Origin: a virus
Virus record (IMG/VR): IMGVR_UViG_3300015263_000944
Location: 43,395-107,394 of that record
Length of the DNA stretch: 64,000 nt
Direction: 5' to 3' (one strand)
The notes below the pieces were generated by a model, which saw nothing but the letters and a program-made list of their open reading frames with translations, made no database searches and was not told where the DNA came from. A program made the translations under genes and the position numbers. This document shows positions 1 to 64,000 of the stretch, piece by piece. Within the stretch, counting starts at the first letter, position 1; each line of letters begins with the position of its first letter.

Positions 1-330
1 CCTGTTAGGATTGGGCGGGATCGGCTCCTCCTTACCAGTGAAGCGATTCCATGTGGTTTCGCATTTGGGGCACATCCAATAGCTCACGCCATCGTAGTGC
101 TGGGGATGATTGTACTCCAACTCGATGCCGATGATGTGACTAAAGCATTTGGGAGATTCCTCAGTCCAACCATACATCCCCGCCGTCTTGCGGATTTCTT
201 CGTCGGTCTTGTTCTTGTAATAGTCGTGGCCCTCTTCTCGCATCTTCAGGAAGTGCTGATAGATGTCTTCTCCTTCCCAGAAGAAGCCACACTTCGGACA
301 CTGCTTTTCATCTTTGGGATATGTGGACAT
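1..330 (-). CDS. Zn-ribbon protein, 3' part truncated by window edge
   Basis: Minus-strand ATG at 330 overlaps the stop of the upstream gene (TGATG). It translates as MSTYPKDEKQCPKCGFFWEG...CPKCETTW with two CPKC pairs. The ORF runs off coordinate 1. Confidence 0.45.
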   Translation of the reverse strand, partial: MSTYPKDEKQCPKCGFFWEGEDIYQHFLKMREEGHDYYKNKTDEEIRKTAGMYGWTEESPKCFSHIIGIELEYNHPQHYDGVSYWMCPKCETTWNRFTGKEEPIPPNPNR

Positions 331-1022
331 CAAGCACCTCCATGTCGTGATTGGTTAGCGAAATCCAAACCGCCTTGTGCCATCAATCGATCAACAGCAC
401 GTTCAGCCGCCAATTCGCTGATGCCTTTACTTCGTCGTTTCGTTGGTGGGTCGAAGAGGCCCAGTGCCTTCATCAAGCAGGAGCGGCAGAGAACTGTTTT
501 AGTGACACTTTCTGCCGGAATCGGTTCATCGGTCTCGGGGAAGTTGTTGCCGACCAATCCACCCAGACAACGAGGGTCGGCGACATAAATGTTGCCGTGA
601 ATGATGAACCCAGCGGTAGGGTCCGTGATGGGCACGTCGCAGTCGTCACACAGGAAATGCTCGACCGTTCGCATTCTCTCCTTGCGAGAACGCCTCAGAT
701 CGGCTCTGGCAGGCTCACAGGCCCCTTTCTTGAGCTTCAGGGACTTGGAGACCTCTTCTGCTTCTCGACGCTGCTGGTTGCCGCCTGTGGCTTCCTCGAA
801 GGCGGCATCTTGGGCCTCAGCTACTAGGCTTTCGTCGGCGGGGATGCTTCGGGCGGGGGAGCGACTCAGCATTTCCGCCAGAGACTCGATCTGGTTCGGA
901 CTTGGACCTCCCACTCGTACTGCTCGTGGGGCTGGCCGCATCCTTCTTATTCGTCCGTCTTCTGGTCTTGGCGGCTGGTTTTGTTGTGGCTGAGTCATCT
1001 TCGTCATCCTTGACAGGTTCAT
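330..1022 (-). CDS. Hypothetical protein with CDDCD...CRSC cysteine cluster; start uncertain (internal Met at about 872 or 674 possible)
   Basis: 230-aa ORF. Its N-terminal 200 nt overlaps ORF 817..1323. Its stop is coupled to the downstream ATG. Confidence 0.4.
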   Translation of the reverse strand: MNLSRMTKMTQPQQNQPPRPEDGRIRRMRPAPRAVRVGGPSPNQIESLAEMLSRSPARSIPADESLVAEAQDAAFEEATGGNQQRREAEEVSKSLKLKKGACEPARADLRRSRKERMRTVEHFLCDDCDVPITDPTAGFIIHGNIYVADPRCLGGLVGNNFPETDEPIPAESVTKTVLCRSCLMKALGLFDPPTKRRSKGISELAAERAVDRLMAQGGLDFANQSRHGGA

Positions 1023-1323
1023 CTGGAATGTAGCGAATGGGATCGTCGCTGAATCGCTCTCGATCCCAGATCACCACTTCCAAGTTTTCTTCCTTGAAAG
1101 TTGCCTCTGCCGTCTTCTTGGCGTCGGCTAATTGGTCGGTCTCATAAAAGTCCTTGTAACACTTGCACCCAATGTAGGATTTTGCGGGCTGAAAAATCGA
1201 AACGGTATATCGCTTCGTATAAGTCAGACCATCATCGTCATCAGAAGACGAATCCTCTTGGATCTCATCTTCGATCTCCGGTTCTGGCTCCGGGTCAATC
1301 CTCTTGGTTCGCTTCTTCGCCAT
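817..1323 (-). CDS. Hypothetical acidic/basic low-complexity protein
   Basis: 168-aa ORF starting MAKKRTKR. It has an acidic DE-rich block and a basic C-terminus. It lies on the same strand as its neighbours. Confidence 0.4.
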   Translation of the reverse strand: MAKKRTKRIDPEPEPEIEDEIQEDSSSDDDDGLTYTKRYTVSIFQPAKSYIGCKCYKDFYETDQLADAKKTAEATFKEENLEVVIWDRERFSDDPIRYIPDEPVKDDEDDSATTKPAAKTRRRTNKKDAASPTSSTSGRSKSEPDRVSGGNAESLPRPKHPRRRKPSS

Positions 1324-1675
1324 TTGGACCTTCGATCCAGTTGTTGTTCTTCACACGTTGTCGGCCACCAACAGGCATATTGAAGAAGTAGGAGATAGCC
1401 GTGGTGCCATCTTCTAATTCAACCTCTCCCCGTCTGAACAGCGTTGGGACACCTTCATACTGATCGAGGTGCGCCAGACATTCATCTGAGACCGAATAGA
1501 CTTCGCCCTCGACGCTGCCCTCTTCCTCCACCATGCCCGGATACCAACTGATGCGATATAGTTGGTAGCGAGGGGCCGTGCGAACTTTCTTGATGAAAGT
1601 GGCCTTGGATCGCTCCAAAAACATGTGCGACCGACAACCACTCTTGAGCGTTCCGTAGACAAAAAGCGTGTGCAT
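1295..1675 (-). CDS. Gamma-glutamyl cyclotransferase-like (GGCT/AIG2 family) protein
   Basis: N-terminus MHTLFVYGTLKSG carries the YGTL signature of the AIG2/GGCT fold. Length is 126 aa. Confidence 0.7.
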   Translation of the reverse strand: MHTLFVYGTLKSGCRSHMFLERSKATFIKKVRTAPRYQLYRISWYPGMVEEEGSVEGEVYSVSDECLAHLDQYEGVPTLFRRGEVELEDGTTAISYFFNMPVGGRQRVKNNNWIEGPNGEEANQED

Positions 1676-1726
1676 TCCGTGCTCTCCTTTTCAGGGAGTA
1701 TAGCACAACGCCTCTTAATGGTCCAT

Positions 1727-2041
1727 TCAGATTTTGTGCGTGAAAGCGTAAGCCATCTGCACAATCTGAGAGACACCGAGAACGATATGGGATTTGGGCA
1801 GGTGGTACATGACCACAGGACCATCCCAGCGGAGATACATGATCAAGAAAGCGGTAGTGGATTCAACCACCACCTTTGCTTCGATCTGGCCGTACATGCG
1901 GTGTACGGCTGAAGGTACAGAAAGAGTGAAAGGGTAGTATTCACCTCTGCCGTCGTGAAACAAGAGTTCGATATCCATTTCCTGCTCGCTGGGAGTATCG
2001 TCAATCCCTACTCCGAGCGGCGGCGACTCATTCGCTGTCAC
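1727..2041 (-). CDS. Hypothetical protein
   Basis: 104-aa ORF collinear with its neighbours. Confidence 0.35.
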   Translation of the reverse strand: MTANESPPLGVGIDDTPSEQEMDIELLFHDGRGEYYPFTLSVPSAVHRMYGQIEAKVVVESTTAFLIMYLRWDGPVVMYHLPKSHIVLGVSQIVQMAYAFTHKI

Positions 2042-2228
2042 AATCTTTCACCGGTACAAAAGTTGGAATCGACTCGTCTTCGTCAAATGTCAAGACTTCT
2101 GGGAGATTGTCAGGATTGACTGAATCCCAGAATCGTTTGAGTAAACGAGCCGAAATGATGAACGGATCAAAAATAATCGTGACGATGTGAAACACCGTCA
2201 CGATCAAGATTTCCAGTAACGCCTCCAT
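2028..2228 (-). CDS. Hypothetical small hydrophobic protein
   Basis: 66-aa ORF with an N-terminal hydrophobic helix. It sits between ClpX and the next gene with a short overlap. Confidence 0.3.
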   Translation of the reverse strand: MEALLEILIVTVFHIVTIIFDPFIISARLLKRFWDSVNPDNLPEVLTFDEDESIPTFVPVKDCDSE

Positions 2229-2248
2229 GCCAGCGTCCTCAACTTGGA

Positions 2249-3541
2249 TTATGCGGCTTCTCCCCGTGACTCGCAGACGATCTTCTTCTCGCCTTTGACC
2301 ACAGACTCATCGATCACAATCTTCGCCGCTTTCGGGTTGGATGGCAAGTCGAAGTGAATGTCAGTCATCAGATCTTCCACCACACTCCGAAGAGCACGAG
2401 CCCCAGTGCCGAACTTGTGAGCCTTCTCGGCGATCATTCGCAGAGCACCATCTGTGAACTCCAGATCGAGCCCACTGTAGGCCAGCTTCTTTTCCTCTTG
2501 CTTGATGAGAGCGTTCTTCGGCTCGCTGAGCACCTGCACCAGATCGTCCACACTAAGTTCTTCGAGTGTGGCGATCACCGGCAGACGACCACACAATTCG
2601 GGGATCAGCCCGAACTCCATCAGATCGTGGTGGGTACATTGGGCCAGCAACTCGTTCTTCTCTTCGTTCTTCTCTTTGGTGGGTTGCTGTCCGAAGCCCA
2701 TCGCCCGGCGATTCATTCGCTTGCCGATGATGTCTTCCAGACCGTTGAATGCCCCACCGACGATGAAGAGGATGTTGGTGGTATCGATCTGGATGTATTG
2801 CTGCTCGGGGTGCTTTCTCCCACCCTGCGGAGGAACATTGGAGACGGTGCCTTCGATCATCTTCAGCAAGCTCTGTTGCACGCCTTCGCCACTCACGTCA
2901 CGAGTGATGCTGACGTTGCCACCAGTACGACCAATCTTGTCGATTTCGTCGATGTAGATGATTCCAGACTGGGCGGCGTCGATGTCGAAATCGGCAGCGA
3001 CGAGAAGTTTGAGGAGCAAATTTTCCACATCTTCGCCAACGTACCCAGCTTCGGTGAGGACGGTGGCATCACCGATGGCGAACGGAACTTGGAGCTTCTC
3101 GGCGAGGGAGCGGGCCAGCAGAGTCTTGCCGCTCCCTGTCGGGCCGATCAACACGATGTTCGACTTTTCGATTTCCACATCCTGCAACTCCTTACGCTTG
3201 ATGAGCGGAGTTGTATGGCCGTACCGCAACTCGCCGTCGATGAGACGCCGATAATGGTTGATGACCTGAACTGAGAGCTTCCGCTTCGCTGCATTCTGAC
3301 GGATCACATACTCGTCGAGATGCTCGTAAACATCTCGGGGCGAGGGGAGAGATTCCATCTGAGAGATGAGCGTAGGCTGACGAGACTTGCGTTCCTCTTG
3401 CTCGATGGCTTCATCGCAATTGGCGATGCAGTTCTTGCAAATGTACACACGGGCCTCATCGCCGTAGGCTTTGCCTTCGACAAGGGGGCCGACCTTGTTC
3501 TTGTCGCCCCCACAAAATCCACACTTGGGTCGTGTCTTCGC
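2249..3541 (-). CDS. clpX: ATP-dependent Clp protease ATP-binding subunit ClpX
   Basis: N-terminal C4 zinc finger (CGFCGG...CKNC). Walker A GPTGSGKT, and the typical ClpX sequence through the C-terminus. GAGGAGG lies 5 nt before the ATG at 3541; the longer ORF start at 3571 is less likely. Confidence 0.9.
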
Positions 3542-3601
3542 CATAAGTTCCTCCTCTGCTGGGCTTTTCATTGCCGTCTTCCCGTCAACATCATTATAGA
3601 G

Positions 3602-3607
3602 AGTTTC
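3602..3607 (-). promoter_or_regulatory. Possible -10 element (TATAAT on minus strand) upstream of clpX
   Basis: Perfect TATAAT about 60 nt upstream of the clpX ATG. No convincing -35 was found. Confidence 0.2.
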
Positions 3608-3674
3608 TCATCTACATTTTACGGCTAATCTGAGGCAGTGTAAAGCAATTCTCCGGTAGATGTTAGGGTGAAGT

Positions 3675-4493
3675 TTACCGTGGGTGGCGGTTATCCGTTT
3701 CCTGATCCAGCCTCTCAGAAAGTTCGTCGAATTCCTCTCTACTTTGTATTGACACCAATCGTCGCTGAATGTCGGAAATCATTCGAGCCGACGCCTCAAC
3801 ATCGTGGGGCGAGACTGCTGGCGGCTCATCGCCGGTCACTGTTCGGTATAGATCCTGAAGCTGACGATGCCCCTTGGCCGCTCGAATCTCTTGTTCCGCA
3901 GCCATTGCAATGAATGCTCCGATCACAACCAACATGAAGCGACCAGACATGATTCCCACAATAGCGAATCCAATACAGCCCACTTGACCAATTCGACCAG
4001 CGACAACTGTTGCCCGCTCATGATTCTTCCATATCATCGACAGAAGAGACCTCAACACTCTACCACCATCCATTGGAAAAATTGGCAATAGGTTGAAAAG
4101 CAGAATCGCAATGTTGATATAACAAAGCGTGGCAAGGACTGTGTGGACACTTGCCGAGAACCACAATGGGGCAATCAAGAGAGCGTTGACCAGCGGTCCA
4201 GCAAGAGCAACAACAAACTCTTGTACCGGCTCAACAGGCAGTCGCATTCGGGCCGCACCACCGAACGGATAGAGGGTGATGCTATGGGGCTCGATCCCAT
4301 ATCTTTGTGCCGCAATGCAGTGTCCAAATTCATGCAGCAGGACAATGAAGAAAGCCCCGGCATAAACGGCGGCGAGATTCCCGCCACCAGCAATCAACAC
4401 AAAAAGAAAAAGAAGTACCCAACTCCAATGCAGAGTTACGGGGACACGAAACCACCTACCCAGTGGAATGTTGAGATAGTTCAGAAATTTCAT
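3675..4493 (-). CDS. Site-2 protease family (peptidase M50) zinc metalloprotease
   Basis: HEFGH motif inside a TM helix. Multiple TM segments and a C-terminal soluble domain. Confidence 0.75.
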   Translation of the reverse strand: MKFLNYLNIPLGRWFRVPVTLHWSWVLLFLFVLIAGGGNLAAVYAGAFFIVLLHEFGHCIAAQRYGIEPHSITLYPFGGAARMRLPVEPVQEFVVALAGPLVNALLIAPLWFSASVHTVLATLCYINIAILLFNLLPIFPMDGGRVLRSLLSMIWKNHERATVVAGRIGQVGCIGFAIVGIMSGRFMLVVIGAFIAMAAEQEIRAAKGHRQLQDLYRTVTGDEPPAVSPHDVEASARMISDIQRRLVSIQSREEFDELSERLDQETDNRHPR

Positions 4494-5514
4494 TGGAATC
4501 CGTTCCTTTATTCAGGAGAACCCTCTTGGTCTCCAAATACTCTTTCCATCGATTCATAATGTACCGATGGTTGTGCTCAAATGTCGCTTGCACGTCGATC
4601 TGTCCTTCCTTGTGGACTTCGTTGATCGTCTTGTTCTGATAGTGGTACACCAGTGGGATGTACAAAGCGTAAATCTTATGGCCTGCTTCCATCAGGCGCA
4701 AGGACAAATCAGCATCCTCACAATATGCGAACTTCAATTGTTTGTTGAACAAACCGAATTCGGCATATGTGGTTTTCCGCTCAATGCAGAAACACCAGCC
4801 CGGAATATAATCAATTTCGGCTCCGTTGTCACCACCAAATCCCCGACCATCTGAGCTTAAATGCCCACCCCAAAAGCCTACCTGACGGTAATCTGGGTTG
4901 TTTTGCAAGAAGCCAAGCATAGCAGTATCCCAATGCTCAAAGACTTTGGTATCAGAATTCAGCAGGATGATATAATCTCCGGTGCCAACCTCGGCCAGCC
5001 TGTTGTTGGGTTCGATGAACCCCATATTGGCATCCATCGTCCAAACTTCTAAGCTCCAATCAGGGTTTTCAATGCTGAGGAATTCTGCTTGCAGCCTCTC
5101 AATGTATTGTTTTGTCTCTGGCCCGGAATCATTATCCCAGATGTAAAGTGTGTAGTTGTGCGTGTGTGCTCGGACAGATTCAATGCACTGCTTGAAGTAT
5201 TCTAACTGGTCACGAACAACGATGATGATGTCCTTCCATTTGTTCTCAGCCATCACTGCTGCTTTAAGTTCAGCCTCCATCTCCTTCTTCATCTCATCAA
5301 GTTGACCAGCACGGGAATGCTCTCTGGCCTGCCGCCAGATCTTGTTGCCGCATTCTTCGCTGCACACATGCTTCTGCAACTTCACATCAATCCAACGTGT
5401 GAAAGAACCACACTCAAAGCATTGGCCGAGTTTGGGATCACGAGTCACAAACGAGTATTCGAACTCGATTCGTTCGGTGGGCGCAGTGTCAGGGTATTTA
5501 ATCTCGAATTTCAT
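4456..5514 (-). CDS. Family 2 glycosyltransferase with N-terminal zinc ribbon
   Basis: CFECGSF...CSEECGN zinc ribbon followed by a GT-A domain with IWDNDSG and CEDADLSLR motifs. Start placed at MKFEIK (5514) to limit overlap with the upstream gene. Confidence 0.75.
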   Translation of the reverse strand: MKFEIKYPDTAPTERIEFEYSFVTRDPKLGQCFECGSFTRWIDVKLQKHVCSEECGNKIWRQAREHSRAGQLDEMKKEMEAELKAAVMAENKWKDIIIVVRDQLEYFKQCIESVRAHTHNYTLYIWDNDSGPETKQYIERLQAEFLSIENPDWSLEVWTMDANMGFIEPNNRLAEVGTGDYIILLNSDTKVFEHWDTAMLGFLQNNPDYRQVGFWGGHLSSDGRGFGGDNGAEIDYIPGWCFCIERKTTYAEFGLFNKQLKFAYCEDADLSLRLMEAGHKIYALYIPLVYHYQNKTINEVHKEGQIDVQATFEHNHRYIMNRWKEYLETKRVLLNKGTDSNEISELSQHSTG

Positions 5515-5872
5515 CAGAGCCTTTCGGGAGCACCAGCCAACTCTTATACCCCATCGTGAGGTAGATGGCCTGCTCTTCAAGAAGGGAGCACATTTCAGAC
5601 AGGAATTGAACGAAGGGCTTTACGTCGCCATGAAAACTGACTTCATAGCGGGCGTTTTGATCCTTGAAGATCGGATCTTCTGGGTGCCGACGCCAATACC
5701 CTTCGATGGCACTGGTTTCCAGCGTGTAGGCATCGAAGCTCGTCATCAAAAACTGCTCGAACAGTTCTCGTGGCGTCTTTCCATCCTTGCCGTGATCAAC
5801 CGAATCCAACTTTTGGACCGGGATATAAAACACAGCCACATGCCCGAGGTAAATAGCGTCAATCTCATCCAT
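5498..5872 (-). CDS. Hypothetical protein
   Basis: 124-aa ORF collinear with its neighbours. Confidence 0.45.
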   Translation of the reverse strand: MDEIDAIYLGHVAVFYIPVQKLDSVDHGKDGKTPRELFEQFLMTSFDAYTLETSAIEGYWRRHPEDPIFKDQNARYEVSFHGDVKPFVQFLSEMCSLLEEQAIYLTMGYKSWLVLPKGSDEIRD

Positions 5873-5886
5873 GAACTATCAGAGTA

Positions 5887-6750
5887 TCACTCGGAGGGAT
5901 TCTCTTCCTCTGCCCTCTCTGCTTGTTCTTGTTCTTTGGCGGCGTCTTCAGCTTCCGTGGTGCCCGTCGCCTTATCCATTTCGGCGATCACAGCACGCTC
6001 CTCCTTCACCTTCTTGAATTCCTCAAAAGGATCGAGGTTCGGGTCGGCTTCTTCTGCAAAGACTTGATCAAACGCTCCTGTGATGGCAGAGAAGCACGCC
6101 ATCACAACCGCCAGACCAGCGATCATAAATCCCATGACGATTACCCGCCCGGCTGCTGTCTGCGGGGAGAGATCACCATAACCAACCGTCGTAGCAGTAA
6201 CTTCCAAGAACCACGAAAGCGTGAAGAGGTTGCGAAATTCGGGTTGAGTCGGTCCCTCTACCTCATACAGAGCAAAGAGGGTGAACAACAGAATGATTCC
6301 CGTCATGAAAAGCAATGGTCGCAAATTGAACCATGCTCGATAGAAACCAAGGGCAACCAGTTGCAATGACCGGTTGTATCTGAAGAACTTCAACATGCGA
6401 AGCACACGCAATGTGCGAACCAAGTGAAGATAGGGCCGCAGTATCGGCAGGAACCCAATCCAGAAAGGCAAGATGGAGATCAAATCGATCATTCCAAATG
6501 CTGTGCGGGGATAAAACCCACGCCCAGAGTTCCGCCACCAGCGGAAGGCATATTCGACAGTGAAGATCAGAGCAACAATTCGCTCTGACCATAGAAAGAA
6601 GGGATGACTTCCTCTACTGTCGGTCTCTGGATACATGTGGCATTCAACAGCCAACATCGCCACGCTGTAAATCACCAATGGCTTGACAATCAGGTCGATC
6701 TTATCGATGACCCATTTCGTGGCATCCATTCGGTCAGTGCTGATCTCCAT
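5887..6750 (-). CDS. Voltage-gated potassium channel (6TM, Kv/KvAP-like)
   Basis: Six predicted TM helices. S4 segment LVRTLRVLRMLKFFR has basic residues at every third position. Pore helix plus the TVGYGD selectivity filter. Acidic cytoplasmic tail. RBS GGAAGAAGG lies before the ATG. Confidence 0.85.
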   Translation of the reverse strand: MEISTDRMDATKWVIDKIDLIVKPLVIYSVAMLAVECHMYPETDSRGSHPFFLWSERIVALIFTVEYAFRWWRNSGRGFYPRTAFGMIDLISILPFWIGFLPILRPYLHLVRTLRVLRMLKFFRYNRSLQLVALGFYRAWFNLRPLLFMTGIILLFTLFALYEVEGPTQPEFRNLFTLSWFLEVTATTVGYGDLSPQTAAGRVIVMGFMIAGLAVVMACFSAITGAFDQVFAEEADPNLDPFEEFKKVKEERAVIAEMDKATGTTEAEDAAKEQEQAERAEEENPSE

Positions 6751-6760
6751 AACCTTCTTC

Positions 6761-7021
6761 CTATTGGTTAAGCAAAGCCGCCCGCTGTATCATCGCTGTC
6801 GCCATGATCAAAACCCACATTGCCGATAACACCCAATTGGGCAACATAGCAGCTTGTGCATGATGCCATTCCGCTAAAGCGTAGAGCACTGCTGGAAACA
6901 CTGACAAGATCGCAACGGCAGCACAGGTCTGCGGCGATGGAGTGGCGGCTTTGACGAGAATTGCTACAAAACCGATGATCGCAGACAGGGATGCGAGAAA
7001 GTGTAACATTCGGGGTTCCAT
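6761..7021 (-). CDS. Small membrane protein
   Basis: Two or three hydrophobic helices. Start taken at MEPRML. Confidence 0.4.
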   Translation of the reverse strand: MEPRMLHFLASLSAIIGFVAILVKAATPSPQTCAAVAILSVFPAVLYALAEWHHAQAAMLPNWVLSAMWVLIMATAMIQRAALLNQ

Positions 7022-7059
7022 GACATTTCCTTCCTTGGAGTTCCCCACACGGTAGCGGA

Positions 7060-7926
7060 TCAAGCCGGATAGGTAAAGACGACTTCCTCCCCAAGTTCAG
7101 AATTGGGATCGTGGATATTCATGAAATCCGGGGCAGTACACAAATCAAAACCAGATAGGCCCATCGCCGCAAATGCCCTGTCCAATACTGGTTTTCGCTC
7201 TCGCAATTCGTCGGCCTGTAGCAAATGTTTCAGATGCAAACACATTCGGTGGTGATGATGTTCATAGGTGTTTCCGCCGTGGAACACATAGACATAATGA
7301 TGCCCTTCGTTCACGCCCACAACTGATCCACTCTGCATCAACTTCTGAAGAACATTGAGATCTTCTTCTCGATCACTTTGGTATCCAAACTCTGGATAGA
7401 GAAAACTTCGAAATTGATGGAAGCAGCTTTTTCGGAACATGACCGATCCGGTCAAAAAGCGTTTGTACGGTGATTGTTGAAGGATGTCCATGTAGCTCTC
7501 TGGGCCACGGGTATAATCTATCCAATACATTCTCCCTGTATTCTTGAAGTATTTCAGGTGTTGAGTGTAAAGGCTCGCCACGGCACGTCCACGAAGATGC
7601 TTGAACTGCGTCATCAGTCTGTCGGGATGATAAAAATCATCGTCATCCCACTGGCAAATGATGTCACCGGTAGTCAACTCAATGGAAACATTACGCATGG
7701 CACCCAGAGAAATGTTCGAGGGAGCTTCTATGAAGATCGCTCCTTTAATGGCACTCACCATCTGACGAATGGTTGCATTCCGCTCGGCTGTTCCTTGCGA
7801 AACCACCACGAGTTCTTTGTTCGCATAAGTTTGAGCCTCAAAACATCGAAGTGCGCCGCCAATCAGGTCATCCCGACCTGTGGTCACAGTAACGCAACTG
7901 ATTTTGGGTGGTCGTTCAAAGATCAT
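7060..7926 (-). CDS. Family 2 glycosyltransferase
   Basis: PKISCVTVT N-terminus and a QWDDDD DxD motif. Paralogous to the next gene. Confidence 0.8.
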   Translation of the reverse strand: MIFERPPKISCVTVTTGRDDLIGGALRCFEAQTYANKELVVVSQGTAERNATIRQMVSAIKGAIFIEAPSNISLGAMRNVSIELTTGDIICQWDDDDFYHPDRLMTQFKHLRGRAVASLYTQHLKYFKNTGRMYWIDYTRGPESYMDILQQSPYKRFLTGSVMFRKSCFHQFRSFLYPEFGYQSDREEDLNVLQKLMQSGSVVGVNEGHHYVYVFHGGNTYEHHHHRMCLHLKHLLQADELRERKPVLDRAFAAMGLSGFDLCTAPDFMNIHDPNSELGEEVVFTYPA

Positions 7927-8741
7927 GATTCCCTCTCATATAAGAATGCCAATCCCTCTCTGCCCATGACGGTGATCTTGTCTGCCAATTGCAGATGATC
8001 GAGCGTTCGACAGATGCGGTTGCGATGTTTGATCATGAAAGGAATGGTCATGCTACGATGCGTCGAAATGACTTGATGATGCTGGATGTCCCAGACGTTT
8101 TTTCCATGGAAGCTGTAGACATGCAAGTATCCCTTGTCTCTCAAAAGAATCACCTCAGTCTTTTCGCACAACTGATGAGCGAGCACAGAATCTTCACCGG
8201 CTGAGGCAAACGTGCCCGCTGAAGGATATCGAGCGGGGAAGCCTTCTTTGTACGCCATAATGGTGCCGGGTATCAATGAGAACTCTTGCACCTGACCGCT
8301 CAGGAAATGTTCCCAGTTCTCCCAATACAACTGTTGCGTTGGGAAGTAGTAATGCAGTTGATCGGTGAGATAGCAGACACGGGCGTTGGTGTGTTTGGAG
8401 AGATATGCGTACTGGGTCGCCAATCGCTCTGGCATGTTAAAGTCGTCATCATCCCATTGCACAAAGAGATCGCCATGACAAAGGGCGATGGAGATGTTGC
8501 GTAAAGCCCCGAGCGTGTATTTGCCGTCCAAGAAGATGAATCGCACATCTTCACGTTGCCCAACACACTCTCTGATTTGCTGTTGATACTGAAGAGACCC
8601 CTCATTGACGATCACCAATTCACGATTGGGATATGTCTGATTGAGGTAGCACTGGAAACTTCTGCGAAAGTATTCAATGCGCCCGTTGGCTGTGACCAGC
8701 AAGCAACTGATCTTCGGATATGGCCTATCGATGTGGAACAT
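7923..8741 (-). CDS. Family 2 glycosyltransferase (tandem paralog)
   Basis: PKISCLLVT and QWDDDD motifs. ATGA overlap with the downstream paralog. Confidence 0.8.
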   Translation of the reverse strand: MFHIDRPYPKISCLLVTANGRIEYFRRSFQCYLNQTYPNRELVIVNEGSLQYQQQIRECVGQREDVRFIFLDGKYTLGALRNISIALCHGDLFVQWDDDDFNMPERLATQYAYLSKHTNARVCYLTDQLHYYFPTQQLYWENWEHFLSGQVQEFSLIPGTIMAYKEGFPARYPSAGTFASAGEDSVLAHQLCEKTEVILLRDKGYLHVYSFHGKNVWDIQHHQVISTHRSMTIPFMIKHRNRICRTLDHLQLADKITVMGREGLAFLYERES

Positions 8742-8762
8742 ACTCTATGAAAGTAAGTTCCA

Positions 8763-8800
8763 ACAAAAAAGGCCACGGTGATCTCTCACCGTGGCCTTTC
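8763..8800 (-). terminator. Rho-independent terminator
   Basis: Perfect hairpin GGCCACGGTGA/TCACCGTGGCC followed on the minus strand by TTTTTTG. Confidence 0.6.
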
Positions 8801-8824
8801 CGCAATGACCGTCCACACGACGGA

Positions 8825-9460
8825 TCAGTCTTCGAGTTCGGCTCCTTCGACGATGTAGTATCGCCGGTCGTCGCCACGGGCGACCTTCTTGGCCTTCTTG
8901 AAGTTGTAGAGGTGCTGCTGAATCTGGGGGCTGATGTTCTCGGAAGAGGATTCCCAGATCTTCTTGGCCTCGATGATCTCCTTGACTTCGGAGACCTTGA
9001 GACCCTCGGCGTCGGCGGGGAAGTCGGGCAGAATCTTCTCCCACGCTTCCGGCCCCATCTCCAGCACTTGCCAGATGGCAGCCTTCAGGGAGATTTCGTT
9101 GCCGTAGTTCCGGTCGGCGGGATCGACCTTGCCGCTGCGACGGACGTTCTTCCTGCCCTTGCCCTTGGCCGCTGGAGCATTCTTGCTCTTCGTCTTCTTC
9201 TTGGCCGGGGCGACGGCAGTGCTGGCAGCGGGGCGGGTGCGTGCCGTCTTCGGACGAGGTGCCGCAGGCGAAGCGACCGAGGAAGAGCCGTTCGAGCCAA
9301 CCTGATAATCGCCAGAATGCTGATTGGCGAGATCACGGATGGCGGCGAACTTCTCTTTGGCTGCGTTCAGCTTCTCCTGTCCCTCGTGTTCCAGTTGGTT
9401 TGCTTCGGCAAGGAGATCGCTGATCTGCTTGCCAACGTCGGTGGCTGTCGCCGTACTCAT
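8825..9460 (-). CDS. Lys/Ala-rich histone H1-like putative DNA-binding protein
   Basis: N-terminal coiled coil. Central KKKTKSKNAPAAKGKGRK low-complexity block. Structured C-terminal domain. The opposite-strand ORF 8720..9589 is its antisense. Confidence 0.55.
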   Translation of the reverse strand: MSTATATDVGKQISDLLAEANQLEHEGQEKLNAAKEKFAAIRDLANQHSGDYQVGSNGSSSVASPAAPRPKTARTRPAASTAVAPAKKKTKSKNAPAAKGKGRKNVRRSGKVDPADRNYGNEISLKAAIWQVLEMGPEAWEKILPDFPADAEGLKVSEVKEIIEAKKIWESSSENISPQIQQHLYNFKKAKKVARGDDRRYYIVEGAELED

Positions 9461-9660
9461 GGTTGGGGTTCTCCCTTGCAGCCGGTTTGTTCTGGGAAGC
9501 CTGTCTCATTGGCTGCGAAAGAGCAGGCACGCAACGTGTCCACAACACAAGTGTATCATCTGAGAAGGCGGGTTCAACCCCCTTTGTAAGAATTTTTCAG
9601 TTTGGATGGATACCTACTGTTATAAGTCGAACCCAAGGACGTAAACGAAGGGAGGCACAA

Positions 9661-9855
9661 ATGTTAGTCCTGTCTCGCAAACGTGATGAGAAGATCCTTC
9701 TCAAGACGCACGAAGGTCAAGAAATTGAATTGACAGTGGTACGAATCGACAACAACAAGGTACGTCTAGGCATCGAAGCCTCAGATCAGGTCACGATCCT
9801 CAGATCAGAACTGATCAACAAGGACATCCCAGAAGTTGCTGCCGTTTCGGCCTAA
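9661..9855 (+). CDS. csrA: Carbon storage regulator CsrA homolog
   Basis: MLVLSRKRDEKILL...VRLGIEASDQVTILRSEL aligns with CsrA (MLILTRRVGETLMI...VRIGVNAPKEVSVHREEI). GGAGG lies 6 nt before the ATG. Confidence 0.8.
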   Translation: MLVLSRKRDEKILLKTHEGQEIELTVVRIDNNKVRLGIEASDQVTILRSELINKDIPEVAAVSA

Positions 9856-10970
9856 CTCAACAATTCGCTGATGCTGCCGGTGCCATAATGGATTCTCATT
9901 ATGGCATCGGCAACCATCTGTGCCGTCGAGATTGTCACGACTTTCTTCTTATTCGCCTCACTCAGCCTCCAAGGGTCAACGGTGTCGCACATCACGATTC
10001 TCGTGTTGAGATCATCCATCTTCTGATTGGCGTCTCCGCAGAACAACCCATGTGTGGCGACCACAGCGAACAATTCCCCGCCAGCCGGTTCAACGGCCAT
10101 ACAGGCATTCCGCATGGTGCCACCAGTCGAGATCATGTCGTCCACGGCAATGACGTAGGCACCATCGACATCGCCGATGATGCGACCACCTTCATAGCCA
10201 GTCACGCCACTATTGGCCTCTTTTTTCTTTCGGGTTTTATCGTAGATGACGCATTCGATGGTATTCTTGGCAGGTTTGCCCAGTGCCTTCAGGCAATCGA
10301 CAAGGGCACCCCGGAAACGGCGAGCACGATGAAGACCTCCAGAATCGGGGGTGAGAACTGCAATTTTGTCTGCATCTTGCAGTTGCTTGGCACACCACTC
10401 CGCTTGGAGATTCTTGGCTTCGAGATTGTCAATGGGGCGGGAGAAAGCATTTTGCTCAGCAGCGAGATTGTGTACGTCAATGAACAGGGCTCTGTCCATG
10501 CCCACAGCTTCGAGCATCCGAGCGACGTATTTGGTGGTGATCGGCTCCCTTGAGGCTGTTTTGCGATCCTGTCTGGCCCATGCGAGATGGGGAATGACGA
10601 CCGTAACTTCGTGGGCACTGGCGTCTTTCAGCGATCCCACCATCCAGCACAACTTGACGAACTTGTCCGAAACTGATTCGTGGGCGTCCGAGTACAAACT
10701 TTGGATTACGAAGACATTGTGCCCTCGAACATTGCCAACCGCTCCATCGGCAGATTTGGCGAAGTTCTCGCCATCTGGGAAGTCTAGCTCCTCATGTGGG
10801 GTCAAGTCAATACCCACATGTTCGGCAACTTTCTGAGCGTACCCCTGAGAACTGTTCAGGCCGAAGATCTTGAATGGTCTGGGTGCCCGAGAAATCTTCA
10901 GCAAAGCAGCCGAAACTGCCTGTTGTACCATGGCTTCCGCTTCTTCTACGGTGACGAATCTGCTGGACAT
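9852..10970 (-). CDS. prs: Ribose-phosphate pyrophosphokinase (PRPP synthetase)
   Basis: Prs-type sequence throughout, including the PRPP-binding VDDMISTGGT motif. About 30-aa N-terminal extension. Confidence 0.85.
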   Translation of the reverse strand: MSSRFVTVEEAEAMVQQAVSAALLKISRAPRPFKIFGLNSSQGYAQKVAEHVGIDLTPHEELDFPDGENFAKSADGAVGNVRGHNVFVIQSLYSDAHESVSDKFVKLCWMVGSLKDASAHEVTVVIPHLAWARQDRKTASREPITTKYVARMLEAVGMDRALFIDVHNLAAEQNAFSRPIDNLEAKNLQAEWCAKQLQDADKIAVLTPDSGGLHRARRFRGALVDCLKALGKPAKNTIECVIYDKTRKKKEANSGVTGYEGGRIIGDVDGAYVIAVDDMISTGGTMRNACMAVEPAGGELFAVVATHGLFCGDANQKMDDLNTRIVMCDTVDPWRLSEANKKKVVTISTAQMVADAIMRIHYGTGSISELLS

Positions 10971-11003
10971 TCGAACTCCTTTCGGGATGATCGGGCATCA
11001 GAA

Positions 11004-11882
11004 TTATATGGCATTTTTCGACAACAGTTGAGCTTTTAGCGTGTTTCGCATCAGCATCGCCACCGTCATTGGGCCTACGCCACCGGGAACCGGGGTGATG
11101 GCGGACACCTTCTGTGAGACAGCATCGAAGTCTACATCGCCTACGATCTTTCGAGTGCCGGGAATGCGGTTGATCCCCACGTCAACCACCACGGCACCTT
11201 CCGGCACCATGTCAGCAGTGAGGAAATTGGGCTGGCCGACTGCGACCACGATGATGTCTGAAGAAAGACAGACTTCTTTGAGACGATCTGGGGGCGTGTG
11301 ATCGTGACACATGAAGACCGTGGCATTCGCTTGCCCATGGTCTTGAACGAGAAGTGCAGACAGAGGCTTCCCGACAATATCAGATCGATTGATGATCGCC
11401 ACTTTCTTCCCCGCAATTCCAATGCCGCTACGGGTCAGTAACTCCTGAATACCCTGTGGCGTGCAGGGAACAAATCGAGGACGACCTTGTAGGAGCAGTC
11501 CAACATTCGTAGGCGAAAAGACATCAACGTCTTTGTGAGGGTCGATTCTATCGAAAACCGCTTGTGCGTCAAGACACTTTGGCAACGGCAGTTGAACCAA
11601 GACCCCATGCACAGCCGGATCGTTGTTGAGATAATCGATGGTTGCCAGAAGATGGTCCATTGGCTGGGACCAATTCTCAATGCCTCCTTCGAACGGCTTC
11701 AACAGAAAACTGATGATGCCGCACTCCTCACATGCCTGTCTCTTCTTTGAGACATAAATCTCACTTGCTGGATCTTCAGAGCACAACACCACAGCGAGAC
11801 ATGGTGGCGTCATTCCAATTTTTGCTTTGATCTCTGCACGCACTTCGGCGGCGACAGCGTTCCCGTCAAGAAGTTGGGCCAT
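11004..11882 (-). CDS. folD: Bifunctional methylenetetrahydrofolate dehydrogenase/cyclohydrolase FolD
   Basis: MAQLLDGNAVAAEVRAEIK N-terminus, GKKVAIINRSDIVGKPLSALL and PGGVGPMT motifs. Confidence 0.85.
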   Translation of the reverse strand: MAQLLDGNAVAAEVRAEIKAKIGMTPPCLAVVLCSEDPASEIYVSKKRQACEECGIISFLLKPFEGGIENWSQPMDHLLATIDYLNNDPAVHGVLVQLPLPKCLDAQAVFDRIDPHKDVDVFSPTNVGLLLQGRPRFVPCTPQGIQELLTRSGIGIAGKKVAIINRSDIVGKPLSALLVQDHGQANATVFMCHDHTPPDRLKEVCLSSDIIVVAVGQPNFLTADMVPEGAVVVDVGINRIPGTRKIVGDVDFDAVSQKVSAITPVPGGVGPMTVAMLMRNTLKAQLLSKNAI

Positions 11883-12414
11883 CGATCTCCCTCTCAATCA
11901 GTTCCATCATGGAATCGAAGTGATCGACACAGACGTAATGCAGATCGCCATGCAGGTGTCTGCTAAGATGTCCCTTCAGGAAATTGTCGAAGCTCACAGC
12001 CTCGTCGTAATCCTGATAGCGACCCTTTTCGTTGTACTCGACCGTGCGTTCAATGAAGAGATTGAGAGGTGGAAAGTCTCGGTCGAACTGCTGACAGATG
12101 CGAATCAGATCGTCGGCACATTGAAAATCGTAGAGTGCCGAGTAAGCAGTATTCATCAGCAACGGAGAGTCCGTCACGATGGTTTGCACGTTTCTCAGAA
12201 TGACATCTTCTGACTTCAATTGCTTGGCGAAGACGTACAACTGGTCGTATGAGGTCGGTTTGCGGCCCTCATGTGCCCAAGTTTTTATGTATTCGGGAAT
12301 ATGTTCTACGTCGTATCCCCGAATCTTCAATTCGGCGAACGTGCGAGCGGCCAAGGTGCTCTTCCCGCTACCCGGCCCAGCATAGAAATTCACTCTTCTA
12401 ATTGGTGAGGACAT
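11866..12414 (-). CDS. P-loop NTPase / nucleotide kinase-like protein
   Basis: Walker A GPGSGKST near the N-terminus; 182 aa. Confidence 0.6.
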   Translation of the reverse strand: MSSPIRRVNFYAGPGSGKSTLAARTFAELKIRGYDVEHIPEYIKTWAHEGRKPTSYDQLYVFAKQLKSEDVILRNVQTIVTDSPLLMNTAYSALYDFQCADDLIRICQQFDRDFPPLNLFIERTVEYNEKGRYQDYDEAVSFDNFLKGHLSRHLHGDLHYVCVDHFDSMMELIEREIDGPTS

Positions 12415-12929
12415 TTTCCGTAGATTCCTTTCGCACAGTTACAATTGAAACAAAGAACTGTGTAGTCCCCTTGCGGCCATCCTAGCCTTTTAAGACGAGC
12501 CCATGCCTTGTAGCCCGTCAATCGTTTCGGCTCATCATCTCTCCCATTCACATGTTCGAGAGTGAGAAATTCAACGGTACTCTCTCCACAACACGAGCAC
12601 TTTCCACCATAGGCTTCAATGCCATCCAATCTCACAGAACGCTCGTACTCACGCTTCTGTTCTCTGAGTCTGTCTCGGTTGTTGCGACGATACTCCCGCT
12701 GGTATTCTTTGGCCTTCTCTTGTCTCGCCGTTCTCTCATTTTCTGTGAGACGTGGTTGGCGACATCGAGAGGTGTAACTACCAGATTTCTTTTCACGACG
12801 AACCCGACACTCAAGCTCGCTGCGACAATCCTTACAAACATTGCAAAGACCATCCTTCGCAGCGGAGTTTTGGTGGAACTTGCTGAGGGATCGGTTTTTG
12901 CGACACGAACTGCATTTCTTCCGTTTCAT
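12390..12929 (-). CDS. HNH endonuclease
   Basis: CSSC...CNVCKDC zinc-finger pairs and an EHVNG...N...CFNCN HNH core. Confidence 0.75.
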   Translation of the reverse strand: MKRKKCSSCRKNRSLSKFHQNSAAKDGLCNVCKDCRSELECRVRREKKSGSYTSRCRQPRLTENERTARQEKAKEYQREYRRNNRDRLREQKREYERSVRLDGIEAYGGKCSCCGESTVEFLTLEHVNGRDDEPKRLTGYKAWARLKRLGWPQGDYTVLCFNCNCAKGIYGKCPHQLEE

Positions 12930-12991
12930 AGAAGAATTATAGTACGCATCAACAAATTTCCGTCGTCTGACAGGTAAGAGTCTACCTTAAA

Positions 12992-13336
12992 TTACGACGC
13001 TAGGTCAATACAGTTTTGCCATGTATTGGATACCCCTTGTTCTTTAAGATAATCCCTGAACTCTTCGTGTGAATAACAGCCATCAGCCACTAGCTTAATT
13101 ACAAGCGTGGCTTCTTCGATGCTGTATCCGAATTGCACCAGATACTCTTCAGAATCGATGTTCCGCTTTCTTACAAGCCAAGCGGCACTGAGGAGCCTGT
13201 GAAATGGCGAGGAGTCCGAGACTCGGTGACAATTGTTACAACTTGTGATGCCGTGAACGATGGCCTGCGGCAAGTTGTGCCCGCAATGTGGACAATATGT
13301 AATCATCACTTCTATGTATCCATGAGACTTAAACAT
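12992..13336 (-). CDS. Zn-ribbon hypothetical protein
   Basis: CPHCGH...CNNC motifs; 114 aa. Confidence 0.45.
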   Translation of the reverse strand: MFKSHGYIEVMITYCPHCGHNLPQAIVHGITSCNNCHRVSDSSPFHRLLSAAWLVRKRNIDSEEYLVQFGYSIEEATLVIKLVADGCYSHEEFRDYLKEQGVSNTWQNCIDLAS

Positions 13337-13351
13337 TCGAGAGGAGATCCC

Positions 13352-13618
13352 ATGACCGGCAGCTATTCAGATCAGTTGTTGGAACAGCGTAATAACGAGC
13401 GTCGAGCCACCCGTCCGTGGCTGGAATGCTACATCTGCCAAACACCGCCCACATTTGAGGACGTGAAGGCCCACTTCGCTGAACAGGGGATGCTCGTCAC
13501 ACGGGCGGACTACCAAGCGGTGTGCGAGAAGATGTGCGTGAAGCCACGCTGGGCGCACGAAAAAACCCCGGAGCAACCGAAGTCACTCCGGGGTGAGTCC
13601 GAGGGGACCGACGTTTAG
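13352..13618 (+). CDS. Hypothetical small protein
   Basis: GAGAGGAG RBS 4 nt before the ATG at 13352; 89 aa. Its 3' end contains a hairpin that works as a minus-strand terminator, which lowers confidence. Confidence 0.35.
   Translation: MTGSYSDQLLEQRNNERRATRPWLECYICQTPPTFEDVKAHFAEQGMLVTRADYQAVCEKMCVKPRWAHEKTPEQPKSLRGESEGTDV
13558..13593 (-). terminator. Rho-independent terminator for the ParB-like gene
   Basis: Hairpin CCCCGGAG/CTCCGGGG followed on the minus strand by TTTTTTCG. Confidence 0.5.
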
Positions 13619-15132
13619 TCCTCGTCATCGTACCCCATCCGATCCAACTCAGCGACCGGATTGTAGTCCTCGTCGTCGTCGTCATCGAAGTCGTCCCCGA
13701 ACTCTTCATCGAGTTCGGCGTCGAGTTCGGCGTCGGTTTCGAATTCCTCTTCGTCTTCAACATCAACAGCATCCCATCGGCCCAGATCGATCTGGATCGA
13801 GCGGATGATGTCGAGTCCGGGGCTGTGACGCCCTTCGAGGATCGCCGTGCAGGTTCGCCGCACAGCCATCACCAGATCAGCAGGAATGTTTTCGCCGTAA
13901 TCTGGGTCTTCGGTCTCGCCATCCTCCAGAGCCGCCAGAGAATCGATGATCTCTTGAATCTGCTCCTTCGGCATCATCTTCGCCTTCTTCGGCGACAGAT
14001 TGGCAGCGGCAGCCCCACGAGCGACGTGGCTCTGCTTGATCGTGCCCTTCTCGTCTTCGACACGATCCTTCTTCTCCTTCGCCTTCTTCTGTCGAGTCTG
14101 GGCAGACCGGACAGTGCGACGAGCCTTCTTGGCAGTTGTCTCGTCATCGTTCTGCTCAGCCTTCTTGGCCTCGGCGAGAGCAAGCTCCTCCTCGTCTTCG
14201 GCCTGCTCCAGTTCGTCCTGCGCCTCTTCCAAGCGACGGGCAGTATCTTCCTCTTCGGCCTTCTTCGTCGCCTCGAAAAGTTTCTGACGATCTTCGGGCT
14301 TGAAGCCCATGATGTGGACGGCAACGTGACGGGTCATGGTGCCGTCGAGCAGTTTCTTGTAGGCTTCCTTCGGCAACGCCTCTTGGAAGTTGAGTGTCTG
14401 GGAAACCCACGTCTCATTGGTTCCCAACATGTCGGCGATCTCGCCCTGCTTCATTCCCATCCGCTGGAGACGCTCGACGAGGGCGATCTCTTCTCGGGTT
14501 TCCAACGACTGGCTCTTGTCGTTCTCCGTGAACGCCAAACGCAAGGCACGCTCATCGGTGCAGTCGTAGGCCACCCGGCACGGAATCTGATGGTAGAGCT
14601 TGCTGCCGGGAATGGTGGGAAAGACTTCCTCGGCGGCGACATCACGCTGTTCTTCGCCCAGCGTGAGTCCATCGGCGAGAAAGAACTGGATCGCAAGGCT
14701 GGCCGTCTTGTGAGATACGACCTTGGCGAAGCGACCTTTGTGCAGCACGACGGCCCCGGCACGATACTTCTTCGGGGCTTCAGCGTCTTCGTCGAAACAC
14801 GGGTAATCGTTCTCGACGATCTTCAGGAGGGTTCGCAGCCGCCGCTCACCAGCAATCAACTGGACAGCGACAACCTTCCCCTTCTCAGTCAGGGCACGGA
14901 CTTGCGGGGGTTGCTGCAAGCCGTCCGTCCGAATCGAGAGCAACAACTCTTGCATCTCCGCAGGCGTGAAGCTCTCGATGCTGCGGGGGTTGTAGAAAAG
15001 TTGCTCAGTCTCTCGGCCCTTGGCGGGCCGCTCCACAATCTCAATCTGATCAAGAGGGACGGAAGGATATTTCCCCTCGCCCGTGATCTTGATGGACTTG
15101 GACTTGGTGGTTGTTGTCATTGCGGTTTGCAT
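13615..15132 (-). CDS. ParB-like nuclease domain protein with acidic C-terminal tail
   Basis: ParB N-terminal box LIAGERRLRT. Long charged coiled-coil region. Poly-D/E C-terminus. Confidence 0.8.
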   Translation of the reverse strand: MQTAMTTTTKSKSIKITGEGKYPSVPLDQIEIVERPAKGRETEQLFYNPRSIESFTPAEMQELLLSIRTDGLQQPPQVRALTEKGKVVAVQLIAGERRLRTLLKIVENDYPCFDEDAEAPKKYRAGAVVLHKGRFAKVVSHKTASLAIQFFLADGLTLGEEQRDVAAEEVFPTIPGSKLYHQIPCRVAYDCTDERALRLAFTENDKSQSLETREEIALVERLQRMGMKQGEIADMLGTNETWVSQTLNFQEALPKEAYKKLLDGTMTRHVAVHIMGFKPEDRQKLFEATKKAEEEDTARRLEEAQDELEQAEDEEELALAEAKKAEQNDDETTAKKARRTVRSAQTRQKKAKEKKDRVEDEKGTIKQSHVARGAAAANLSPKKAKMMPKEQIQEIIDSLAALEDGETEDPDYGENIPADLVMAVRRTCTAILEGRHSPGLDIIRSIQIDLGRWDAVDVEDEEEFETDAELDAELDEEFGDDFDDDDDEDYNPVAELDRMGYDDED

Positions 15133-15266
15133 CCTTTCGGGAAACGATGTTGTGTAAATGCCCGACCTGAAGCAGACCGGACTGCGGCTCCCGCAATCCC
15201 AGTAGGGAGTCGCCCGAAGAAAAAAGAACCTCCTCTTGTTAAGGGTCGATGAAGACTCAGGCTGCC

Positions 15267-15295
15267 GTTTTACCCCAGTGTTCGCAAGTAGTCAA
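15267..15295 (-). promoter_or_regulatory. Putative sigma70-like promoter for the ParB-like gene
   Basis: On the minus strand: TTGACT, 17-nt spacer, TAAAAC. It sits in the 195-nt intergenic region upstream of the ParB start. Confidence 0.3.
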
Positions 15296-15326
15296 CCATG
15301 ATTTTCGAATCTGGCAAACCAAATTC

Positions 15327-15941
15327 TCAAAAACGGTAATTCTTGTGTGGGCGGCGACAGCGGACCTGCCAATCGACCTCGTATGGGGATGCTCCCCAGT
15401 TGTCGAGTGTGGAGTCCTTCTTACGAAGAAGCAGCCCCTCGATCAAGGGCAGTTTGACGAAACTGCGGAAGTGAGCACTGAACTCGCTATCACCATGCGT
15501 TGACAACCAAATGCTATCACTCACTTTGAGAGCAGCATCCGGGAAGTCTGGGTGAGGCTCACTGGGCTGGCCGCACACATTGAAGAGCATGGCGAGACGA
15601 GTCAACTGATCGACACCGATGAGGTAATCGGTGATTTGAAGAGCGTCGAAAAGGACCAGAGCGTCCTTTCCGTTATGGCGGACCAGTTCGCCATCGAGGT
15701 AGTGCGTCCCACTCGGAAGTTTGAGACGCAAAAGTTCATCCCTGATCTGGGAGAACTTTCCTGCGGGATGCCACTTGTGATGGCGGTTCCCGAGATCAGC
15801 CTTGTTTCCATCTACGACGGGGATACAACGGTCGCCGTCGAACTTCGGTTGCCAAATGAACACGCCCTGACTTTCCATGGAATCAAGCTGTTCGGGCTTG
15901 ATCTTGCTGGTCGGTCTGGGCGGAAAAATGTATCGGGGCAT
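15327..15941 (-). CDS. ATP-dependent DNA/RNA ligase nucleotidyltransferase domain protein (minimal, no OB domain)
   Basis: Ligase motif I KFDGDR, motif III YLDGELV, motif IIIa LVLFDAL and motif IV IEGLLLRK. Only 204 aa. Confidence 0.6.
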   Translation of the reverse strand: MPRYIFPPRPTSKIKPEQLDSMESQGVFIWQPKFDGDRCIPVVDGNKADLGNRHHKWHPAGKFSQIRDELLRLKLPSGTHYLDGELVRHNGKDALVLFDALQITDYLIGVDQLTRLAMLFNVCGQPSEPHPDFPDAALKVSDSIWLSTHGDSEFSAHFRSFVKLPLIEGLLLRKKDSTLDNWGASPYEVDWQVRCRRPHKNYRF

Positions 15942-15982
15942 GATGTTCCTCCATGCCCCACATCATATGGCAGTTTTGCGGG

Positions 15983-16675
15983 TCAGTTAAAGCTTTCCGC
16001 ATCAAGTACAAATTTTGTGTCACAATCGTTGCAAGTGACGTTGAGCGGCTTCTGTCCATCAGGACGCCGACCAGACCGGATGATCACCGGAGGTTCGCAC
16101 GACTGACAGACATACTTCAATTGGTACTCTTTGTGCGGCTTCGACTCGTAGGACCGTCGCAACGCCCGCTGGAAGTTCTGGAACTCCTGTTGCGACCACG
16201 AAATCTCTCGATAGATTTTTCGACGCAACTTCACCGCAGACGTTTCGGGGAACCTCACCTTGTCCGCCTGAACCACCTCGCTGTGATTGGCGTCGGAGAA
16301 AGTGATCCCCCAGCCTCGTGCCGAACTAGCAACAACAATGAGACCGAGACGGAGTGCCTTCTCACAGAAGTATCGGTTGTGATACTGATTCTGCGTAAAG
16401 TCCGGGACGCCCTGCTTGGCATGATAGACGTGAATCATCACATGCAGCAGATCATCCAGCACCTCTGTCTTCGATGCGTTGATGAAGCTTGCCCCGATCT
16501 CTATCGTGTCGTCTCCCGTATAATGGAAGATGCCTTTGCGGCTCAAGTTGGGCGTAAACTCGATCTCATCATTCAGTTCACCGTTAAAGAGGCCCTTGTT
16601 CAGAGTTTCAAATGCTCTGGTCAAATGACCTTTCATGCAGTCACCTTTTCTGTCATCCGTGGGTGTGGACTCCAT
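15983..16675 (-). CDS. Hypothetical protein with C-terminal zinc ribbon
   Basis: C-terminal CQSC...CNDC pair. No HExxH motif, so a SprT-like call is not supported. Confidence 0.45.
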   Translation of the reverse strand: MESTPTDDRKGDCMKGHLTRAFETLNKGLFNGELNDEIEFTPNLSRKGIFHYTGDDTIEIGASFINASKTEVLDDLLHVMIHVYHAKQGVPDFTQNQYHNRYFCEKALRLGLIVVASSARGWGITFSDANHSEVVQADKVRFPETSAVKLRRKIYREISWSQQEFQNFQRALRRSYESKPHKEYQLKYVCQSCEPPVIIRSGRRPDGQKPLNVTCNDCDTKFVLDAESFN

Positions 16676-17196
16676 GCCTTTTCAGGCAGTAGGACGCTCT
16701 CCAACGAAAGCTCCCTGAATTTGTTCGAGGCTCCTCGCAGACTGGGAGAGCACTGGTTGGGGTCGAAGACTACCTCAACCTCCACGCCCTTTCGACGAAT
16801 CTCTTGGGCCACCTGTGCCATCTCATATGCTCCGGTCAGAACCACGAAGGAATCGTAGTATCCCTGCTGGAGCAACTGGGACATGTCCCAAGTGATCTGG
16901 CAGGTTATCGCAGAATTGATTTCGTCATCCAGTTCCGGGTGGCCCGCTCGGCTCACTGGATTCCGCATGATCCTGACATCGAAACCAGCCAGTCGCATCG
17001 AATCATAAAGCCGATGTCTTGAGTCTAAATTGCGGTTGGTCTCTCCGCAATAGAAAATCGACACCACTGCCTCTCGATCACCAGCCAACCAATTCTTGAG
17101 CAGCTTGAAGTTGACCTTGCGGCCATTCAAGATTCGAGAGAGAGCGTTGTTGTCTACGAAGACGCAGATCTTTTCTGATCGCTGGCCTTCACCCAT
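16633..17196 (-). CDS. NYN/LabA-like ribonuclease domain protein
   Basis: ICVFVDNNAL start, then FVVLTGAYEMA and VEVVF, consistent with the NYN fold. RBS AAAGGGAGG. Confidence 0.7.
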   Translation of the reverse strand: MGEGQRSEKICVFVDNNALSRILNGRKVNFKLLKNWLAGDREAVVSIFYCGETNRNLDSRHRLYDSMRLAGFDVRIMRNPVSRAGHPELDDEINSAITCQITWDMSQLLQQGYYDSFVVLTGAYEMAQVAQEIRRKGVEVEVVFDPNQCSPSLRGASNKFRELSLESVLLPEKAWSPHPRMTEKVTA

Positions 17197-17255
17197 TTGT
17201 CCAGCCTCCCTTTCGGAAGCTCCATTGATCTGTGAAATCGTCCATCTGACCCGAT

Positions 17256-17284
17256 ATCGTACTCAATCTTTTTTGGTTTTACAA
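17256..17284 (-). promoter_or_regulatory. Putative sigma70-like promoter for the NYN gene
   Basis: On the minus strand: TTGTAA, 17-nt spacer, TACGAT. It overlaps an A/T palindrome TTTTGGTT-ttac-AACCAAAA. Confidence 0.3.
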
Positions 17285-17400
17285 CCAAAATTGACCGACG
17301 AGGGCGATTTCCCTGAACCAAACCGCCTAAAATTTCGTCTCGACAAGTTGGCTCCTATCCCGCAGAATACAATTTTTGGACAGAAAGTGCAGGGAAGCTC

Positions 17401-17892
17401 ATGATTTACACCGCCGCCGTGCTCAAGGAAAATTCCCGCCATCTGCTGCGATGGCTGGCTAAGGCTCTTACTACGCTGGAAGAGGACGGGTTTCGGTTCC
17501 AAACCTCTCAGGCGGAACTCCTGCCCCATCACATGACGCTAAATCTGGGAGCCTTCGACGACTCCCTGAACGACCCCAGCGTACTTGGCGGCTTCGCCGA
17601 AATCCATGTGGATCGACTCCGGTTCAACTATACACTGGGCGTGTGCGCCGCACCAGTCCTCAGAGCGAGAGTCGAGTCGATTGACGGTGATGGGAAATGG
17701 TTGGACCTGAAAACCATCAATGATTTCCCGCACATCACAACGTGCCTCAAGCCGGGCGTCTCGGCCAAAACCAGCAATGAAATGCTGAGCCTGCCACGGC
17801 AACAGAATGAAGAGGTCGTCTTCGATCAGACGTATGTGCTAGAGGCGTGGGTGCAAGAAGTGCGACCACAGAAGACCTACCTCGGCGCATAA
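17401..17892 (+). CDS. 2H phosphoesterase (LigT-like cyclic phosphodiesterase) family protein
   Basis: Two HxT motifs (HHMTL and PHITT) at the spacing typical of the 2H superfamily; 163 aa. Confidence 0.65.
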   Translation: MIYTAAVLKENSRHLLRWLAKALTTLEEDGFRFQTSQAELLPHHMTLNLGAFDDSLNDPSVLGGFAEIHVDRLRFNYTLGVCAAPVLRARVESIDGDGKWLDLKTINDFPHITTCLKPGVSAKTSNEMLSLPRQQNEEVVFDQTYVLEAWVQEVRPQKTYLGA

Positions 17893-17895
17893 AAA

Positions 17896-17962
17896 GAGCA
17901 CACGCCGCTCAGCCCTCATTTAGCTCGGAGGTTTCGCTTGTTCGGTGTGTGCTCGTGTTTTG
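17896..17962 (+). terminator. Possible terminator (long-loop hairpin plus T tract)
   Basis: GAGCACAC ... GTGTGCTC stem with a loop of about 42 nt, followed by GTGTTTTGG. Confidence 0.3.
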
Positions 17963-17965
17963 GTC

Positions 17966-18199
17966 TTAGTAGAGACGCTGGTTGCAAACCGTGATTGCTG
18001 CAACCCATGCTTCCGACCGTGTGCTACAAAGCTGGTTCAATTTCGGGCAACTCACCCGAAACTTCCGCCATGTTGCACATGTGTAAATCGGCTGGGCCAT
18101 CGCATCTTCACCCTTCAAACAGTAAAGCTGAATGTTAGGGGTATCGTCTGCAAATGTGCCCTTGCACTTATTCGCTGAAACAGGTGTAACTGCTGCCAT
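17966..18199 (-). CDS. Small Cys-rich protein
   Basis: GGGAGG RBS 4 nt before the ATG at 18199. 77 aa with six Cys residues. Confidence 0.4.
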   Translation of the reverse strand: MAAVTPVSANKCKGTFADDTPNIQLYCLKGEDAMAQPIYTCATWRKFRVSCPKLNQLCSTRSEAWVAAITVCNQRLY

Positions 18200-18256
18200 A
18201 ATTCCTCCCGGATCGAACAATGTAGATCACATCTATCTATTCGTCTGGGAGGTATT

Positions 18257-19072
18257 TTACGAGAGCTTCTTCAGGTCTTCGATGCACCGCTTGCGGTTCT
18301 CTTTCTCCATGATGTCTCTCGTCGATGGGTTTCTTCGCCACAACTCTTCTATCGTGACGGCCCCATCGTGATGAACCCAACTGTTGCGACACACCGCCTG
18401 CTTGAATCCATATGAGTTCAATCGGGCACCAAACTCTTGATCCTCGTAGAAACCATACGGGTAGTTCTTCAAGAAACCACCGCAACGACGAAATAACTCT
18501 CGGTGGCACATGAAGCAATACAAGCTGAGGTACTCGTCTTCTTGCAAGATGTAAGGCTCTGGGTTTCGATCAAACCGGTCGCCTTGCTGTTCTGGGTGTC
18601 CGCCCACGGCATTGTTGGTGATTGGACAAACCATACGGACGCCCTGATCCTTGTAAGCCAACAATGTCTCTCCCATGGTTCGCAGCCAACCTGAGTCTTC
18701 AATCTTACAGTCTGAATTGATGAAACAGACATAAGGACTCTCTGTACTCTCGTAACCCAACTGACACGCTCCAGCAAAGCCCAGTTGTTCTGGAGAGCGA
18801 ACCGTCTTAACGACATTGGCGATTTTGCGAATCTTTGCTGCCTTGTCGGAGTTCCTCTGCATAACCTTGATGAACTCTTCGTTGGGAGACGCATCGTCTA
18901 CTATGCACACTTGATAGTAGTTGCTGCGAGTGAGACGGAAAATCGTCTCAAGAAGGGTAGTGACTTTCTGATATTGTCCGTGGAAGGGGATGATGATGTC
19001 AACCTGTGAATGAAAATCACTCACACTGTTCACAGGTCTCGAAATCACTTCCGGTGTCGTATTCTGATCCAT
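18257..19072 (-). CDS. Family 2 glycosyltransferase
   Basis: QVCIVDDASP DxD motif and GT-A N-terminal region. Confidence 0.75.
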   Translation of the reverse strand: MDQNTTPEVISRPVNSVSDFHSQVDIIIPFHGQYQKVTTLLETIFRLTRSNYYQVCIVDDASPNEEFIKVMQRNSDKAAKIRKIANVVKTVRSPEQLGFAGACQLGYESTESPYVCFINSDCKIEDSGWLRTMGETLLAYKDQGVRMVCPITNNAVGGHPEQQGDRFDRNPEPYILQEDEYLSLYCFMCHRELFRRCGGFLKNYPYGFYEDQEFGARLNSYGFKQAVCRNSWVHHDGAVTIEELWRRNPSTRDIMEKENRKRCIEDLKKLS

Positions 19073-19544
19073 ACTTCAAACACTCCTTGATCTGGTCTGC
19101 GATGCTGGCAACATCCCTGATTTGGATCACATAAGCCTCAGATGGATCGATCTCGTGAATTGGGGCATCTCCAATCGACAATACCACCAGCTTACAATCG
19201 ATCATCTCTCTTTCTTGGATTTTCGCTAAGCGATGAATGGGGCCGGGATCAAATCTGTCTGTGATGAGCACAAGGTACTTTTGGAAGCCCTCATTCTCAG
19301 CATCTAAGACGTACAGAGTTTGCTGCAACGCATAATTGATGTTGAACTTCCACCCGTCTGTCTCGAAATTGGAGACAGCCCCTACTTGTTGGCCGATCCG
19401 AGTCATTGTCTCGACGATCTCAGGATGAAACAGGTAGAAGATGTCGTCATCGTCGAATGTGTCTCTCAGATATTCGATCAAGCCCTGCTTGGCATGATCG
19501 AGAACTCGACGGCCATCAGCCGCATGTCTCAAGGACACGTCCAT
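19017..19544 (-). CDS. Hypothetical protein (possible VWA-like fold)
   Basis: YLVLITDRFDPG segment. Start taken at MDVSLRH. Confidence 0.4.
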   Translation of the reverse strand: MDVSLRHAADGRRVLDHAKQGLIEYLRDTFDDDDIFYLFHPEIVETMTRIGQQVGAVSNFETDGWKFNINYALQQTLYVLDAENEGFQKYLVLITDRFDPGPIHRLAKIQEREMIDCKLVVLSIGDAPIHEIDPSEAYVIQIRDVASIADQIKECLKYGSEYDTGSDFETCEQCE

Positions 19545-20379
19545 TACTACGCCCAGCACCTTTGAGTCCCAAGTTGTGATTTCCATGGATCAACTCCTTT
19601 CTGATCTTTCTGTGTTCTTCCCGAAATGGATGGTCGTAGTTCTTCAACGGGTGCATGATGCTCGCATCTGGGAACTCCTCGGTTTCGGGATTTAGCTCGG
19701 GTCGCCATCGCACAGGATAGTATTGGTAGGCACCGTGCCACCGACCCATCTCATCATATGAGGCCAAGACACCGATGTTGCCGCCGAAGTGGCGACACAG
19801 AGAAGGATAGAGATGCTCGCTTACATCATAACCAGAGTAACACGGCATGTAACCTTCTGTGAATTCGTTGGTTAAGTTGAGGAATCGGTCGAAGAAATCG
19901 ATCTCATACAACTTCCTCAAATACTTGTTGCGGAAAAACTGACAGCACCCCAACAGGTAGTAACTTTGCTTCAAGGGCTCGCCCACAAGAGAAGATACCA
20001 GCGGTAAAGTGACTTCATCCACATGACCGTCATTGCCCAGCATCCACACATCCATCTCATCTGCCATCAATAACTGAGACCTAATTCTTGAAGATGTGAA
20101 GAGGACATCATATTCCGTGTAGCAGTACCAGTCCGCTTCAGGGTTCGATTCGTAGAGGCACTTGAGGCCCAATGCCACATTTCGATAAGGCGATTTTGGG
20201 CAACCGTGCTTAAAGCCAACCACGGAAGGAACCGGGAGATCGAAGTCCTTAAACTTCGATTCACTCGCCCCATCAATCAAAACGAGGACATCCCGAGTCA
20301 GATAACAAAAAATTGACTCAAGCGTATCTATAATAACCTTGTCTGGCGTGTGGACGTTCAAAAGTGCAGCGATCTTCAT
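19516..20379 (-). CDS. Hypothetical protein (possible glycosyltransferase-associated)
   Basis: 287-aa ORF in the GT-rich cluster. No firm motif. Confidence 0.45.
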   Translation of the reverse strand: MKIAALLNVHTPDKVIIDTLESIFCYLTRDVLVLIDGASESKFKDFDLPVPSVVGFKHGCPKSPYRNVALGLKCLYESNPEADWYCYTEYDVLFTSSRIRSQLLMADEMDVWMLGNDGHVDEVTLPLVSSLVGEPLKQSYYLLGCCQFFRNKYLRKLYEIDFFDRFLNLTNEFTEGYMPCYSGYDVSEHLYPSLCRHFGGNIGVLASYDEMGRWHGAYQYYPVRWRPELNPETEEFPDASIMHPLKNYDHPFREEHRKIRKELIHGNHNLGLKGAGRSNGRVLETCG

Positions 20380-20408
20380 GAACTGATAATAGCGAAACGA
20401 GAGACAAA

Positions 20409-21317
20409 ATGGCCGATATCGAAAAACTTAACCAATCCATCGAACGGGCTGTCCAGTCTCTTCTGGACCTCAAAAAGACCCTGAACACAGAGTTCCAAGA
20501 GACCCCGATCCAAGCCCAAGCAACCCCCGAACCAACCGATTCCCTCGACAGTTTTGACAGTCTGGAACGTGCCGTACACAGCAACAAATGGCCTGCGGCA
20601 GTCAATCCCAACCTCATCTGCGACCCAAAATCCGAATCAGATCAGGTGGAGCGTGCTCGTGGGATCATTGAACTGATGATCGAAGAAGATCTGAAGGACA
20701 AGAAGTTCCTCGACTATGGTTGCGGACCCGGATATGTCGCTCGACTCGCAAAAGACTATCAACCAAAATCAACTGTTGGTTTTGACCTGCAACACAACAA
20801 CTGGGACAACGTAGACGGAGTTGTATTTACGAACGACTTCAGCATCGTCCAACATCACGGACCCTATGATGTCATCCTGCTTTTCGATGTACTTGATCAT
20901 CTGAAAGCCGAACCTCCTGTGGCTGTCTTGAAGAAAGCCAGAGATCTACTATCAGACACCGGCAAGATCTACATGAGGTGTCATCCATTTACATCGAGAC
21001 ACGCAACTCACTTGTACAACACTTTGAACAAGGCATACTTGCATCTGGTGTTTACCGACGAAGAACTCAAGCGACTGGTGCCAGAACCGTTGAATCCAGA
21101 GCACAACATTGGCGTCGTTTATCCCATCAAGACATATGGCGAATTCATCGAGCAAGCCGGATTGAAGATACTGAGCCGACGAGATCTCACAGAAAAGGTG
21201 GAGAACTTTTTCAAGATACCGAAGATCGCAGAACGAATCATGGACAATACAAAGTTTGCAAGCTTCCCTGATTTCCAGATGAGCCTACAGTTCATTGACT
21301 TTGTTCTAGGAAAGTAA
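20409..21317 (+). CDS. Class I SAM-dependent methyltransferase (paralog 1 of 3)
   Basis: Motif I LDYGCGPGY. Shares WPAAVNP and HPFTSRHATHLYNTLNKAYLHLVF blocks with the genes at 24750 and 26573. Confidence 0.8.
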   Translation: MADIEKLNQSIERAVQSLLDLKKTLNTEFQETPIQAQATPEPTDSLDSFDSLERAVHSNKWPAAVNPNLICDPKSESDQVERARGIIELMIEEDLKDKKFLDYGCGPGYVARLAKDYQPKSTVGFDLQHNNWDNVDGVVFTNDFSIVQHHGPYDVILLFDVLDHLKAEPPVAVLKKARDLLSDTGKIYMRCHPFTSRHATHLYNTLNKAYLHLVFTDEELKRLVPEPLNPEHNIGVVYPIKTYGEFIEQAGLKILSRRDLTEKVENFFKIPKIAERIMDNTKFASFPDFQMSLQFIDFVLGK

Positions 21318-21759
21318 GAAACTCGCCTTCACTTGTCTCTACAAATGACCCGGCATTCTTAAAGTATCTCACGCTTTTGAATGCCGGGTATTTTATTTGA
21401 TACCACTTCTGGAACATCCCACGATGCTGCTCAAGATCAGCAACCGGCACCCTGTACTGAGCGATAATTTCCTCGTAATTGGCATAAAGAACATAGCAGG
21501 TGACGCCTCCCGGCAGAAATTCTCCCTGTTCGTCTCCTAGATGCCAGCCATCTAGTACAAATTTTGGATTCGCCTCACAGACAGATTTCACCTCCTGCAT
21601 CGCCGCCTCAAAAGACAACCCCAGAGTTTCCATCATGTGCCAAGGAAAGAGGGCATCAAAACAGATATAAGGTCGTGGGATCTGTTGGGCGAACGTGGTT
21701 TTACCCACACATGACATTCCCCAAATCACGATTCTGTCAGAGTGTTCTATCATAACCAT
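21292..21759 (-). CDS. P-loop kinase-like protein
   Basis: RIVIWGMSCVGKTT Walker A. Start set at M63/M65 because the upstream part overlaps the conserved N-terminus of the divergent GT2 gene. Confidence 0.5.
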   Translation of the reverse strand: MVMIEHSDRIVIWGMSCVGKTTFAQQIPRPYICFDALFPWHMMETLGLSFEAAMQEVKSVCEANPKFVLDGWHLGDEQGEFLPGGVTCYVLYANYEEIIAQYRVPVADLEQHRGMFQKWYQIKYPAFKSVRYFKNAGSFVETSEGEFLTFLEQSQ

Positions 21760-22446
21760 ATGATATCGATCATCACCGTAAATTGGAACAGCTACGACTT
21801 CCTCGAACTCCTCATTGAGTCCCTTGAGCGATTTTCCTACTTCCCCTACGAGTTGGTTGTCATTGACAACAGCATCCAGAAACGCACCGTCAGCCGACGA
21901 TGTGTTAAGTGGGTGCCACAGACCGACAACATTGGGCACGGGCAAGGACTTAACGAAGGAGTCAAAGAATCACATCCCCAATTCCCTTATGTGATGTTCT
22001 TGGATGTAGATGTCCACATGCTTCAATATCAATGGGAAGAGCCGTTCGTCACACATATGGCTCAGTATGATGTGATTGGAGCCAAGGGCGTGCCAGAGAA
22101 ACCAATCAGGCCCGCTTGTATGTTCATGAAGAGAGATGTCGCTGTGCGACACGATTGGCAGCCCACCCCCGGTTACAAAGGACACCGAGTCACCCCAGAC
22201 GGATATGATGTGGCAATTGCGGCCTATCACAACATGGTTAAGGAAGGAACTAAGATTGCCTTCATGGGCAGTTACCCCAACCGCTATGGCACGCTCACTG
22301 GAGAAGAGTGGGGAATCGAAGGAGAACCATTGGTCTACCACCATTGGCACGGCAGTCATCTGGCCGAAAGGCAAGTGGACTTTGACACAAACCTCGAAAC
22401 AGAAAAAGAAAAACTGTTCTCACAGATTCCTTGGAGATTGCCGTAG
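21760..22446 (+). CDS. Family 2 glycosyltransferase
   Basis: MISIITVNWNS, ELVVIDNS and GHGQGLN motifs. Alternative GTG start at 21742. Confidence 0.75.
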   Translation: MISIITVNWNSYDFLELLIESLERFSYFPYELVVIDNSIQKRTVSRRCVKWVPQTDNIGHGQGLNEGVKESHPQFPYVMFLDVDVHMLQYQWEEPFVTHMAQYDVIGAKGVPEKPIRPACMFMKRDVAVRHDWQPTPGYKGHRVTPDGYDVAIAAYHNMVKEGTKIAFMGSYPNRYGTLTGEEWGIEGEPLVYHHWHGSHLAERQVDFDTNLETEKEKLFSQIPWRLP

Positions 22447-23274
22447 TTCTTCCACCCTCTTCTTGATGTATGCTCGGGGATTTCTGATCGCTGATTCGTA
22501 TGCCAAATTCTCTGCGATGATTAAAGGCAGATCCCACTTCAAGCAATACAAAACGAAATTGTCTAGCGATTTTTGCCAAAGCTCAACATCAGAAAGAGCT
22601 TTGTTGCCATCTCGCTTCTTGTGCGGCCAGTGTAGTTCAGGAACTTGCAAATCCACAAACTGACATCCTCCCACAGCAGCCGCATAATGGAAGTCTGTGT
22701 CGGCGTAGGCACCATGTCCGCAGTATGAGTGATCGACTCCTCCCAATCTGAGATAGGTGCTTTTTGTGAAAGCAGTGCTACCAGACATGACATTCTTGCC
22801 GGGCCGATGAATTGGGTCGCCATATCGAGCCTCAAAGCGAAGGCTCCCCATGAATTTCTCGTCCAAGAACACACCTTCTTCGTTCATGCTTTTCAAAAAC
22901 AACTTGCAGTCTTCAATAGACATTTCCTTGAGCATCTGGAAGTGGCTTGATGTGAAAACGAATACATCATCCTCAACAGCCGCCAAGACACGCTTCAGGA
23001 AATCGGCAGGAAGCAATCTGTCGGAGTCCAAATAGAGAACCTTCTCGTACTGGGCCGTGCAAACCCCAGCATCCCACATTCTCCCCCAACAGAACTTGTC
23101 GGCCACTCTGGGAACTTGGACATACTCCCACCCTTCTCGGAGGCGGTCAATTCTACCGTCAACCACGATGGTTTTCTGGCATACATCGTAAAACTCCATC
23201 TCTCTGAGACAAGACAAAGTGGCGTCCAAAGCCACCTCTCTGTCCGTCGAATACATTATGAAGATGCTGAGCAT
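22420..23274 (-). CDS. GT-A fold glycosyltransferase (DxD family paralog 1 of 3)
   Basis: YLDSDRLLP DxD block. Paralogous to 28971..29789 and 39164..39928. Confidence 0.6.
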   Translation of the reverse strand: MLSIFIMYSTDREVALDATLSCLREMEFYDVCQKTIVVDGRIDRLREGWEYVQVPRVADKFCWGRMWDAGVCTAQYEKVLYLDSDRLLPADFLKRVLAAVEDDVFVFTSSHFQMLKEMSIEDCKLFLKSMNEEGVFLDEKFMGSLRFEARYGDPIHRPGKNVMSGSTAFTKSTYLRLGGVDHSYCGHGAYADTDFHYAAAVGGCQFVDLQVPELHWPHKKRDGNKALSDVELWQKSLDNFVLYCLKWDLPLIIAENLAYESAIRNPRAYIKKRVEELRQSPRNL

Positions 23275-23311
23275 GGCTGATTTTTCCTCTCGGTGATCGC
23301 TACATACTTAC

Positions 23312-23950
23312 ATGAGAAGCTTCAAGGAATTTTTCGAACAACAATTGCAAGAAGCATCCCCGCCAAATGCCAGAATGGGCTCTCCATTGAAAGCAGGTGG
23401 CATGGGGACAGGTCTGCAAACCGGATCGGGTATTAACTTCCCATCAATGGGCATTGGAGCCATGCCGCTTACCGGCCCTCAAAGTATGGGACAGTGGCTT
23501 CAACACTACAGCAAACCACACGAAGCCCCAGAATGGAAACTTCTCGATAGTGCAGCCAGAGCAGCACAGAACATCGGCAACGCTGTCAGTCAGGGATCAA
23601 AGGAATGGGGTTCGGGCGCATATGTGACAGGAACTCCTGATCGTGGCGGCAAGATCATGAATCTTCAGAAAGACACCTTGCTCCATAGCGGCGTAGCCCG
23701 AGGATACCAGTTCTCGCCAGCCGAACTTCAATGGCTGCAAGACAAAGCCATCATTATCCCAGATCAAGCGAACCCACAACTGGTTCATCTGGATATGGGC
23801 AAACTCTACACAATGATGTTGGAAAAGCAACGTGGGCAGGAACTCAAGTATGGTGCAGCACAGGCTTACGACATGATCGCTGGTCGCATGGCTAATGGTG
23901 GCCCGATGTCGAATGCCGGAACCAACCTTGATCCATTTGGCGTTCGCTAA
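23312..23950 (+). CDS. Hypothetical Gly-rich protein with SFKEFFEQQ N-terminal motif
   Basis: 212 aa. Its N-terminus resembles those of the proteins at 51206(-) and 41744(+). Confidence 0.5.
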   Translation: MRSFKEFFEQQLQEASPPNARMGSPLKAGGMGTGLQTGSGINFPSMGIGAMPLTGPQSMGQWLQHYSKPHEAPEWKLLDSAARAAQNIGNAVSQGSKEWGSGAYVTGTPDRGGKIMNLQKDTLLHSGVARGYQFSPAELQWLQDKAIIIPDQANPQLVHLDMGKLYTMMLEKQRGQELKYGAAQAYDMIAGRMANGGPMSNAGTNLDPFGVR

Positions 23951-24753
23951 AAGATCATCGTCGCACTCTGAAGTGGATTCTGCTTCATGTACCACTGCCA
24001 AAACTCATGCACAGCGTCTCTGGCTTCGATCTTGTAGTCTTTCTTCTCCAACGTCTTAGATTTGTTTTCGAGTGGTGAAGTGATACCATCGATCATCCCC
24101 GCAATACAATGCAGGTAGTCTTCGTTGTCTGTCTCAATGAACTTCTGCACAAAGAAATCGAAGTGTGCTTTGGCCTTCTGAACAATATCGTTTCCACCCA
24201 TAAACGCACCGCTGTCCCACTCGAAGTTGTGAGATCTGTACGTCTGGTAAACATCCCGATACTTGTAATAGCAGAAATGACGACCCTGAACCCGATGCTC
24301 GCCTATGGGACGGGTTCTGAGATAATCGTGGATGCAAGTGTATCCCGCATCTGTGAGTCTCTGATAGTGCTCAACATCAGGGGTGGCACTTTCCTTAAAC
24401 ATGTGCTCTTGGGCTATCTTGGTACGCAAAACCTTTAAGGCCAGAATGGGACGGTCGGTGAGCGTATCGTGCAACCGGAACAAAATCGAGTGCCAATGTG
24501 GGTTGCGAAAATGCTTGCGAATGGCATTGGTGATACGAGGCCACGCATCATGGTGAAGTACGATATCTGCATCCAATGGAACAAAATACTCAGTCTTGAC
24601 GCCGCTCACCATTTGATTGAGTGCTTCAATCTGAGGATACACATTCCTCACCTCAAAGAACTCAATCTCGCTCCTGAATGGTTCAATGGCAGCGAGACAG
24701 TCTGGCTCCGAGAGTTCGCCACAAGTCATCAATACAAAGGTTACTTCATTCAT
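23947..24753 (-). CDS. Hypothetical protein, possible GT-A-like
   Basis: VPLDADIVL DxD-like block. Confidence 0.4.
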   Translation of the reverse strand: MNEVTFVLMTCGELSEPDCLAAIEPFRSEIEFFEVRNVYPQIEALNQMVSGVKTEYFVPLDADIVLHHDAWPRITNAIRKHFRNPHWHSILFRLHDTLTDRPILALKVLRTKIAQEHMFKESATPDVEHYQRLTDAGYTCIHDYLRTRPIGEHRVQGRHFCYYKYRDVYQTYRSHNFEWDSGAFMGGNDIVQKAKAHFDFFVQKFIETDNEDYLHCIAGMIDGITSPLENKSKTLEKKDYKIEARDAVHEFWQWYMKQNPLQSATMIF

Positions 24754-25772
24754 TTGGGTGACAGAACGAAATCAACGAACTGCAACTTCATCGAGTCGAT
24801 GAAATTGTCGATGTCCTGTTTCGCAATTCCTTGCTCATTAGCCAATAAGTCCTTAAAGGCTGGCACATAGAAAAACTCGCTGACCGGCTCTTCCAACGGG
24901 CATTCCTTAATGATGTTGAAGTCTTTCTTGAACCAGTTGTGATATGCGGTGATTGGGTACTTTTCTGGTCGAGTAAATGTCGGTGGTTCGCCGAGAAGAG
25001 TTTTCATTTCCTCCCAAGTGAAAAACAGATGGAGATAGGCTTTATTGATGCCTTTCTTCCAAAGATGTGTGGCGTGTCTTGAGGTCCATGGGTGACACCG
25101 AACATAGACAACACCATCATCTTTCACACACTCCCGGACCTGCTGCATCACCTCTTCCGGCTCAAAAGCGTGATCTAAAACATCATACAAGAACACGATG
25201 TCGTATTGGTGTTTGGGAACCTCATTGTAGACGCTAGTGAATTGTGCTCCACCATCGAACTCTTCCCAGTTGTCATTGGGGGTATTGTCATAGCCGGTGG
25301 CAAGAGCACATCCTCGCTTCAACGCCTCATTGGCAATCCAACCTTCCCCGCATCCAAAATCTAAGAGACGTGCGCCGCTCAACCCTCTGTCCAACATCAT
25401 ATCGAGCACAGCTTTTGCTCGTTTGACCTGATCTTCCTTGGTGGGGCCACACATCAAATGCTGGGGCACGGCTTCCGGCCAACAGTCAATGTCCAACAGA
25501 TCTTGGAGGTGCTTCTTCCGAGCCGTCTGATGGGCCACAGAAGGGGCTGGTTTGGCGGGCGGTGCCGCTGGCTGTTGGTATTCGGCGGCAGGCAAAGCTC
25601 TTGGAACCTCTGGCTCCGAGATCATCTCTTCCAACAGTCCGCCGTCGTCATTGTCCAACATACCCTCAATCAAAGAGACGGCTCGCTTGATCACGGACAA
25701 ATATCTTCTGAGTTCTTTTTGGTTCACATCACCCTCTTCTGTGTTTTCATAACTTCGCAATACTGGCCCCAT
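24750..25772 (-). CDS. Class I SAM-dependent methyltransferase (paralog 2 of 3)
   Basis: LLDFGCGEGW motif I plus HPWTSRHATHLW...KAYLHLFFT. Confidence 0.8.
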   Translation of the reverse strand: MGPVLRSYENTEEGDVNQKELRRYLSVIKRAVSLIEGMLDNDDGGLLEEMISEPEVPRALPAAEYQQPAAPPAKPAPSVAHQTARKKHLQDLLDIDCWPEAVPQHLMCGPTKEDQVKRAKAVLDMMLDRGLSGARLLDFGCGEGWIANEALKRGCALATGYDNTPNDNWEEFDGGAQFTSVYNEVPKHQYDIVFLYDVLDHAFEPEEVMQQVRECVKDDGVVYVRCHPWTSRHATHLWKKGINKAYLHLFFTWEEMKTLLGEPPTFTRPEKYPITAYHNWFKKDFNIIKECPLEEPVSEFFYVPAFKDLLANEQGIAKQDIDNFIDSMKLQFVDFVLSPK

Positions 25773-26554
25773 TGATGATGGTTCGGAATTCGATTGGCCT
25801 GTGTGAAATGGATGCCCTGCTCATTCCCAGACAGCTTAGTACGGAAGTCCCGATGAAGAACTTCTATCATCTGGCTGGGCTTGATCCGAACGCTGGGTTC
25901 GAGACTCAGTGTGTAAGTCAGCAACCCCTGCTCATCGGCTTGTGAGAGATTCTCAAAAGAGCCGTGAGCCTCCCACTGCTCCTTGATCCGGGCACCAAAG
26001 TTGTATCCGGGAGGAAATCCCATAAATCCCGAGTTCAAGAAAGGCGGGTCTTGTGGAAACAAATGATCGTAGCGGCCATAGAAACGAATCGGTTCCTCTA
26101 AGATGAGCACTCGGTCACGTTGACCAAGCCACTCTTCTATTTGTGGGAACTTTTGAAGCAGAACAACATCGTTGTCTGCGACAATCTCGTGAGTTTCCAT
26201 CCGCAATCTAGGAGGACAGACCTTCCACATTGTCCCGCCACAGCGTTTCCCGTCATACTCGAAAGATCCATCTTGGCGGCGTGGAGTCTGGCAATTGTCT
26301 TTGACCGGACAAGTGGCCCAGTTCTGAGCCACCAGCTTGACGGGAAGTTCTCCAATCCGTTCTCTTAGAAAACCAACTTCATCCCCATTCAAGCCATTGT
26401 AGCAAACAGCCCAATCCCAATCATTTACCCCAAATGCCTGTGTGGTTCTGTGAATTGATTCAACGAGAATGTCCAGACCTTGCTGTAAACAATTACCTAC
26501 GGTCCATCGAAACAAAGGCTTTGCCATAACGAATCTTCCTCCTGTTACTATCAT
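25724..26554 (-). CDS. GT32-like (Gly_transf_sug type) glycosyltransferase paralog A
   Basis: LFRWTVGN start, ADNDVVLL DxD, GFMGFPPGYNF and GIHFTQAN blocks. Paralog of 28285..28974. Confidence 0.55.
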   Translation of the reverse strand: MIVTGGRFVMAKPLFRWTVGNCLQQGLDILVESIHRTTQAFGVNDWDWAVCYNGLNGDEVGFLRERIGELPVKLVAQNWATCPVKDNCQTPRRQDGSFEYDGKRCGGTMWKVCPPRLRMETHEIVADNDVVLLQKFPQIEEWLGQRDRVLILEEPIRFYGRYDHLFPQDPPFLNSGFMGFPPGYNFGARIKEQWEAHGSFENLSQADEQGLLTYTLSLEPSVRIKPSQMIEVLHRDFRTKLSGNEQGIHFTQANRIPNHHQWGQYCEVMKTQKRVM

Positions 26555-26572
26555 AGTTTCGGGGTACGCAGA

Positions 26573-27568
26573 ATGCTGACACTAGAAAAAATCAACGAGC
26601 TTACACAAGGAATCGAGTACCATCTCAGAAAGCTGGAGAGCTTTGAGAGTGGACTCCGAGAAGTTAAGGCCGCTCTTGAAGAACTCAGACACGCCAAAGA
26701 ATCAGAATATCTCTGGGAGCTTCAGAAATACCGTGCCGATATTGAAGACATACGGCACCAACTGCGAAAGCGTGGGCTCCCGGATGCTGAGAAATACGAA
26801 ATCCAGTTCCGTAAGATCAAAGATTCACTCAACGAACACCAATGGCCTGTCGCCGTCAATCCAGAAGCCATCTGTAACGACGATGAGCGAGCCACAATTC
26901 GGGCTGAGTCAATTCTGGACCTCGTTGTTGGCGAACATCTCCAAGGCAGAAAGTTCCTCGACTATGGATGCGGTCAAGGCCATGTTGTACAAGCGGCTAT
27001 AAGCCGAGGAGCAATGGCAATTGGCTATGACATCAACGCCCAAGGGGAAGCGACCAACAACTTCGAGGATGTCAAAAAGCACGCACCTTTTGACATCATT
27101 TTGATGCACGACGTGTTGGATCACATTCAGAGCCTCAACCCCATGGAAGCCTTAGCCCAAGCAAAATCGGTGCTTGCTCCAGAAGGACGCATCTATGTCC
27201 GTAATCATCCGTGGTCATCCAAGCATGGCGGACATCTGTACGAACACATCAACAAAGCATATCTCCATCTGATCCTCGACGAAGTAGAGTTGACCCGGCT
27301 AGGAGGATTTGCCTGCGAGTACAACATCCGTGTCGTCAGGCCGCTGGAGACTTACCGTCATTGGTTTGACAGCGTTGGCCTTTCTGTAAAATCCGAGATT
27401 CCCATCAACAGTAATGTTGACGAATACTTTAAGAAGCCATCCTTTGTTCACGAGCGTCTATTGCATAACTGGGAAGGGGATGAGGCCGCAATGTTGTTCA
27501 ATATGGGAATTGACTTTGTAGAATACATCGTCGAATCAGACGGCATCTCAAATCAACAGATATTTTGA
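26573..27568 (+). CDS. Class I SAM-dependent methyltransferase (paralog 3 of 3)
   Basis: LDYGCGQGHV motif I plus HPWSSKHGGHLYEHINKAYLHLIL. Confidence 0.8.
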   Translation: MLTLEKINELTQGIEYHLRKLESFESGLREVKAALEELRHAKESEYLWELQKYRADIEDIRHQLRKRGLPDAEKYEIQFRKIKDSLNEHQWPVAVNPEAICNDDERATIRAESILDLVVGEHLQGRKFLDYGCGQGHVVQAAISRGAMAIGYDINAQGEATNNFEDVKKHAPFDIILMHDVLDHIQSLNPMEALAQAKSVLAPEGRIYVRNHPWSSKHGGHLYEHINKAYLHLILDEVELTRLGGFACEYNIRVVRPLETYRHWFDSVGLSVKSEIPINSNVDEYFKKPSFVHERLLHNWEGDEAAMLFNMGIDFVEYIVESDGISNQQIF

Positions 27569-28270
27569 GGTCATGTTATAGCCATAGGTCTCGCCTTTGG
27601 CTACCAGTAGGTCACGAATGTCCTTATCTGTGACATCCATGATGTCGAAATGGCCTTGCACTGGTTTGCGGAATGTGTTGACTGTTTTATCTGGATAGTC
27701 TGCTCCTGTCACACCAAGGAATTGTTTAAGAGGTTCGAGAGAGTCCTCGATTCTTACAAAGATGTCCCTATGTGGTTCAACGAGTTCATTCCAGAGAATG
27801 TAAAACAAAGATGCTTTATCATATGCAGGCATCTCTTGAGCCAGCCGGGGCATGTTCCTGTAGATAAACTGCTCGTAAGTATTGGGGCTTTCTTGGTTCT
27901 TGAAGTAATCTATGTGGTTGACAAAGCTATGAATCACTTTGGCGGGGTGACGCACCACATGAATAACCTTTGTGTCTTTCAAGATCTCTGCATTCAAATC
28001 TATCGCCGCCATGTAACTTGAATCGGCTCTCAATGCCCGAACATCTACATAGTCCCCTAGCTGAGTGACATTCTCGGGCGTCCAGCACATCTTTGAGGCA
28101 TTGCTTAAGGCAAGCGGGATCTCTCCCTTCAGCCGCCGCAACGCCCCTCTCAGACCTTGATAGTCGAAAACAGTTTCGTGCCCGCATGGGATTCCCCAAT
28201 CGGTCAGACACCTCGCTAAATACACAGTGCCGCAACGTCCGGTCCCGGTAATCAAATACTCAAGTTGCAT
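27548..28270 (-). CDS. Sulfotransferase family protein
   Basis: 5'-PSB-like ITGTGRCGT and 3'-PB-like KVIHVVRHP motifs. Confidence 0.65.
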   Translation of the reverse strand: MQLEYLITGTGRCGTVYLARCLTDWGIPCGHETVFDYQGLRGALRRLKGEIPLALSNASKMCWTPENVTQLGDYVDVRALRADSSYMAAIDLNAEILKDTKVIHVVRHPAKVIHSFVNHIDYFKNQESPNTYEQFIYRNMPRLAQEMPAYDKASLFYILWNELVEPHRDIFVRIEDSLEPLKQFLGVTGADYPDKTVNTFRKPVQGHFDIMDVTDKDIRDLLVAKGETYGYNMTSKYLLI

Positions 28271-28284
28271 GGTATATTAAAGCG

Positions 28285-28974
28285 ATGCCACACACGTTTT
28301 CTAAGATCATCAAATGGACCATCGGACAACCTCACAATGCTGGCTATTCGTGTTTAAGGCACGCCATGCTGACAATGAGAAGGTTGATCCCCGATGCTCA
28401 TCTCGTCGTCTGTCACAACGGCGAACGTGATCCCATCCCATGGCCCGCCGACGAGATCATCGATCAAAGGACGATCAACTTCAACCTACCCTACGACCCC
28501 AGCGGGCCGGGCTGGAAGCTCTATCCTCCACGATTGAACATCGATGCGTGGGAATTATGGTTGGATAACGATCTGATTCTCTACGAGATGCCGCCAGCCA
28601 TTGAGGAATTCTTCCAGAGCGATAGATTGTTGATTTCAGAAGCGTTCAAGCGTTCTTATTCCGAACGCTTTGATTCGCTGGTGCCACAAGGGGTCAACTA
28701 CAATAGCGGCATCTTGGGCCTGCCTCCCGGCTTCGACTTCGAGGCTCACCTGACGCCACTGATGCAGGATCGAGTCGGCTGGACAGACCATTTCGATGAA
28801 CAGTCGCTCGTGGCCCACATCTTCCACAAGCATGACCCGCTCATTGTCCCCATGAAGGAAGTGCAGGTTCTACAAGAGCGATACATCAAGGGAAGTCACG
28901 GGATTCATTTCGTGGGTTTGAATGGCGGGGATGTGAAGCACTGGAACCGCTACAAAAGCGAGAGGTTGTTTTGA
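28285..28974 (+). CDS. GT32-like glycosyltransferase paralog B
   Basis: IIKWTIGQ, WLDNDLIL, GILGLPPGFDF and GIHFVGLN blocks. Confidence 0.55.
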   Translation: MPHTFSKIIKWTIGQPHNAGYSCLRHAMLTMRRLIPDAHLVVCHNGERDPIPWPADEIIDQRTINFNLPYDPSGPGWKLYPPRLNIDAWELWLDNDLILYEMPPAIEEFFQSDRLLISEAFKRSYSERFDSLVPQGVNYNSGILGLPPGFDFEAHLTPLMQDRVGWTDHFDEQSLVAHIFHKHDPLIVPMKEVQVLQERYIKGSHGIHFVGLNGGDVKHWNRYKSERLF

Positions 28975-29789
28975 TCTCATTCATCATCATCTTCCATCCG
29001 AGCAGGATGAGAAACCTACAACAGACATTGAGGTTTCTCGCAAAGAGAGAACCTGTCCTCCACGAATTGATCCTTGTCTGTCAGACCAGTTGTGAGAATG
29101 TGGAGTCGCCTTTTCTGAAGACTCGCCAGATCAATCTGGGACTAGAGACCTATCACAAATCCCGCATGACCAACATTGGTGTCGAGCAAGCGTCAGGGGA
29201 CATCTTGGCTTTGCTCGACAGCGATAGGATTCTGCCGAAAAGTTACTTCGCAAAAATTGGAATGGACATCCGACCCAACCAGATTGTGACCTCAGAGAAG
29301 CTCTTCTTGCTTCTGGACGATTACACGGATGAGCAAATTGAGAACGAGCAAATCGAAGTGATGGAGGATTTTCGCAGTATCTCCAATGAAGGCCGTCGAA
29401 AGAACCTCTTCGCCGGGAATACCGTGATGCTCAAGGAAGACTACTTGAAGATGGGTGGCTATGATGAATCATACATCGGTTACGGCTATGCCGACAGCGA
29501 CATGACCTTGAAAGCCATGAGCACCGGAGCCGAAATCATCTGGACCCAAGATCCAGAGTTACACCTTCAGCACCATTGCGATGTGTGCTGGAAAGACAAG
29601 ATGGTTCCGCAGAACATCTTCAAGATCATGACGGCCACCAATGGATTTCGATTTCACCGAAAGTGGAAGATGCCGCTTGACGATGCCATCAAAAACCTCA
29701 CCCAAGAAATCGAGGCCGACATCAAATCGTATCCAGAAGAACTGGTGAAAGAGTATTGGCAGATGAAGAAGCCATTCATCCTGCTATAG
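28971..29789 (+). CDS. GT-A fold glycosyltransferase (DxD family paralog 2 of 3)
   Basis: LALLDSDRILP and GGYDESYIGYGYADSDMT blocks. Confidence 0.6.
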   Translation: MISFIIIFHPSRMRNLQQTLRFLAKREPVLHELILVCQTSCENVESPFLKTRQINLGLETYHKSRMTNIGVEQASGDILALLDSDRILPKSYFAKIGMDIRPNQIVTSEKLFLLLDDYTDEQIENEQIEVMEDFRSISNEGRRKNLFAGNTVMLKEDYLKMGGYDESYIGYGYADSDMTLKAMSTGAEIIWTQDPELHLQHHCDVCWKDKMVPQNIFKIMTATNGFRFHRKWKMPLDDAIKNLTQEIEADIKSYPEELVKEYWQMKKPFILL

Positions 29790-30633
29790 CCTGATACCGG
29801 GCCAGCACGTCAGTCGAATCCAAATCAAGACCTTCGCCAAAATAGGTGTGCAGCGGCGCACGTTGATGAGCGAAAGCATAATGACTGACGACCATGCCGC
29901 CGAAGATGGCGTTCTGCTTGCCGATCCGCTGGGGCTTGGTGCGGATCAACCAATCCTCCTCCTTGACGTATTCATCGCCCTCTTTCGCCACTTCGCCGTT
30001 GAACTTGGCGAATTCCGAGCCAAACCAACTGATGCAGTTGATCGACGCCATGTGGCCGATGGCTGGCTCTGGCAGCTTCAGAGACGAGAGATCAGGGTAG
30101 GCGTCGAAAAAGACGTTGTGAAGATGGAGACCGATTTGGCCCCCATGCGGCCTCCACTCCTTCTCTTCGTCATAGCCGCTTTGACAAAAGGGATGAGAAC
30201 GAGGAAAGATGCGAAAGTCCATGCAGTTGTTGACGATGACAGGGAAGACCAAGAAGAACTCTGGGTGCTCTCTGCGAAACTGAATGTAACTCTCGAAGGC
30301 ATCCACCTCGATGAAACACACATCGTCATCGATGCGAACGTAGATGGCATCGTCGTCGATGCAGTTTTGAAAGAATGGGGCGATCATGTGCCCCACATGA
30401 TGCACAGACGGGGTGCCTGTGGTCTCGAAGACACCTTCGACTTCAGACTGATAGATCAATTTGAAGTGCGGACTCAGGGAATGAATATGGTGGATGAACT
30501 CCAAATCGTCCGGGTTCTTCGTGTTGACCCAGAGATGGTGTTCATCCACCACATCCTTCAGTTTGAGAATGTAAGGAAGCTGAACCTCTAAGAACCGCTT
30601 CCGTCCGCAGACAGTGACTAGAATCGTTCTCAT
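29776..30633 (-). CDS. Hypothetical protein (DDD motif, possible glycosyltransferase)
   Basis: Start set at MRTILVTVCG (30633), giving ATGA coupling with the radical-SAM gene stop. VRIDDDVCF block. Confidence 0.45.
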   Translation of the reverse strand: MRTILVTVCGRKRFLEVQLPYILKLKDVVDEHHLWVNTKNPDDLEFIHHIHSLSPHFKLIYQSEVEGVFETTGTPSVHHVGHMIAPFFQNCIDDDAIYVRIDDDVCFIEVDAFESYIQFRREHPEFFLVFPVIVNNCMDFRIFPRSHPFCQSGYDEEKEWRPHGGQIGLHLHNVFFDAYPDLSSLKLPEPAIGHMASINCISWFGSEFAKFNGEVAKEGDEYVKEEDWLIRTKPQRIGKQNAIFGGMVVSHYAFAHQRAPLHTYFGEGLDLDSTDVLARYQAIAG

Positions 30634-32144
30634 TGACGTGGGGCGGCAACCAGTTCGAGTTCGACCTCTTCCTTCTTGGCACGACTTTCTTTGGTGAGCT
30701 TGTAGAGTTGCCGAATCTCTTGCGGCAAGACATACCGAGTTGACATACAACCCATGTCGTGGTTGCCGTCATACCCCTTCTCTGCGAACTGGTTGTTGGC
30801 TTTACAGCCACCCATGCACATCGGCAGAACATGGCACTCGTAGCACTCGGCATCGTTCATGGGATTGAACTCGTACTTGTCCAGTCCCTTCGATCCCTTC
30901 GTGGCGAATTCCAGATTTGTGATATGGCCGATGGCATGACTGTCATCGGTCGAGTGGTGCCAGCATTTGATGATCGCACCACTCGGGTTGACGACGAACT
31001 GAAAGTTCTTGTTAGCTGTGCAGGTGTCCCCGGTGAACCGCAGATTGCGTCGATACGCTTCCGCACTTCGCTCCTGTGACCACCGGTTCAAGCTCAACTC
31101 AAAGCGAGCGTGTTCTTCTTTGGTCATCTGGGAGCTACATGCCCCACCACAGCCATCGAAAATGGCGTTGGTGTAGACTCGCACGATGCCCCCGTCCTCA
31201 GACTTCTCCATCCACCCTCGCTCGTGAGCCAGTTCATACAAGGCTTCGACACGATCCTTGTTGATTTTGCTGACGTTGATCCGCAGGGCGACCTGAAGGC
31301 CAGCATCGTAACAGTGGCCGACGTTGCGAATGATGTCCTCAAAAGACGACTTCGGAGATTCTGGGGCCTGCCCGATGATCGGAAGCGATCCAAAATTTGG
31401 ATCGATCTTTTGTCGCTGAGCAATCTGATGCTCGTGCATGTCCTCGATTTTCATCTGGGAAAGATAGGGCCGCAGGGCGTCGTGGTCTTCTTTGATGCCA
31501 TCGACGGTGATTTGCAAACCCTTGATCTTGCACGCTTTCAGACGGTTGATTACATGCGGCGTGAGGGTGGTGCCATTCGTGATGATGAACGGCTCCCACG
31601 GCACGCCGAGCTTCGAGCACAACATGTCGATGTAAGCCGACAGCCGTTCGATGCAACGCATGTTGAGGGTTGGCTCGCCGCCAAACCAAGTAACGCCGAA
31701 ACTCTTCGTGGGCGTAGCTGTAAGGTACTCGTCGAGAAACCTCTCAACCTGTTCTTGCACCTCTTCTGTCATCATCCGCCATTCGGTTTTCTTCTCATAG
31801 CAGTAGGTGCAGCCGAGGTTGCAACGATCTGTGGTCACGATGGTCAGAGCTTTGGCGATGGGAGAATTGACGTTTTCGTCCCAAAATCTGCCAATCGTCT
31901 CCCGCTCATCGAAACCAGCCGGTTTGAGGAATCCGCCGTTCTTCAGGGTCTCCACAAAAGTTGGAGTCGCCAACGAAAAATCGCCGTCCGACAGACGGCG
32001 ATACACCTCTGCCTTTTCGTCACTCAGAAGAAGGAGCGTGCCCTTCATCTGACTATGTAGCAACCAACCATCGTCACACTCAACCAAGGTGTTGTAGCGT
32101 GAGACTTCGTGTGTAGGTCGGCTGCGCCAGAACCAATTGAACAT
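30630..32144 (-). CDS. Radical SAM / SPASM domain enzyme with roughly 100-aa N-terminal extension (possible RRE)
   Basis: CNLGCTYC (CxxxCxxC) at about residue 108, GGEPTLN motif, and a C-terminal Cys-rich SPASM region CYECHVLPMCMGGC. GGAGGAG RBS. Confidence 0.85.
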   Translation of the reverse strand: MFNWFWRSRPTHEVSRYNTLVECDDGWLLHSQMKGTLLLLSDEKAEVYRRLSDGDFSLATPTFVETLKNGGFLKPAGFDERETIGRFWDENVNSPIAKALTIVTTDRCNLGCTYCYEKKTEWRMMTEEVQEQVERFLDEYLTATPTKSFGVTWFGGEPTLNMRCIERLSAYIDMLCSKLGVPWEPFIITNGTTLTPHVINRLKACKIKGLQITVDGIKEDHDALRPYLSQMKIEDMHEHQIAQRQKIDPNFGSLPIIGQAPESPKSSFEDIIRNVGHCYDAGLQVALRINVSKINKDRVEALYELAHERGWMEKSEDGGIVRVYTNAIFDGCGGACSSQMTKEEHARFELSLNRWSQERSAEAYRRNLRFTGDTCTANKNFQFVVNPSGAIIKCWHHSTDDSHAIGHITNLEFATKGSKGLDKYEFNPMNDAECYECHVLPMCMGGCKANNQFAEKGYDGNHDMGCMSTRYVLPQEIRQLYKLTKESRAKKEEVELELVAAPRQ

Positions 32145-32176
32145 ACTTCTCCTCCAGTGAGATCAGCGGCAGCGAT

Positions 32177-32374
32177 TTAGGTCAAGCCAGTACAGGGGGC
32201 CTGAAACGTGCAGTCAGCGAGCTTGAGACCCTTGAGATCTTTGGGGTCTCCCTGTTCCGCTGGCTCATGGACGATTTCGACGCCTTCGTCCTTCTTGGCA
32301 TCTTTGTCTTTGTCGGTGTTGCTCTCAGTGGTAGACTTAGAGAACAACGATGTGAGTCGTTCGAAGAAACTCAT
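32177..32374 (-). CDS. Candidate RiPP precursor peptide (65 aa; C-terminal ADCTFQAPCTGLT)
   Basis: AAGGAGGT RBS 6 nt before the ATG. Charged leader-like N-terminal part. Two Cys in the last 13 residues. It lies 33 nt upstream of the radical SAM/SPASM gene on the same strand. Confidence 0.5.
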   Translation of the reverse strand: MSFFERLTSLFSKSTTESNTDKDKDAKKDEGVEIVHEPAEQGDPKDLKGLKLADCTFQAPCTGLT

Positions 32375-32420
32375 CGAGTACCTCCTTGGTGGATGATGTT
32401 GTCAGAATTCGACGCTCGTT

Positions 32421-32448
32421 ATTCTAGCAAACAACCCGTATTTCGCAA
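32421..32448 (-). promoter_or_regulatory. Putative sigma70-like promoter for the peptide and radical-SAM operon
   Basis: On the minus strand: TTGCGA, 16-nt spacer, TAGAAT. It sits about 45 nt upstream of the peptide ATG. Confidence 0.4.
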
Positions 32449-32457
32449 GGTTGAATC

Positions 32458-33030
32458 GTGAACAATTACCTGAAACCATATCCGCTCTTTGTGATCGAAA
32501 ACTTCGCCAACGTCGCTGACTTACAAATTCCGAGCCTCAACAGGGTGAGCCGGGACGGCAACCTGAAGTATGAAGAGCGGCAAAATAGCTGGCCCGAGAT
32601 CGATGACCTGATCACCCACTTCTTACAACATGCCGTGCTTCCCTACATCCGTCCTCTGGAAAACGAGTTCCATTTCAAGCTCCCCGAAGACAGATCATAC
32701 GGCTGCGTGATCATGCAGGCAAGAGAGGGTTACGAATTACGGCCCCACACCGACAGCCGAAACCGCCTCGTCTCGGGGGTTTTGTACTTGGAGTCCGACG
32801 TGAAGGGCGGCGAACTGGTCTTCTGTGACCACCCAAACCTTCCCAATCTTCCCCATCTTATGGAACAGGATGTGCCGGATCTTGTGAGAATCGAGCCCAA
32901 ACCGGGAACCTTCGTCTGCTGGCTCAACTCTTTCAACTCCTATCACTACACAACCCCCATGAAAGGCACACGCAATTCTCTCTACATAAGTTGGGAATCA
33001 AAAACGCCGATCTGGGGTGAGAGTGCTTAA
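32458..33030 (+). CDS. 2OG-Fe(II) oxygenase (prolyl 4-hydroxylase-like)
   Basis: HTD ... GGELVF ... H pattern with LRPHTDSRNRLVSGVLYL. GTG start. Confidence 0.7.
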   Translation: MNNYLKPYPLFVIENFANVADLQIPSLNRVSRDGNLKYEERQNSWPEIDDLITHFLQHAVLPYIRPLENEFHFKLPEDRSYGCVIMQAREGYELRPHTDSRNRLVSGVLYLESDVKGGELVFCDHPNLPNLPHLMEQDVPDLVRIEPKPGTFVCWLNSFNSYHYTTPMKGTRNSLYISWESKTPIWGESA

Positions 33031-34387
33031 GTTTTCGAACACACAATCAAAATTTGGACACTGGTTCAACAGCTTCAAGGGCTGGCAAAAGCATCGACGG
33101 CAACTTGTCTTTGTAGAGCCAGACCAACTTAATCAATATCGAGAAGAAGGTCTGGCCCATATCCAGAAATACTATCGTCGGTCGATGCCATTGCCATCGA
33201 GCGTCTTGCCGACACCGCTCTACAGCTATCACAGCAAAGAACTTCGAACATCTGGCTCTCAATCGTCCATTCGGCGACGATACTTGTACTCAAGCCCTCA
33301 ATACGAGTGCATTGAAAATCACCATTGGTGGAGAATCGAGTCGGCTCATGGACTCGAAGAGCCCGGCATTGTATTCGATCTGGGATATTCGCCAACCTAC
33401 TTGCAGCACGAAGAATACCGAGAGAGCTACATCAGTGACTACGATGGCGTTCACGACCCCACAGGCCGACACAACACACATAAGCTAATTTGGTATCGGC
33501 GAAACACCGGCTCTTCGGCACTCGTTGAAACTCTGCAAGAAGCCCGAGATCAAAACCCAAAAATTGTAATGTGCTCGCCCAGCCAAATCGAATTCCTGTA
33601 TGCTCGCTCCGAGGGTAAAGTCCAATTCGATTGCCCGCTCATCTCGACTCGTGAGACACTCTATCCTCATGTCAGAAAAATGGCATTGAAAATGTTTCCC
33701 AAGGTCATAGACAAGATGAGATGTTGGGACGGAGGACTGACCTTCTATGAATGTGCCGAAGGTCGGTTACATGTTTGTGATGAACTTTGTCACGTTGAAC
33801 AACTTGATGATGGACTGCTGGCTTGCACAGATTACTTCAACTTCTCAACGCCATTTCTCAGATATCTAAACGGCGATGCGGGATCGTTGGCTTGTGGACA
33901 TTGTTCATGTGGGGTTTATGGAAACTATCTCACCAAATTCGATGGCGCATCACGATCCCTGATTTGGATCGGAGACTATGCTATCCCCGGATCGCTAGTC
34001 GTAGAAGACATCAATAGTTTGTTCGAGTTCGGCGGCTGTGCCTCGAACGTGTTCTCCCTTTCGATGATCGAGAAGTATCACGGGAACCCATTTGAGGGCT
34101 ATGACATTCTGTATCGAGTTATTCAACACAAAGATGAATCAATCGAATTTCTCTACCATTCCAAACCATCACTGGGAGATACGCAGTTAGCTGCTCTGCG
34201 AGACGGCTTGAACTTCATATTCTATCGACAGGTCAGCGAGGGTCTCACTATTCATCAACACGAATCTGCATTTATGGTTGCGCCCAAACCTCTTGCCATC
34301 TCAGCCGATCCAGATCTGATGTCACACACTCGGGGAGCCAGACACAAGAGCCGATGTGTGGAGTCTCACATAAGCAAAGGTGTGTAA
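33017..34387 (+). CDS. Hypothetical large protein (possible adenylate-forming-like)
   Basis: 456-aa ORF with several Cys clusters. No firm family assignment. Confidence 0.45.
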   Translation: MRVLKFSNTQSKFGHWFNSFKGWQKHRRQLVFVEPDQLNQYREEGLAHIQKYYRRSMPLPSSVLPTPLYSYHSKELRTSGSQSSIRRRYLYSSPQYECIENHHWWRIESAHGLEEPGIVFDLGYSPTYLQHEEYRESYISDYDGVHDPTGRHNTHKLIWYRRNTGSSALVETLQEARDQNPKIVMCSPSQIEFLYARSEGKVQFDCPLISTRETLYPHVRKMALKMFPKVIDKMRCWDGGLTFYECAEGRLHVCDELCHVEQLDDGLLACTDYFNFSTPFLRYLNGDAGSLACGHCSCGVYGNYLTKFDGASRSLIWIGDYAIPGSLVVEDINSLFEFGGCASNVFSLSMIEKYHGNPFEGYDILYRVIQHKDESIEFLYHSKPSLGDTQLAALRDGLNFIFYRQVSEGLTIHQHESAFMVAPKPLAISADPDLMSHTRGARHKSRCVESHISKGV

Positions 34388-34950
34388 CTCGCTTTATTGC
34401 GATGTGGAAATTCAACATCAGGAATGTCTTTACCCAAGAAACCACATAACTTTTCCCAACCATCGCCGTCGCAGATGTTCATCACCAACAGATCATCTGG
34501 GCGATCCTTGAAGTATTCCATCACCGATTTAGTGTGCTTCTCGTAAATGTGTGCAAACCGCTCACGTTGAAAATAGAAGGTGCCAAATGTAACAGCGGTG
34601 ATGAATAAAGCAAACTTGGATCTCGTCTCCATGCCATCCCGCCAATCTCTGTGGTTTCCTAACCAGTGGTAATTCACAGATCGCAACCAAGAATTCACAT
34701 CACGTTCTGTGAGGATGAACTTGCTGCCGGGGAAAGCCTCGTCCAACTCGACGTAGAACGGAGCGACACTAAGATCGCAAGCCCCATCACATTGCTTGAC
34801 CACATCCAACTCATAGTCGCCATGAATCAATTGTTCATATGTTCGATCATCGTGCGGATAATGAACGATGTGAACTCCCAGATGGTGCAGAGCCACATAT
34901 AAGCTGGTTGTGCCAGTCCTCTGAAGACCTATGCCGAAAACTTTGTTCAT
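34366..34950 (-). CDS. Sulfotransferase family protein
   Basis: MNKVFGIGLQRTGTTSL (5'-PSB) and FILTERDVNSWLRS (3'-PB-like) motifs. Start taken at M31. Confidence 0.65.
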   Translation of the reverse strand: MNKVFGIGLQRTGTTSLYVALHHLGVHIVHYPHDDRTYEQLIHGDYELDVVKQCDGACDLSVAPFYVELDEAFPGSKFILTERDVNSWLRSVNYHWLGNHRDWRDGMETRSKFALFITAVTFGTFYFQRERFAHIYEKHTKSVMEYFKDRPDDLLVMNICDGDGWEKLCGFLGKDIPDVEFPHRNKASYTPLLM

Positions 34951-35489
34951 TTCAAATATCCAAACGATGCTGAGATTCTGGGAATGAGTCCTACCACTTC
35001 TTGGCACTCGTGATAGTGTTTGTTGGCGAGGAAATACCACGCATCTCCAGCATTCAGATCCAGCACATCATCTTCTATCACTGGCAGACCTCCTGAATCC
35101 GGCTTGGAGATCAAAAGGTTGAATCTCATATGGTCGTAGTTATCATAGCCATAGTTGTCATCAATGTGACGTGGCACGCTGCAACCTTCGCAAACAAACT
35201 CGATGTTCGCCACACAATACGGATGATACATCTTCTGAGATTTTGTCAGTTGGAGTCCAAAATCTCTCAATTCATAGAACGGTTCGGGGATTCTGTCAGA
35301 AACGAAACACGTCTCTTTTTTGTCAAAATCTGGCCGCTTGTCGAACACCGACAATCTTAAAGTACCACCTTTGGTTCCATTCCCCTGCCAAATTCCCGGA
35401 ATTGCCAATTCCTTGTGATCCAAACACCACTTGTGTATTTGGCTCAATTTCGTATAATTCAGGACATTGCGACATACTGTGTAGCTCAT
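34947..35489 (-). CDS. Hypothetical protein, possible cupin-fold oxygenase
   Basis: PRHIDD ... KHYHE pattern (HxD ... H). Confidence 0.4.
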   Translation of the reverse strand: MSYTVCRNVLNYTKLSQIHKWCLDHKELAIPGIWQGNGTKGGTLRLSVFDKRPDFDKKETCFVSDRIPEPFYELRDFGLQLTKSQKMYHPYCVANIEFVCEGCSVPRHIDDNYGYDNYDHMRFNLLISKPDSGGLPVIEDDVLDLNAGDAWYFLANKHYHECQEVVGLIPRISASFGYLK

Positions 35490-35523
35490 GCTTTATTTAG
35501 AGTGAGCCCAGAAAGGAAACAAA

Positions 35524-36288
35524 ATGAGCAGCGACCGAATCTATGCCCGAGTAATGAGTGAAGGAACCCCGACCAACCGCCAACCATGGATGTTGGCGAC
35601 GGCTCGACACATGGCTCGGCTTAGCGTAGACCGATTCCAAAAATTGCATTCAGACGCACCAAGAACCAATCTTGATCTGGGCTGCGGCGTCGGCGAATTC
35701 ACAAAAATGTTGACAGCCGCCGAATTCCAGTGTGTCGGGATCGACCAGAATGAGATCTTCGTTGAAGTTGCCCGAGAGCGAAACCCCAAGGGGAACTATG
35801 GGGTTGGCGACTTCTTGAAGGCTGATCTGGGTGGCGAGTTTGGCATCGTCAGTGCCACACATGAAGTGTTCAACATGACAGAGAACTACGGGACATTTCT
35901 GAGTCGAGCATCTCGGCGAGTGGCCCCCGGTGGATTCTTTGTCTTTGATATCATTACTCCCCGAGGCTTCCAAACATGGCAGGACATACAAATCCAAGAG
36001 CGTTCGGATTTCGTGATGATCCAAAAGTGCATCTACGACGAGGAACTTCGACGAGCCACCATCAAGTTGACGGGCCTTGTCCAAAATGGCGAGCATTATG
36101 ATCGCTTCGATGTGGTCGGCGATGTCTTCAATCACGACATCAACATGGTGGCCGAAACGGTTGCAGAGCTTGGGATGAAGATCGAGTTCTTCCCTGAATG
36201 GGGCAACTTGGTGGATGACGGCTTCGAGAATCCAGACAATCCAACGGTAGATAAGACAACGAGCTTGCTTGCTGTGTTGACCAAATGA
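35524..36288 (+). CDS. Class I SAM-dependent methyltransferase
   Basis: Motif I LDLGCGVGEF; 254 aa. Confidence 0.75.
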   Translation: MSSDRIYARVMSEGTPTNRQPWMLATARHMARLSVDRFQKLHSDAPRTNLDLGCGVGEFTKMLTAAEFQCVGIDQNEIFVEVARERNPKGNYGVGDFLKADLGGEFGIVSATHEVFNMTENYGTFLSRASRRVAPGGFFVFDIITPRGFQTWQDIQIQERSDFVMIQKCIYDEELRRATIKLTGLVQNGEHYDRFDVVGDVFNHDINMVAETVAELGMKIEFFPEWGNLVDDGFENPDNPTVDKTTSLLAVLTK

Positions 36289-36848
36289 TTGTATGCCACG
36301 AACCCAAATTTGCTTTCATCCGTAATCCGAAAACGGCGTCCCGATCCGTAACAAAAATCCTCCAAGACAATTTCACGGTTTGGGATTGTTCCGATTACCA
36401 CGGCTGGATCTTGCCCGAGGCGTGTCAGGATTACTTCACATTCATGTTTGTGAGGAATCCATTCAGTCGCACTGTCTCGGCATGGTTGCACGTCTGCGAA
36501 GATCGCATCAGAGTGGGAAGAGCCTCCTCCCCATCGCTGGCTCAGTTTGTTGATTACGGCGGATTTGGGCTCCACAACGCAAGGAACTATTTCAAGCAAT
36601 CGGATTTGCTGAAATGGATCGAAGCCGATACCAAAAGTAAGGTGACAATCTTAAAGTACGAGAATTTGGCAGAAGAGATTCGGAATCTCCCATTCATGCC
36701 AGAAGGAATCGAGTTGCCGCACATTGGCAACTCTGGAAAAGACTGGATGTCTTTTTACACGCCCGAGATCGAGGAAAGAGTTCGCCAAGCTCTGGCAGAG
36801 GATTTTGAAACCTTCGGATATCACGACAGGATTTCAATTTCCATGTGA
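36285..36848 (+). CDS. Carbohydrate sulfotransferase-like (Sulfotransfer_2 type)
   Basis: FAFIRNPKTASRS (5'-PSB) and FMFVRNPFSRTVSAW (3'-PB RDPxxRxxSA-like) motifs. Confidence 0.65.
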   Translation: MIVCHEPKFAFIRNPKTASRSVTKILQDNFTVWDCSDYHGWILPEACQDYFTFMFVRNPFSRTVSAWLHVCEDRIRVGRASSPSLAQFVDYGGFGLHNARNYFKQSDLLKWIEADTKSKVTILKYENLAEEIRNLPFMPEGIELPHIGNSGKDWMSFYTPEIEERVRQALAEDFETFGYHDRISISM

Positions 36849-36892
36849 ACCAAATCGTCGATCCGAGGCTCTGTTATCTCAAGGAGGAGATT

Positions 36893-37822
36893 ATGTCGAG
36901 CACAACGCAACAACTCATGGAAAAAGGGCTCATCAAGGATGCCCCGCCTTTCCTCAAAACCAACGTCCATTACGAGACGATCATGGGCTCACACGCCTAT
37001 GGTGTCGCCGATACGAGTGTGCGTGACAAGATCCCGGACTATGACGTGTACGGGTTCGCTATTCCTCCCAAGGAATACATCTTCAAGCACCTGACAGGAT
37101 GGATTCCGGGTTTTGGCCCCGAGCCTCCGGGCTTCGAGCAGTGGCAGCGTCATCACATCATGGATCAGGACGCCATTGCTGGGAAGGGCAAGGAATGGGA
37201 CTTGAGCATCTTCAGCATCGTGAAGTTCTTCGAATTGTGTCGGGACAACAACCCCAACATGATCGACAGCCTCTTCACGCCCGAGAACTGTGTGATTCAC
37301 TGCACGATGATCGGGCGGATGGTGCGTGACAACCGCAAACTCTTCTTGTCCAAGAGGGCATGGAAGAAGTTTCGTGGATATGCTCACAGCCAGTTGAAGA
37401 AGATGAACGACAAGAACCCCATCGGAAAGCGTAAGGAGATCATCGAGAAGCACGGCTTCGACGTGAAGTTTGCTTACCACATCATCCGTCTCTTGGACGA
37501 AGTGGAGCAAGTCATGTTGGAAGGCGACATCGACCTCCAGCGTGCCCGAGAACCGATGAAGGCCATCCGTCGAGGCGACTGGACGGCAGATGAGGTTCGC
37601 AACTGGGCGATGGAAAAAGAGCGAGTTCTGGAAGCGGTTTACTCTGAATGTAAGCTTCCTACAGAGCCTCCCGTCGAGCCTCTGCGGCAACTTCTGATGA
37701 ACTGTCTGGAGGAGCACTACGGATCGCTTCAGGACTGCGTGGCCCAAACCGGATGGGCGGAAAATTCGCTCATGCAGATTGACGAAATCCTCAACAGAAT
37801 TCGTGCCAGTCTGTACAAGTAA
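36893..37822 (+). CDS. Pol-beta superfamily nucleotidyltransferase domain protein
   Basis: AAGGAGGAG RBS before the ATG at 36893. GS...(13)...DYD pattern (MGSHAYGVADTSVRDKIPDYDV). Confidence 0.5.
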   Translation: MSSTTQQLMEKGLIKDAPPFLKTNVHYETIMGSHAYGVADTSVRDKIPDYDVYGFAIPPKEYIFKHLTGWIPGFGPEPPGFEQWQRHHIMDQDAIAGKGKEWDLSIFSIVKFFELCRDNNPNMIDSLFTPENCVIHCTMIGRMVRDNRKLFLSKRAWKKFRGYAHSQLKKMNDKNPIGKRKEIIEKHGFDVKFAYHIIRLLDEVEQVMLEGDIDLQRAREPMKAIRRGDWTADEVRNWAMEKERVLEAVYSECKLPTEPPVEPLRQLLMNCLEEHYGSLQDCVAQTGWAENSLMQIDEILNRIRASLYK

Positions 37823-37827
37823 TCTTT

Positions 37828-37857
37828 GGGGCGAGCCTTGTGCTCGCCCCTTTTTGT
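37828..37857 (+). terminator. Rho-independent terminator
   Basis: GGGGCGAGC-cttgt-GCTCGCCCC hairpin followed by TTTTTG. Confidence 0.6.
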
Positions 37858-37879
37858 TGCTGCGCCACTCTATTCTTGT

Positions 37880-38401
37880 ATGCTGAAGCCGGTTTTCGTC
37901 AATCACAGACATTCCATGTTGACGTTCCTTAAAATCAAAGGAACCGCCGTTGAAGTTGGCGTAGAAACCGGGAGGTTCTCCGAATCAATCCTAATCAGAA
38001 CATCCGTGGATGTATTGTATTCTGTTGACCAATGGCAAAATCTGGATCAGCTAGAAATCACCAGAGACAGATTGCGGCCTTATGGAGACAGAAGTGTCAT
38101 CGTACAGGAAACCTCAGTCAAAGCCGCACAGAGATTTGATGACGGCTTCTTTGATTTTGTCTACATCGATGCCGACCACCGATATGAGTTCGTCAAAAAA
38201 GATCTAAGAGCGTGGTGGCCGAAACTCAAAGTCGGAGGCATCTTCGCTGGACATGATTACTTCCAATACAAGGATTTCGGCGTCGTCGAAGCTGTCAATG
38301 AATTCGCCGCACAACAACACTTCTCTATCCATATCACCAACGAGCATTTTGCCCCTTCTTGGTTCGGATTCAAACCCAGTAACTTCGTTGCGGCTCCTTG
38401 A
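37880..38401 (+). CDS. TylF/MycF-like class I SAM-dependent O-methyltransferase
   Basis: AVEVGVETGRFS motif I and FDFVYIDADH. Start placed after the terminator hairpin. Confidence 0.7.
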   Translation: MLKPVFVNHRHSMLTFLKIKGTAVEVGVETGRFSESILIRTSVDVLYSVDQWQNLDQLEITRDRLRPYGDRSVIVQETSVKAAQRFDDGFFDFVYIDADHRYEFVKKDLRAWWPKLKVGGIFAGHDYFQYKDFGVVEAVNEFAAQQHFSIHITNEHFAPSWFGFKPSNFVAAP

Positions 38402-39146
38402 ATAGCCTCTCGCACATCTCCTCGATGCACTTCAGCGGAGGATGGCATCGCCGCTCGTGTGGGATCTCAAACACGTCTTTCTTGATGTGTCCGTATTCCT
38501 TGATTTCCCATTGAAGCTGATTCTCGCTCACAATCTTGCCGATGTCTTTCCACGGCTCTTCAATCTTGTTGTTGCGATAGTTGTCGCCATTGAAACAAGG
38601 GCGAGTATGGACAGCAATCACATCATCAACAATTGCGATCTTATCCTGCGGGTGCCCCAACTCTTTATCCCACAACTTCTCGATCCCCCAACAACTTCTA
38701 TTGTGGGCAAAGGTGTGCTTGCACTTCTGAAAGGCGTTCTGGCTGAAGCAGGGGCAGATAATCTCGACATAATCCGTGTACCTTAAGATGTACCCCGGAT
38801 GATGAAGGTTCTGAGGTACAGAATAGTATCCCGCCAAGGACGGTTGGCAAATTTCAAGATGATACTGCTCTGCATACTCGAACAACCGATTGATGTCATG
38901 TGCGTCTATATGAAGGTCATCATCGGGAACGAAAATGAAATCGTACTGATCTGATATCTCCAAATCACCAACGATGTTGAACTTGGTGCCTCTGGCTTTC
39001 TTGTACAGATCTGCATCGACCTTGTAGGTATCTCCTTCGTTGGTGCCATAATACACCAAGAACAAGTCAAAATTCCGGTCTCCTTCGATCCACTTCTTGT
39101 GGAGTGATGTGGGACCAACACATCCAATCACCAAATTCTTTCTCAT
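38370..39146 (-). CDS. Hypothetical protein, possible glycosyltransferase (DDD motif)
   Basis: FIFVPDDDL block; 258 aa. Confidence 0.4.
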   Translation of the reverse strand: MRKNLVIGCVGPTSLHKKWIEGDRNFDLFLVYYGTNEGDTYKVDADLYKKARGTKFNIVGDLEISDQYDFIFVPDDDLHIDAHDINRLFEYAEQYHLEICQPSLAGYYSVPQNLHHPGYILRYTDYVEIICPCFSQNAFQKCKHTFAHNRSCWGIEKLWDKELGHPQDKIAIVDDVIAVHTRPCFNGDNYRNNKIEEPWKDIGKIVSENQLQWEIKEYGHIKKDVFEIPHERRCHPPLKCIEEMCERLFKEPQRSYWV

Positions 39147-39163
39147 GAAACTAAGCTAGTAAC

Positions 39164-39928
39164 ATGCAAGCATCCTTTGTCGTTCGATTCCATAGCCGCC
39201 GTCTGGACAACCTTCACCAATTGCTCAGATTCTTGGAGAGATGGCATCACAACGTAATTTCAGAGTCCCAATTGGTCCTAGTTTGTCAGGACTCCTGCGA
39301 CCGAATCCCAAATGGCTTCGAGAGATACGACCACTTCAACATGGAACTCGACTGCATGAAGTTGCCAGTCGTTACAAATTTTGGAGTGGAAAAGTCACTG
39401 GCCGACAAGATTGTGTTGCTTGATGGTGATCGGGTGGCCCCCGCTGGATACTACCAGCGAGTTCTCAAACAAGTCGAGTTGGGCATTCAGATCACTTGCA
39501 AAAACATACAAAACTTGCCAAGGCCAACTGAGGATTGGGAGATCGAACGAGGCAAATACGATTATATCGAGGAGCATCGTAGTGAGGAAAAGATGCCGGG
39601 CCGGAAGTGCATGTGGTCTGGGAATACCACCTTCATGAAGCAGGATTTCTACCGAGCCGGTCGAATGGATGAAGCGTATCGTGGCTACGGGTTCGAGGAC
39701 CATGACATGACCTACACAATGGAGGCCGCTGGTGTCAAATCTATCTATCTGCCCGAAGAGATTGAACTTCATCTGTGGCACGAAAGACAAACGTATGGCG
39801 TAGGCGACGAGGCAACAAAAAAGGGAATGTTCATAGACAACGGATTGTTCTTCTGTAAGAAGTGGAAACAGCCGCTTCCAGAATTTCTAAGGGAAGACAT
39901 CGCCAATCACAGGAAGGCATGGATATGA
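39164..39928 (+). CDS. GT-A fold glycosyltransferase (DxD family paralog 3 of 3)
   Basis: IVLLDGDRVAP and GRMDEAYRGYGFEDHDMTYT blocks. Confidence 0.6.
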   Translation: MQASFVVRFHSRRLDNLHQLLRFLERWHHNVISESQLVLVCQDSCDRIPNGFERYDHFNMELDCMKLPVVTNFGVEKSLADKIVLLDGDRVAPAGYYQRVLKQVELGIQITCKNIQNLPRPTEDWEIERGKYDYIEEHRSEEKMPGRKCMWSGNTTFMKQDFYRAGRMDEAYRGYGFEDHDMTYTMEAAGVKSIYLPEEIELHLWHERQTYGVGDEATKKGMFIDNGLFFCKKWKQPLPEFLREDIANHRKAWI

Positions 39929-40860
39929 GAGATCACATCTATTATCACCAATGGTCCGAACTAGGCGATGGTCCACCATATTGTAATATGAGGTGCCCCA
40001 CCATCGTATCCATCGCAACACTTCGTGGCGTCAACCCAAATGTGCCCATCACCGTCTTGGACAAAAGCGAGACGCCTCAAGATTGGGGAGAATTTCCAGA
40101 GAAGCTAAACTTCGATGTAGCTCACGATCCGACGTTCTCGTGTGAACGATACAAAAATGTAGTCGCAGGATACAAACATCTGTCTCGTTTCCCAGACTTG
40201 GTGTCCTACACCAAAGACAAAGACGAACGAGTTGTGTATGTGGACGCCGATGTCTTCTGGTTTAGAGATCCCTTCCCACTGGCAGTTACATCGAGCAAAT
40301 TGTGTATCGATGGTTGGAACACGGGGTTCTTCTACTACGAGGCACGCTATGCCAACAAATGGTTTGATCCATTTGAGGCATACATGAAATCCGCCATCTA
40401 TTCAGAAGAGTTGCGGGATGTGCTTAAACAACACGTCAATTACGATGATTGGTATGTGGTGTTTGACGAACAGATCATCACATATCTCAAGAAGACAAAC
40501 CCACAACTCATTGAAATCATTCCAGATTGTGAGCACATCACCGGCAGTCGATTGGAAGAGCTTGATCCAGACACAGCGAAAATGCTTCACTTCAATGGCA
40601 TTATGGTGCATGACAACTATCATCGCACACGACATGCCAGAGGTCTAGCAGGCATCATCATCCAAGAGTTCTATGACAACATCTGTAAATCCCTCGACGC
40701 ATCCGACATCGAGAAGATTTTCACGCCACATGCTATGAGACTCTATGGGAGCAAACGATTCTCGCTCTTTAGGAATCTGGCTCGATTGTTAGAAACGAAA
40801 ACGGACAGGCTTTATCGTCTCGATAAATGCCTGTCCGTTCCACGACTCGATCTTATTTGA
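39925..40860 (+). CDS. Nucleotide-diphospho-sugar transferase family protein
   Basis: VVYVDADVFWFRDP DxD block. ATGA coupling with the upstream gene. Confidence 0.55.
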   Translation: MRDHIYYHQWSELGDGPPYCNMRCPTIVSIATLRGVNPNVPITVLDKSETPQDWGEFPEKLNFDVAHDPTFSCERYKNVVAGYKHLSRFPDLVSYTKDKDERVVYVDADVFWFRDPFPLAVTSSKLCIDGWNTGFFYYEARYANKWFDPFEAYMKSAIYSEELRDVLKQHVNYDDWYVVFDEQIITYLKKTNPQLIEIIPDCEHITGSRLEELDPDTAKMLHFNGIMVHDNYHRTRHARGLAGIIIQEFYDNICKSLDASDIEKIFTPHAMRLYGSKRFSLFRNLARLLETKTDRLYRLDKCLSVPRLDLI

Positions 40861-41622
40861 ACAGCAAGTCGAACTCACCCTTCATGATGCCCTTGACGTT
40901 TCCCGTCTTGGTGTCCAGCCGATGATCGACAACTCGGCTTTCCATGAAGTTGTAGGTGCGGATTTTCCCGCTCCGGTGGCCTCCCTGCAACTGTTCTTTC
41001 CTGTAGGCTGCGTACTCCGAATCAGCGGCCTCTTTGGCTTGTTCGTAGACACGGCCTTGAATGATCCGACGTGCTTCTCGCACATTGCTGTGGAAATCTC
41101 TGCCGTTAATAACAACCTTGATCCCTGTGGGGATGTGGGTCATTCGGCAGCCCGACATCGTTTTGTTCTGATGCTGTCCACCTTTACCGCCCAGATTGAC
41201 GGCCTCGATTTCCAGATCATTGTCGGCGATCTTCACATCCACTTCTGGCGGCAGTGGTAAAACTGCAACCGAGACGAAAGATGTCTGCTTACGGCCCTTG
41301 CTTTCCGTAGGTGGAATACGCTGGACACAGTGTTTGCCCGGCTCATGCCGGAACGCACGACCTGCGCCTTTGCCCCAGATACGGGCCATCATATGGCCGA
41401 AATCAGAGTGAATCAGTTCGGATTTCAGGTTCAGTGAGCGAGAATACCGTGCATAGGCTGCGAATAATTCGTCAACAAAGATCTTGCTGTCGTCGCCGCC
41501 CTCGCCGTGTCGGACCTCTAAGATGATCTCGTCGGCGTCAAAGAAACCTCCGCTCCTTCAGATCGGTAGCGGTTGGGGAGTTAAAGACACCTCCCGGCGT
41601 TTTTCTTGTGCTTCTTACCCAT
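40853..41622 (-). CDS. Peptide chain release factor 2-like protein lacking domain 1 (PrfH-like), expressed via programmed +1 frameshifting
   Basis: GGQ motif (GGKGGQHQNKT). RF2-like blocks LEVRHGEGG, HCVQRIPPTESKGRKQTSF and KIRTYNF. This frame is closed 6 codons upstream of the CTTTGAC site. The ATG at 41622 has an AAGGAGA RBS in another frame. Confidence 0.7.
41537..41556 (-). other. prfB-type +1 frameshift site 2 (GGAGG-TTT-CTT TGA C)
   Basis: SD-like GGAGG, a 3-nt spacer, then CUU UGA C. Homology to RF2 starts exactly at the codon after the shift. Confidence 0.6.
41580..41599 (-). other. Putative +1 frameshift site 1 (GGGAGG-TGT-CTT TAA C) at codon 13-14 of the ATG-initiated frame
   Basis: Same architecture as the E. 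coli prfB site, but with UAA. Confidence 0.4.
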
Positions 41623-41669
41623 GGTATTCTCCTTGTTGGAATTAGTGGGATCGTTCCCACCGGACATGT

Positions 41670-41697
41670 ATTATAGCCAACAAAAAACCAATTTCAA
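41670..41697 (-). promoter_or_regulatory. Strong sigma70-like promoter for the RF-like gene
   Basis: On the minus strand: TTGAAA, 16-nt spacer, TATAAT. It sits about 45 nt upstream of the ATG. Confidence 0.55.
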
Positions 41698-41743
41698 GTC
41701 CTAAATACGGAAAGGAACCAATCCGACAGCGAGGAATTGAGAG

Positions 41744-43048
41744 ATGTTGAACTTCTATGAGTTTCTAGGTCTGATCACAGAACAACGACGGCAATACCAA
41801 GAGATGGGCAAACCCATCTTCAACTTGGATGATGATGAAGAACGAGATGACGCTTTCATCCCCAGTCAGGTGCCAACTGACCGAAACACAAATGCGATGG
41901 CTAAGAAGCGAGAAATGGATGATCTCGTTCAAGGGGCCTTCGGAAGCAGCAAGGCAACTGCACAGCCTGTCAGACCTACCAGACCGGCCAAGGTCAACAC
42001 AACTCCCGACCCCAATGCTGAATTAAGCGGCACCGGTGGTCGTGGTATGCAGCAGATTTCAAAGAGAATTCGCAGCACGGCCAATCGAGAAGGACACATG
42101 GCAGACAAGGTTGGGGAACTCAACCATTGGCTCCAAGTCAGTCCTAACCAACGTGAGTTCGTCAAATGGTTCCTGACGGACAAGATGGGATTGGGTGGCG
42201 TTCCAGACAACTTCATTATCTCAAGCCAGAAAACAGGTCGTGAAGGCGAAGTTGTTCTGCCAATGGACACCATCAACGAACTTATGAGAAAACTTCGTGA
42301 TGTGAGCAAAACCGACCAAGGGCCACGAGCACCACATGAAGACATGGGTTTCCGTCTTCGTCGAGGCGGACGAGTCCAAGGCGACGTTTACACAGACTCA
42401 GAAGGCAAACCCCTTCGTTTTGGCCGAACCAAGAACTACCAAGATGAGTTGATGAACGATGTTTCTCCAGAAGGGGACATGGCTCGCAAGATCGACAACA
42501 TCATCGCCACTCATCCAGAAGAGTTCCAAGAGCCAATGACATACGGTCAGCTTGCACAGAAGATTCTGGGCATGATCCCGAAGGGCGGACTGGAAGGCGA
42601 CAAGGCTCACTTGCAATCAGTGGCCCGAGGCATCAACAAGCTCCACAAGGTGGCAGGCGACAAACTGCTGAAGAAGAACCCGGACAACACATATACAGTG
42701 AATGTTGCTTTGGTTGGCGGCGGTGGTGGAGACAAGGGCGTGGATGTCGAAAGTGATTACGTCAACCGAGACGATCAAGCCAAGATCTACCCGGAACGCC
42801 TGATGAGCCTTGGCAAGAGACTTGAGGATACCATCGAAGAGATTGAGGCATTGGGCAAAGACCCTCTCTCGAATCCAAAAATTGTACGACTGGCGAAGGT
42901 CGTCAATCAGTTGGGTGATGCGGTTGCCAGAGGTTTGCATGGCATTCCCTCATCGGCCTACAACGACAACGCCAAGCAGGCGCATGAACTCGCCAAGTGG
43001 ATCATCGAAAAGAGTGGTGGTGGAGAACACACCAAGACTGGCTTGTAA
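41744..43048 (+). CDS. Hypothetical protein (434 aa)
   Basis: GAGGAA RBS. Its N-terminus FYEFLGLITEQRRQ resembles the SFKxFxEQQ family. Followed by a terminator. Confidence 0.55.
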   Translation: MLNFYEFLGLITEQRRQYQEMGKPIFNLDDDEERDDAFIPSQVPTDRNTNAMAKKREMDDLVQGAFGSSKATAQPVRPTRPAKVNTTPDPNAELSGTGGRGMQQISKRIRSTANREGHMADKVGELNHWLQVSPNQREFVKWFLTDKMGLGGVPDNFIISSQKTGREGEVVLPMDTINELMRKLRDVSKTDQGPRAPHEDMGFRLRRGGRVQGDVYTDSEGKPLRFGRTKNYQDELMNDVSPEGDMARKIDNIIATHPEEFQEPMTYGQLAQKILGMIPKGGLEGDKAHLQSVARGINKLHKVAGDKLLKKNPDNTYTVNVALVGGGGGDKGVDVESDYVNRDDQAKIYPERLMSLGKRLEDTIEEIEALGKDPLSNPKIVRLAKVVNQLGDAVARGLHGIPSSAYNDNAKQAHELAKWIIEKSGGGEHTKTGL

Positions 43049-43065
43049 GAACCAAACCAAAAAGA

Positions 43066-43101
43066 GAAGCCGGTGAGCCTTTCGACTCACCGGCTTTTTT
43101 C
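43066..43101. terminator. Bidirectional rho-independent terminator
   Basis: GCCGGTGAG-cctttcga-CTCACCGGC hairpin. TTTTTT on the plus side and a T-rich tract on the minus side. It lies between convergent genes. Confidence 0.65.
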
Positions 43102-43102
43102 G

Positions 43103-43723
43103 TCAATCATCGTCCCCGATGCCGACATTCCAATATGCCTCGCCCAAGAACGCTTCCCAGCTTTTCACTGGCTTCAGCGACTCAAACTTGAACAGGCTCA
43201 TCCGAGGCTTCTTCGGCTGCGAGAGCAGCTTCATACCGGCCTGCTTGGGCGTGCGGTCAGCCTTGCGACTGTTGCATTCCACACAAGCAAGGACACAGTT
43301 CTCCCAAGACGTTGCCCCACCCTGTGACCGAGGGATAACGTGCTCAATGGTCAATTCCGCAGAGCCGGGTCGGCAACCGCAGTATTGACACGTCATGTTG
43401 TCTCGCTTGTACAGAGTGCGTCGGCTGAAGTGGAGCTTCGGCTGAGGCATCTTGTCGTAACGAGTCAACAGGATGACTTCTGGGATTCTGAAAGCAACAT
43501 GCGCCGCTCGAAGAGCCTCATCAGTACACAGAGGCTTCAACTTGCTCCAGTCCTCCCATGTGAAGGTCTGGTAGCTTTCGTGATCGATGATGCGGGCTTT
43601 GGGCTCTCCATTCTTGTAGGTACTGAAGAGCATGATGATCGCTCGCTGAAGCGGCACAGTGCCGACTGGCGACCATCCTTTGTTGAGAACTAAGCATTTG
43701 CGTGAGTTGAGAGTGGTACTCAT
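43103..43723 (-). CDS. HNH endonuclease
   Basis: CQYCGC ... EHVIPRSQGG ... CVLACVECNSRK. GGAAGGAG RBS. Confidence 0.75.
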   Translation of the reverse strand: MSTTLNSRKCLVLNKGWSPVGTVPLQRAIIMLFSTYKNGEPKARIIDHESYQTFTWEDWSKLKPLCTDEALRAAHVAFRIPEVILLTRYDKMPQPKLHFSRRTLYKRDNMTCQYCGCRPGSAELTIEHVIPRSQGGATSWENCVLACVECNSRKADRTPKQAGMKLLSQPKKPRMSLFKFESLKPVKSWEAFLGEAYWNVGIGDDD

Positions 43724-43835
43724 CGATCACTCCTTCCTGTGTGTCTATGTGAATGTCATGTTGTGACCTCCTCTGTGACAGAAGGTTTGCGTTCCATGCG
43801 ACAAACGGCTGCCGCACTTCTCTCAAGAGTATATA

Positions 43836-44078
43836 TCAAAAGCCTTCCTCTTTCCAGTTCACCTTTTCTTGGGGCACTCTGGTTGGACGAAGCTGCCGAG
43901 CGAGTTCAACCGCCCCTCGTCGTAAGGATTCCCATTGTGCGTCGATGTTATGATGATGACGCACAAACGGGCCTTGGGGTTCGCTTCTTCTACGAATTTC
44001 TTTGAAAAGATGCGAAAGTCCCAAAGCCGTCTGGCAACCCCACAGGGTAAACACTGTAAAGAAGATGGCCCATTCCAT
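43836..44078 (-). CDS. Small TM protein, NWK(K/E)EGF C-terminal family member
   Basis: N-terminal hydrophobic helix and Arg-rich middle. Ends VNWKEEGF. Its start is coupled to the YqeY stop. Confidence 0.5.
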   Translation of the reverse strand: MEWAIFFTVFTLWGCQTALGLSHLFKEIRRRSEPQGPFVRHHHNIDAQWESLRRGAVELARQLRPTRVPQEKVNWKEEGF

Positions 44079-44079
44079 G

Positions 44080-44505
44080 TCAGGACGCCCTGATTGCCGC
44101 TACAACGCTCTTGACCGTTCCACCCTCTACCGGGGCTCCCAGCCCCTTGAGGTGCTTCATAGCGGCTCCTGTGGCCTGTCCTTCGTTGCTAAAGCTCGTC
44201 ACGTCAACGCCGTCAGCTTCCAGCCGGGCACGGATCTGATCTTCTGACCAATACTGGGGAAGCAACGACTGGAGCATCTCATTCTCGGCCACCAGCCCGG
44301 CATAGCGTGGGTCTGTCTGGTCGAGATGTCCAAGACACTCTTCGTTGGACGTAATCAGCTTCTTGACGATGCTGTGGCCTCGTTCGTCGGTGACGTTGCC
44401 CATCTCCTGTTGCAACTCCCCCAGAACGAGCTTGAGCACGTTCTTTTCTGAGGAGCCGAATGGAGCGGCCTTGATCTTTTCCCTGAGTTGTTCTTCAAAA
44501 GTCAT
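44080..44505 (-). CDS. GatB/YqeY domain protein
   Basis: YqeY-like helical repeat (KNVLKLVLGELQQE ...). The ATG overlaps the upstream stop (TTCTGATGAC). Confidence 0.6.
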   Translation of the reverse strand: MTFEEQLREKIKAAPFGSSEKNVLKLVLGELQQEMGNVTDERGHSIVKKLITSNEECLGHLDQTDPRYAGLVAENEMLQSLLPQYWSEDQIRARLEADGVDVTSFSNEGQATGAAMKHLKGLGAPVEGGTVKSVVAAIRAS

Positions 44506-44930
44506 CAGAATCCTTCTTTCTTCCAATTCACCCGTTCCAAATTTTGGACTGGTTCGGGCGGATCGAGCACAATGCCCATTTCCGCCAACTGCTGCTCATG
44601 TTCGAGAACATCACCCATCACCTCCCGGATGTAGGCTTCGACGTTCCCACTAATCCGGTGAAGATTCTGCTGCAAACGCTCTCGGGACTGTTGTTGTTGG
44701 TCCTGAATACGTCTGCGATGAGCGTTCAGCCGTTGTCGGCTTTCTTCTCGAAGCTCAGACAGCAGGCTACGATACGAGGATCTTACACTTTCTTCGTTTT
44801 CAATGATAGATCCAATCAGACCTCTCGGGAACAGGCTGTTCGAGTTGTCTGACCATTCCGAATCGTGTTGCCGCCTATACTGATCGTTTTCGTCAGAAAA
44901 AAGTTCGGCAATATCTTCGAAAATTCCCAC
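44505..44930 (-). CDS. NWK(K/E)EGF C-terminal family protein
   Basis: Arg/Gln-rich coiled segment. Ends VNWKKEGF. Stop/start overlap with the YqeY gene. Confidence 0.5.
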   Translation of the reverse strand: MGIFEDIAELFSDENDQYRRQHDSEWSDNSNSLFPRGLIGSIIENEESVRSSYRSLLSELREESRQRLNAHRRRIQDQQQQSRERLQQNLHRISGNVEAYIREVMGDVLEHEQQLAEMGIVLDPPEPVQNLERVNWKKEGF

Positions 44931-44931
44931 G

Positions 44932-45222
44932 TTACGTCACATCCACATCGTTGAGAGGAACCACAGTCTCGCCGATGGTGCATCGACGGAATCGCAATAC
45001 TAAAGTATCGTTCGGGCCAAATTTTGCAAAAACTGTTTCGGCACCGTTTAGTCTGCGGCTCACAATCTCCAACTCTTGTGTGGAGGAAACATTCCCGTCG
45101 TCCAGAAGGACATCGGGATCATTCATCATGTCAATGATGTCAGCGTGGGTAAGTTGAAGCTCAAAAACTTCCAGTGTTTTGTCTTGTGTGCGTTTTGCGA
45201 CCATAAATGTTGCCTCCAACAT
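44932..45222 (-). CDS. Hypothetical protein
   Basis: 96-aa ORF collinear with its neighbours. Confidence 0.4.
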   Translation of the reverse strand: MLEATFMVAKRTQDKTLEVFELQLTHADIIDMMNDPDVLLDDGNVSSTQELEIVSRRLNGAETVFAKFGPNDTLVLRFRRCTIGETVVPLNDVDVT

Positions 45223-45242
45223 CTATGTATCGATTTCGCCAA

Positions 45243-45274
45243 CAAAAAAGGACACCGGGTTGCCCCGGTGTCCC
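45243..45274 (-). terminator. Rho-independent terminator downstream of the protease gene
   Basis: GGACACCGGG-ttgc-CCCGGTGTCC hairpin followed on the minus strand by TTTTTTG. Confidence 0.55.
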
Positions 45275-45301
45275 TAACTCACTCACAATCAACAAGGATT
45301 G

Positions 45302-46396
45302 TTACTTCAGAGTTCCCTCTGATTTCTGGGGCACGGTCGGGGCTTCTCGCCAAACCGAACGAGTCGGGAACTTCAGTTCCGTTGCTCGGTCGCCGAGGTA
45401 GTATGGTCCCTTACCGGTGATGATGATGTGAGGCGAGGTTGGCCCTTCGCCTGCATCAGCCGCACTTCGAGAGTAGCTGAAAGTCACACCGTTGTCCTCG
45501 ACGGGCAACTTTTCAAGCTCTTCTTCAGTTGGCATCTTGACGTTGGCGTCCAACGCCCATTCAATACTGGCCTGCTTCGACCATTCTTGCATCCGGCGAA
45601 CCGGAACAATCAAATTGAAAGTCTCACCAGCACCACGCACAAGCATACCCACCATGCGTCCGTCTGTGAGGTAGACGCCGCCACCAGACGAACCGGGGAA
45701 TGCAGCAACAGTTGTCTGATCAAACACCTTCTTGTCGATCAAACGTCCGTGCTGTGACATGATACCTGTGGTCATCGAGTTGGAACCAAGCTGGCCCAAC
45801 AGAGATCCGACGTGCAACAGATTCGTTCCGAGACTCGGAATTTCTTTGTCTAAGTAGAAGGTAACTGTCGCATCAACGAAGTTCTTCTTGCGTAGACGAA
45901 GAAGAGCCAAGTCTTCCTCTGCACTGTATCGCACGACCTGAGCATAGAACTCGACCTTGCCGACCGAACGTCCATCTTCTGTGAGAGACTTCACGACCAT
46001 TGCATCGTCGAATTCGACGACAGTACGCTTTGTGCCGCTCTTCGGATCAATGACATCCTTGGTCTTTCGCAGGTTGTCCACCACATGGGCAGCCGTCCAG
46101 ACGAAGTTGACCTTTTCGCCGTTGGGGAAAGTGCGTGTCACGATAACGCCACTGCCTTCACCACCGCCGCCGTATTGGCCCTTGCTGACGATGGTAACAC
46201 TGATGTCTTGAAGGTGCTGGGCCATATTCTTCGCTTCTGTGTGATTCACAGCGTCGTCTTTGGAATTGGCATCCAGCTTCTTCTGCAATTCTGCGATCTG
46301 AGCCTTCAGATCATCAGCGTTGTCCTGTGCAAACGATGCAACAGGTGCGGCCATCATCAAGGCGACGGCCAACATTGTTGAAATAACTTTTCGCAT
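45302..46396 (-). CDS. Secreted trypsin-like (S1) serine protease
   Basis: Signal peptide MRKVISTMLAVALMMAAPVASFAQ. Catalytic His (TAAHVV), Asp (DLALLRL) and Ser (GSSGGG) blocks. AGGAGG RBS. Confidence 0.75.
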   Translation of the reverse strand: MRKVISTMLAVALMMAAPVASFAQDNADDLKAQIAELQKKLDANSKDDAVNHTEAKNMAQHLQDISVTIVSKGQYGGGGEGSGVIVTRTFPNGEKVNFVWTAAHVVDNLRKTKDVIDPKSGTKRTVVEFDDAMVVKSLTEDGRSVGKVEFYAQVVRYSAEEDLALLRLRKKNFVDATVTFYLDKEIPSLGTNLLHVGSLLGQLGSNSMTTGIMSQHGRLIDKKVFDQTTVAAFPGSSGGGVYLTDGRMVGMLVRGAGETFNLIVPVRRMQEWSKQASIEWALDANVKMPTEEELEKLPVEDNGVTFSYSRSAADAGEGPTSPHIIITGKGPYYLGDRATELKFPTRSVWREAPTVPQKSEGTLK

Positions 46397-46520
46397 AACC
46401 GGTCCTCCTAACCTTTCGTTTGTGTAGAAGAATCACACCCTACAAGGGCATTTCCCTATATAGGAGTTTGTGAGGCTTCGTTTTCCACACTTGTCATACG
46501 ACATTTGTAAAACCTACGCC

Positions 46521-46546
46521 CCAAAAAAGGGCCATCCGTGGCCCAG
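46521..46546 (-). terminator. Possible rho-independent terminator
   Basis: GGGCCA-tccg-TGGCCC hairpin followed on the minus strand by TTTTTTGGGG. Confidence 0.4.
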
Positions 46547-46662
46547 ACGACATCCTGTCGTCACTCATCCGTGAGGCCATCCTTGGCTTCCCCCCGTCAT
46601 GAAGGGTGATCGTCCTGATCAGGCTCCCCGCCCACCATGGCGGGGAGCCATCCATGGCGTGC

Positions 46663-47301
46663 CTATTCGCTGTCTTCAGGCGTGGTCGGGACATCGAGAT
46701 CGTCCTGAACGCCACTGAAGATGTTGTCCGAGACCCGTTGCAGGAACTTGGACAGTTTCGTGTAGATCGTCTTGCAGACCCGCTTGACGAAATCGTTGAT
46801 CAAACCCCAGATCATGCTGATGGGCCAGAAGCTCATCCAGCGAAGAACTTGGGCTTTATGCTGTCGCACCAATGGTGCTTCGTTGAGCAACCGGTTATCT
46901 CGATAACCTCGGTGTCGCTCCAGCTTCTCTTTCCATTCAGCACGGAACTGAACGGGCACAACCTTCGTGCTCTCTGGGAGACCCTTGCCCCGTAGGAACT
47001 CTGACTTCAGTTCTTCGTACTCTTCCAGTCGATCACGACAGAACAAGTACCATTTAACGATGCCCCACACCGCCCCGAGCACAAAATATGCTCCGACGAT
47101 GGCAAGCAGTTGGAGTGGGTTCGCTACGACGTAGCCAATGATGTCGGTGTCACCGAACCATTGGAGCAACGCACCGAACACCACAAGAGAGATCGTGGCC
47201 CCCACGCCGTTCTCCCATTCAACGAACAGGAAGAGACAGACGATTTCGGCAACCACTAAAGCCCAGAACCAGAATGTTCCAGCTACAAAGAGTTCCAACA
47301 T
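46663..47301 (-). CDS. Membrane protein (multi-TM), hypothetical
   Basis: Four or five hydrophobic helices; 212 aa. Confidence 0.5.
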   Translation of the reverse strand: MLELFVAGTFWFWALVVAEIVCLFLFVEWENGVGATISLVVFGALLQWFGDTDIIGYVVANPLQLLAIVGAYFVLGAVWGIVKWYLFCRDRLEEYEELKSEFLRGKGLPESTKVVPVQFRAEWKEKLERHRGYRDNRLLNEAPLVRQHKAQVLRWMSFWPISMIWGLINDFVKRVCKTIYTKLSKFLQRVSDNIFSGVQDDLDVPTTPEDSE

Positions 47302-47464
47302 GGTAGGAGATCCTTTCCTTATGTGACCGAATCTTAACTCAAGATGAAATTTCGGTCAAGGTGCGTTTCTTAAGCCTTCCGTCAGGCTTTTCTTTTACAA
47401 CCGCACCATGATCCCTATTCTGTAAGATCTGGTCAAGGCGAGAATAATCCTTTAAGACCAAAAT

Positions 47465-48442
47465 TTATGGATGATGTCCGCCACATTGGCAGGGTGGTGG
47501 CGGAATTTTATGATCGTCGGAGGCTGGAATGATCTGATAATCAGCATCCAACCAAACACCATTGAGATGTTCACGCATAAATGCCCGCATTTTCTCGGCC
47601 TCTGCACTCACCAACAGTTCATTGAGAAGCTCATCTTGTTTGGCCCATTTGAACTGCTCCATCTGATGACCCTTCATGTAGGTTTCATAAGATTGCTGAA
47701 GCATCCAAATAGTGAAGTCCCGGTATTGTTGGTTGTTTTCCCAGTAAGCGGGATCATGCTCGTGAACAGCCATCGCTGTCGCCACGGCATAAATGGAGAA
47801 ACCCAGACATCCAGATACACCATCTGTCCAACCACCTTTGTAGCGGCCATTTTCAACATCATCCACATTGCACTTTCCGCCCAAAACGTAGGCCGTCCAC
47901 TCATCATAAATATACAGAGGAGTGTCGTCCCATGCCTGCTGACCAACCAGATACGTTTGGTAGCGATATGATCTTAAGTTTTCTGGCACAAACTTGTTGA
48001 TCTGGCTTTTGCGGATGTTCGGCTCTTCTATGATTACAGCACGACCCTCAAGAACATAGAAGCCATTGACTCTCTTGCCTCTTTCGAAGGTGTACTTGTT
48101 TCTCAGATAGCTGTGAATGCCATGTGCTGTTTCATGGACATTGGTAGAACGCCCAGACCCATCACCAAATGGTGCTGTTGGGCTGTGACTGAGCACGTCA
48201 TTGTAGACTGAGCCAGTCTCATTGGTGGTACGATACGTTTCGACCGTTACAAAAGTTGGAACCGCTGGCGGCTTTTGTGGCGGCGGCGGTTGATCAACAA
48301 TAGGCGTAACGGGAACGGGGAGAACTGGACGAACCGCAATGGGTTCGTTCACTGCTCCTTCGTTGCTCTTCACTTTGTGAATGAACAGACCGATGTTCAT
48401 GCAGAACATCAGCACTATGGCTGCGGCTAATACGATCCTCAT
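47465..48442 (-). CDS. Secreted/membrane-anchored HExxH zinc metallopeptidase-like protein
   Basis: N-terminal TM/signal segment, Pro-rich linker (PPPPQKPP), HETAHGIH motif and C-terminal PPPPCQCGGHHP. Confidence 0.55.
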   Translation of the reverse strand: MRIVLAAAIVLMFCMNIGLFIHKVKSNEGAVNEPIAVRPVLPVPVTPIVDQPPPPQKPPAVPTFVTVETYRTTNETGSVYNDVLSHSPTAPFGDGSGRSTNVHETAHGIHSYLRNKYTFERGKRVNGFYVLEGRAVIIEEPNIRKSQINKFVPENLRSYRYQTYLVGQQAWDDTPLYIYDEWTAYVLGGKCNVDDVENGRYKGGWTDGVSGCLGFSIYAVATAMAVHEHDPAYWENNQQYRDFTIWMLQQSYETYMKGHQMEQFKWAKQDELLNELLVSAEAEKMRAFMREHLNGVWLDADYQIIPASDDHKIPPPPCQCGGHHP

Positions 48443-48450
48443 AGAAATAT

Positions 48451-48663
48451 CTAGGGATCAATAACCACAATCGCCCCGAGGTTGAAATGGCTCTCATAGT
48501 CCCAACGGAAACCATACTTTTGCAGTACAGAAACCACCAACTGGCGCATGATGACGCTGTTGCCTGTGATGATTTTCACAGGCATCTCATTGAGGAGAAT
48601 GAAGTCCTCAACCGTCGCTTCCACTTTGTCGTGGAGCACTCCGTGCAAATCCAGTGTTTCCAT
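48451..48663 (-). CDS. Smr domain protein
   Basis: LDLHGVLHDKVEA and IITGNS motifs typical of Smr nicking-endonuclease domains; 70 aa. Confidence 0.65.
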   Translation of the reverse strand: METLDLHGVLHDKVEATVEDFILLNEMPVKIITGNSVIMRQLVVSVLQKYGFRWDYESHFNLGAIVVIDP

Positions 48664-48880
48664 CGAACTTTCGATCAGTCACAACAATCTGATCTCCTAT
48701 TGCTGTCGTCTCAATGTAGACGCCATATCCCATGCCTTGGATATCTATGATGGCCTGCTCGACACCTTCTGGTGGATGGCCTACCGGCACGGGGATCGCA
48801 AGATGAATGTTGCTGAACCGATCATTGAGTTGGGCCAGCAATTGTTCCGCTTCGCTTTTCGTCATTCCACTCCTCCGCAT
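48608..48880 (-). CDS. Hypothetical protein
   Basis: 90-aa ORF overlapping the Smr gene by 55 nt. Uncertain. Confidence 0.3.
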   Translation of the reverse strand: MRRSGMTKSEAEQLLAQLNDRFSNIHLAIPVPVGHPPEGVEQAIIDIQGMGYGVYIETTAIGDQIVVTDRKFDGNTGFARSAPRQSGSDG

Positions 48881-49175
48881 TGCACGGAAGATTCATCATC
48901 ATTGTTGCTTCAATGATGGCTTTCCGCACTTTGTAAAAGAGTTCCTCTGATCCAGTATAGATCTGGAAAATGATGAAGCGGCCTTGGATGGGATGAGTGA
49001 TGCCGACCTCAGACCAATTGTCGGTCTGGTAAGCGAATTGAAAGAGGCGACCGTCTCGACCAATGCTCTGCTGGGAGAAATCGCCGGGCTTCAGACGACG
49101 GAGATAATAGCACTGTCCGCTCATTGGGGCATACTGGGCCAAACGGTGCATTATCTCGTTGAATTCAAAGTACAT
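48822..49175 (-). CDS. Hypothetical protein
   Basis: 117-aa ORF whose ATG overlaps the stop of the upstream NWKREGF gene. Confidence 0.35.
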   Translation of the reverse strand: MYFEFNEIMHRLAQYAPMSGQCYYLRRLKPGDFSQQSIGRDGRLFQFAYQTDNWSEVGITHPIQGRFIIFQIYTGSEELFYKVRKAIIEATMMMNLPCNAEEWNDEKRSGTIAGPTQ

Positions 49176-49372
49176 CAGAAACCCTCACGTTTCCAATCCA
49201 TTCTGGGCTCTCGATGTTGTGATTCTAGCCACGCCAAGAAAGCCAATACCTCTGTTTCGTTAACGGGTCGCCTGACTCTTCGGATCATTCGGATTCTGCG
49301 ATCCTCAGCGATTGCTGTGATCAGCAGTAGTGTGGTCAGGGCTATCATCATTATAAGCCCAAAAGCCGCCAT
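49175..49372 (-). CDS. Small TM protein, NWK(K/E)EGF family (ends DWKREGF)
   Basis: N-terminal TM helix, Arg-rich segment and conserved C-terminus. TGATG junctions on both sides. Confidence 0.5.
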   Translation of the reverse strand: MAAFGLIMMIALTTLLLITAIAEDRRIRMIRRVRRPVNETEVLAFLAWLESQHREPRMDWKREGF

Positions 49373-49683
49373 CAGAAACCCTCTTTCTTCCAGTCCACGA
49401 TCTCCTTCTCTTCAGTACCGGATTTGTGTCCAAAATTGTAATGTCGCAGCAGAGCAGCAATCATCAGGGCTTCACGTCGATCCTCACGAACCATCCGAAT
49501 AGCGGCTCGAATGGTTGGGCTCAAGACGTTGAACTGTTCTATCCACTCTCGTTGTTGTTGACGACGACGCTCCTCTCGTTCGGCTTGTCGTATCTGGTCC
49601 TGACAATACTCCCTGTACCAGCAGATCAGGACGAGGATTCCATAGATGATTGCGCCAATGACTGTGAAACTCGTGGCGAACAT
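49372..49683 (-). CDS. Small TM protein, NWK(K/E)EGF family (ends DWKKEGF)
   Basis: Start at MFATSF (49683) abuts the upstream stop. TM helix, then an RQAEREERRRQQQ stretch. Confidence 0.5.
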   Translation of the reverse strand: MFATSFTVIGAIIYGILVLICWYREYCQDQIRQAEREERRRQQQREWIEQFNVLSPTIRAAIRMVREDRREALMIAALLRHYNFGHKSGTEEKEIVDWKKEGF

Positions 49684-50048
49684 CAAAACCCCTCGGCCAT
49701 CCAATTGACCTTCTCGAATTGTCGTTTCTGTTTCTTTGGTCGCTGAGTACGTCGTTGACGAGTAGCGATGTCGGCCAAACGTCTCCGTTGGCGTTCGGCC
49801 TGTTCCTGTACCCATCTCTCAGAACGCTCGAAACGACGTACATCGAGGGATGCCGCCTCTTCGATAACTTGCACCGGATCATAGTTATACACAACGATAT
49901 CAGCGTAAGTGTCTCGAACTCTCCAAGCGTTCTGAGAGAATCTTTCAGTTCCATAACGACGTGCCGAAACAACGTCTTCAAAAGCGTGCTCTGCCTCAAA
50001 GCGAATCCATCCTTTGACTTCGAGAGTAAATCTCATTAACTCACCCAT
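49683..50048 (-). CDS. NWK(K/E)EGF family protein (ends NWMAEGF)
   Basis: Arg-rich coiled segment. GAGGGG codons for the final EG act as the SD for the next gene. Confidence 0.5.
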   Translation of the reverse strand: MGELMRFTLEVKGWIRFEAEHAFEDVVSARRYGTERFSQNAWRVRDTYADIVVYNYDPVQVIEEAASLDVRRFERSERWVQEQAERQRRRLADIATRQRRTQRPKKQKRQFEKVNWMAEGF

Positions 50049-50752
50049 GGCTCCGCAATCTGTAGAATCCGCTCACAGATAGTGAGATCGAATTCATCCT
50101 TGTCATTGCGAAGCTTGGTTTCCATGTCGATCCAAATCTCGGCATCGCCGACCACTTCTGAGATCCGCTCAAGCTCTGCTTCCAGATTATCTGGACCCAG
50201 ACCTCCAGCGTAACCACAGAAGAGTGGTTTGCCGTATTCGTCGAGAGGGATGGTAGGCCATGTCTTGGCAGAAATGCCTCGACCACCAGATGCGTCAAAC
50301 AGCGGAGACACGCCGAGTTGACGGAACTTGTCTGTAGGAATTGCGAGGTTGTACTTTGAGTACGGACCACCGAAGATCACAGGGATCAACGAGAAGTCGC
50401 ATTCCCAAACTTTGTTCTCGAAATTCAGACACTTCTCCAGCCGACTCCCGGCCATGTTGAGTTGGATGCGACCAAAGAAGTCGCTCACCTCATCATCGTC
50501 GAGAAACGTGAGACGCCCCCTCTGAGCATCATCAACCCACTTGCCGCACAAGTGCGCAGCAAAGTTGCCGGTTCCCTCTGAAGCAAGCAATTGGTTCACC
50601 CAATCCAAACTTGGATACCGTGGCACCCCAGCTTTGGATTGAGAAAACAGAATTGCCCATTCAGCGAAATGGAACTTCTGTGATAACTGCAACATCCCTT
50701 CGATAGATGTCTTGTCATCGGCCCCAGTTAGCGTGACGAATTTGATCTTCAT
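50036..50752 (-). CDS. Phosphoribosylanthranilate isomerase (TrpF)-like TIM-barrel protein
   Basis: MKIKFVTLTGADD N-terminus and a C-terminal FCGYAGGLGPDN block resembling the TrpF LAGGLxxxN motif. Confidence 0.45.
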   Translation of the reverse strand: MKIKFVTLTGADDKTSIEGMLQLSQKFHFAEWAILFSQSKAGVPRYPSLDWVNQLLASEGTGNFAAHLCGKWVDDAQRGRLTFLDDDEVSDFFGRIQLNMAGSRLEKCLNFENKVWECDFSLIPVIFGGPYSKYNLAIPTDKFRQLGVSPLFDASGGRGISAKTWPTIPLDEYGKPLFCGYAGGLGPDNLEAELERISEVVGDAEIWIDMETKLRNDKDEFDLTICERILQIAEPWVS

Positions 50753-50777
50753 CCTTGAGTCTCCTTAAACATTCAGT

Positions 50778-51194
50778 TTACTCGTCGTCGCACAAATCGC
50801 CAATAGTATCTTCGATGTCTTCTGTTGCGACCTTGGGCAACGCATTCTTGATCGGAGCACCCAGTGCAGCGGGTGTTCGCTTAGTGGGTTTGAAGTCCTC
50901 AATGCCCGCAGATCGAGGTTGAAGCAAATGCTCTTTGACCGTGATCTGCTTGCCGAAATTGAGGGTTGGTTTGGGCAACGTCAAATAGCACACGTCTCCC
51001 TGTTGTGCTTCGCAATCACAAAACAGGAAGCCATCGACGTATCGCTTGCTGGGCTTAAATGCCCCGCCGAGTTGTACGTCGAATTGTGTGACGTTGAGGC
51101 TGAAAGCCTGACCATCATATACCGTGCTCTCAAATCGAAGGGAGTTGTCCTGTTGTAGATGGATGCGTCCCTTTAGTTTCATTGCTCTCTTCAT
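50778..51194 (-). CDS. Hypothetical protein
   Basis: 138-aa ORF. Confidence 0.4.
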   Translation of the reverse strand: MKRAMKLKGRIHLQQDNSLRFESTVYDGQAFSLNVTQFDVQLGGAFKPSKRYVDGFLFCDCEAQQGDVCYLTLPKPTLNFGKQITVKEHLLQPRSAGIEDFKPTKRTPAALGAPIKNALPKVATEDIEDTIGDLCDDE

Positions 51195-51205
51195 GATTTA
51201 CCTTT

Positions 51206-51658
51206 CTATGTTATTGTCGGAGCCTCGCCGGGTCGGCCCGGCTTGCCTTTGCCTCGCTCTTCGGCATTCACATAGAAAACGAAAGATCGCTTGTCAGGAC
51301 GTGGGCTTCCCGCATCCGCTGTGACGCCTCGAAAAACGAGTCGTAGTTTTGTGTGAGGATTCTCATATGCCATCAACTCTTTGAGTCGAGAAAGCACACT
51401 CATGATGAAGGGGAAGCTGCCGCTGATGCGAATTCCGTCTTCACCATAGCTAGAGCCGTCACCGCCCTTCGAAATCGGTGTCATGTAGATCGGCGTATTC
51501 GGACGAGACTGCTGCCACATCTGAAGAATTTCAGGTTTTTTGGCAGACCATGGCTTCGCCATGCCCAGTTGTTCCTGATTTTGAACTGGGTTGTTGAACT
51601 CGTTGAGGACTGACTCCACGAATTCCTGCTGTTCTACAAATGACTTGAAGGACTCCAT
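51206..51658 (-). CDS. Hypothetical protein with MESFKSFVEQQ N-terminal motif
   Basis: 150 aa. Its N-terminus resembles the gene at 23312. Confidence 0.45.
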   Translation of the reverse strand: MESFKSFVEQQEFVESVLNEFNNPVQNQEQLGMAKPWSAKKPEILQMWQQSRPNTPIYMTPISKGGDGSSYGEDGIRISGSFPFIMSVLSRLKELMAYENPHTKLRLVFRGVTADAGSPRPDKRSFVFYVNAEERGKGKPGRPGEAPTIT

Positions 51659-51702
51659 AACATAGTATTTACAGAGCCAGACACGAAAATTGATAGCAAG
51701 GT

Positions 51703-52152
51703 TCAGGAGTTTGGGAGCCGCAGCCCATGATCGGCGTAGGGCAGCTTATACGGCTTGTCCTTCACATTGTCGAGATGCGTGATCGAAACGAATACAAATT
51801 TTGCATCAGCGACCAATTCCCGGCTGCCATCCCTCGATTCTCGGAATGCCTGTATATCAACCACAATGGCCTTGTGACGCAATTCTACAATCTCGCCAGT
51901 GACGAAGACCAAATCTCCCAGATAGCAGGGTCGATGATAGGTGCCGTCAAATTTGTGGGTCACACAGGCCGAACAAGTGTCTGAATCGTAAAGAAGCCGC
52001 CGAACAGCCTTGGCGGCACAGAGATCCATCTTCGAGAAAAACGCCCCGCCAAAGATCATAGGGCTGTTGGCATTTGTATCCTCGGGCATCACGAGGAAAT
52101 TGTCTTCGAATTTCAGGTGCATGGCATCCCTCCCACGACCATCATAGACCAA
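51703..52152 (-). CDS. Acyl-CoA thioesterase (hotdog fold, YciA-like)
   Basis: LVMPEDTNANSPMIFGGAFFSKMDLCAAKA matches the YciA block MPxDTNANGxIFGGWL. Confidence 0.7.
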   Translation of the reverse strand: MVYDGRGRDAMHLKFEDNFLVMPEDTNANSPMIFGGAFFSKMDLCAAKAVRRLLYDSDTCSACVTHKFDGTYHRPCYLGDLVFVTGEIVELRHKAIVVDIQAFRESRDGSRELVADAKFVFVSITHLDNVKDKPYKLPYADHGLRLPNS

Positions 52153-52158
52153 AGTGCA

Positions 52159-52196
52159 TGAAAAAAGCCAGACGGGTTTGAGGCCCGTCTGGCTTG
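52159..52196 (-). terminator. Rho-independent terminator
   Basis: AGCCAGACGGG-tttgagg-CCCGTCTGGCT hairpin followed on the minus strand by TTTTTTC. Confidence 0.6.
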
Positions 52197-52211
52197 TCGC
52201 ACGTTGGCGAA

Positions 52212-52883
52212 TCAGATCTCGTAGGTGGCGTCGAAGAAGCTCTTTGCCACACGATAACAGTCAGCGGAGTCTTTGCGGTTCTGCAATACCCAATCGCCGT
52301 CCTTTCCATAGTGGAGATAGAGCTTCACCTGCTCTCCACCTTCAGGATCAATCGGTTTCAGTCCGCAGCTTTGTGGATCAATCCCCAAGCTTTCCAGCGT
52401 AGTCACAGACATTACTCGCTCATCGCCCCACCACGGATTGATGATTGAGAAGCCGCCAGCCTCGCCGAGCGAATGATTCGCCGCCGAGACCTGATAGGCG
52501 TTCATGACGGCATCATCGCCCTCCTTTGGAACGAAGGTGATCCACCCATCTTCGTCCACTTCTGTCGGCGTGTACTTGCTGTGGAGCTTGTCCTTGGCCT
52601 GTTGCCAAACATCGTCGTTGACGCCCCAGCAAACGAAAGCGTCCCGCTTGATGGCCTGTGCCCCTTCGAGGGTGGAGAGGAGAACCTTCTCCAGAATCGA
52701 GGGCTGGCCTTTATCCAGAATGGCATTGACGGGCTTGGCCCGAATGGGCTTCACCTTGCGTGCCGAACCAAACCCGAAAGCCTGTGCGTTCAACAAGGGA
52801 TGGATTTCCAACACCTCATCGAGCGGCAGATCCTTCAGCAACACAGTATTCATCGTGGCGATACGAGCAGTATCGAGTGGCAT
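52212..52883 (-). CDS. Hypothetical protein
   Basis: 223-aa ORF followed by a terminator. Confidence 0.5.
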   Translation of the reverse strand: MPLDTARIATMNTVLLKDLPLDEVLEIHPLLNAQAFGFGSARKVKPIRAKPVNAILDKGQPSILEKVLLSTLEGAQAIKRDAFVCWGVNDDVWQQAKDKLHSKYTPTEVDEDGWITFVPKEGDDAVMNAYQVSAANHSLGEAGGFSIINPWWGDERVMSVTTLESLGIDPQSCGLKPIDPEGGEQVKLYLHYGKDGDWVLQNRKDSADCYRVAKSFFDATYEI

Positions 52884-52934
52884 GATTCGTCTCCTGTTTG
52901 CACACTCTCAATTGCCCGAGGTCGATTGTGTCTT

Positions 52935-52989
52935 TCCTTATCTCAGACACCAGCAACTTTGAGGGGCGGCTTGCCGCCTCCTTATCTCA
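52935..52989. repeat. Direct repeat CCTTATCTCAG x2 flanking a GC-rich hairpin
   Basis: Identical 11-mers at 52935 and 52979 bracket GAGGGGCGGC-TTGC-CGCCTCC. Confidence 0.3.
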
Positions 52990-53071
52990 GCGACGAACCA
53001 CATTCGGATTACCTCAACGGGGGACATTCTACACCAAGTAGATTTGGCTGTAAAGCCAAATTTTGTGCCCC

Positions 53072-53108
53072 AAAGAAAAAGGGTGCCGGAATCGAAATCC
53101 CGGCACCC
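53072..53108 (-). terminator. Strong rho-independent terminator (9-bp GC stem)
   Basis: GGGTGCCGG-gatttcgatt-CCGGCACCC followed on the minus strand by TTTTTCTTTG. Confidence 0.6.
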
Positions 53109-53592
53109 CCTCGACGATGAACCTCACACAGAGACCCCGGCAGGTCTCGATCCCCACTCAAGAAACCGATTTCAACGTCGCCGGGCCACGCTGAACGATT
53201 TCCCAGTTCGGGAGTCTCAGAAAGCTGTCTGGTTTTCGAGGGCCGAGAAGTTCCGTTCCATACTGGGGGACAGAACTCTACCCAAGTGCCGAAGCCCCAC
53301 AAGTTCCTACTCACTTCTGAGAGTTCGCTGGGAAGGTGCTGCCTTCCTCCGCTACCTTCGGATCGAGCAAGCTTCACGTCAAGGGTAACAATCCTATCAA
53401 TTCAGGATTTGGATGGCAAGTCCCGGTCGTCGATTTCCACTTTCCACGGCTTGCGAAGTTTGACCTTCAAGCGAGACAGGATGAAGTCACACACCTGCCA
53501 ACATGCCCAGAAGCAGAAGACTTCCCAGAAGTACGAGAAGAAACGGGTTGTCAGATCGAAGACATCCATTTGGGCACGAAAGATCCATTGCA

Positions 53593-53663
53593 GTACCCCC
53601 TAGAGGAGTCGAACCTCTTCTAAAACTTTAGGAAAGTCTTGTGCTTCCGTCACACTCAGGGGG
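53593..53663 (-). tRNA. tRNA-Arg (anticodon CCU)
   Basis: Manual cloverleaf fold. Acceptor GCCCCCT/AGGGGGT. D arm GTGT-GACGGAA-GCAC. Anticodon stem AGACT/AGTTT with loop TTCCTAA. T arm AGAGG-TTCGACT-CCTCT. Discriminator A. 71 nt without CCA. Confidence 0.65.
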
Positions 53664-53712
53664 CTCGGAATGTTGCATTGTAACATATCTAGCCGAAACA
53701 CTAAATATCTCT

Positions 53713-56700
53713 ATGAGCCGCAAACCCACATGGCCGTTTGGACCCAAAATCGTCAGCAATCAACACAACGGATTGGTTGGTTGGTGGCCGCTTGCGCCCA
53801 CAGGGGGATCTCTCGTCTATGATTTGGAACGAGGAAACACAGGCACAATCACGAATGGCGATCCTGCAATACTCTGGGTCGCCGATGGAGAACGTGGCGG
53901 CAACGTCTTACAACTCGATGGAACAGGTTATGTAAGTGCTGGCGATGTTAATCTCGTTGATGATCTTGGAGCCAGCGGCGAACTCACATGGTCCATCTGG
54001 GTAAGACTGGATAGTGTTGGCGCAAGCGAGGCAATCATCGACAAAGCCGAAAGCAGCCCCGGAGAACCCGGCCTCACCTTCTGGTGGGATGTATCAAACG
54101 GTTGGAGGGTTGACATTGATGGATCGCAATCAGCATACACTTCAACCACAGGATATACAGCGAACACTTGGTATCATCTCGTTGTTGTCTTCAATGGCAA
54201 CCTGACTGGAGATGCCAATCGTCTAAAGATCTATGTCGATGGAGTAAACCAATCACTGACTTTTTTCGGCACAATCCCTGCGACAATTTCTTCAAGCAGT
54301 GCTCCTCTTCTGTTTGGTCAATTCAACGGAGTAGTTGGACAAACCTTGAATGGTGCGTTAGACGATATTCGGCTTTATTCCCGTGCTCTCACAAGTCCAG
54401 AAGTTGTTCAACTTTGGAACCCCCAAACACGTTGGGAACTCTACGATACAACTGATGTATCTCCTGCCATTCTGCTTGGTGCTCAGGCCACCGCCACCTA
54501 TAACGAAACAGCGACAGGCGGTGCTGTTTGTGGCGGCACAGCAGATGTCTTCGTGCAGAGAGATGAGACGGCCACAGGCGGCGTCGTGGTCGCTGGCAAA
54601 GCACTCTTGGTCAGCATCTTCTCAGATGCCGATAAGAGCCCCGGAATCACATGGAACACAAACATCCGCTTCTCTGTGAAAGACGGACAATTGCTCGTTG
54701 CCGTGTTTGCCACCGATAACGATTCATCTGCTGATGGAAACACAAATCTCCATGAGACAATTGTGGTCGGCGGTCAGGCAATGACCAAAGCCAGAGAATA
54801 CACCAACAGTGAAGGGGCTGTTGATGCAGGGGCAACTGTCTCCATCTGGTACTTGCTACCTATCGGCGATATTGAAAGTGGTGCCACAGTTGCCACATCG
54901 TTGAACTCTGGCCGAACTGCAAAAGCCATCACTGGTTTCGTCATCGATATTGGTCGAGGTCTAAGAATCTCCCTCGATGGCACAGCGGATGCCGAAGGCA
55001 CGGGTGCTGATCCCGGAGCCATCAGTGCTACAGGTATCGAGACCGGAGACCACCTCTGGATTCGAGGCACGGCTCTTGAGGATGCGAATGAAACAATTGG
55101 ATGGATGACGCCAACGAGCTTCTGGGAGAAGTTCGAGGACAATGGTAGTACAGGCAATCCGGCGTCCAGCAACATCTCTGTCCGTGGCGAATGGAAATTC
55201 TCAACAGGCACATCATCAGGAACGAGTGATCCGACTGTTGAAAGTGGGGCCGACAACGCAACCTCTTTGATTGGTCTCTATATCGACCCCCTAAAGACAT
55301 GGAATCAATTTGTCAGTGGTGGCACACTTGCTGGTGGCTCGGCACTCGTCAGTTATACCGCCAATCAAGACACCACGGGTGGTGCTGTCGCTGGCGGATC
55401 AGCAACAACCAACTTCGCCGATGTCATCGATGCCAGCGGAGGTGTGCTGGTCGCAGGCTCGGCAACCACAACCTTCATCGATCAGATTGACATGACGGGC
55501 GGTGTAGTCGTCGGTGGCGGCGCACTCATTCTCGGTGGCAACGACATTATCGCTGCTGGCGGTGTCGTCGCTGGTGGTTCTGCAACACAGAACTTCATCG
55601 ATTACATCGACGCCACGGGTGGTGTGGTCGTCGGCGGAAACGCCCTGCTTGGGGAAACTATTGACGCCACTGGCGGGGTTGTGGTCGGCGGCAGTGCCAC
55701 AGTGGCCTTCATCGATCAGATTGACACCACGGGCGGCGTAGTCGTCGCTGGCACGATCACCGATAACATCATCGCAAATGTAGTTTCCACGGGCGGCGTG
55801 GTTGTGGCCGGTGTGACCACAGAGAACATTGTCATCAATACCGATGCCACAGGTGGTGTGGTCGTTGCGGGCAATGCAACTTTTGGAACGAGCGGCGACA
55901 TCAATGGCACGGGCGGGGCTGTCGCTGGTGGTGCAGCCGATGTCGCATACACAGCCAACGTCACAGCAACAGGCGGCGTAGTCATCGCCGGAATGACGAT
56001 CATCCTCGGAGACATCTATGCTGAAGGCGGTGTTCTTGTTGGGGGTGCAGCCGATGTCACCTTCGCCGATCAGATCGATGCAACTGGTGGGGCCGTCGCT
56101 GGCGGCACAGCCGATGTGAACGTCCAAAGAGATGAAGTTGCCGCAGGCGGTGTGGTCGTTGCTGGCAACTCTATCGAATCATTCTCGATGAACATCTCGC
56201 CTCAAGGCGGCGTGGTTGTTGGTGGAGTTCACGTCCAAGACGCCACTTTCTCGGTCATCGCCACAGGCGGTGTGGTCTGCAATGGTCACGCCCCTCTTAA
56301 CTTCGAATTGGATGCCACAGGTGGTGTCGTTGTTGGCGGTAGTGCAGTCGGTCAGACAGTGTTTGTGGATGGAGCAGGCGGTGTCTCTGTCGGCGGATCG
56401 GCCATCGTAGAAGATGACAAGATCTTTCTCATCGTTGAGTGCCCAGATGGCTTGTATGTTTGCGAGCCGAAAGGAGAAGACGCCTACTGCCTGCGATACA
56501 TCGATTACATCAGCTATGGTTCTCCTGTCTTCAAGGACATCAGCAAGACGCTGGCAAAAATGCCGCCAATCATTCTGTGCCGACAAGGCATCAAGAACGA
56601 TCTCGTTGTCGAAGAAGGCGTCCCGGTTGGCGGACGCTCGCAAACAGAAGAACTTGCCGAGATCGGTATGGGCCTCACAGAATTCGTGATGCTCTCAACG

Positions 56701-57099
56701 GTTGAGGCCAATGTGGGAGCATTCAAAGTCAAAGCGGCCAGCCGACTTGATCTCGGCAATTACTCTCCTGTCAAATCCACAAAGAAGATCGAGGGAACTG
56801 CGACAACACCCCAAGTTCAAGATCCCGTGCTGAGTAATCTGGCACTGAAGGCAGAGTTCAGACGTGAATACAAAGACTTCAAGAAACCAGTCGTAACTCG
56901 GGCCGCTAAACAGCCAACCGGGAACATCGCCAAGAATACGCCCCAGATGGCTCGTCTGAAGAGAGCCAACGAAGCAATCCGTCAAAAGCGACATGCTCAT
57001 GTGCCAGAAGAAGTGAGAAGTCTGGGATATTCAAGAGGCGAATTGAGGAAAGCCCCAAGTAAACCAGACAAACCAAAGATCAAACAAACAGCCTTGTGA
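53713..57099 (+). CDS. Large LamG-domain protein with Gly/Val-rich tandem repeats (putative fibre/adhesin)
   Basis: N-terminal laminin-G/ConA-like region (WSIWVRLDS, NTWYHLVVVFNG, LKIYVDGV). About 370 aa of repeats of the form IDxIDATGGVVVGGxA. Basic C-terminus. Start at 53713 avoids the tRNA. Confidence 0.7.
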   Translation: MSRKPTWPFGPKIVSNQHNGLVGWWPLAPTGGSLVYDLERGNTGTITNGDPAILWVADGERGGNVLQLDGTGYVSAGDVNLVDDLGASGELTWSIWVRLDSVGASEAIIDKAESSPGEPGLTFWWDVSNGWRVDIDGSQSAYTSTTGYTANTWYHLVVVFNGNLTGDANRLKIYVDGVNQSLTFFGTIPATISSSSAPLLFGQFNGVVGQTLNGALDDIRLYSRALTSPEVVQLWNPQTRWELYDTTDVSPAILLGAQATATYNETATGGAVCGGTADVFVQRDETATGGVVVAGKALLVSIFSDADKSPGITWNTNIRFSVKDGQLLVAVFATDNDSSADGNTNLHETIVVGGQAMTKAREYTNSEGAVDAGATVSIWYLLPIGDIESGATVATSLNSGRTAKAITGFVIDIGRGLRISLDGTADAEGTGADPGAISATGIETGDHLWIRGTALEDANETIGWMTPTSFWEKFEDNGSTGNPASSNISVRGEWKFSTGTSSGTSDPTVESGADNATSLIGLYIDPLKTWNQFVSGGTLAGGSALVSYTANQDTTGGAVAGGSATTNFADVIDASGGVLVAGSATTTFIDQIDMTGGVVVGGGALILGGNDIIAAGGVVAGGSATQNFIDYIDATGGVVVGGNALLGETIDATGGVVVGGSATVAFIDQIDTTGGVVVAGTITDNIIANVVSTGGVVVAGVTTENIVINTDATGGVVVAGNATFGTSGDINGTGGAVAGGAADVAYTANVTATGGVVIAGMTIILGDIYAEGGVLVGGAADVTFADQIDATGGAVAGGTADVNVQRDEVAAGGVVVAGNSIESFSMNISPQGGVVVGGVHVQDATFSVIATGGVVCNGHAPLNFELDATGGVVVGGSAVGQTVFVDGAGGVSVGGSAIVEDDKIFLIVECPDGLYVCEPKGEDAYCLRYIDYISYGSPVFKDISKTLAKMPPIILCRQGIKNDLVVEEGVPVGGRSQTEELAEIGMGLTEFVMLSTVEANVGAFKVKAASRLDLGNYSPVKSTKKIEGTATTPQVQDPVLSNLALKAEFRREYKDFKKPVVTRAAKQPTGNIAKNTPQMARLKRANEAIRQKRHAHVPEEVRSLGYSRGELRKAPSKPDKPKIKQTAL
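55300..56420 (+). repeat. In-frame tandem repeats of roughly 57-63 bp inside the LamG protein gene
   Basis: Repeated gatgccacnggnggngtngtngtnggcgg units encoding (D/T)ATGGVVV(A/G)G. Confidence 0.5.
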
Positions 57100-57928
57100 C
57101 CTCTGCTCGGACTTCTTCGAGCAGTGCTTGCCATGTGGTACTGCGACGAAAGATTCGCATTGAGTTGTACCAGTTCGCACCACCAACCCATCTCCAGTCG
57201 GTCGCTCTATCTGGAAGCAACATCCAAACAGGCTTGCCCATCGCCCCGGCTAAATGTGCCACGGCGGTATCTACAGAAATCACCAAATCCATGTGGTTGA
57301 TGAGGTGGGCTGTGTTGTTCCAGTTCGACATCAAACCACGAGCATCTAACATAAAGCTTGGTGGAGGCTCGTGTTTTACAAGGGAAAACGGCTTCATGTC
57401 TCCCCAAAAATTAAAGAACTCAACCGGGATGGATCGTTCCTTGTCTCTCGGATTGAATGGGTTTCCGGCCCAACAGATACCAATCTTGGTGAACTTGGTT
57501 GTCCCCAAACCAGCCACAGGGTCTTCCCATTGTGGTTTAAGATAAGGCTCTCCCGTGACTTGCGTGATTCCGAGGATTTGTGGGACAGCCATCATGTGAA
57601 TGACGCAATCACCGGGCAAGGGAGATTCTTTGCTCACGACAGGGATGGGGAATAGTGGTTCGAAGTCGATGTCGCAGCGAAGAATCACTTCTTTAGCTTT
57701 GATCTGCGGGAGCCATCGATAGAAGCAGATGGTATCACCCATGCCGCAATCAGCATTGACGAGGACGGTCGTATCTTCTCGACCATCCCAAATGGGTAAT
57801 CCAAAAGTTGGAGTGGACTCAAAGTGATCGTGAGTGTCAAAGCGGCCAGTACGGATATGCTCGTGTCGAGGCCAAGCAGAATAATCTCCCTGCCTCAATC
57901 GCTTCAGTGCTTCTGTCCACTCTTTCAC
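57080..57928 (-). CDS. Family 9 glycosyltransferase (heptosyltransferase-like, GT-B)
   Basis: ADCGMGDTICFYRWLPQ and VISVDTAVAHLAGAMGKPVWMLL motifs. GTG start right after the NADAR stop. Confidence 0.7.
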   Translation of the reverse strand: MKEWTEALKRLRQGDYSAWPRHEHIRTGRFDTHDHFESTPTFGLPIWDGREDTTVLVNADCGMGDTICFYRWLPQIKAKEVILRCDIDFEPLFPIPVVSKESPLPGDCVIHMMAVPQILGITQVTGEPYLKPQWEDPVAGLGTTKFTKIGICWAGNPFNPRDKERSIPVEFFNFWGDMKPFSLVKHEPPPSFMLDARGLMSNWNNTAHLINHMDLVISVDTAVAHLAGAMGKPVWMLLPDRATDWRWVGGANWYNSMRIFRRSTTWQALLEEVRAEVTRLFV

Positions 57929-57929
57929 A

Positions 57930-58496
57930 CTACTGACTCCAACCGAAGTCTTCTGTGGTTTCGACCCCAGCACGAATGTCTTCTCGAACCTTCGTGCAAA
58001 CTTCTCCAAGCCAGTTGGTCCCATCCCACAAAGCTCGATTGTGGACTCCGGGGTGATGTTCCTTCAGACCGATTCCCCAGATTCGGTCCCACGGGCTGGC
58101 TTCGACCAATGTGCCTTCCAATGAAAGCAGGGCGTCCTTGAGGCCGGGGTTCTGAGTGAACTTCGCATAGTTCCCCCGGTAAACGATGTCCCGTGCAACG
58201 GCATTCCATGTGTCTGCATCAAAATTGCGAACCATGCGACCCAAAGCTTTTTGGTCTCTGGGGTTGTCCGCCTTCATGATCTGCTGAGCAGCATCTTCGT
58301 CTCCGAAGAGACGTGCCTTTTCGGCCATCATGTATTGTTCAGTGCAATTGTAGGTCACGCCGTCTACTTCAAAACGGCATGGCAACCACTGAGAACAAAT
58401 ACCAGCGATGTTGTCGCCTGTAACAGCAACAATCACATCGTCTTGATTGTGAACCAACTCAACATGTCCACCAAAAAATGGCGTAAACTTTTCCAT
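57930..58496 (-). CDS. NADAR (YbiA-like) domain protein
   Basis: MEKFTPFFGGH, SQW, EQYMMAEKARLF, GNYAKFTQN and EASPWDRIWGIG blocks. AGGAGG RBS 4 nt before the ATG at 58496. Confidence 0.7.
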   Translation of the reverse strand: MEKFTPFFGGHVELVHNQDDVIVAVTGDNIAGICSQWLPCRFEVDGVTYNCTEQYMMAEKARLFGDEDAAQQIMKADNPRDQKALGRMVRNFDADTWNAVARDIVYRGNYAKFTQNPGLKDALLSLEGTLVEASPWDRIWGIGLKEHHPGVHNRALWDGTNWLGEVCTKVREDIRAGVETTEDFGWSQ

Positions 58497-58630
58497 CGTT
58501 CCTCCTAAAGTATGTGGCCCAGCGGGGAGTGGGACGGAACTCAACCCGCTGGGTGCGCCTGCCACTTCGACCGGCGTTGAAGTGGTGGATGGTTTGCCGG
58601 AAACCAAACCCGGCGCAGTCTCCATGTATT

Positions 58631-59290
58631 TCACTTGCTCTCGGTATGCCGAGTCACACCATCATGATAGTCTCGCCGGTAGAACTTTGAATCATATTCA
58701 AGTTCGTGGTAGAGGTTGCGGCCATGCCAGACCACCCGGCCTCGTTTGATCCAAGTGATCGAGCAATTATCAATCGAGTGATCCCAAATGGGCACAGAAT
58801 CGACGTTGCCTCTGGCAACATGCAAGAGCACGAAAGCAGGCAATCCATGTGTCACCACAACGCTCCTCTCGGGCAACTTGTGGAAACAGTCATGGATGCG
58901 ATGCAAGAAGACTTCGTTGAACTCGTCGTAATAGGTGGTCCCTTCATCAGCATATAGCGACCAATCCAACTCGGTGAACTCGTTCTTGCGGCTGCGAACG
59001 AAGCACTCACGGCCAGTGTGATTCAAATACTCACGCAATTCGTGCATCACTTGGAATTGACCGAATGGCCGGGTCCAATTCTGAATGATGCTGGCAGTTT
59101 GCAGACAACGCAAGAAAGGGCTCGTGAAGAACTTGAAGCCGGTCAGATCGATTTCTTCGTACAGATAGCGACCGACATTTCTGGCTTGGGCTTTGCCGTG
59201 TTCTGTGATGGCATCATCCATGTCCTCAGATTCACGGATGTTATGCTTGCTGCGTGCATGACGGATGATTACGAGTTCTTCCTTAAACAT
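58631..59290 (-). CDS. Histidine phosphatase superfamily (phosphoglycerate mutase-like) protein
   Basis: LVIIRHARSKHN (RHG-type motif) and VVVTHGLP second His. Confidence 0.7.
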   Translation of the reverse strand: MFKEELVIIRHARSKHNIRESEDMDDAITEHGKAQARNVGRYLYEEIDLTGFKFFTSPFLRCLQTASIIQNWTRPFGQFQVMHELREYLNHTGRECFVRSRKNEFTELDWSLYADEGTTYYDEFNEVFLHRIHDCFHKLPERSVVVTHGLPAFVLLHVARGNVDSVPIWDHSIDNCSITWIKRGRVVWHGRNLYHELEYDSKFYRRDYHDGVTRHTESK

Positions 59291-60137
59291 CTGACGCCTC
59301 CCTGAGCAGTAAATACAAATTTGTGTGAGCCGGGTGCAATTCTATCGCTTTTTCACAAATGCGCCTAGCTTCATCTCCATTGCCAAGATCGATGTACTTT
59401 TTGACTAACCCCTCCAGCACCACAACCGGCGTCAACAACTCGCCATCACGAGTATCAATGGTCCTGACAGTCCACACATCTTTGGTTTCCCAGTATCCAA
59501 GCTGGGTGATATGCACACCTTTGTACTGGCCGACAAACCCCGAGAACATCAGCAGTGGTAGCTGCTGATAAAACCGAGCATCCAAACACTTCGTGCGATT
59601 CTCATCAAATTTGGCTCGGACTGTGGGACGCCACGCTACTTGAGAGGCGTCCAACTTCATGTGAGGATCAATGAGCCCCTTGTGATTCAAAGCACATCCA
59701 ATGAGCGGAGCGTGTTCCGACTTCTCGAAAACAGGGTTGTATAAGATCACATGTGAATAGCACGCCTCCTCATCTTCGTGTGTCTCAAAATACTCACTTA
59801 GATTCCGTAGGTATTCGGGGTGCAATTCGTCGTCATCACAAAGCATGATCACGATGTCAGCATCCGATTCACGAATCGCTTGGTTCATGGTCTTGCCGAC
59901 CATGCCACCCGTTCTCATCTTTTCCTCAAGAGTCATCCCCGTGTGATAGAACCTCACTTTGTCGAGGTGGTCACACAAGATTTCCTCGCACACCGGTCGT
60001 CCCGGTGTGGGGCTTGAGTCGTCGATGAAGGCTAATTCCCAGTCTTGATGATGCTCGTTTGCACGCAGAATGCTGGTGAGAGCATTCCGCACCATCGATG
60101 GTCGTTCCCAGTAGAGAAGAAGGATCAGTGTTCGCAT
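59283..60137 (-). CDS. Family 2 glycosyltransferase
   Basis: LAFIDDSSP and MLCDDDE motifs. Confidence 0.7.
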   Translation of the reverse strand: MRTLILLLYWERPSMVRNALTSILRANEHHQDWELAFIDDSSPTPGRPVCEEILCDHLDKVRFYHTGMTLEEKMRTGGMVGKTMNQAIRESDADIVIMLCDDDELHPEYLRNLSEYFETHEDEEACYSHVILYNPVFEKSEHAPLIGCALNHKGLIDPHMKLDASQVAWRPTVRAKFDENRTKCLDARFYQQLPLLMFSGFVGQYKGVHITQLGYWETKDVWTVRTIDTRDGELLTPVVVLEGLVKKYIDLGNGDEARRICEKAIELHPAHTNLYLLLREASDV

Positions 60138-60151
60138 CCCCTAAGAGAGCG

Positions 60152-60391
60152 TTACTGACTCTGAAGTTCTCTGATGTGATCAACCAACTGGCCCAACGTG
60201 CCTTTGGCAAGACGTTCAGCATCATCGTCATCAATGGTCACGTCAAACTCGTCTTCGCAGGACTGAATCAGTTCTACGAGATCGAGTGAGTCCAGATTGA
60301 GAGTGCTGATTTCTGTGCTCATGGTGGCATCATCGGGCAGTGGTGCAACCGACTCAAACACCTTACGGACTTGTTCTTCGAGTGTAGCCAT
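60152..60391 (-). CDS. Acyl carrier protein
   Basis: LNLDSLDLVELIQSCEDEFDV carries the DSL phosphopantetheine-attachment motif; 79 aa. Confidence 0.75.
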   Translation of the reverse strand: MATLEEQVRKVFESVAPLPDDATMSTEISTLNLDSLDLVELIQSCEDEFDVTIDDDDAERLAKGTLGQLVDHIRELQSQ

Positions 60392-60402
60392 CGTAGCTCT
60401 CC

Positions 60403-60603
60403 TTAGTTGATGGGGCGAATTTTGCGTAGTACCACGGCGTATTCCACCTCACCCGGCAAGGGGACCGAAACCCCCATTACAATTTTTGTGTTGGTGAAGC
60501 TGAGTGTGGGCAGAACTTGGAAAACCTCATAACCTTGAACACCGTTGAGTGTTTCTTCGAGATTTTCGCCTGTGGCCTTGATTACCTTCCAGTCATAAGT
60601 CAT
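60403..60603 (-). CDS. Hypothetical small protein
   Basis: 66-aa ORF. Confidence 0.35.
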   Translation of the reverse strand: MTYDWKVIKATGENLEETLNGVQGYEVFQVLPTLSFTNTKIVMGVSVPLPGEVEYAVVLRKIRPIN

Positions 60604-60675
60604 CCCTGACCCTCCATTGACCAGACTTTGTAACCAAAATTTGCGGTTTTGGCAAGATCAGTTATAATTTAAGGC

Positions 60676-61464
60676 ATGTATCATGCTTACAAGAACGGCT
60701 ATAGCGTACTTCCCCAGTTGGGGAAACTTGGACAGGGGAAGCCCTTTCAGGTCACACTCTACGACGTAGATCGTTTTCTGAGCGAAAAGCGAGAGGCCAT
60801 TCAGCATCAAACGTGCTTTGTAGAGGACGGCATGACCGACGAGCTTTACAAGGTCGTCTGCGACTACATCATCGACACATACCCCATCCCGCTCTTCGCC
60901 CATCAAGTTCGGCCCCGTGACATATTCGGGGAACTGGCGATGCAGATCCAAGAAGATTTGGTCATCCATCGGCTCAGCGATGACAGGGATTGGATGGCTG
61001 CCGGGTATGTTTGCTTCCCCAGCGGTTGGAACCCAGTGGATAAGATCGGGCGACCCCTCTCGGAGATCCACGCACCGATCCCCGGCATGGACCTGAGCAA
61101 GAGCCGGAAGCTTGTCGAAACCATGGTGCATCATGGACCCTTTGAACGGTATGTCTGGGGTCCGGTCTTCGAGGACAGAATCAACTTCCACCCACGTTTC
61201 GAGAAGCGAAAATTCGATCCGCAGAATCCTGTTGTGTACGTCAAGGTGGAGAGACAGATTACGGTAGGTTTTCCTGAGCATGGTGCCGCCCTTTTCATTC
61301 TGAGACAACATTTGATCAAGAACGAGATAGACTATCCCGCTCTATCGACGAGTCTCAAAACTATGACGGAAGCTCAGCGAGAGTACAAGGGTATCAACGA
61401 CGTTTTCGACGACCTGATTGCTTTCTTAGACGAGCAGCCTCCGCTTCCTCAAACTCAGGATTGA
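60676..61464 (+). CDS. Hypothetical protein
   Basis: 262-aa ORF with no confident motif. Confidence 0.45.
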   Translation: MYHAYKNGYSVLPQLGKLGQGKPFQVTLYDVDRFLSEKREAIQHQTCFVEDGMTDELYKVVCDYIIDTYPIPLFAHQVRPRDIFGELAMQIQEDLVIHRLSDDRDWMAAGYVCFPSGWNPVDKIGRPLSEIHAPIPGMDLSKSRKLVETMVHHGPFERYVWGPVFEDRINFHPRFEKRKFDPQNPVVYVKVERQITVGFPEHGAALFILRQHLIKNEIDYPALSTSLKTMTEAQREYKGINDVFDDLIAFLDEQPPLPQTQD

Positions 61465-61819
61465 ACTCATATTCGGCCTTTGGTCGTTTGAGCTTGAGCT
61501 TGTTCAGCGTGCGGACACCAGCTTCTTTGATTTTCCGCTGGACACCTCTCACGCACCGCTTCGCCTGTTCAAGAGTTGGAACAGTTCCCAGATTAACCAA
61601 TTCCTCGGGCGACTTGAGATGCTTGTGATCATAGAACGGCCCTTCAATGCTTTCGATGTTGCCATTGGCATCGTAATGTTGAACTTCGTCTTGGGGTGTG
61701 TGGAAACAAGCGAAACACATCTTTGAGTATGTCTTGCCATCTATGAACGGTGTATTGCGACAGCCGATTGCAATGAAGTCCATGTATTGGCCGCAGATGG
61801 GACAATCATATTTGCTCAT
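61394..61819 (-). CDS. Zinc-finger protein with basic C-terminus
   Basis: CPICG ... CFAC Cys pairs. C-terminal RKQSGRRKRR. Confidence 0.45.
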   Translation of the reverse strand: MSKYDCPICGQYMDFIAIGCRNTPFIDGKTYSKMCFACFHTPQDEVQHYDANGNIESIEGPFYDHKHLKSPEELVNLGTVPTLEQAKRCVRGVQRKIKEAGVRTLNKLKLKRPKAEYEFNPEFEEAEAARLRKQSGRRKRR

Positions 61820-62072
61820 CGTTTCCACTCCTGATTCGATGCTCGAAACGTCTCCACAGGAAATAGGCTCGGACGTTGAGAAAGCAAAAGAAGATGTTCA
61901 TCAGGATCGTGGCAGTGCTGCCAGACAGGAGCCCGAATGAAAACCCACAAAAGTTTGCCATTACAGCAAAGAGGAAAGCCGACCGTTTTTGATGTCCGAG
62001 CAACCAAAGGTGGATCGTGACAAAAAAGAACAACGCCCAATCAGTGCCGTAGAACTTAAAGAACGCATCCAT
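61806..62072 (-). CDS. Small membrane protein
   Basis: Two or three hydrophobic helices; 88 aa. Confidence 0.35.
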   Translation of the reverse strand: MDAFFKFYGTDWALFFFVTIHLWLLGHQKRSAFLFAVMANFCGFSFGLLSGSTATILMNIFFCFLNVRAYFLWRRFEHRIRSGNDEQI

Positions 62073-62079
62073 CGAGTTC

Positions 62080-62589
62080 TCACAACATCGCAGCCCGTTT
62101 GTCCTTGTCAGACAGGAAATACTGTTCGGACGGAGGCCAGCGAATCCCTAACTTCGGATCACGCCAATTGATTTCCTTCTCAACTGAAGGCTCATATGTA
62201 CCATCTTGCAGATAAAGAAGCAAGGTGTCGTTTTCCGACGCAAAGAAACCATGAGCACATCCCGCAGGAACATACACCTGATTTCTATCACTTCCATCGA
62301 GCCAGACGCCTGCCCACTTAAGGTAGGTGGGGGAGTTGGGCCTTACGTCGGCGACGACATCAAAGAGTCGTCCCTTAAGACACATCGCAAGTTTCGCAAA
62401 GGGAGCGAGGTGCATTCCACGAACAACGCCTTTGCGTGAATTGGATAGATTAAGTTGGCGTTTCTGGCCCACCAGATGCGGGAAGCTTCTGGCTGTCGAA
62501 TAGAGTTCCTCGAAATAGCCTCGCTCATCTTCGTGGCGGTCAACGGTGACGAGGAACGCACCGTCAACATCAAGTGGTCGCTTTTCCAT
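62080..62589 (-). CDS. rmlC: dTDP-4-dehydrorhamnose 3,5-epimerase-like (RmlC cupin) sugar epimerase
   Basis: DERGYFEE, KGVVRGMH, FDVVADVR and VPAGCAHGF blocks typical of RmlC. Confidence 0.75.
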   Translation of the reverse strand: MEKRPLDVDGAFLVTVDRHEDERGYFEELYSTARSFPHLVGQKRQLNLSNSRKGVVRGMHLAPFAKLAMCLKGRLFDVVADVRPNSPTYLKWAGVWLDGSDRNQVYVPAGCAHGFFASENDTLLLYLQDGTYEPSVEKEINWRDPKLGIRWPPSEQYFLSDKDKRAAML

Positions 62590-62601
62590 ATCCTAAAAGA
62601 G

Positions 62602-64000
62602 TTAGAACAATCTCATAAAGTCGATGCCGCCCAGAGCGTTTTCATCATCGTTGCTCTTTGAACCCGGCTCATCATCAGCCGACACCATCAAGATGTTGCG
62701 GCCACGAGTGGCAGCCACATACCAAGCGTTTCGCTCTTGTTGAGCCTGCTCTTCATTCTTAATCTTGTCGCTTTCGGGATCATATTCCTTTGGCTTCATC
62801 AAGAAGGTGCGATCCCATTCCAAACCCTTCGCTTTGTGGGCTGTGGTCAAGGTGACGTAGGAGTTTGGATCTTTCTCTTTGAGCTTCTTGGCGTCATTCA
62901 TGCTGTTCTCTGGATCGAGACCACCCAACTTACGCATCAAGAAGTCGATCAAATCTTGAGGAGACTTCATTGGCTGGCTCTTCTCGTCTTCCCGGAATCC
63001 ATTTTCTTCCAAATGTCCAAGCACAGCCATCAACACGCCCATGTAAGAACGAATGTCCTTTAGTTCATCCTTTTTGCTCACCAAATTGTTCCATTTACGT
63101 TCCAACTCTTCTTGGTATTCGCTGAGTGTCAGGGCAAAGTCTTGAATTGGGTACTTGCGATAGTCCTCTGGCTTCTGCCATGTGACCTTCTTGATCAAAT
63201 CAGTTAAGTCCTTCGAGAGATCGACACCGATGATTTCGAAATCGATACCGCTCTTCAAGAACGACAATGCAGCGTGGGCCAGAGGAGCATTGCTGCGACA
63301 GATCATAGCTGTTGGATGAGAAGATCCGCCATTGGTTGCGAACTCTTCTCCCACCATCGACATGAAGTCCTGATATCCAACAGGTGGATGCGTGCCGCCT
63401 TCAGCCCAAACTTCACCTTGTCCTTGCAGATGCGGTGCAGCTTGGAGATTGGTGACGTGTGTGTTCTTTGTCACCCAGTCGATGATGTTTCCACCAGAGC
63501 GGAAGTTGATCGGAAGGCTTTCTGATTCGCCGCCACCGATAATCTCTTTGAGCTTCTCGAAAGCTGCGGAGTCGGCACCACGGAACAGATACATGGCCTG
63601 ATTCGGGTCGCCCACGCCAACAACTCGTGCGCCTGCCTCTCGAAGCTTGTTTGCCATGACAAGCTGGCACATATTGAAGTCTTGCACTTCGTCCATCAAC
63701 ACCACATCGTAACCGAGGTTCCAGTTGATCTGGTCGGCATAGATGGCCGCATACCACAACGTGTCGTCTTGGTCACGGTAATTCGCAAACCGCTGATCGA
63801 GATCATCTGTACCTCCCGGCAGTGTCAGATGAAGCAGTTCGATGGTTTTGGCAATGATGTCGGGCGTGTAATCTCGATCTTGAATCTTGTTTTCCGTAGA
63901 GAGGTCCATGTCCATACCAGAACTCTCGACGATCTTCATCAACTCTTGCTCAATCGTCGGGCTGTCTGGCATGATTGCATAGGCTTTCGCCAAGCTCGCC
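62602..64000 (-). CDS. UvrD/PcrA-like SF1 helicase (5' part beyond window)
   Basis: Helicase motif II VVLMDEVQDFN, III GDPNQAMYLFRGAD, V TAHKAKGLEWD and VI YVAATRGRNIL. Motif I/Walker A is not present, so the gene probably continues past 64000. Confidence 0.7.
   Translation of the reverse strand, partial: ASLAKAYAIMPDSPTIEQELMKIVESSGMDMDLSTENKIQDRDYTPDIIAKTIELLHLTLPGGTDDLDQRFANYRDQDDTLWYAAIYADQINWNLGYDVVLMDEVQDFNMCQLVMANKLREAGARVVGVGDPNQAMYLFRGADSAAFEKLKEIIGGGESESLPINFRSGGNIIDWVTKNTHVTNLQAAPHLQGQGEVWAEGGTHPPVGYQDFMSMVGEEFATNGGSSHPTAMICRSNAPLAHAALSFLKSGIDFEIIGVDLSKDLTDLIKKVTWQKPEDYRKYPIQDFALTLSEYQEELERKWNNLVSKKDELKDIRSYMGVLMAVLGHLEENGFREDEKSQPMKSPQDLIDFLMRKLGGLDPENSMNDAKKLKEKDPNSYVTLTTAHKAKGLEWDRTFLMKPKEYDPESDKIKNEEQAQQERNAWYVAATRGRNILMVSADDEPGSKSNDDENALGGIDFMRLF

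Follow-up and report, generated by a model that had tools for sequence, protein, structure and literature searches.

Viral sulfotransferases have been reported before. Lists of viral auxiliary genes already include sulfotransferases, among them Sulfotransfer_3 genes of OM43-phage MVGs and of Synechococcus phage S-SRM01, and sulfotransferase genes of glacier-ice vOTUs (PMC8290583, PMC10580990). These reported genes, phrog_3347 included, are PAPS-type genes of tailed phages whose function was stated to be unclear, and they occur as isolated single genes in small or medium phages. In Megavirinae, the clusters of Moumouvirus australiensis (ma457-ma468) and Cotonvirus (ORF 712-728) hold a sulfotransferase among many glycosyltransferases and sugar-modifying enzymes, and putative sulfation of virion-associated glycans has been put forward for it, as a proposal only (PMC10117803). 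That single sulfotransferase stands beside a SAT/APS kinase and full nucleotide-sugar pathways, in viruses of eukaryotic hosts. In mycobacteriophage virion glycosylation and glycan hypermodification of phage DNA, one to few cytoplasmic phage glycosyltransferases (GTs) act on phage components and not on exported polysaccharide (Freeman 2023, Pyle 2024, as cited in PMC12619734).

The locus described here lies in a window of 64,000 nucleotides, part of a 100.7-kb source contig on which gene calls were examined over contig positions 17,469-98,763 (81 kb). Three predicted sulfotransferases, A, B and C, are encoded in the window:

27548-28270, minus strand: sulfotransferase A, Sulfotransfer_3-like, 240 aa, convergent with methyltransferase MT2
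34366-34950, minus strand: sulfotransferase B, Sulfotransfer_4, 194 aa from ATG (ORF to 35040 from GTG)
36285-36848, plus strand: sulfotransferase C, compact Sulfotransfer_2, 187 aa

The ATG at 34950 is the likely start of B, giving 194 aa and matching the JGI gene call. A fourth sulfotransferase (Sulfotransfer_3, 35.8 bits) is encoded outside the window, some 7 kb upstream. In contrast to the isolated phage genes, several families cluster here in a multi-GT island that is conserved in a huge-phage lineage; unlike in Megavirinae, there are three or four sulfotransferases of different families, a bacterial host, one RmlC-like gene as the only nucleotide-sugar gene, and no PAPS gene in 81 kb. 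The locus is a modest extension of what was known of viral sulfotransferases, and the preliminary description overstated its case in calling sulfated glycans unusual for phages: besides the auxiliary genes cited above, a PHROGs sulfotransferase family exists, and the A family alone is present on 58 IMG/VR viral contigs. No match to A, B or C was obtained by tblastn against 50,697 GenBank phage records.

Each of the three reading frames, previously proposed to encode sulfotransferases, scored above its Pfam threshold. For A the margin was 1.9 bits (Sulfotransfer_3, 28.9 bits, cut-off 27, E 1.7e-6), with Sulfotransfer_1 and _4 also matched, both below threshold; B matched Sulfotransfer_4 with 138.5 bits (E 3.6e-40), and C matched Sulfotransfer_2 with 45 bits (cut-off 22, E 1.9e-11) as well as phrog_3347. 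The PSB and PB motifs quoted in the preliminary description were likewise present and fall on PAPS-binding positions that are invariant within the respective families. In A, for which 87 homologues were found, G9, R12 and G14 of the 5'-PSB and R107, P109 and S115 of the 3'-PB were invariant in 49 homologues; in C, K16 and R57, N58, P59, R62 and S65 were invariant, and PF03567 was present in 8/8 homologues. For B, GLQRTGTTS aligned to GFGRTGTASL and TERDVNSWLRS to TVRDPVQWHRS of the solved sulfotransferases SgdX2 and Cpz8, the PDB matches being SgdX2 (1.4e-13), Cpz8 (7e-12) and Schistosoma SULT (about 1e-9). Retention of the motifs in homologues down to 25% identity points to purifying selection. 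A structure of Cpz8 with bound PAP has been deposited.

Fold comparison gave the same assignment. With the AF2 model of A (pLDDT 94), all of the top 32 Foldseek matches were sulfotransferases, and the best superposition was with the Cpz8/SgdX2/Schistosoma group (Sulfotransfer_4 type); with the model of C (pLDDT 84), the top 11 were sulfotransferases, with weak E-values (0.017 or worse). That A, B and C might be generic P-loop kinases or inactive relics is extremely unlikely: A barely clears its Pfam threshold and the TM-scores of the fold matches were modest (0.4-0.5), but the loops GTGRCGT, QRTGTT and NPKTAS are typical of the 5'-PSB, the Walker A motif GxxxxGK[ST] is found in none of A, B and C, Arg and Ser of the 3'-PB do not vary, and kinases did not appear before rank 33 with the A model. 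As judged from family matches, motifs and, for A and C, fold, A, B and C are PAPS-type sulfotransferases from three unrelated families (Sulfotransfer_3-like, _4 and _2), and we infer that they use PAPS. They would be soluble, cytoplasmic enzymes that bind PAPS (3'-phosphoadenosine-5'-phosphosulfate) through the N-terminal 5'-PSB loop and the 3'-PB Arg/Ser motif and pass sulfate on to a product of the neighbouring genes, at a hydroxyl or an amine.

The window is probably part of an uncultivated, huge phage. Proteins identical to A, B, C and the radical SAM enzyme described below (rSAM) are encoded on a 238,888-bp contig, which sets the genome size at 239 kb or more, and 13-20 genes are syntenic with IMG/VR contigs and with one 613-kb contig. 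PHROGs matches were obtained for ClpX, UvrD and PRPP-synthetase and jumbo-phage matches for RlaP and ClpX, LR756511.1 (595 kb) among them; a tRNA, an RF-1-like gene, PTH2 and an HNH gene are also encoded. A bacterial chromosome fragment, a megaplasmid or another non-phage element would agree with the lack of capsid, terminase and portal genes in the 81 kb, with the absence of the contig itself from the IMG/VR and JGI collections scanned and with the occurrence of the A family on Planctomycetota chromosomes also; in addition, a PHROGs search of 10 unknown proteins left nine without any match. We nevertheless consider such an origin very unlikely, given the strong synteny with IMG/VR viral contigs, the jumbo-phage-type gene content and the predominance of orphans among the ORFs. 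We infer a phage origin. The A family is recurrent in huge phages; the largest of its 58 IMG/VR viral contigs is 527 kb, and A-type genes lie there inside a conserved glycosyltransferase/methyltransferase module.

That module belongs to an island of tailoring enzymes of more than 35 kb with about 15 GT-like genes. Six GT2 genes, two Glyco_transf_7C genes, a GT9 gene, the RmlC-like gene and five methyltransferases were counted in the window, among them:

18257-24753: island core upstream of A, with GT2-like genes, methyltransferase MT0 and unknowns (Pfam on gene calls)
24750-25772, minus strand: SAM methyltransferase MT1, paralogue of MT2 and MT0 (Pfam; synteny)
26573-27568, plus strand: SAM methyltransferase MT2, conserved neighbour of A (Pfam Methyltransf_23, 54.4 bits)
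28971-29789, plus strand: GT-A glycosyltransferase (Glyco_transf_7C, GT2-like, CHGN-like; Pfam), conserved in loci L117 and L118
37826-38401, plus strand: Methyltransf_24 methyltransferase MT4 (Pfam, 61.9 bits)
39164-39928, plus strand: second Glyco_transf_7C-type glycosyltransferase (Pfam; synteny)

The order of the island core is conserved in L008-L011 (45-66% identity), and the pair of A and a methyltransferase was seen again in about 15 related loci. In the closest viral relative, L010, Sulfotransfer_2, Sulfotransfer_1/3 and an A homologue lie beside DegT, GT47, GT8 and a carbamoyltransferase; the DegT protein there is a sugar aminotransferase. Bacterial homologues of A, in Planctomycetota and others, adjoin GT2 or GT9 genes. 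With moderate confidence, we take the best explanation of the whole to be a glycoconjugate that would be made in the cytoplasm, sulfated, O/N-methylated and, by analogy with the relatives, perhaps carbamoylated too. The glycan reading is clearest for A because of its place in the conserved glycosyltransferase/methyltransferase module. A heavily decorated, anionic glycan, as first suggested, is plausible in view of the roughly 15 GT-like genes and the L010 gene set, but one of the methyltransferases on which the suggestion drew, MT3 (35524-36288), belongs to a conserved small-peptide/radical-SAM module and is translationally coupled to C, so that some sulfate may go elsewhere than to a glycan.

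No transmembrane segment was predicted in about 35 island proteins, and no initiating phosphoglycosyltransferase, flippase, polymerase or ABC exporter was found in the island. Because membrane export and lipid-carrier genes are missing from it, the acceptor would more likely be a cytoplasmic target, for instance a protein of the phage or the host, than a classical Und-P-linked surface polysaccharide. Remodelling of host surface polysaccharide (LPS O-antigen, capsule, EPS) during infection, in which added sulfate and methyl groups would prevent superinfection or modify receptors and the carrier lipid and export of the host would be used, is accordingly rather unlikely. Phage glycosyltransferases are well established as agents of serotype conversion (PMC12619734, citing Markine-Goriaynoff 2004), and clusters of surface-glycan type contain bacterial homologues of A and B; against this, typical modification cassettes carry far fewer GT-like genes, and neither an integrase nor a lysogeny gene was seen. 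The cytoplasmic glycoconjugate would resemble the mycobacteriophage and DNA-hypermodification systems in its presumed site of synthesis, but the present GT set is much larger. We know of no sulfation in those systems.

Between A and C lies a second group of genes, which includes a conserved small-peptide/radical-SAM module:

30630-32144, minus strand: radical SAM/SPASM enzyme of peptide-maturase type (rSAM), 504 aa (Pfam Radical_SAM, 67.5 bits)
32177-32374, minus strand: 65-aa peptide with a strong RBS and C-terminal Cys-x6-Cys
32458-33030, plus strand: 2OG-Fe(II) oxygenase (Pfam 2OG-FeII_Oxy_3, 39.2 bits)
33185-34387, plus strand: u400, F390-synthetase-like, putative adenylate-forming enzyme, 400 aa (weak TIGR02304 match, 2e-7)
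34947-35489, minus strand: u180, 180 aa, no family match, translationally coupled to B
35524-36288, plus strand: SAM methyltransferase MT3 (Pfam Methyltransf_11/25/23), coupled to C

The 65-aa peptide, directly upstream of rSAM, may be a RiPP precursor or a carrier peptide. In four other large contigs, rSAM homologues are likewise preceded by homologous small ORFs, the five peptides aligning over a common core, LKG.KL(A/V)DC...GC(P); four further library matches were found (3/4 of them 56-65 aa). All best NCBIfam matches of rSAM are RiPP maturases (TIGR04463, 215.7 bits; CefB, FlmE/OhkG, Clo7bot, PapB), with scores far below every equivalog cut-off, and many of its 79 homologues are on 200-600 kb contigs. 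As in the TIGR04463, CefB, FlmE/OhkG and PapB ranthipeptide systems, a short Cys-containing precursor directly precedes a SPASM maturase that has a recognition region at its N-terminus, and tailoring enzymes are nearby; in contrast to them, the peptides form a new family, of which only about eight members were seen, and the module sits in the genomes of huge phages. Those RiPP families are not known to include an associated sulfotransferase.

Peptide, rSAM, u400 and MT3 form a conserved set in L117, L118, L123 and L124, where homologues of u400 and MT3 adjoin rSAM; in L118 a 2OG-Fe(II) oxygenase is also upstream of the peptide. The top PDB match of MT3 was the LahSB lanthipeptide methyltransferase (1.9e-6; weak and generic), and an H-x-D motif (RHID) in u180 suggests a cupin or 2OG-oxygenase-like enzyme. 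C is tied to this module by an ATGA overlap of its start with the stop of MT3; B, whose start overlaps the stop of u180 (ATGA), adjoins the module. Some of the sulfate may therefore be destined for the peptide. Taken further, the rSAM-matured peptide would be tailored by B and C together with MT3, u400 and the 2OG oxygenases into a sulfated, methylated RiPP-like peptide or peptide-derived small molecule, leaving only A directed at a glycan. The consecutive one-strand order rSAM-MT3-Sulfotransfer_2 in L117 would fit, as would the absence of any GT from the modules of L123 and L124 and the natural-product sulfotransferases nearest to B among solved structures; B aligns full-length with Cpz8 (caprazamycin; 9kf1), with both PAPS-binding motifs in common. 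Cpz8, SgdX2 and the Schistosoma oxamniquine sulfotransferase have low identity to B and act on small molecules in actinomycetes or a helminth. Against the peptide product, the metagenomic homologues of B (n = 49) were never together with rSAM and adjoin GT2 or Methyltransf_24 genes (the latter in L073, L088, L094 and L095). A sulfotransferase is adjacent in only 1/4 related rSAM modules (4.5 kb away in L123, none in L124), and GT-A genes are interspersed among those of the rSAM module in the window as well as in L117 and L118. Sulfotransfer_2, moreover, is classically a carbohydrate family. On balance, this peptide product is possible but doubtful, and the sulfated glycoconjugate is retained as the preferred reading.

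The absence of PAPS-synthesis genes noted in the preliminary description was borne out for the window and its flanks. CysC, CysD, CysN, Sat, CysH and CysQ motifs were not found in the window, tblastn with E. coli CysC/N/D/H gave no match in window or flanks, and APS_kinase, ATP-sulfurylase and PAPS_reduct Pfam models matched no JGI or Logan gene call over the 81 kb, about one third of the genome of at least 239 kb. The phage seems, from these gene calls, to rely on its host for PAPS, and as far as the 81 kb go the sulfate donor would be drawn from the host sulfate-assimilation pool; dependence on the host cannot be concluded, because about 60% of the genome lies outside the examined part and could hold cysC or sat. 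An APS kinase and ATP sulfurylase elsewhere in the genome, by which the phage would make its own PAPS as Megavirinae giant viruses do, are nonetheless unlikely. Known examples keep the PAPS gene in the same cluster, none was found within ±10 kb of any of the 58 A-bearing viral loci, and the four IMG/VR contigs positive in an APS kinase pattern scan of limited sensitivity carry none of these sulfotransferases. In favour of an own supply, a sulfotransferase is paired with a bifunctional SAT/APS kinase in Moumouvirus and Cotonvirus (PMC10117803), and in L088 a B homologue lies directly upstream of an APS kinase, within a phosphonate/UDP-Glc dehydrogenase cluster.

Three ORFs described previously as sulfotransferase genes (A, B and C) were present in the window, and Pfam placed them in three different sulfotransferase families, each with a score above the cut-off of its family. 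A fourth sulfotransferase gene was found on the source contig, ~7 kb before the window begins.

Sulfotransferase genes of the element
27548-28270, minus strand: A, 240 aa
34366-35040, minus strand: B, GTG start; the ATG at 34950 is the likelier start (194 aa), as in the JGI gene call
36285-36848, plus strand: C, 187 aa
Locus L006 18325-19056 (source contig ~18.8–19.5 kb), minus strand: fourth gene, 243 aa, Sulfotransfer_3 (35.8 bits, cut-off 27)

B gave the strongest match (Sulfotransfer_4, 138.5 bits, cut-off 22.8, E = 3.6e-40). It matched the solved PAPS-dependent enzymes SgdX2 (1.4e-13), Cpz8 (7e-12) and the Schistosoma oxamniquine sulfotransferase (~1e-9), and this homology places it among the sulfotransferase folds. 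The two PAPS-binding motifs proposed for B align with those of the solved enzymes: GLQRTGTTS with the 5'-PSB (QRTGTTS vs GRTGTAS of SgdX2 and Cpz8), and TERDVNSWLRS with the 3'-PB (RDVNSWLRS vs RDPVQWHRS). Homologues of B, collected from 49 metagenome loci, adjoin GT2, Methyltransf_24 or C-like genes. One of these loci, L088, has the gene order GT2, Methyltransf_24, Sulfotransfer_4, APS kinase, phosphonate-biosynthesis genes and UDP-glucose dehydrogenase; the start of its APS kinase gene (120 bits) overlaps the stop of the B-type gene, which ties the B family to PAPS.

Coupled pair in a relative of B
L088 2104-3233 (JGI2171J19970_10004290): B-type Sulfotransfer_4 and APS kinase; phosphonate genes in the cluster are PEP mutase, Ppd and Fe-ADH

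C scored 45 bits against Sulfotransfer_2 (cut-off 22), and its eight homologues all belong to PF03567. K16 in the 5'-PSB (NPKTAS) and R57, N58, P59, R62 and S65 in the 3'-PB are invariant. PHROGs matched C to phrog_3347, 'galactose-3-O-sulfotransferase', and recognised neither A nor B. In a fold search with the C model (pLDDT 84), ranks 1–11 were sulfotransferases with weak E-values (0.017–0.7). The Pfam score of A is marginal (Sulfotransfer_3, 28.9 bits, cut-off 27; Sulfotransfer_1 and _4 sub-threshold). It has 87 homologues, nearly all metagenomic. Both motifs proposed earlier have positions that are invariant across 49 aligned homologues (G9, R12 and G14 of the 5'-PSB loop GTGRCGT; R107, P109 and S115 of the 3'-PB in RHPAKVIHS), as are H31 and E32. 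In the sulfotransferase domains of CurM and OLS, the counterpart of the 3'-PB segment is RHPYAVIES. From the alignment of homologues AlphaFold produced a confident model (pLDDT 94), which retrieved only sulfotransferases from the PDB at Foldseek ranks 1–32, with nucleotide kinases from rank 33; TM-scores were modest (0.45–0.5). An NCBIfam search with A, B and C returned nothing useful. That the motifs might be those of generic P-loop kinases, an alternative raised at the outset, is rejected: no Walker A motif (GxxxxGK[ST]) occurs in A, B or C, and kinases ranked below all sulfotransferases in the fold searches with A and C. We regard B as a nearly certain sulfotransferase, C as one with strong confidence, and A as very likely one. 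The assignment of the three ORFs is thus solid, and PAPS-dependent transfer is predicted from their sequences.

No significant pairwise similarity was detected among A, B, C and the fourth sulfotransferase, which rules out recent duplication as their source and points to independent acquisitions. The neighbours of the fourth gene encode a SPASM protein, two weak radical-SAM matches, a carbamoyltransferase and a nucleoside-deoxyribosyltransferase-like protein.

The reported lack of PAPS-synthesis genes in the window held in three independent checks. Signatures of CysC, CysD, CysN, Sat, CysH and CysQ were absent from the window in a six-frame motif scan. Neither the window and its flanks nor 60+ related loci gave a tblastn match to the E. 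coli CysC, CysN, CysD or CysH protein. Among the pre-computed Pfam hits for the gene calls of JGI contig Ga0247387_10000286 (100,747 bp), which includes the window, no APS_kinase, ATP-sulfurylase or PAPS_reduct domain was listed between contig positions 17,469 and 98,763; this absence covers 81 kb, about one third of the genome. A contig of 238,888 bp is recorded as carrying proteins identical to A, B, C and the radical SAM enzyme considered below. Four APS kinase loci were found in viral contigs, none linked to these sulfotransferases. Two loci from one sample, L122 and L024, differ in GC (0.41 vs 0.46) and have no genes in common. Dependence on host PAPS would be consistent with the 81 kb scanned.

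The element is most probably a huge phage, judging from its synteny with IMG/VR contigs and its phage-typical genes. The distribution of the A family is the strongest evidence for viral affiliation: 58 IMG/VR viral contigs carry A homologues, with lengths that include 527, 459, 398 and 341 kb, and 13–20 genes around A are syntenic at 45–66% identity with three IMG/VR contigs (L009–L011) and a 613-kb JGI contig. Genes typical of jumbo phages encode ClpX (phrog_4339, 310 bits), a UvrD helicase (phrog_1967), PRPP synthetase, ParB, an HNH endonuclease, tRNA-Arg(CCT), a truncated RF-1-like protein, PTH2, NDK, NADAR, CsrA and FolD. RlaP and ClpX match jumbo Caulobacter phages and the 595-kb uncultured phage LR756511.1; the large UvrD helicase matches phages at only ~26% identity. 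The 81 kb yielded no recognisable capsid, portal or terminase gene, and a PHROGs search for virion genes with 10 unknown proteins gave a single match, tRNA-amidotransferase-like. Comparison with GenBank phages gave no match, either by megablast of 17 kb or by tblastn of A, B, C and a 434-aa unknown protein against 50,697 records, a collection that holds no cultured relative. The same gene block is present on a contig of 546,147 bp and 35% GC assigned to a Bacteriovoracaceae MAG bin (CALFYV010000090.1), which carries counterparts of GT2d, u287, the methyltransferase MT0, A, u267, a C-like gene and RlaP. This contig is probably a huge-phage genome inside the bin, and its binning is possibly a hint to the host of a related phage.

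The sulfotransferase genes of the window lie in a dense block of tailoring genes spanning ~4.4–40.9 kb, interrupted by metabolic and replication-type genes (PRPP synthetase, FolD, ParB). The window contains at least nine Pfam-supported glycosyltransferase (GT) genes and five methyltransferase genes; two 2OG-type oxygenases are among the tailoring genes.

Glycosyltransferase and methyltransferase genes by window position
4456, 7060, 7923, 18257, 21742: GT2-type genes, plus GT2-like unknowns
28971, 39164: Glyco_transf_7C genes, plus DUF707
20409, 24750, 26573, 35524, 37826: class-I methyltransferases
59283, 57080, 62080: downstream GT2, GT9 and RmlC-like genes

The stretch from GT2d to A (18.2–28.3 kb) forms a conserved core, and the A gene and its convergent Methyltransf_23 neighbour were found as a pair in ~15 viral loci. 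The segment at 28.3–36.8 kb, with B and C, is variable. The 613-kb relative has LicD, a cytidylyltransferase, another radical SAM/SPASM gene and a Gly_transf_sug gene in its place. In the closest IMG/VR relative (L010; IMGVR_UViG_3300042197_004429, 177 kb, positions 1–10000) the segment is replaced by a cassette that brings DegT sugar aminotransferase, Sulfotransfer_2, Methyltransf_24, PhyH dioxygenase, GT47, Sulfotransfer_1/3, carbamoyltransferase and GT8 genes within 10 kb of the A homologue. This combination of sulfate, methyl and carbamoyl tailoring resembles Nod-factor decoration. In a seed-based census, two or three sulfotransferase-like ORFs lay within ±10 kb in at least 5 of 59 A-bearing loci, so multi-sulfotransferase cassettes are a recurrent but minority trait of the lineage. 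Homologues of a truncated release-factor-like protein (window 40853–41392, minus strand; 179 aa, retaining the last part of the PCRF domain, an RF-1 domain and a GGQ motif) flank the block in L008, L011 and L031.

The preliminary description had taken the sulfotransferases, together with the methyltransferases, to indicate a heavily decorated, anionic glycan. A carbohydrate acceptor is favoured by the GT-rich context and the L010 cassette, and the L088 cluster and the GT2 and Methyltransf_24 neighbours of B homologues were counted on the same side. Bacterial homologues of A, on Planctomycetota chromosomes (40–42% identity), adjoin GT2 or GT9 genes. Sulfotransfer_2, the family of C, is classically a carbohydrate family (see also PMC11625862). 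A sulfated glycan is the most likely product, and we hold this with somewhat better than even confidence. The block does not have the make-up of a Wzx/Wzy or ABC-type surface-polysaccharide locus: Pfam on gene calls gave no initiating phosphoglycosyltransferase, flippase, polymerase or ABC exporter, and no membrane segments were predicted in ~35 proteins between 7 and 41 kb. The lack of membrane or export components suggests a cytoplasmic acceptor, which might be virion or other proteins. Giant viruses (PMC10117803) and, as cited in PMC12619734, mycobacteriophages (Freeman 2023) provide precedents. A 1152-aa Laminin_G_3 (LamG) protein is encoded downstream (window 53593–57099), where a tRNA-Arg(CCT) on the minus strand overlaps the start of its gene and a GT9-like gene follows; the protein may be a fibre or adhesin and is a candidate glycosylation target.

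A second type of acceptor is brought into consideration by a conserved four-gene module (window 30630–34387 and 35524–36288) in the variable segment.

Peptide module
32177-32374, minus strand: 65-aa ORF, directly upstream of the radical SAM/SPASM gene
30630-32144, minus strand: radical SAM/SPASM enzyme, 504 aa
33185-34387: F390-synthetase-like enzyme, 400 aa
35524-36288, plus strand: methyltransferase MT3

The 65-aa ORF has a strong ribosome-binding site (AAGGAGG) and a Cys-x6-Cys motif, and its product ends in ...LKGLKLADCTFQAPCTGLT. For the radical SAM enzyme, the best NCBIfam matches are all RiPP maturases (TIGR04463 at 215.7 bits, CefB, FlmE/OhkG, Clo7bot, geopeptide and PapB), all below the equivalog cut-offs. 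A reading as anaerobic sulfatase maturase was rejected (68 bits vs 216 for RiPP maturases; no sulfatase in the window). A PF00884 sulfatase-family protein is encoded in L118 (14948–16210, minus strand) near the radical SAM module, an RmlC-like gene and UDP-galactopyranose mutase; the window has no PF00884 counterpart. The radical SAM enzyme has 79 homologues, many on contigs of 200–600 kb; a search by peptide patterns found no relatives of it in viral contigs. In L117 (362 kb), L118, L123 (215 kb) and L124 (208 kb) a small ORF again comes before its gene, and homologues of the 400-aa protein and MT3 are found with it. The module thus recurs on four other contigs, of 56–362 kb, with small peptides that can be aligned; the five share the core G.E(V/I)(V/I)..P...DP.(D/E)LKG.KL(A/V)DC....G(G)C(P), and a full library search added three further short members. 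The arrangement is that of a RiPP cluster, with a short precursor peptide beside a SPASM maturase kept across loci. In L123 and L124 the module has RNR and SbcCD genes as neighbours and no GT in the vicinity, indicating that it is autonomous. The 400-aa enzyme had no match in a PDB search. The module has the look of a huge-phage system, not yet described, for a RiPP or carrier peptide.

The substrate of C, and less clearly that of B, may therefore be the peptide product and not a glycan, since the MT3 stop overlaps the C start (ATGA), the radical SAM, MT3 and Sulfotransfer_2 genes are contiguous on one strand in L117, and B abuts the gene for the 400-aa enzyme and has an ATGA overlap between its start and the stop codon of a cupin-like gene of 180 aa. 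The top PDB match of MT3, weak and generic, is the lanthipeptide methyltransferase LahSB. However, outside the window a sulfotransferase adjoins the module in only one of four relatives (L117); one lies 4.5 kb off in L123, L124 has none, and an STD-like ORF is 3.4 kb away in L118. B homologues were never found together with the radical SAM enzyme, and GT-A genes are interspersed with those of the module in three loci. We consider action of C or B on the peptide credible, if unlikely. In its fullest form, this would be a peptide pathway of the lineage (a ~60-aa Cys-x(4-7)-Cys peptide, radical SAM/SPASM maturase, adenylate-forming enzyme and methyltransferase) whose product is sulfated by C, perhaps B, in some members including this one, and possibly glycosylated, that is, a phage-made sulfated RiPP or glycopeptide depending on host PAPS; this strikes us as rather improbable. 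Overall, the earlier observation is confirmed and its interpretation partly supported.

Sulfotransferase genes have been listed among viral auxiliary genes (PMC8290583, PMC10580990, PMC12285232), and their function in phage genomes 'remains unclear' (PMC10580990); neither the 2020 huge-phage survey nor a 2026 jumbo-phage review mentions sulfation or glycosylation (PMC7162821, PMC13282480). The nearest described system is the glycosylation cluster of Megavirinae, in which sulfotransferase Ma461 and the bifunctional SAT/APS kinase Ma457 lie among GTs, with a proposed role (PMC10117803). As there, multiple GTs and sugar-tailoring enzymes are clustered with sulfotransferases, both in the window and in L010, which adds GT47, GT8, DegT and the carbamoyltransferase. 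Unlike there, no ATP sulfurylase or APS kinase accompanies the sulfotransferases in the 81 kb examined. Virus-encoded sulfotransferases in glycan-tailoring clusters are thus already known; what distinguishes this element is three or four sulfotransferase families in one block, no PAPS gene nearby, and the link to a small-peptide/radical SAM module. Provided that the enzymes are active, very large phages of this lineage would spend tens of kb on sulfated, methylated glycoconjugates and possibly a modified peptide, and would draw on the activated-sulfate pool of the host, so that phage fitness would be linked to sulfur assimilation by the host. Glycan chemistry directed by viruses has been studied mainly in giant eukaryotic viruses and mycobacteriophages; it would then extend to anionic sulfated structures in bacteriophages, and compact (187–240 aa), soluble sulfotransferases of three families would be available for biocatalysis.

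A host-like set of metabolic and regulatory genes was also seen at 2249–12414 and 58631–62589 of the window and in locus L005. It comprises ClpX, an M50 peptidase, an ion channel, CsrA (~9661–9855), PRPP synthetase, FolD, an NMN-transporter-like gene, NADAR, a histidine phosphatase, an acyl carrier protein, a HODM-like gene and RmlC, with NDK and PTH2 just outside the window.

Follow-up and report, generated by a model that had tools for sequence, protein, structure and literature searches.

The locus lies in the window, by which we mean the whole 64-kb stretch of DNA that was analysed, part of a 238,888-bp contig, and has at its centre a gene for a 65-aa peptide followed on the same strand by the gene of a 504-aa radical-SAM/SPASM enzyme (Table 1). 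The small ORF, ending in ...KLADCTFQAPCTGLT, has the good ribosome-binding site noted for it in the sequence-only reading and was also called as a gene on an identical Logan contig. It is located upstream of the enzyme gene as described there, with the gap corrected from 33 to 32 nt (32145..32176). No Pfam or NCBIfam family matched the peptide, and no second precursor copy was found within the 64-kb window. The promoter proposed for the cassette, TTGCGA-16-TAGAAT, is present in the 83-bp divergent intergenic region that the peptide gene shares with a 2OG oxygenase gene, and matches 9 of 12 positions. However, one promoter-type site was observed in 3.2 kb against a mean of 2.0 in shuffled sequence; the site is therefore not evidence by itself.

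Table 1. Genes, domains and candidate control sites at the locus (window coordinates).
Feature	Coordinates	Strand	Basis or remark
GT2/GT7C-type glycosyltransferase, 272 aa	28971..29789	plus	homologue in 7 of 13 loci
Glycosyltransferase-like gene, 285 aa	29776..30633	minus	Phrog_4447 'glycosyltransferase', E 3e-15, full length
Radical-SAM/SPASM peptide maturase, 504 aa	30630..32144	minus	Pfam Radical_SAM 67.5 bits; NCBIfam; AF2 model
SPASM domain, ~residues 365-470	30735..31052	minus	invariant columns; TIGR04085 (residues 375-466)
Radical-SAM core, ~residues 96-330	31155..31859	minus	CNLGCTYC (C108/C112/C115), GGEPTLN (155-161)
RRE-like (PqqD-like winged-helix) domain, ~residues 10-95	31860..32117	minus	by fold
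Ribosome-binding site GGAGGAG of radical-SAM gene	32149..32155	minus	inside the 32-nt gap after the peptide stop codon
Precursor-peptide gene, 65 aa	32177..32374	minus	ATG start; product MSFFERLTSLFSKSTTESNTDKDKDAKKDEGVEIVHEPAEQGDPKDLKGLKLADCTFQAPCTGLT
Leader/core junction and core, residues 43-65	32180..32248	minus	DPKDLKGLKLADCTFQAPCTGLT; conserved in family
Ribosome-binding site AAGGAGGT	32380..32387	minus	5 nt 5' of peptide ATG; sequence reading
Sigma-70-like promoter candidate TTGCGA-16-TAGAAT	32421..32448	minus	TG before -10
2OG-Fe(II) oxygenase (PF13640, prolyl-hydroxylase-like), 190 aa	32458..33030	plus	divergent from peptide; recurs in related loci
PaaK-family adenylate-forming ligase, 456 aa	33017..34387	plus	AF2 and Foldseek; most constant maturase neighbour
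Sulfotransferase (Sulfotransfer_4)	34366..35040	minus	part of surrounding glycan/tailoring island
Second 2OG-oxygenase-like gene, 180 aa	34947..35489	minus	weak match; recurrent in related loci
Class I SAM methyltransferase, 254 aa	35524..36288	plus	recurrent near maturase in related loci

The 504-aa enzyme has an RRE, radical-SAM and SPASM architecture. CNLGCTYC, GGEPTLN and the C-terminal SPASM cysteine cluster, all reported earlier, are present and invariant in an alignment of 48 sequences, which holds for the three cysteines of the CX3CX2C motif as well as for the seven SPASM cysteines (C375-x13-G-x4-C394, C434-x2-C437-x5-C443-x3-C447 and C466). The SPASM model TIGR04085 scores 50.1 bits (cutoff 27). 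A family-specific insertion of ~40 aa (~residues 226-265) in the radical-SAM core is missing from some distant homologues. The extra N-terminal domain, put at about 100 aa in the sequence-only reading, was found as an extension of ~95 aa before the core. Its assignment as a PqqD-like RiPP recognition element (RRE) was established by fold, as Pfam PqqD was not detected, and comparison of its profile with PDB sequences returned only a non-significant match to TigE (E 0.43). The AF2 model of the whole enzyme (pLDDT 90.5) gave CteB and TigE as top Foldseek matches, with anSME also among the fold matches.

The best HMM matches of the enzyme were TIGR04463 (rSAM_vs_C_rich, 215.7 bits), CefB (Cys-every-fifth, 180), FlmE/OhkG (164) and Clo7bot (163). 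Together with the geopeptide maturases these are its nearest NCBIfam families (131-216 bits); all are annotated as acting on Cys-rich precursors, and the matches span the N-terminal domain. The scores remain well under the curated cutoffs of these families (400-600 bits; 525 for TIGR04463), as they do for every curated family. The nearest families named for a function, annotated with Cys-thioether or related chemistry, were PapB (98.2 bits), the SCIFF maturase (79.4) and QhpD (74). We know of no biochemical characterisation of the family in the window or of its nearest HMM families. A literature search returned no paper on TIGR04463, only unrelated acronyms for OhkG, FlmE and CefB, and no functional data on these families.

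The sequence-only reading had named two findings that would refute the cassette, clear homology of the enzyme to anSME or another non-peptide enzyme with no RRE, and a small ORF unconserved in related genomes; neither was obtained. The peptide has 18 homologues in a database of 5.8 billion proteins (E down to 1e-22). Of the 13 related loci, 12 carry its gene directly 5' of the maturase gene, and the leader/core junction is strongly conserved. Only in the paralogous locus L007 was no recognisable peptide found. Over a range of 35-73% enzyme identity, the ORF co-varies with the maturase and remains its neighbour. Pairwise codon comparisons among six loci indicate purifying selection (pN 0.20-0.34 vs pS 0.56-1.0, the latter saturated). 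Judged from sequence, the peptide has what is expected of an adjacent, co-conserved precursor, namely a putative leader and a Cys-containing core.

The aligned family members share the signature G-x-K-L-[AV]-D-x(n)-C, in which Gly, Lys, Asp and one Cys are invariant; in the alignment of eight members these are G49, K51, D54 and C61 of the peptide in the window. This peptide has two cysteines, a core reading K-L-A-D-C-T-F-Q-A-P-C and the C-terminal residues CTGLT. Its other cysteine, C55, is replaced by Ala or Ser in the eight-member alignment and by Val in L171. In most members the core is minimal and contains one or two cysteines. In three Cys-rich variants (L172, L173 and L175), Asp (or Asn/Glu) is found in most of the inter-Cys segments, which suggests a repeated D...C unit; Lys is not strictly conserved among them. 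The spacing from Asp to Cys varies from 3 to 7 residues. The Cys is followed by 4 to ~31 residues; many members have the shortest tail, of 4 residues after Cys61.

The conserved unit extends beyond the peptide and enzyme recognised in the sequence-only reading. It also includes a glycosyltransferase-like gene whose translation is coupled to that of the enzyme, and the PaaK-family (ANL superfamily) ligase, a homologue of which was found by tblastn ~4 kb or less from the maturase in all 13 loci. The AF2 model of the ligase (pLDDT 89) has the two-domain PaaK fold, with Foldseek matches to 6SIX (E 6e-13), 6WUQ, 4R1M and 2Y27 (probability 1.00 each); AjiA1, NatL2 and PaaK1/2 were among the PaaK-family AMP ligases matched. 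The sequence carries a conserved P-loop-like TSGSQSS and a CxCG motif. It has no Pfam match and nothing meaningful among PDB sequences, and TIGR02304 ('F390 synthetase-related') scored weakly (30 bits vs a cutoff of 252), placing the ligase outside these sequence families. Its start is uncertain because a 400-aa version was called on another contig.

The ATG of the 285-aa glycosyltransferase-like gene overlaps the radical-SAM stop codon (ATGA), which places both genes in the same operon. Its position is kept in L001, L002 and L005, with the stop-codon overlap also seen in L001 and L005. The protein has an invariant DDD motif and relatives fused to GT2, GT4 and GT90 domains; it had no match in Pfam or among PDB sequences. 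In L174, the gene overlapping the maturase stop codon is a homologue of the 272-aa GT2, which is not homologous to the 285-aa gene. Glycosyl-, sulfo- and methyltransferase genes surround the cassette, so that it is indeed embedded in a glycan island, as had been stated. A sulfatase gene lies near the maturase homologue in L006. No leader peptidase or transporter was detected in any locus examined.

Relatives of the cassette are located on phage-like metagenomic contigs of 150-600 kb, always alongside the adenylating ligase and sugar-transfer genes. The family has so far been found only on such large phage-like contigs; among the matches listed from cellular genomes, the best was ~26% identical. 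A tblastn search of GenBank phages gave no close relative (best of 19 matches, 28% identical). Scanning IMG/VR with the single maturase protein yielded nothing, and relatives there were recovered with the family alignment as query; a scan of metagenome contigs with a family-specific SPASM sub-alignment gave four loci, one of them already known. The viral origin of the window is probable, with indirect support from the relatives in IMG/VR and from genes of phage type (HNH endonuclease, Acb2/Tad1, ClpX/ClpP and helicases) that occur both here and at related loci. No virion hallmark (capsid, terminase or portal) was seen among the ~30 ORFs scanned in the window, which covers 64 kb of the 238,888-bp contig.

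We propose that the locus is a RiPP-type cassette in which a ranthipeptide-like Cys thioether is formed and the peptide is then tailored (a probability of roughly 0.7). The proposal of a RiPP cassette is supported by the affinity of the enzyme for RiPP-maturase HMMs, by the RRE seen in its fold and by the co-conserved Cys-containing peptide next to it. We infer that this peptide is the substrate of the enzyme. Its leader (G-[IV]-[EK]-[IV]-[IV]-x-x-P ... DPxELKG-x-K-L) would dock on the N-terminal RRE, and the radical-SAM cluster would cleave SAM to a 5'-deoxyadenosyl radical that takes a hydrogen from the short core, while the thiolate of the cysteine, like the electron, would be dealt with by the two SPASM auxiliary clusters. 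The likely product would be an intramolecular thioether from Cys61 to a side-chain carbon, possibly of the conserved Asp; as acceptor we would tentatively favour the beta-carbon of Asp54, itself invariant, which would give a small D...C macrocycle. During subsequent tailoring, the PaaK-fold ligase may adenylate a carboxylate of the modified peptide, and the glycosyltransferase-like protein, the 2OG oxygenase and the methyltransferase may modify it further. The cassette sits on a large, probably phage, genome, and neither an exporter nor a protease dedicated to the leader accompanies it; its product might therefore exert its effect within the infected cell or leave it at lysis.

A close functional parallel is the PapB/PapA (freyrasin) ranthipeptide system, in which a radical-SAM/SPASM maturase likewise acts on a core containing Cys and Asp. 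To our knowledge, the pap cluster has no PaaK ligase, no glycosyltransferase linkage and no phage-like context. PapB forms Cys-Asp/Glu thioethers and tolerates a spacing of 0-6 residues (PMC9413430). PapB is also the best-scoring functionally named family for the enzyme in the window, which nevertheless falls far short of its model (NF047865, cutoff 340 bits). In the PapB substrates, Cys-X3-Asp occurs six times, with Asp C-terminal to Cys (PMC12373016; motif also in PMC9413430), whereas the peptide in the window has a single D...C pair with Asp before Cys and does not contain the Cys-X3-Asp/Glu motif. This reversed order was counted against the thioether reading, together with the varying D-to-C spacing, the Lys that is not strict in Cys-rich variants, the enzyme scores under every curated cutoff, the locus L007 without a recognisable peptide, the missing leader peptidase or transporter, and a surrounding island that could account for the linkage of glycosyltransferase and ligase independently of the peptide. 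CteB, the SCIFF (thermocellin) maturase (PDB 5WGG/5WHY), is only 15-17% identical to the enzyme, which lies well under the cutoff of the SCIFF model (TIGR03974, 425 bits). The SCIFF precursor has six Cys in forty-five residues, compared with two in the peptide here, which has no SCIFF match; the Cys-rich precursors of L172, L173 and L175 resemble those of the nearest NCBIfam families. In the streptococcal beta-thioether RiPPs of the NxxcB type, the acceptor Asn is N-terminal to the donor Cys in N-x-x-C, an order analogous to D-x(n)-C. NxxcB is counted among the known radical-SAM RiPP families (PMC11851443); we saw no specific HMM match to it, and leader, organismal context and accessory genes differ.

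A peptide maturase with chemistry other than a Cys-Asp thioether, such as an alpha-carbon sactionine, a thioether that joins Cys and the last residue of the peptide, a C-C cross-link, epimerisation or conversion of Cys to formylglycine, appears unlikely. In its favour, the enzyme is under the cutoff of every characterised family, and its structural neighbours are diverse (CteB, thioether; TigE; anSME, oxidation; SuiB, C-C cross-link; EpeE, epimerase). Further, PapB is also able to join Cys with a C-terminal residue (PMC12373016), and many members have their Cys61 close to the end. However, such a link is argued against by the varying tail length, and more generally Gly, Lys, Asp and Cys are the sole invariant residues of the aligned peptides, with Asp recurring together with Cys in the Cys-rich variants.

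Mycofactocin (MftA/B/C, glycosyltransferase MftF) is a peptide-derived cofactor made on a peptide scaffold by means of an RRE and a radical-SAM/SPASM enzyme, then glycosylated by a GT2 enzyme and methylated. By analogy with it or with PQQ, the peptide could be a sacrificial scaffold that is trimmed after the radical-SAM step, the small product then receiving sugar, methyl or sulfate groups from enzymes of the island, a view favoured by the glycosyltransferase, methyltransferase, oxygenase and sulfotransferase genes that constantly accompany the cassette, and by the lack of an exporter or immunity gene. We hold this to be very unlikely. The mycofactocin maturase model (MftC, TIGR03962) did not appear in the top 25 of the 74 matches of the enzyme and gave no significant specific match (38.6 bits for a cellular relative), the precursor ends in CTGLT rather than in the Gly-Val-Tyr of that system, and neither MftD, MftE nor a peptidase has a counterpart in the conserved neighbourhood. 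It is likewise very improbable that the enzyme belongs to the glycan island as a radical-SAM enzyme for glycans or small molecules, or as a protein maturase of the anSME type, with the small ORF not its substrate: for this speak its place among glycosyl-, sulfo- and methyltransferase genes, its translational coupling to a glycosyltransferase-like gene and the sulfatase gene in L006, but the co-variation and adjacency of the small ORF speak against it, and an anSME identity was rejected on the RRE, which anSME lacks, the low score (TIGR03942, 68.2 bits vs a cutoff of 349, with RiPP maturases as best HMMs) and the peptide's lack of the C/S-x-P/A-x-R sulfatase motif.

Returning to the RiPP-type cassette, these genes appear to constitute an undescribed family of modified-peptide (RiPP-like) genes, as judged from sequence. 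Among the papers listed in literature searches, none dealt with radical-SAM RiPPs of phage genomes, nor with jumbo or huge phages combined with RiPPs. Sublancin, a glycocin encoded on the prophage SPbeta, comes from a phage-carried RiPP locus in which a Cys-containing peptide is the substrate of a glycosyltransferase. The sublancin locus differs in having no radical-SAM enzyme and in having an exporter and an immunity gene, whereas the present family lies among auxiliary genes on 150-600 kb phage-like contigs and has no exporter. The theme of interbacterial weapons encoded by BGCs on phages has been raised before (PMC7616364).

More speculatively, large phages might maintain a phage-restricted RiPP pathway in which the cyclised peptide is adenylated by the PaaK-type ligase, glycosylated and possibly sulfated or methylated, giving a peptide-glycan conjugate or a peptide-anchored glycan during infection. 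This is doubtful at present. If true, the product might remodel the host surface, mediate superinfection exclusion, decorate the virion or act as an intracellular effector, and it would belong to a hybrid RiPP/glycan class with no described precedent.

Even an ordinary ranthipeptide with bystander neighbours would be a new, well-delimited family. Should the chemistry be confirmed, the cassette would represent a RiPP family apparently confined to large phage-like genomes, with an unusually small recognisable core of one Asp...Cys pair and an accessory set hitherto undescribed for radical-SAM RiPPs, namely a PaaK-fold ligase in every examined locus and coupled glycosyltransferases. For the macrocyclisation of peptides it would offer a compact set of leader, RRE and enzyme, and it would give a handle on the products of the 'glycan islands' of large phages. 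It would also mean that huge phages put effort into peptide natural products during infection, beyond nucleotide and glycan metabolism.

The best-supported reading of the locus is a RiPP cassette, in which a short peptide gene precedes a gene for a radical-SAM/SPASM enzyme; the architecture is that of the known RRE-dependent radical-SAM/SPASM maturases (RRE, RiPP recognition element). The 65-aa ORF and ribosome-binding site of the sequence-only reading are both present, with a perfect AAGGAGGT 5 nt before the start and a product ending in ...DPKDLKGLKLADCTFQAPCTGLT, while the intergenic gap measures 32 nt instead of the claimed 33 nt. The promoter proposed upstream, TTGCGA-16-TAGAAT, exists as a site. 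However, the motif occurs once in 3.2 kb, which is not above the yield of shuffled sequence, and we therefore give it no weight.

Features of the cassette and its surroundings, in window coordinates
Feature	Position	Strand	Basis or remark
ClpX-like ATPase	2249..3571	minus	
PRPP synthetase	9852..10970	minus	
FolD	11004..11897	minus	
ParB-like protein, 505 aa	13615..15132	minus	
Glycosyltransferase-like gene, 285 aa	29776..30633	minus	ATGA overlap with enzyme stop codon
Radical-SAM/SPASM enzyme, 504 aa	30630..32144	minus	own GGAGGAG site, 32 nt after peptide ORF
Putative precursor peptide, 65-aa ORF	32177..32374	minus	read from sequence
Promoter candidate TTGCGA-16-TAGAAT	32448..32421	minus	sequence match
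2OG oxygenase, PF13640	32458..33030	plus	recurs in related loci
Putative PaaK-fold adenylating ligase, 456 aa	33017..34387	plus	structure match of model
RlaP-family nucleotidyltransferase, PF10127	36845..37822	plus	
HNH endonuclease	43103..43723	minus	
Trypsin-like protease with PDGLE-like N-terminus	45302..46396	minus	
tRNA-Arg(CCT)	53593..53664	minus	overlaps annotated GTG start of 1152-aa ORF
1152-aa ORF	53641..57099	plus	Laminin_G_3/ConA-like lectin domain
dTDP-4-dehydrorhamnose 3,5-epimerase	62080..62589	minus	
UvrD-type helicase	62602..63993	minus	

Conservation of the small ORF had been set beforehand as a point on which the cassette could be refuted, and the ORF proved to be conserved. 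A peptide profile built from eight copies retrieved 18 proteins of 50-88 aa among 5.8 billion searched (E-values down to 1e-22), at least 10 of them on contigs of the same size as the enzyme-bearing contigs, and in 12 of 13 independent loci the enzyme gene is immediately preceded by a related small ORF. At the leader/core junction, synonymous sites are saturated in six loci (pS 0.56-1.0) and pN is only 0.20-0.34. The N-terminal part varies, being basic or acidic. After it come a strand-like motif G-[IV]-[EK]-[IV]-[IV]-x-x-P, the segment DPxELKG-x-K-L-[AV]-D, a brief loop and, towards the C-terminal end, C-[PTS]-x-L-x. Across eight aligned members just four residues never change (Gly49, Lys51, Asp54 and Cys61); at the position of the first Cys (C55), members further away have Ala, Ser or Val. 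Three divergent loci (L172, L173 and L175) encode long Cys-rich cores, and because Asp (or Asn/Glu) recurs in most of their inter-Cys segments, these sequences point to an Asp...Cys unit as the likely modified element.

The motifs ascribed to the enzyme (CNLGCTYC, GGEPTLN and a C-terminal Cys cluster) were all found. Its sole Pfam match is the radical-SAM core, and the nearest NCBIfam models represent Cys-rich-peptide maturases (TIGR04463, 216 bits; CefB, 180; FlmE/OhkG, 164; Clo7bot, 163; geopeptide, 131; PapB, 98), with lower scores for the SCIFF maturase (79), QhpD (74) and anSME (68). Among the matches listed, no family-specific NCBIfam model reaches its curated cutoff, all scores lying far below; the generic SPASM domain model exceeds its own (50 bits vs 27). 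The enzyme has 57 close homologues. All three radical-SAM Cys are invariant across an alignment of 48 sequences, and so are seven SPASM Cys in canonical spacing (C375-x13-G-x4-C394, C434-x2-C-x5-C-x3-C447, C466). The AlphaFold model built on this alignment is confident (pLDDT 90.5), with CteB and TigE as top Foldseek matches. On the basis of this model and ranking, the N-terminal 95 residues are an RRE by fold, although sequence searches gave no match to PqqD. The radical-SAM barrel also contains an insert of about 40 aa (PYLSQMKIEDMHEHQIAQRQKIDPNFGSLPIIGQ..., residues about 226-265); it is kept in subfamilies paired with one- or two-Cys peptides and is absent or much shorter in a distant subgroup including the Cys-rich-peptide members P0047 and P0050.

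The conserved unit is larger than the peptide-enzyme pair originally noted. In all 13 loci tblastn located a ligase homologue no more than about 4 kb from the enzyme gene, directly downstream of it in L006 and L173. The window ligase has no Pfam match; its model (pLDDT 89) matches PaaK-family AMP ligases (6SIX, AjiA1, NatL2, PaaK1/2; E about 1e-12), and its sequence retains CxCG and a P-loop-like motif, TSGSQSS. The match of the 285-aa ORF to phrog_4447 'glycosyltransferase' spans its whole length. This ORF carries an invariant DDD motif, and its family comprises 867 clusters, some members being fused to GT2, GT4 or GT90 domains. In L174 the enzyme stop codon is overlapped instead by a homologue, of GT2/GT7C type, of window ORF 28971..29789. 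Also recurring in related loci are a class I methyltransferase and a second oxygenase-like gene, and around the cassette lie sulfotransferases as well as additional methyltransferases and glycosyltransferases. None of the loci examined showed a leader peptidase, an ABC exporter or an immunity gene.

Three unrelated loci (the window, L006:3124-4029 and L175:7798-8697) each have an RlaP-family nucleotidyltransferase gene no more than a few kb from the cassette, and ClpP genes lie near it in L171 and L174. In L175, MetK SAM synthetase and two more radical-SAM genes are located less than 7 kb from the maturase gene (5633-6814, 10272-12254), which suggests that the phage supplies SAM for the radical chemistry. 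The 381-kb viral contig IMGVR_UViG_3300032334_002567 carries two paralogous maturase and PaaK-like pairs about 24 kb apart: L009, with a typical single-Cys peptide, and L007 (5357-5971, 6001-7464), without a recognisable small precursor and with an upstream 204-aa ORF containing ...FRVCGVVLVDTGTTGG....

We propose that the peptide leader would dock on the RRE and that the enzyme would modify the invariant Cys of the short core. By HMM score, the functionally named families that come closest (PapB, SCIFF maturase, QhpD) carry annotations as Cys-thioether or related maturases. PapB links Cys to the carbon adjacent to the carboxylate of an Asp or Glu, with loose spacing needs (PMC9413430, PMC12373016). 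By analogy with these families, the product would be a Cys61-Asp54 thioether macrocycle, a specific link that we regard as tentative, at somewhat under even odds. The orientation differs from that of PapB, since Asp precedes Cys here. This order resembles NxxcB, which uses N-x-x-C logic. A different chemistry on the same peptide is unlikely, a mycofactocin-like cofactor pathway considerably more so, and a non-peptide or anSME-type role for the enzyme, the least probable of these, conflicts with the presence of an RRE, with the HMM scores and with the co-conserved peptide. For the RiPP cassette, gene linkage alone suggests two further steps, in which the PaaK-fold ligase could adenylate a carboxylate (that of Asp, of the C-terminus or of an external acid) and the coupled glycosyltransferase could attach sugar to the peptide.

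An identical enzyme is carried by a 238,888-bp JGI contig, the contigs with homologues at least 33% identical measure 150-609 kb, and IMG/VR includes three relatives. Genes of large-phage type lie beside the cassette in the window and related loci (HNH endonucleases, an Acb2/Tad1-type sponge, tRNA synthetase, ClpX/ClpP, PIF1 and UvrD-type helicases, ParB, PRPP synthetase, MetK and tRNA), and the window genes for PRPP synthetase, FolD, the ParB-like protein, the HNH endonuclease, the trypsin-like protease, dTDP-4-dehydrorhamnose 3,5-epimerase and the UvrD-type helicase are an auxiliary set typical of large phages. The closest GenBank-phage match of the ClpX-like ATPase is LR756511, a 595-kb uncultured huge phage (54% identity). 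The best cellular enzyme relatives among the matches listed are 26-27% identical (one genome per species, 185,579 prokaryotic species), and one family member filed under a Neisseriaceae MAG is yet on a phage-like 15-kb contig. Neither capsid nor terminase genes were seen among the ORFs scanned in the 64-kb window, and we grade viral origin as no more than probable. For the 296-kb contig of L172, a phage nature is supported by a gene (10203-10505) for an anti-defence sponge of the Acb2/Tad1-hairpin type, 2 kb away from that of the maturase. The 1152-aa ORF of the window, which gave no match in PHROG or by phage tblastn, probably starts downstream of its annotated GTG.

Among the matches listed, the enzyme family falls below the cutoff of every curated family model tested. 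A literature search found no description of such a family confined, so far, to large phage-like contigs, of a minimal one- or two-Cys core, or of such cassettes with obligatory PaaK-fold ligase linkage, with translational coupling to glycosyltransferases, or without export or protease genes. The nearest cellular enzyme relatives among the matches listed (24-26% identity; Mesorhizobium, Acidobacteriaceae and an actinomycete MAG) likewise score below all NCBIfam cutoffs. They too have small ORFs upstream (L089:5811-5990, L090:5658-5834, L092:5743-5967), ending in a common two-Cys motif ...[AT][RT]LCG-x3-4-C-[LV]A[LIV][IV]E.... Judged by these sequences, the three loci may represent a second uncharacterised RiPP family.

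Follow-up and report, generated by a model that had tools for sequence, protein, structure and literature searches.

The window, i.e. the complete 64-kb stretch of DNA analysed here, features a monocistronic gene with its own promoter and terminator that probably specifies an RF1-derived class-I release factor of 255 aa and would be read via two consecutive +1 frameshifts of the type known from prfB (Table 1). By sequence and comparison, the anatomy of the locus, the need for both shifts and the conservation of both sites are established. Shifting itself, and its efficiency, we infer.

Table 1. Features of the release factor locus (window coordinates).
Feature	Position	Strand	Description
Sigma-70-type promoter	41670..41697	-	TTGAAA 41697..41692, 16-nt spacer, TATAAT 41675..41670; 11 of 12 matches
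Shine-Dalgarno (SD) sequence AAGGAGA	41628..41634	-	5 nt 5' of the leader ATG
Leader ORF, frame 0	41581..41622	-	ATG 41622..41620, 13 codons MGKKHKKNAGRCL, then TAA 41583..41581
Putative +1 frameshift site 1	41580..41594	-	GGAGG-TGT-CTT-TAA-C (GGGAGG in full); CTT 41586..41584, TAA 41583..41581
Inter-site segment, frame +1	41541..41582	-	NSPTATDLKERRFL, 14 codons
Putative +1 frameshift site 2	41537..41551	-	GGAGCGGAGG-TTT-CTT-TGA-C, i.e. GGAGG-TTT-CTT-TGA-C; CTT 41543..41541, TGA 41540..41538
TGA closing the release factor frame (+2)	41558..41560	-	six codons upstream of the predicted landing codon GAC 41539
RF1-type core, frame +2	40853..41539	-	228 aa and TAA 40855..40853; domains 2-4, PPT (PxT) and GGQ, without domain 1
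Intrinsic terminator	40792..40836	-	15-bp interrupted hairpin 40836..40803, then U-rich tract; -28.8 kcal/mol, z = -6.7

Leader, inter-site segment and core would contribute 13, 14 and 228 residues, respectively, to the joined product, which amounts to 255 aa and not to the approximately 225 aa given in a first-pass annotation made from the DNA letters. The layout described in that annotation is confirmed: the ATG at 41622 with its AAGGAGA and the TTGAAA-16-TATAAT promoter are present, the release factor frame is closed by a TGA six codons upstream of site 2, and release factor homology starts right after the second shift, since profile searches begin to align the joined product at residue 28, directly past that point. 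No single shift, alternative start or readthrough joins the three frames, and both +1 shifts would be needed. The two sites are built alike. In each, CUU and U are followed by a stop codon in frame, beyond which the +1 frame is open, each is preceded by an SD-like element that ends 3 nt 5' of CUU (GGGAGG-TGT-CTT and GGAGG-TTT-CTT), and each has a C directly after the stop codon (TAA-C, TGA-C), which is a weak termination context. The 15-nt motif GGAGGNNNCTTTRAC matches the 64-kb window twice when both strands are considered, at sites 1 and 2, versus 0.03 expected matches, and a count of two was reached in none of 100 shuffles. Folding of the leader RNA did not reveal significant structure (z = -1.0), as is expected for an SD-driven site of the prfB type, and structure-stimulated frameshifting was dropped as an explanation on the same grounds. 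The intrinsic terminator sits between convergent genes; an Rfam scan of the locus produced only a sub-threshold miRNA match, which falls on the terminator hairpin.

Two readings dispense with frameshifting altogether. According to the first, which we regard as extremely unlikely, translation starts in the release factor frame, either at GTG 41591, with TGA 41560 being read through, or at ATG 41392 inside the core. Several database homologues are indeed called with an open release factor frame from 'MSLA...' ('VSLT/MSLA' start), and the leader of one relative (L013) holds an in-frame TGA. However, GTG 41591 overlaps the SD-like GGGAGG with zero spacer, and 'MSLA' or 'MPLA' are frame-2 readings of A-TGT/TGC-CTT-TAG-C. 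Furthermore, the release factor frame contains 17 stops of all three kinds between the sites of the 19 two-site loci described below, and the brief stretch over which it is open ahead of site 2 is devoid of start codons in 17 of them, while initiation at ATG 41392 would remove 49 conserved domain 2 residues that can be aligned to RF1. The second reading takes the two short ORFs as independent regulatory upstream peptides and has the core translated by re-initiation or from a non-canonical start. Short upstream ORFs commonly regulate downstream genes and the internal GGAGG could in principle serve as an SD sequence, but from TGA 41560 up to domain 2 neither ATG nor GTG nor TTG occurs in the release factor frame, the same absence is observed family-wide, and the sole TTG near site 2 lies in frame 0 and runs into a stop after seven codons. 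The invariant CTT-T-stop-C heptamer is the shift signal of prfB and not an initiation signal, and such upstream peptides are a highly improbable explanation.

The decisive evidence for the proposed programmed double shift comes from comparison. Two tandem prfB-style +1 shifts had been put forward in the first-pass annotation and are indeed the sole predicted route to the protein; the layout is kept in 19 distinct relatives with 50-83% aa identity, drawn from independent metagenomes, huge-phage contigs and MAGs, and 36 further loci have one site. All close relatives (69-83% identity) are of the two-site type. LR756511, an uncultured 595-kb phage record, encodes a protein with 52% aa identity and reads ATG-leader-TGT CTT TAA C...CGT CTT TGA C. 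No credible frameshift site was detected in about 71 full-length bacterial prfA controls, while the search did pick up L188, a true prfB that served as positive control. Most matches of the metagenome scan were full-length bacterial prfA at 36-43% identity, which were taken as negatives and are not counted as relatives. Relatives in IMG/VR were accessible by an alignment-based scan; a single-protein scan of that resource did not return a close relative, an exact 48-nt search with the window leader had no match there, and megablast with 8 kb around the gene did not match the phage collection.

Among the 19 two-site loci the stop codon of site 1 is TAG in 14, TAA in three and TGA in two cases, while that of site 2 is TGA in 13 and TAG in six. 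CTT-T-stop is present at 73 of the 73 sites that entered the statistics, whereby CTT was required by the search itself, and the base following the stop is C at 61 of these 73. At least four G within the 6 nt that end 3 nt before CTT are found at site 1 of 17 of the 19 loci; SD-like elements at the sites are common in the relatives, not universal, and are absent at site 2 in L001 and L007. An SD sequence and ATG 5' of the leader occur in nearly all one- and two-site relatives, and an equivalent promoter (TTGAAA/TTGATT-N17-TATAAT) is located upstream of the close relatives L191, L192 and L195. Alternative starts are excluded across the family: 11 of the 19 loci offer no start codon in frame +1 ahead of site 1, and 17 offer none in the release factor frame ahead of site 2. 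The basic leader M[GS]K[KN]xK[KN]..[GR]R[CSL]L is conserved, and differences in its first four codons are dominated by third positions (26, 36 and 66 at codon positions 1, 2 and 3). The exchange of TGT and TGC before the CTT of site 1 is synonymous (Cys) in frame 0 and would change Ser to Pro in the release factor frame; TTT and TTC before the CTT of site 2 are synonymous in frame +1. No correlation between the stop codon of a site and the PxT-type motif became apparent among the relatives. A third upstream 'site' called in L192 and L198 was rejected as it resides in the 5' UTR, upstream of SD sequence and ATG.

These comparisons bear on two additional explanations. Were the gene a pseudogene or the product of assembly or sequencing indels, nothing about it would be programmed. 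Gene callers report truncated products only (such as the 178-aa P0001) and metagenome assemblies do carry indel errors; even so, both breaks coincide with the same motifs in each of 19 distinct loci, which stem from independent samples and were put together by independent assemblers, with compensating divergence, variable 3n+1 spacing and an intact release factor core under conservation, and the 15-nt motif is found twice versus 0.03 expected. This reading is strongly disfavoured and has next to no probability in our view. The other explanation is a ribosome hop resembling that of T4 gene 60, in which peptidyl-tRNA-Leu leaves at CUU-UAA and lands 43-44 nt further on at the second CUU/UUU, such that ...GRCL is fused straight to DADEIILEVR and NSPTATDLKERRF is left out. 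Take-off and landing codons are identical, a stop follows each of them, and the gap of 43 nt is close to the 50 nt of the gene 60 hop. Yet frame +1 is open over all 258 inter-site codons of the 19 loci, while frame +2 has 17 stops and frame 0 has 10, about 5% per codon in these two frames. The inter-site peptide is conserved, with homologous sequences in L191, L194 and L196 in which third-position changes dominate. Spacing ranges from 25 to 70 nt. Moreover, an SD-like element lies 3 nt before the second CUU, just as a ribosome translating through would need, and the leader RNA lacks significant structure. Hopping thus appears very unlikely.

The predicted protein is of the RF1 type, derived from RF1 rather than from RF2 or PrfH, and consists of domains 2-4 only. 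Its earlier classification as RF2/PrfH-like and devoid of domain 1 was correct in the latter respect and has to be revised in the former, because the suggested HMM comparison with the RF2 and PrfH families leaves both behind RF1. The NCBIfam model NF001859 (RF1) scores 226.7 bits, which is below its cut-off of 400, as are the 220.9 bits obtained with TIGR00019 (cut-off 423). RF2 attains 145.3 bits (cut-off 370), and the tripeptide is PPT and not SPF. PrfH (TIGR03072) reaches 56.6 bits (cut-off 166.65) and the match to the ArfB profile is marginal. Alignment to the RF1 profile begins at profile position 102-110, i.e. N-terminal domain 1 is absent. Both Pfam domains, PCRF (6.8e-22) and RF-1 (1.9e-22), are recognized, the best PDB sequence match is RF1 from T. 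maritima, and an AF2 model (pLDDT 93.7) superimposes on ribosome-bound RF1 (T. thermophilus, E. coli, 70S) with TM scores of 0.94-0.95 and an rmsd of 1.4-1.5 A. Predicted fold and motifs of the gene product are accordingly those of RF1. Among the decoding residues, PxT, Gln181, Thr194 and those of the GGxD type are conserved. Gln occupies the position of His193, which makes the stop-codon specificity of the protein uncertain.

It is conceivable, if unlikely, that decoding proceeds as proposed while the protein rescues damaged or stalled ribosomes in the manner of PrfH or ArfB and does not terminate in a stop-codon-dependent fashion. Absence of domain 1, as in PrfH, the Gln in place of His193 and the notion of phage-host conflict over the translation apparatus fit such a function, whereas the weak similarity to PrfH, the marginal ArfB match and the retained decoding residues argue against it. 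Neither RtcB nor another conserved partner gene is found near the gene, and clustering of the genes flanking the relatives yielded no recurring partner besides an HNH endonuclease, other neighbours being clade-specific. PrfH is similar in length to the window protein, and prfH is decoded without a frameshift. PrfH itself, as Baranov reportedly stated in 2006, lacks the standard stop-codon recognition motif.

For the proposed double shift, the following course of events can be envisaged. Ribosomes would begin at ATG 41622 and read the basic leader until CUU occupies the P site and UAA the A site, with the SD-like GGGAGG 3 nt upstream. Peptidyl-tRNA-Leu would then re-pair from CUU to UUU and reading would restart at AAC. 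Fourteen codons on, the process would be repeated at GGAGG-UUU-CUU-UGA-C, and reading would restart at GAC, predicted to specify the first residue of release factor domain 2. Joining of the frames in this manner predicts the junction tryptic peptides CLNSPTATDLK and FLDADEIILEVR. Each shift would compete with termination at its own stop codon. The yield of the factor would then depend multiplicatively on two steps that are sensitive to termination, and the protein would be made when termination is slow both at UGA and at UAA, which is replaced by UAG in most relatives. As the gene codes for a class-I release factor, it may plausibly be controlled by feedback via the efficiency of termination, and the shifts may act as feedback devices or as sensors of termination capacity; the product itself may release peptides at UAA and UAG. 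The first-pass annotation had called the factor autoregulated. However, canonical RF1-type factors do not read UGA, and site 2 would thus not provide self-feedback unless the specificity of the factor differs. This problem concerns 13 of the 19 two-site loci and 14 one-site loci. A UGA read solely by the gene's own product, as in prfB-type self-feedback, is not what the window offers: site 1 carries UAA, and the UGA of site 2 is combined with an RF1-type product. Most likely, the product is an auxiliary class-I release factor, the synthesis of which would be gated by two sensors of termination efficiency in series. Tentatively, the two sites may form a two-input gate, with site 1 sensing RF1-type capacity including the factor's own activity and site 2 sensing RF2, such that the factor is made only if both host arms fail; we consider this possible rather than probable. 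Alternatively, the factor may have evolved to read all three stops and feed back on both sites.

The autoregulatory +1 programmed frameshift of prfB is said to have been described by Craigen and Caskey in 1986 and has been surveyed in PMC12421855. Its signal is that of the window sites: CUU in the P site with an SD-like element 3 nt ahead of it, then U and a stop codon occupying the A site, and C thereafter. The gene product of prfB is likewise a class-I release factor. Unlike prfB, the window gene is RF1-type, lacks domain 1 and carries its sites in a short, non-homologous basic leader and not inside domain 1; two sites are arranged in series, and in the family the stop may be UAA, UAG or UGA, while a prfB site with UAG has never been observed (PMC12421855). 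Bacterial RF1 (prfA) has the PCRF and RF-1 domains, PxT and GGQ in common with the window protein and provides the best HMM, PDB and fold matches. It differs by the presence of domain 1 (about 100 aa), by the equivalog cut-offs that the window protein does not reach, and by its residues at positions 193 and 192, where the window family often has Gln instead of His and Lys or Arg instead of Ile, respectively. Furthermore, prfA is reported to be free of programmed frameshifts (PMC12421855, PMC5009743). The nearest precedent is a virus-encoded termination factor that also needs two recoding events: the class-I release factor gene of Mimivirus and Megavirus contains two internal stops passed by recoding (Jeudy et al., 2012, PMC3521657), which has been read as bacterial-style autoregulation (PMC3521657). 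That factor is eRF1-type, functions in a eukaryotic host and involves one frameshift and one readthrough, in contrast to the two prfB-type +1 shifts proposed here. Phage-borne class-I release factors as such are familiar, RF1/RF2 genes being reported for huge phages and stop-codon-recoded phages (PMC7162821; bioRxiv 10.1101/2021.08.26.457843), and the best relative in the phage database lies in LR756511. Term searches of these two papers did not turn up frameshifting, and the single paper searched for truncation does not mention it either. The recoded-phage model ties RF1 to TGA reassignment, whereas the window employs the standard code and ends more of its genes with TGA than with any other stop.

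The first-pass annotation had regarded a factor of this kind as undescribed. This holds insofar as the searchable literature contains no prior description of a two-shift RF1-type gene and the prfB literature searched reports no frameshift control of RF1-type genes; it has to be qualified with regard to the Mimivirus eRF1-type gene and its two recoding events (PMC3521657). A survey published in 2025, which covered more than 12,000 genomes, concluded that frameshift feedback is not used by prfA and that the sensor codon is never UAG (PMC12421855), and a 2016 review on recoding called an RF1/UAG counterpart unknown (PMC5009743). So far, feedback by +1 frameshifting has been regarded as peculiar to prfB, and the two-site layout that recurs in distant relatives seems not to have been described before. 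If the two-input gate existed, it would be without precedent both as an autoregulatory frameshift of an RF1-type gene and as a natural tandem +1 frameshift sensor of bacteria or phages. The locus belongs to a large, previously mis-annotated family of domain-1-less RF1 paralogues in huge phages and some bacteria that would use the prfB signal with UAG, UAA or UGA, either singly or twice in series, and that offers a natural test bed for the influence of stop identity, SD spacing and serial sites on frameshift efficiency. It also suggests that large phages monitor and supplement the termination capacity of their hosts. Public protein sets systematically truncate the genes of this family.

The first-pass annotation took the gene to be phage-encoded; a phage origin of the window is likely, and its carrier would probably be a huge phage. 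PHROG matches comprise helicase, ParB, ATPase, FolD and radical SAM proteins; capsid, terminase or tail families were not matched among about 25 window ORFs scanned, and one set of 10 window ORFs, scanned with PHROG for phage hallmarks, gave FolD only. Relatives are carried by IMG/VR contigs that measure 100-530 kb and by LR756511, and the contig of L197 is 693 kb long. One-site relatives are also found in bacterial chromosomal contexts amid ordinary bacterial genes, and genomes of Obscuribacterales and Oculatellaceae carry the one-site gene. Coding density in the window is about 90% under the standard genetic code, with all three stop codons in use. TGA terminates 38 of 78 window genes and is thereby the commonest stop, one that would not be served by an RF1-type factor.

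The minus-strand release-factor gene of the window is laid out such that a leader in frame 0 ends at a first shift site (site 1), a short segment in frame +1 ends at a second one (site 2) and frame +2 (the RF frame) encodes the release-factor core. Both sites bear the full prfB hallmarks, i.e. an SD-like element 3 nt upstream, CUU, U, a stop and C, and the 15-nt pattern GGAGGNNNCTTTRAC has two matches in the 64-kb window, both at this leader, compared with 0.03 expected. No significant structure was found upon folding of the leader RNA, which fits an SD-driven prfB-type shift. The joined product comprises 255 aa and not about 225 aa as given in the first-pass annotation. With its own promoter and a downstream hairpin plus U tract, the unit is monocistronic. 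The hairpin separates the gene from the convergent ORF 39862..40860 and is probably a bidirectional terminator; an Rfam match to mir-192 on it is sub-threshold and spurious.

Features of the release-factor gene in the window
Feature	Position	Strand	Remark
Promoter, near-consensus TTGAAA-16-TATAAT	41697..41670	-	upstream of leader ATG
SD AAGGAGA	before ATG 41622	-	
Leader, frame 0, MGKKHKKNAGRCL	ATG 41622 to TAA 41583..41581	-	
Site 1, GGGAGG-TGT-CTT-TAA-C	contains TAA 41583..41581	-	
Inter-site segment, frame +1, NSPTATDLKERRFL	ends at TGA 41540..41538	-	
Site 2, GGAGCGGAGG-TTT-CTT-TGA-C	contains TGA 41540..41538	-	
Closing stop of frame +2, TGA	41560..41558	-	six codons before GAC 41539
Core, frame +2, 228 codons	GAC 41539 to TAA 40855..40853	-	
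15-bp interrupted hairpin and U tract	40792..40836	-	3' of the RF stop; -28.8 kcal/mol, z = -6.7

The joined product contains PCRF and RF-1 domains (Pfam), the GGQ motif and a PPT tripeptide (PxT type, as in RF1); at the position equivalent to the decoding residue His193 it carries Gln. All NCBIfam alignments start at residue 28, right after the second shift as had been proposed; on the profile side they begin between positions 102 and 114 (102-110 in both RF1 models), so domain 1 is indeed absent. Bit scores are highest for RF1 (226.7 and 220.9), followed by RF2 (145.3) and PrfH (56.6, cut-off 166.65). The closest solved structures by sequence are RF1 of T. maritima, E. coli and T. thermophilus, then mitochondrial RF1 and then RF2. 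Modelled with AlphaFold (pLDDT 93.7), the core superimposes on ribosome-bound RF1 (TM 0.94-0.95, rmsd 1.4-1.5 Å) and fails to match the closed form in which free RF1 crystallizes (TM ~0.56). The core is thus modelled in the open, ribosome-bound conformation, and the closed state may have been lost along with domain 1. Because profile scores, PPT motif, solved-structure matches and model superposition agree, the protein is an RF1-derived domain-1-less paralogue and not the RF2/PrfH-like factor originally suggested.

Whether the double shift is real is decided, at the level of sequence, by comparison with relatives. A search of 5.8 billion proteins gave >3,000 matches at E <= 1e-20, the best 120 of which all have 178-284 aa and erratically called N-termini. 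Among these public gene calls, P0002-P0120 start artefactually with 'MSLA...', 'MFGEGG...' or at an internal Met (yielding 178-180 aa) and are named, where at all, 'peptide chain release factor 1'. The 'MSLA'/'MPLA' N-termini are frame-2 readings of A-TGT/TGC-CTT-TAG-C; TGT and TGC are synonymous (Cys) in frame 0. DNA of the relatives was drawn from IMG/VR, GTDB genomes and exact-protein look-ups, and a script that traced every locus upwards from domain 2 yielded 19 distinct loci with two sites, 36 with one, ~40 with a plain SD and ATG at domain 2 and, as controls, ~71 with full-length bacterial prfA. The controls gave just two chance site matches, both lacking a start codon, and one genuine prfB, picked up by the same trace, served as a positive control.

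The proposed layout of two tandem +1 shifts recurs in all 19 two-site loci. Across their inter-site segments (258 codons in all), frame +1 is free of stops, the RF frame has 17 and frame 0 has 10; the spacing varies from 25 to 70 nt and is 3n+1 without exception. Upstream of site 1, frame +1 lacks a start codon in 11 of the 19, and upstream of site 2 the RF frame lacks one in 17, so that production by a single shift, without any shift or by re-initiation is ruled out family-wide. Where close relatives differ in the leader and the inter-site peptide, most changes hit the third codon position in the proposed frames. In the best phage-database relative (52% identity), from LR756511, an uncultured phage record of 595 kb, AAAGGAGG..ATG is followed by a basic leader of 11 codons and TGT-CTT-TAA-C; a further 15 codons, read in frame +1, lead to CGT-CTT-TGA-C and domain 2. 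The closer relatives L190-L198 (69-83% identity) all have site 1 as [C/G]GGAGG-NNN-CTT-TAG-C, followed after 8-15 codons by an SD-like element (mostly GGAGG)-NNN-CTT-TGA/TAG-C/T. An NJ tree, taken as a rough guide, sets the short family apart from full-length prfA and scatters two-site among one-site genes, which suggests that the second site was gained or lost repeatedly.

Some loci deviate. L025 (~2485..2510) has TTA-GTT-TGA-A with GUU in place of CUU, and in L036/L038 (~2480..2510) GTC-TGT-CTT-TGA-G abuts the first strand of domain 2. The leader of L013 (IMGVR_UViG_3300038492_000258, ~2470..2500), ATG AAG AAT CAG TGA AGA GGA AAC GAC..., contains no CTT, and its TGA shares the frame of domain 2; this may be a version of the same control that relies on readthrough or on TGA recoding. 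L192 and L198 share TTT-CTT-TAA-C-AAC in the 5' UTR ~30 nt upstream of the leader ATG. Situated before SD and ATG, it is only a look-alike of a third shift site, probably a coincidence or remnant.

At prfB-type sites, +1 slippage competes with termination. If this holds at each site, output would be the product of two steps, each set by how fast termination proceeds at its stop (UAA, then UGA in the window). Stops at sites 1/2 are TAG/TGA in nine two-site loci, TAG/TAG in five, TAA/TGA and TGA/TGA in two each and TAA/TAG in one. Through UAG and UAA sites an RF1-type product could feed back on its own synthesis. Through UGA sites it could do so only if its specificity has changed; otherwise these would report host RF2. 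A role in TGA reassignment is unlikely in this window since its code is standard (~90% coding; stops TGA 38, TAA 27, TAG 13). Its sole tRNA is tRNA-Arg(CCT) (53593..53664, minus strand), and no suppressor tRNA was found within the 64 kb.

Frameshift autoregulation has been shown for prfB and not for prfA, and the premature stop in prfB is never TAG (PMC12421855). The 2016 recoding review (PMC5009743) regards a UAG/RF1 counterpart as unknown, its sole mention being a giant-virus gene that needs frameshift plus readthrough (Jeudy 2012, PMC3521657). The huge-phage and recoded-phage papers (PMC7162821; bioRxiv 10.1101/2021.08.26.457843) list RF1/RF2 genes, and term searches of them turned up nothing on frameshifting; full-text literature searches yielded no description of the present family either. 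Judged from sequence, the mechanism would be the known prfB shift, but the gene belongs to a new family, the sensor codons are new and the sites are arranged in tandem.

The 100.7-kb contig Ga0247387_10000286 (JGI 3300022562) was identified as the source of the window. Gene content of the window (glycosyltransferase-like, DUF707, HNH endonuclease, radical SAM, ParB, PRPP synthase-like, FolD, helicase, many ORFans) is what huge-phage accessory regions typically carry; the ORFs scanned included no hallmark structural gene. Positions 15000..40900 hold a long series of ORFs of 250-340 aa that alternate between the strands; most match no family, and a few are glycosyltransferase- or DUF707-like. 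Two-site relatives reside on IMG/VR contigs of 100-530 kb, LR756511 and one 693-kb contig. One-site relatives with CTT-TAG-C (L178, L180, L186) occur in Obscuribacterales/Oculatellaceae MAGs, on contigs of 0.4-1.1 Mb, where their neighbours are ordinary cellular genes (SDR, SLH-domain protein, ECF sigma/anti-sigma, DprA); viruses are therefore not the only carriers of the family. The close relative L191 shares HNH, glycosyltransferase, DUF707 and sulfotransferase-like neighbours with the window, whose HNH endonuclease is encoded at 43103..43723 on the minus strand (Pfam HNH, 1e-15). HNH homologues occur 0.2-1.6 kb from the short release-factor gene in nine distinct loci, plain-start ones among them, so a homing endonuclease may move together with the release-factor cassette.
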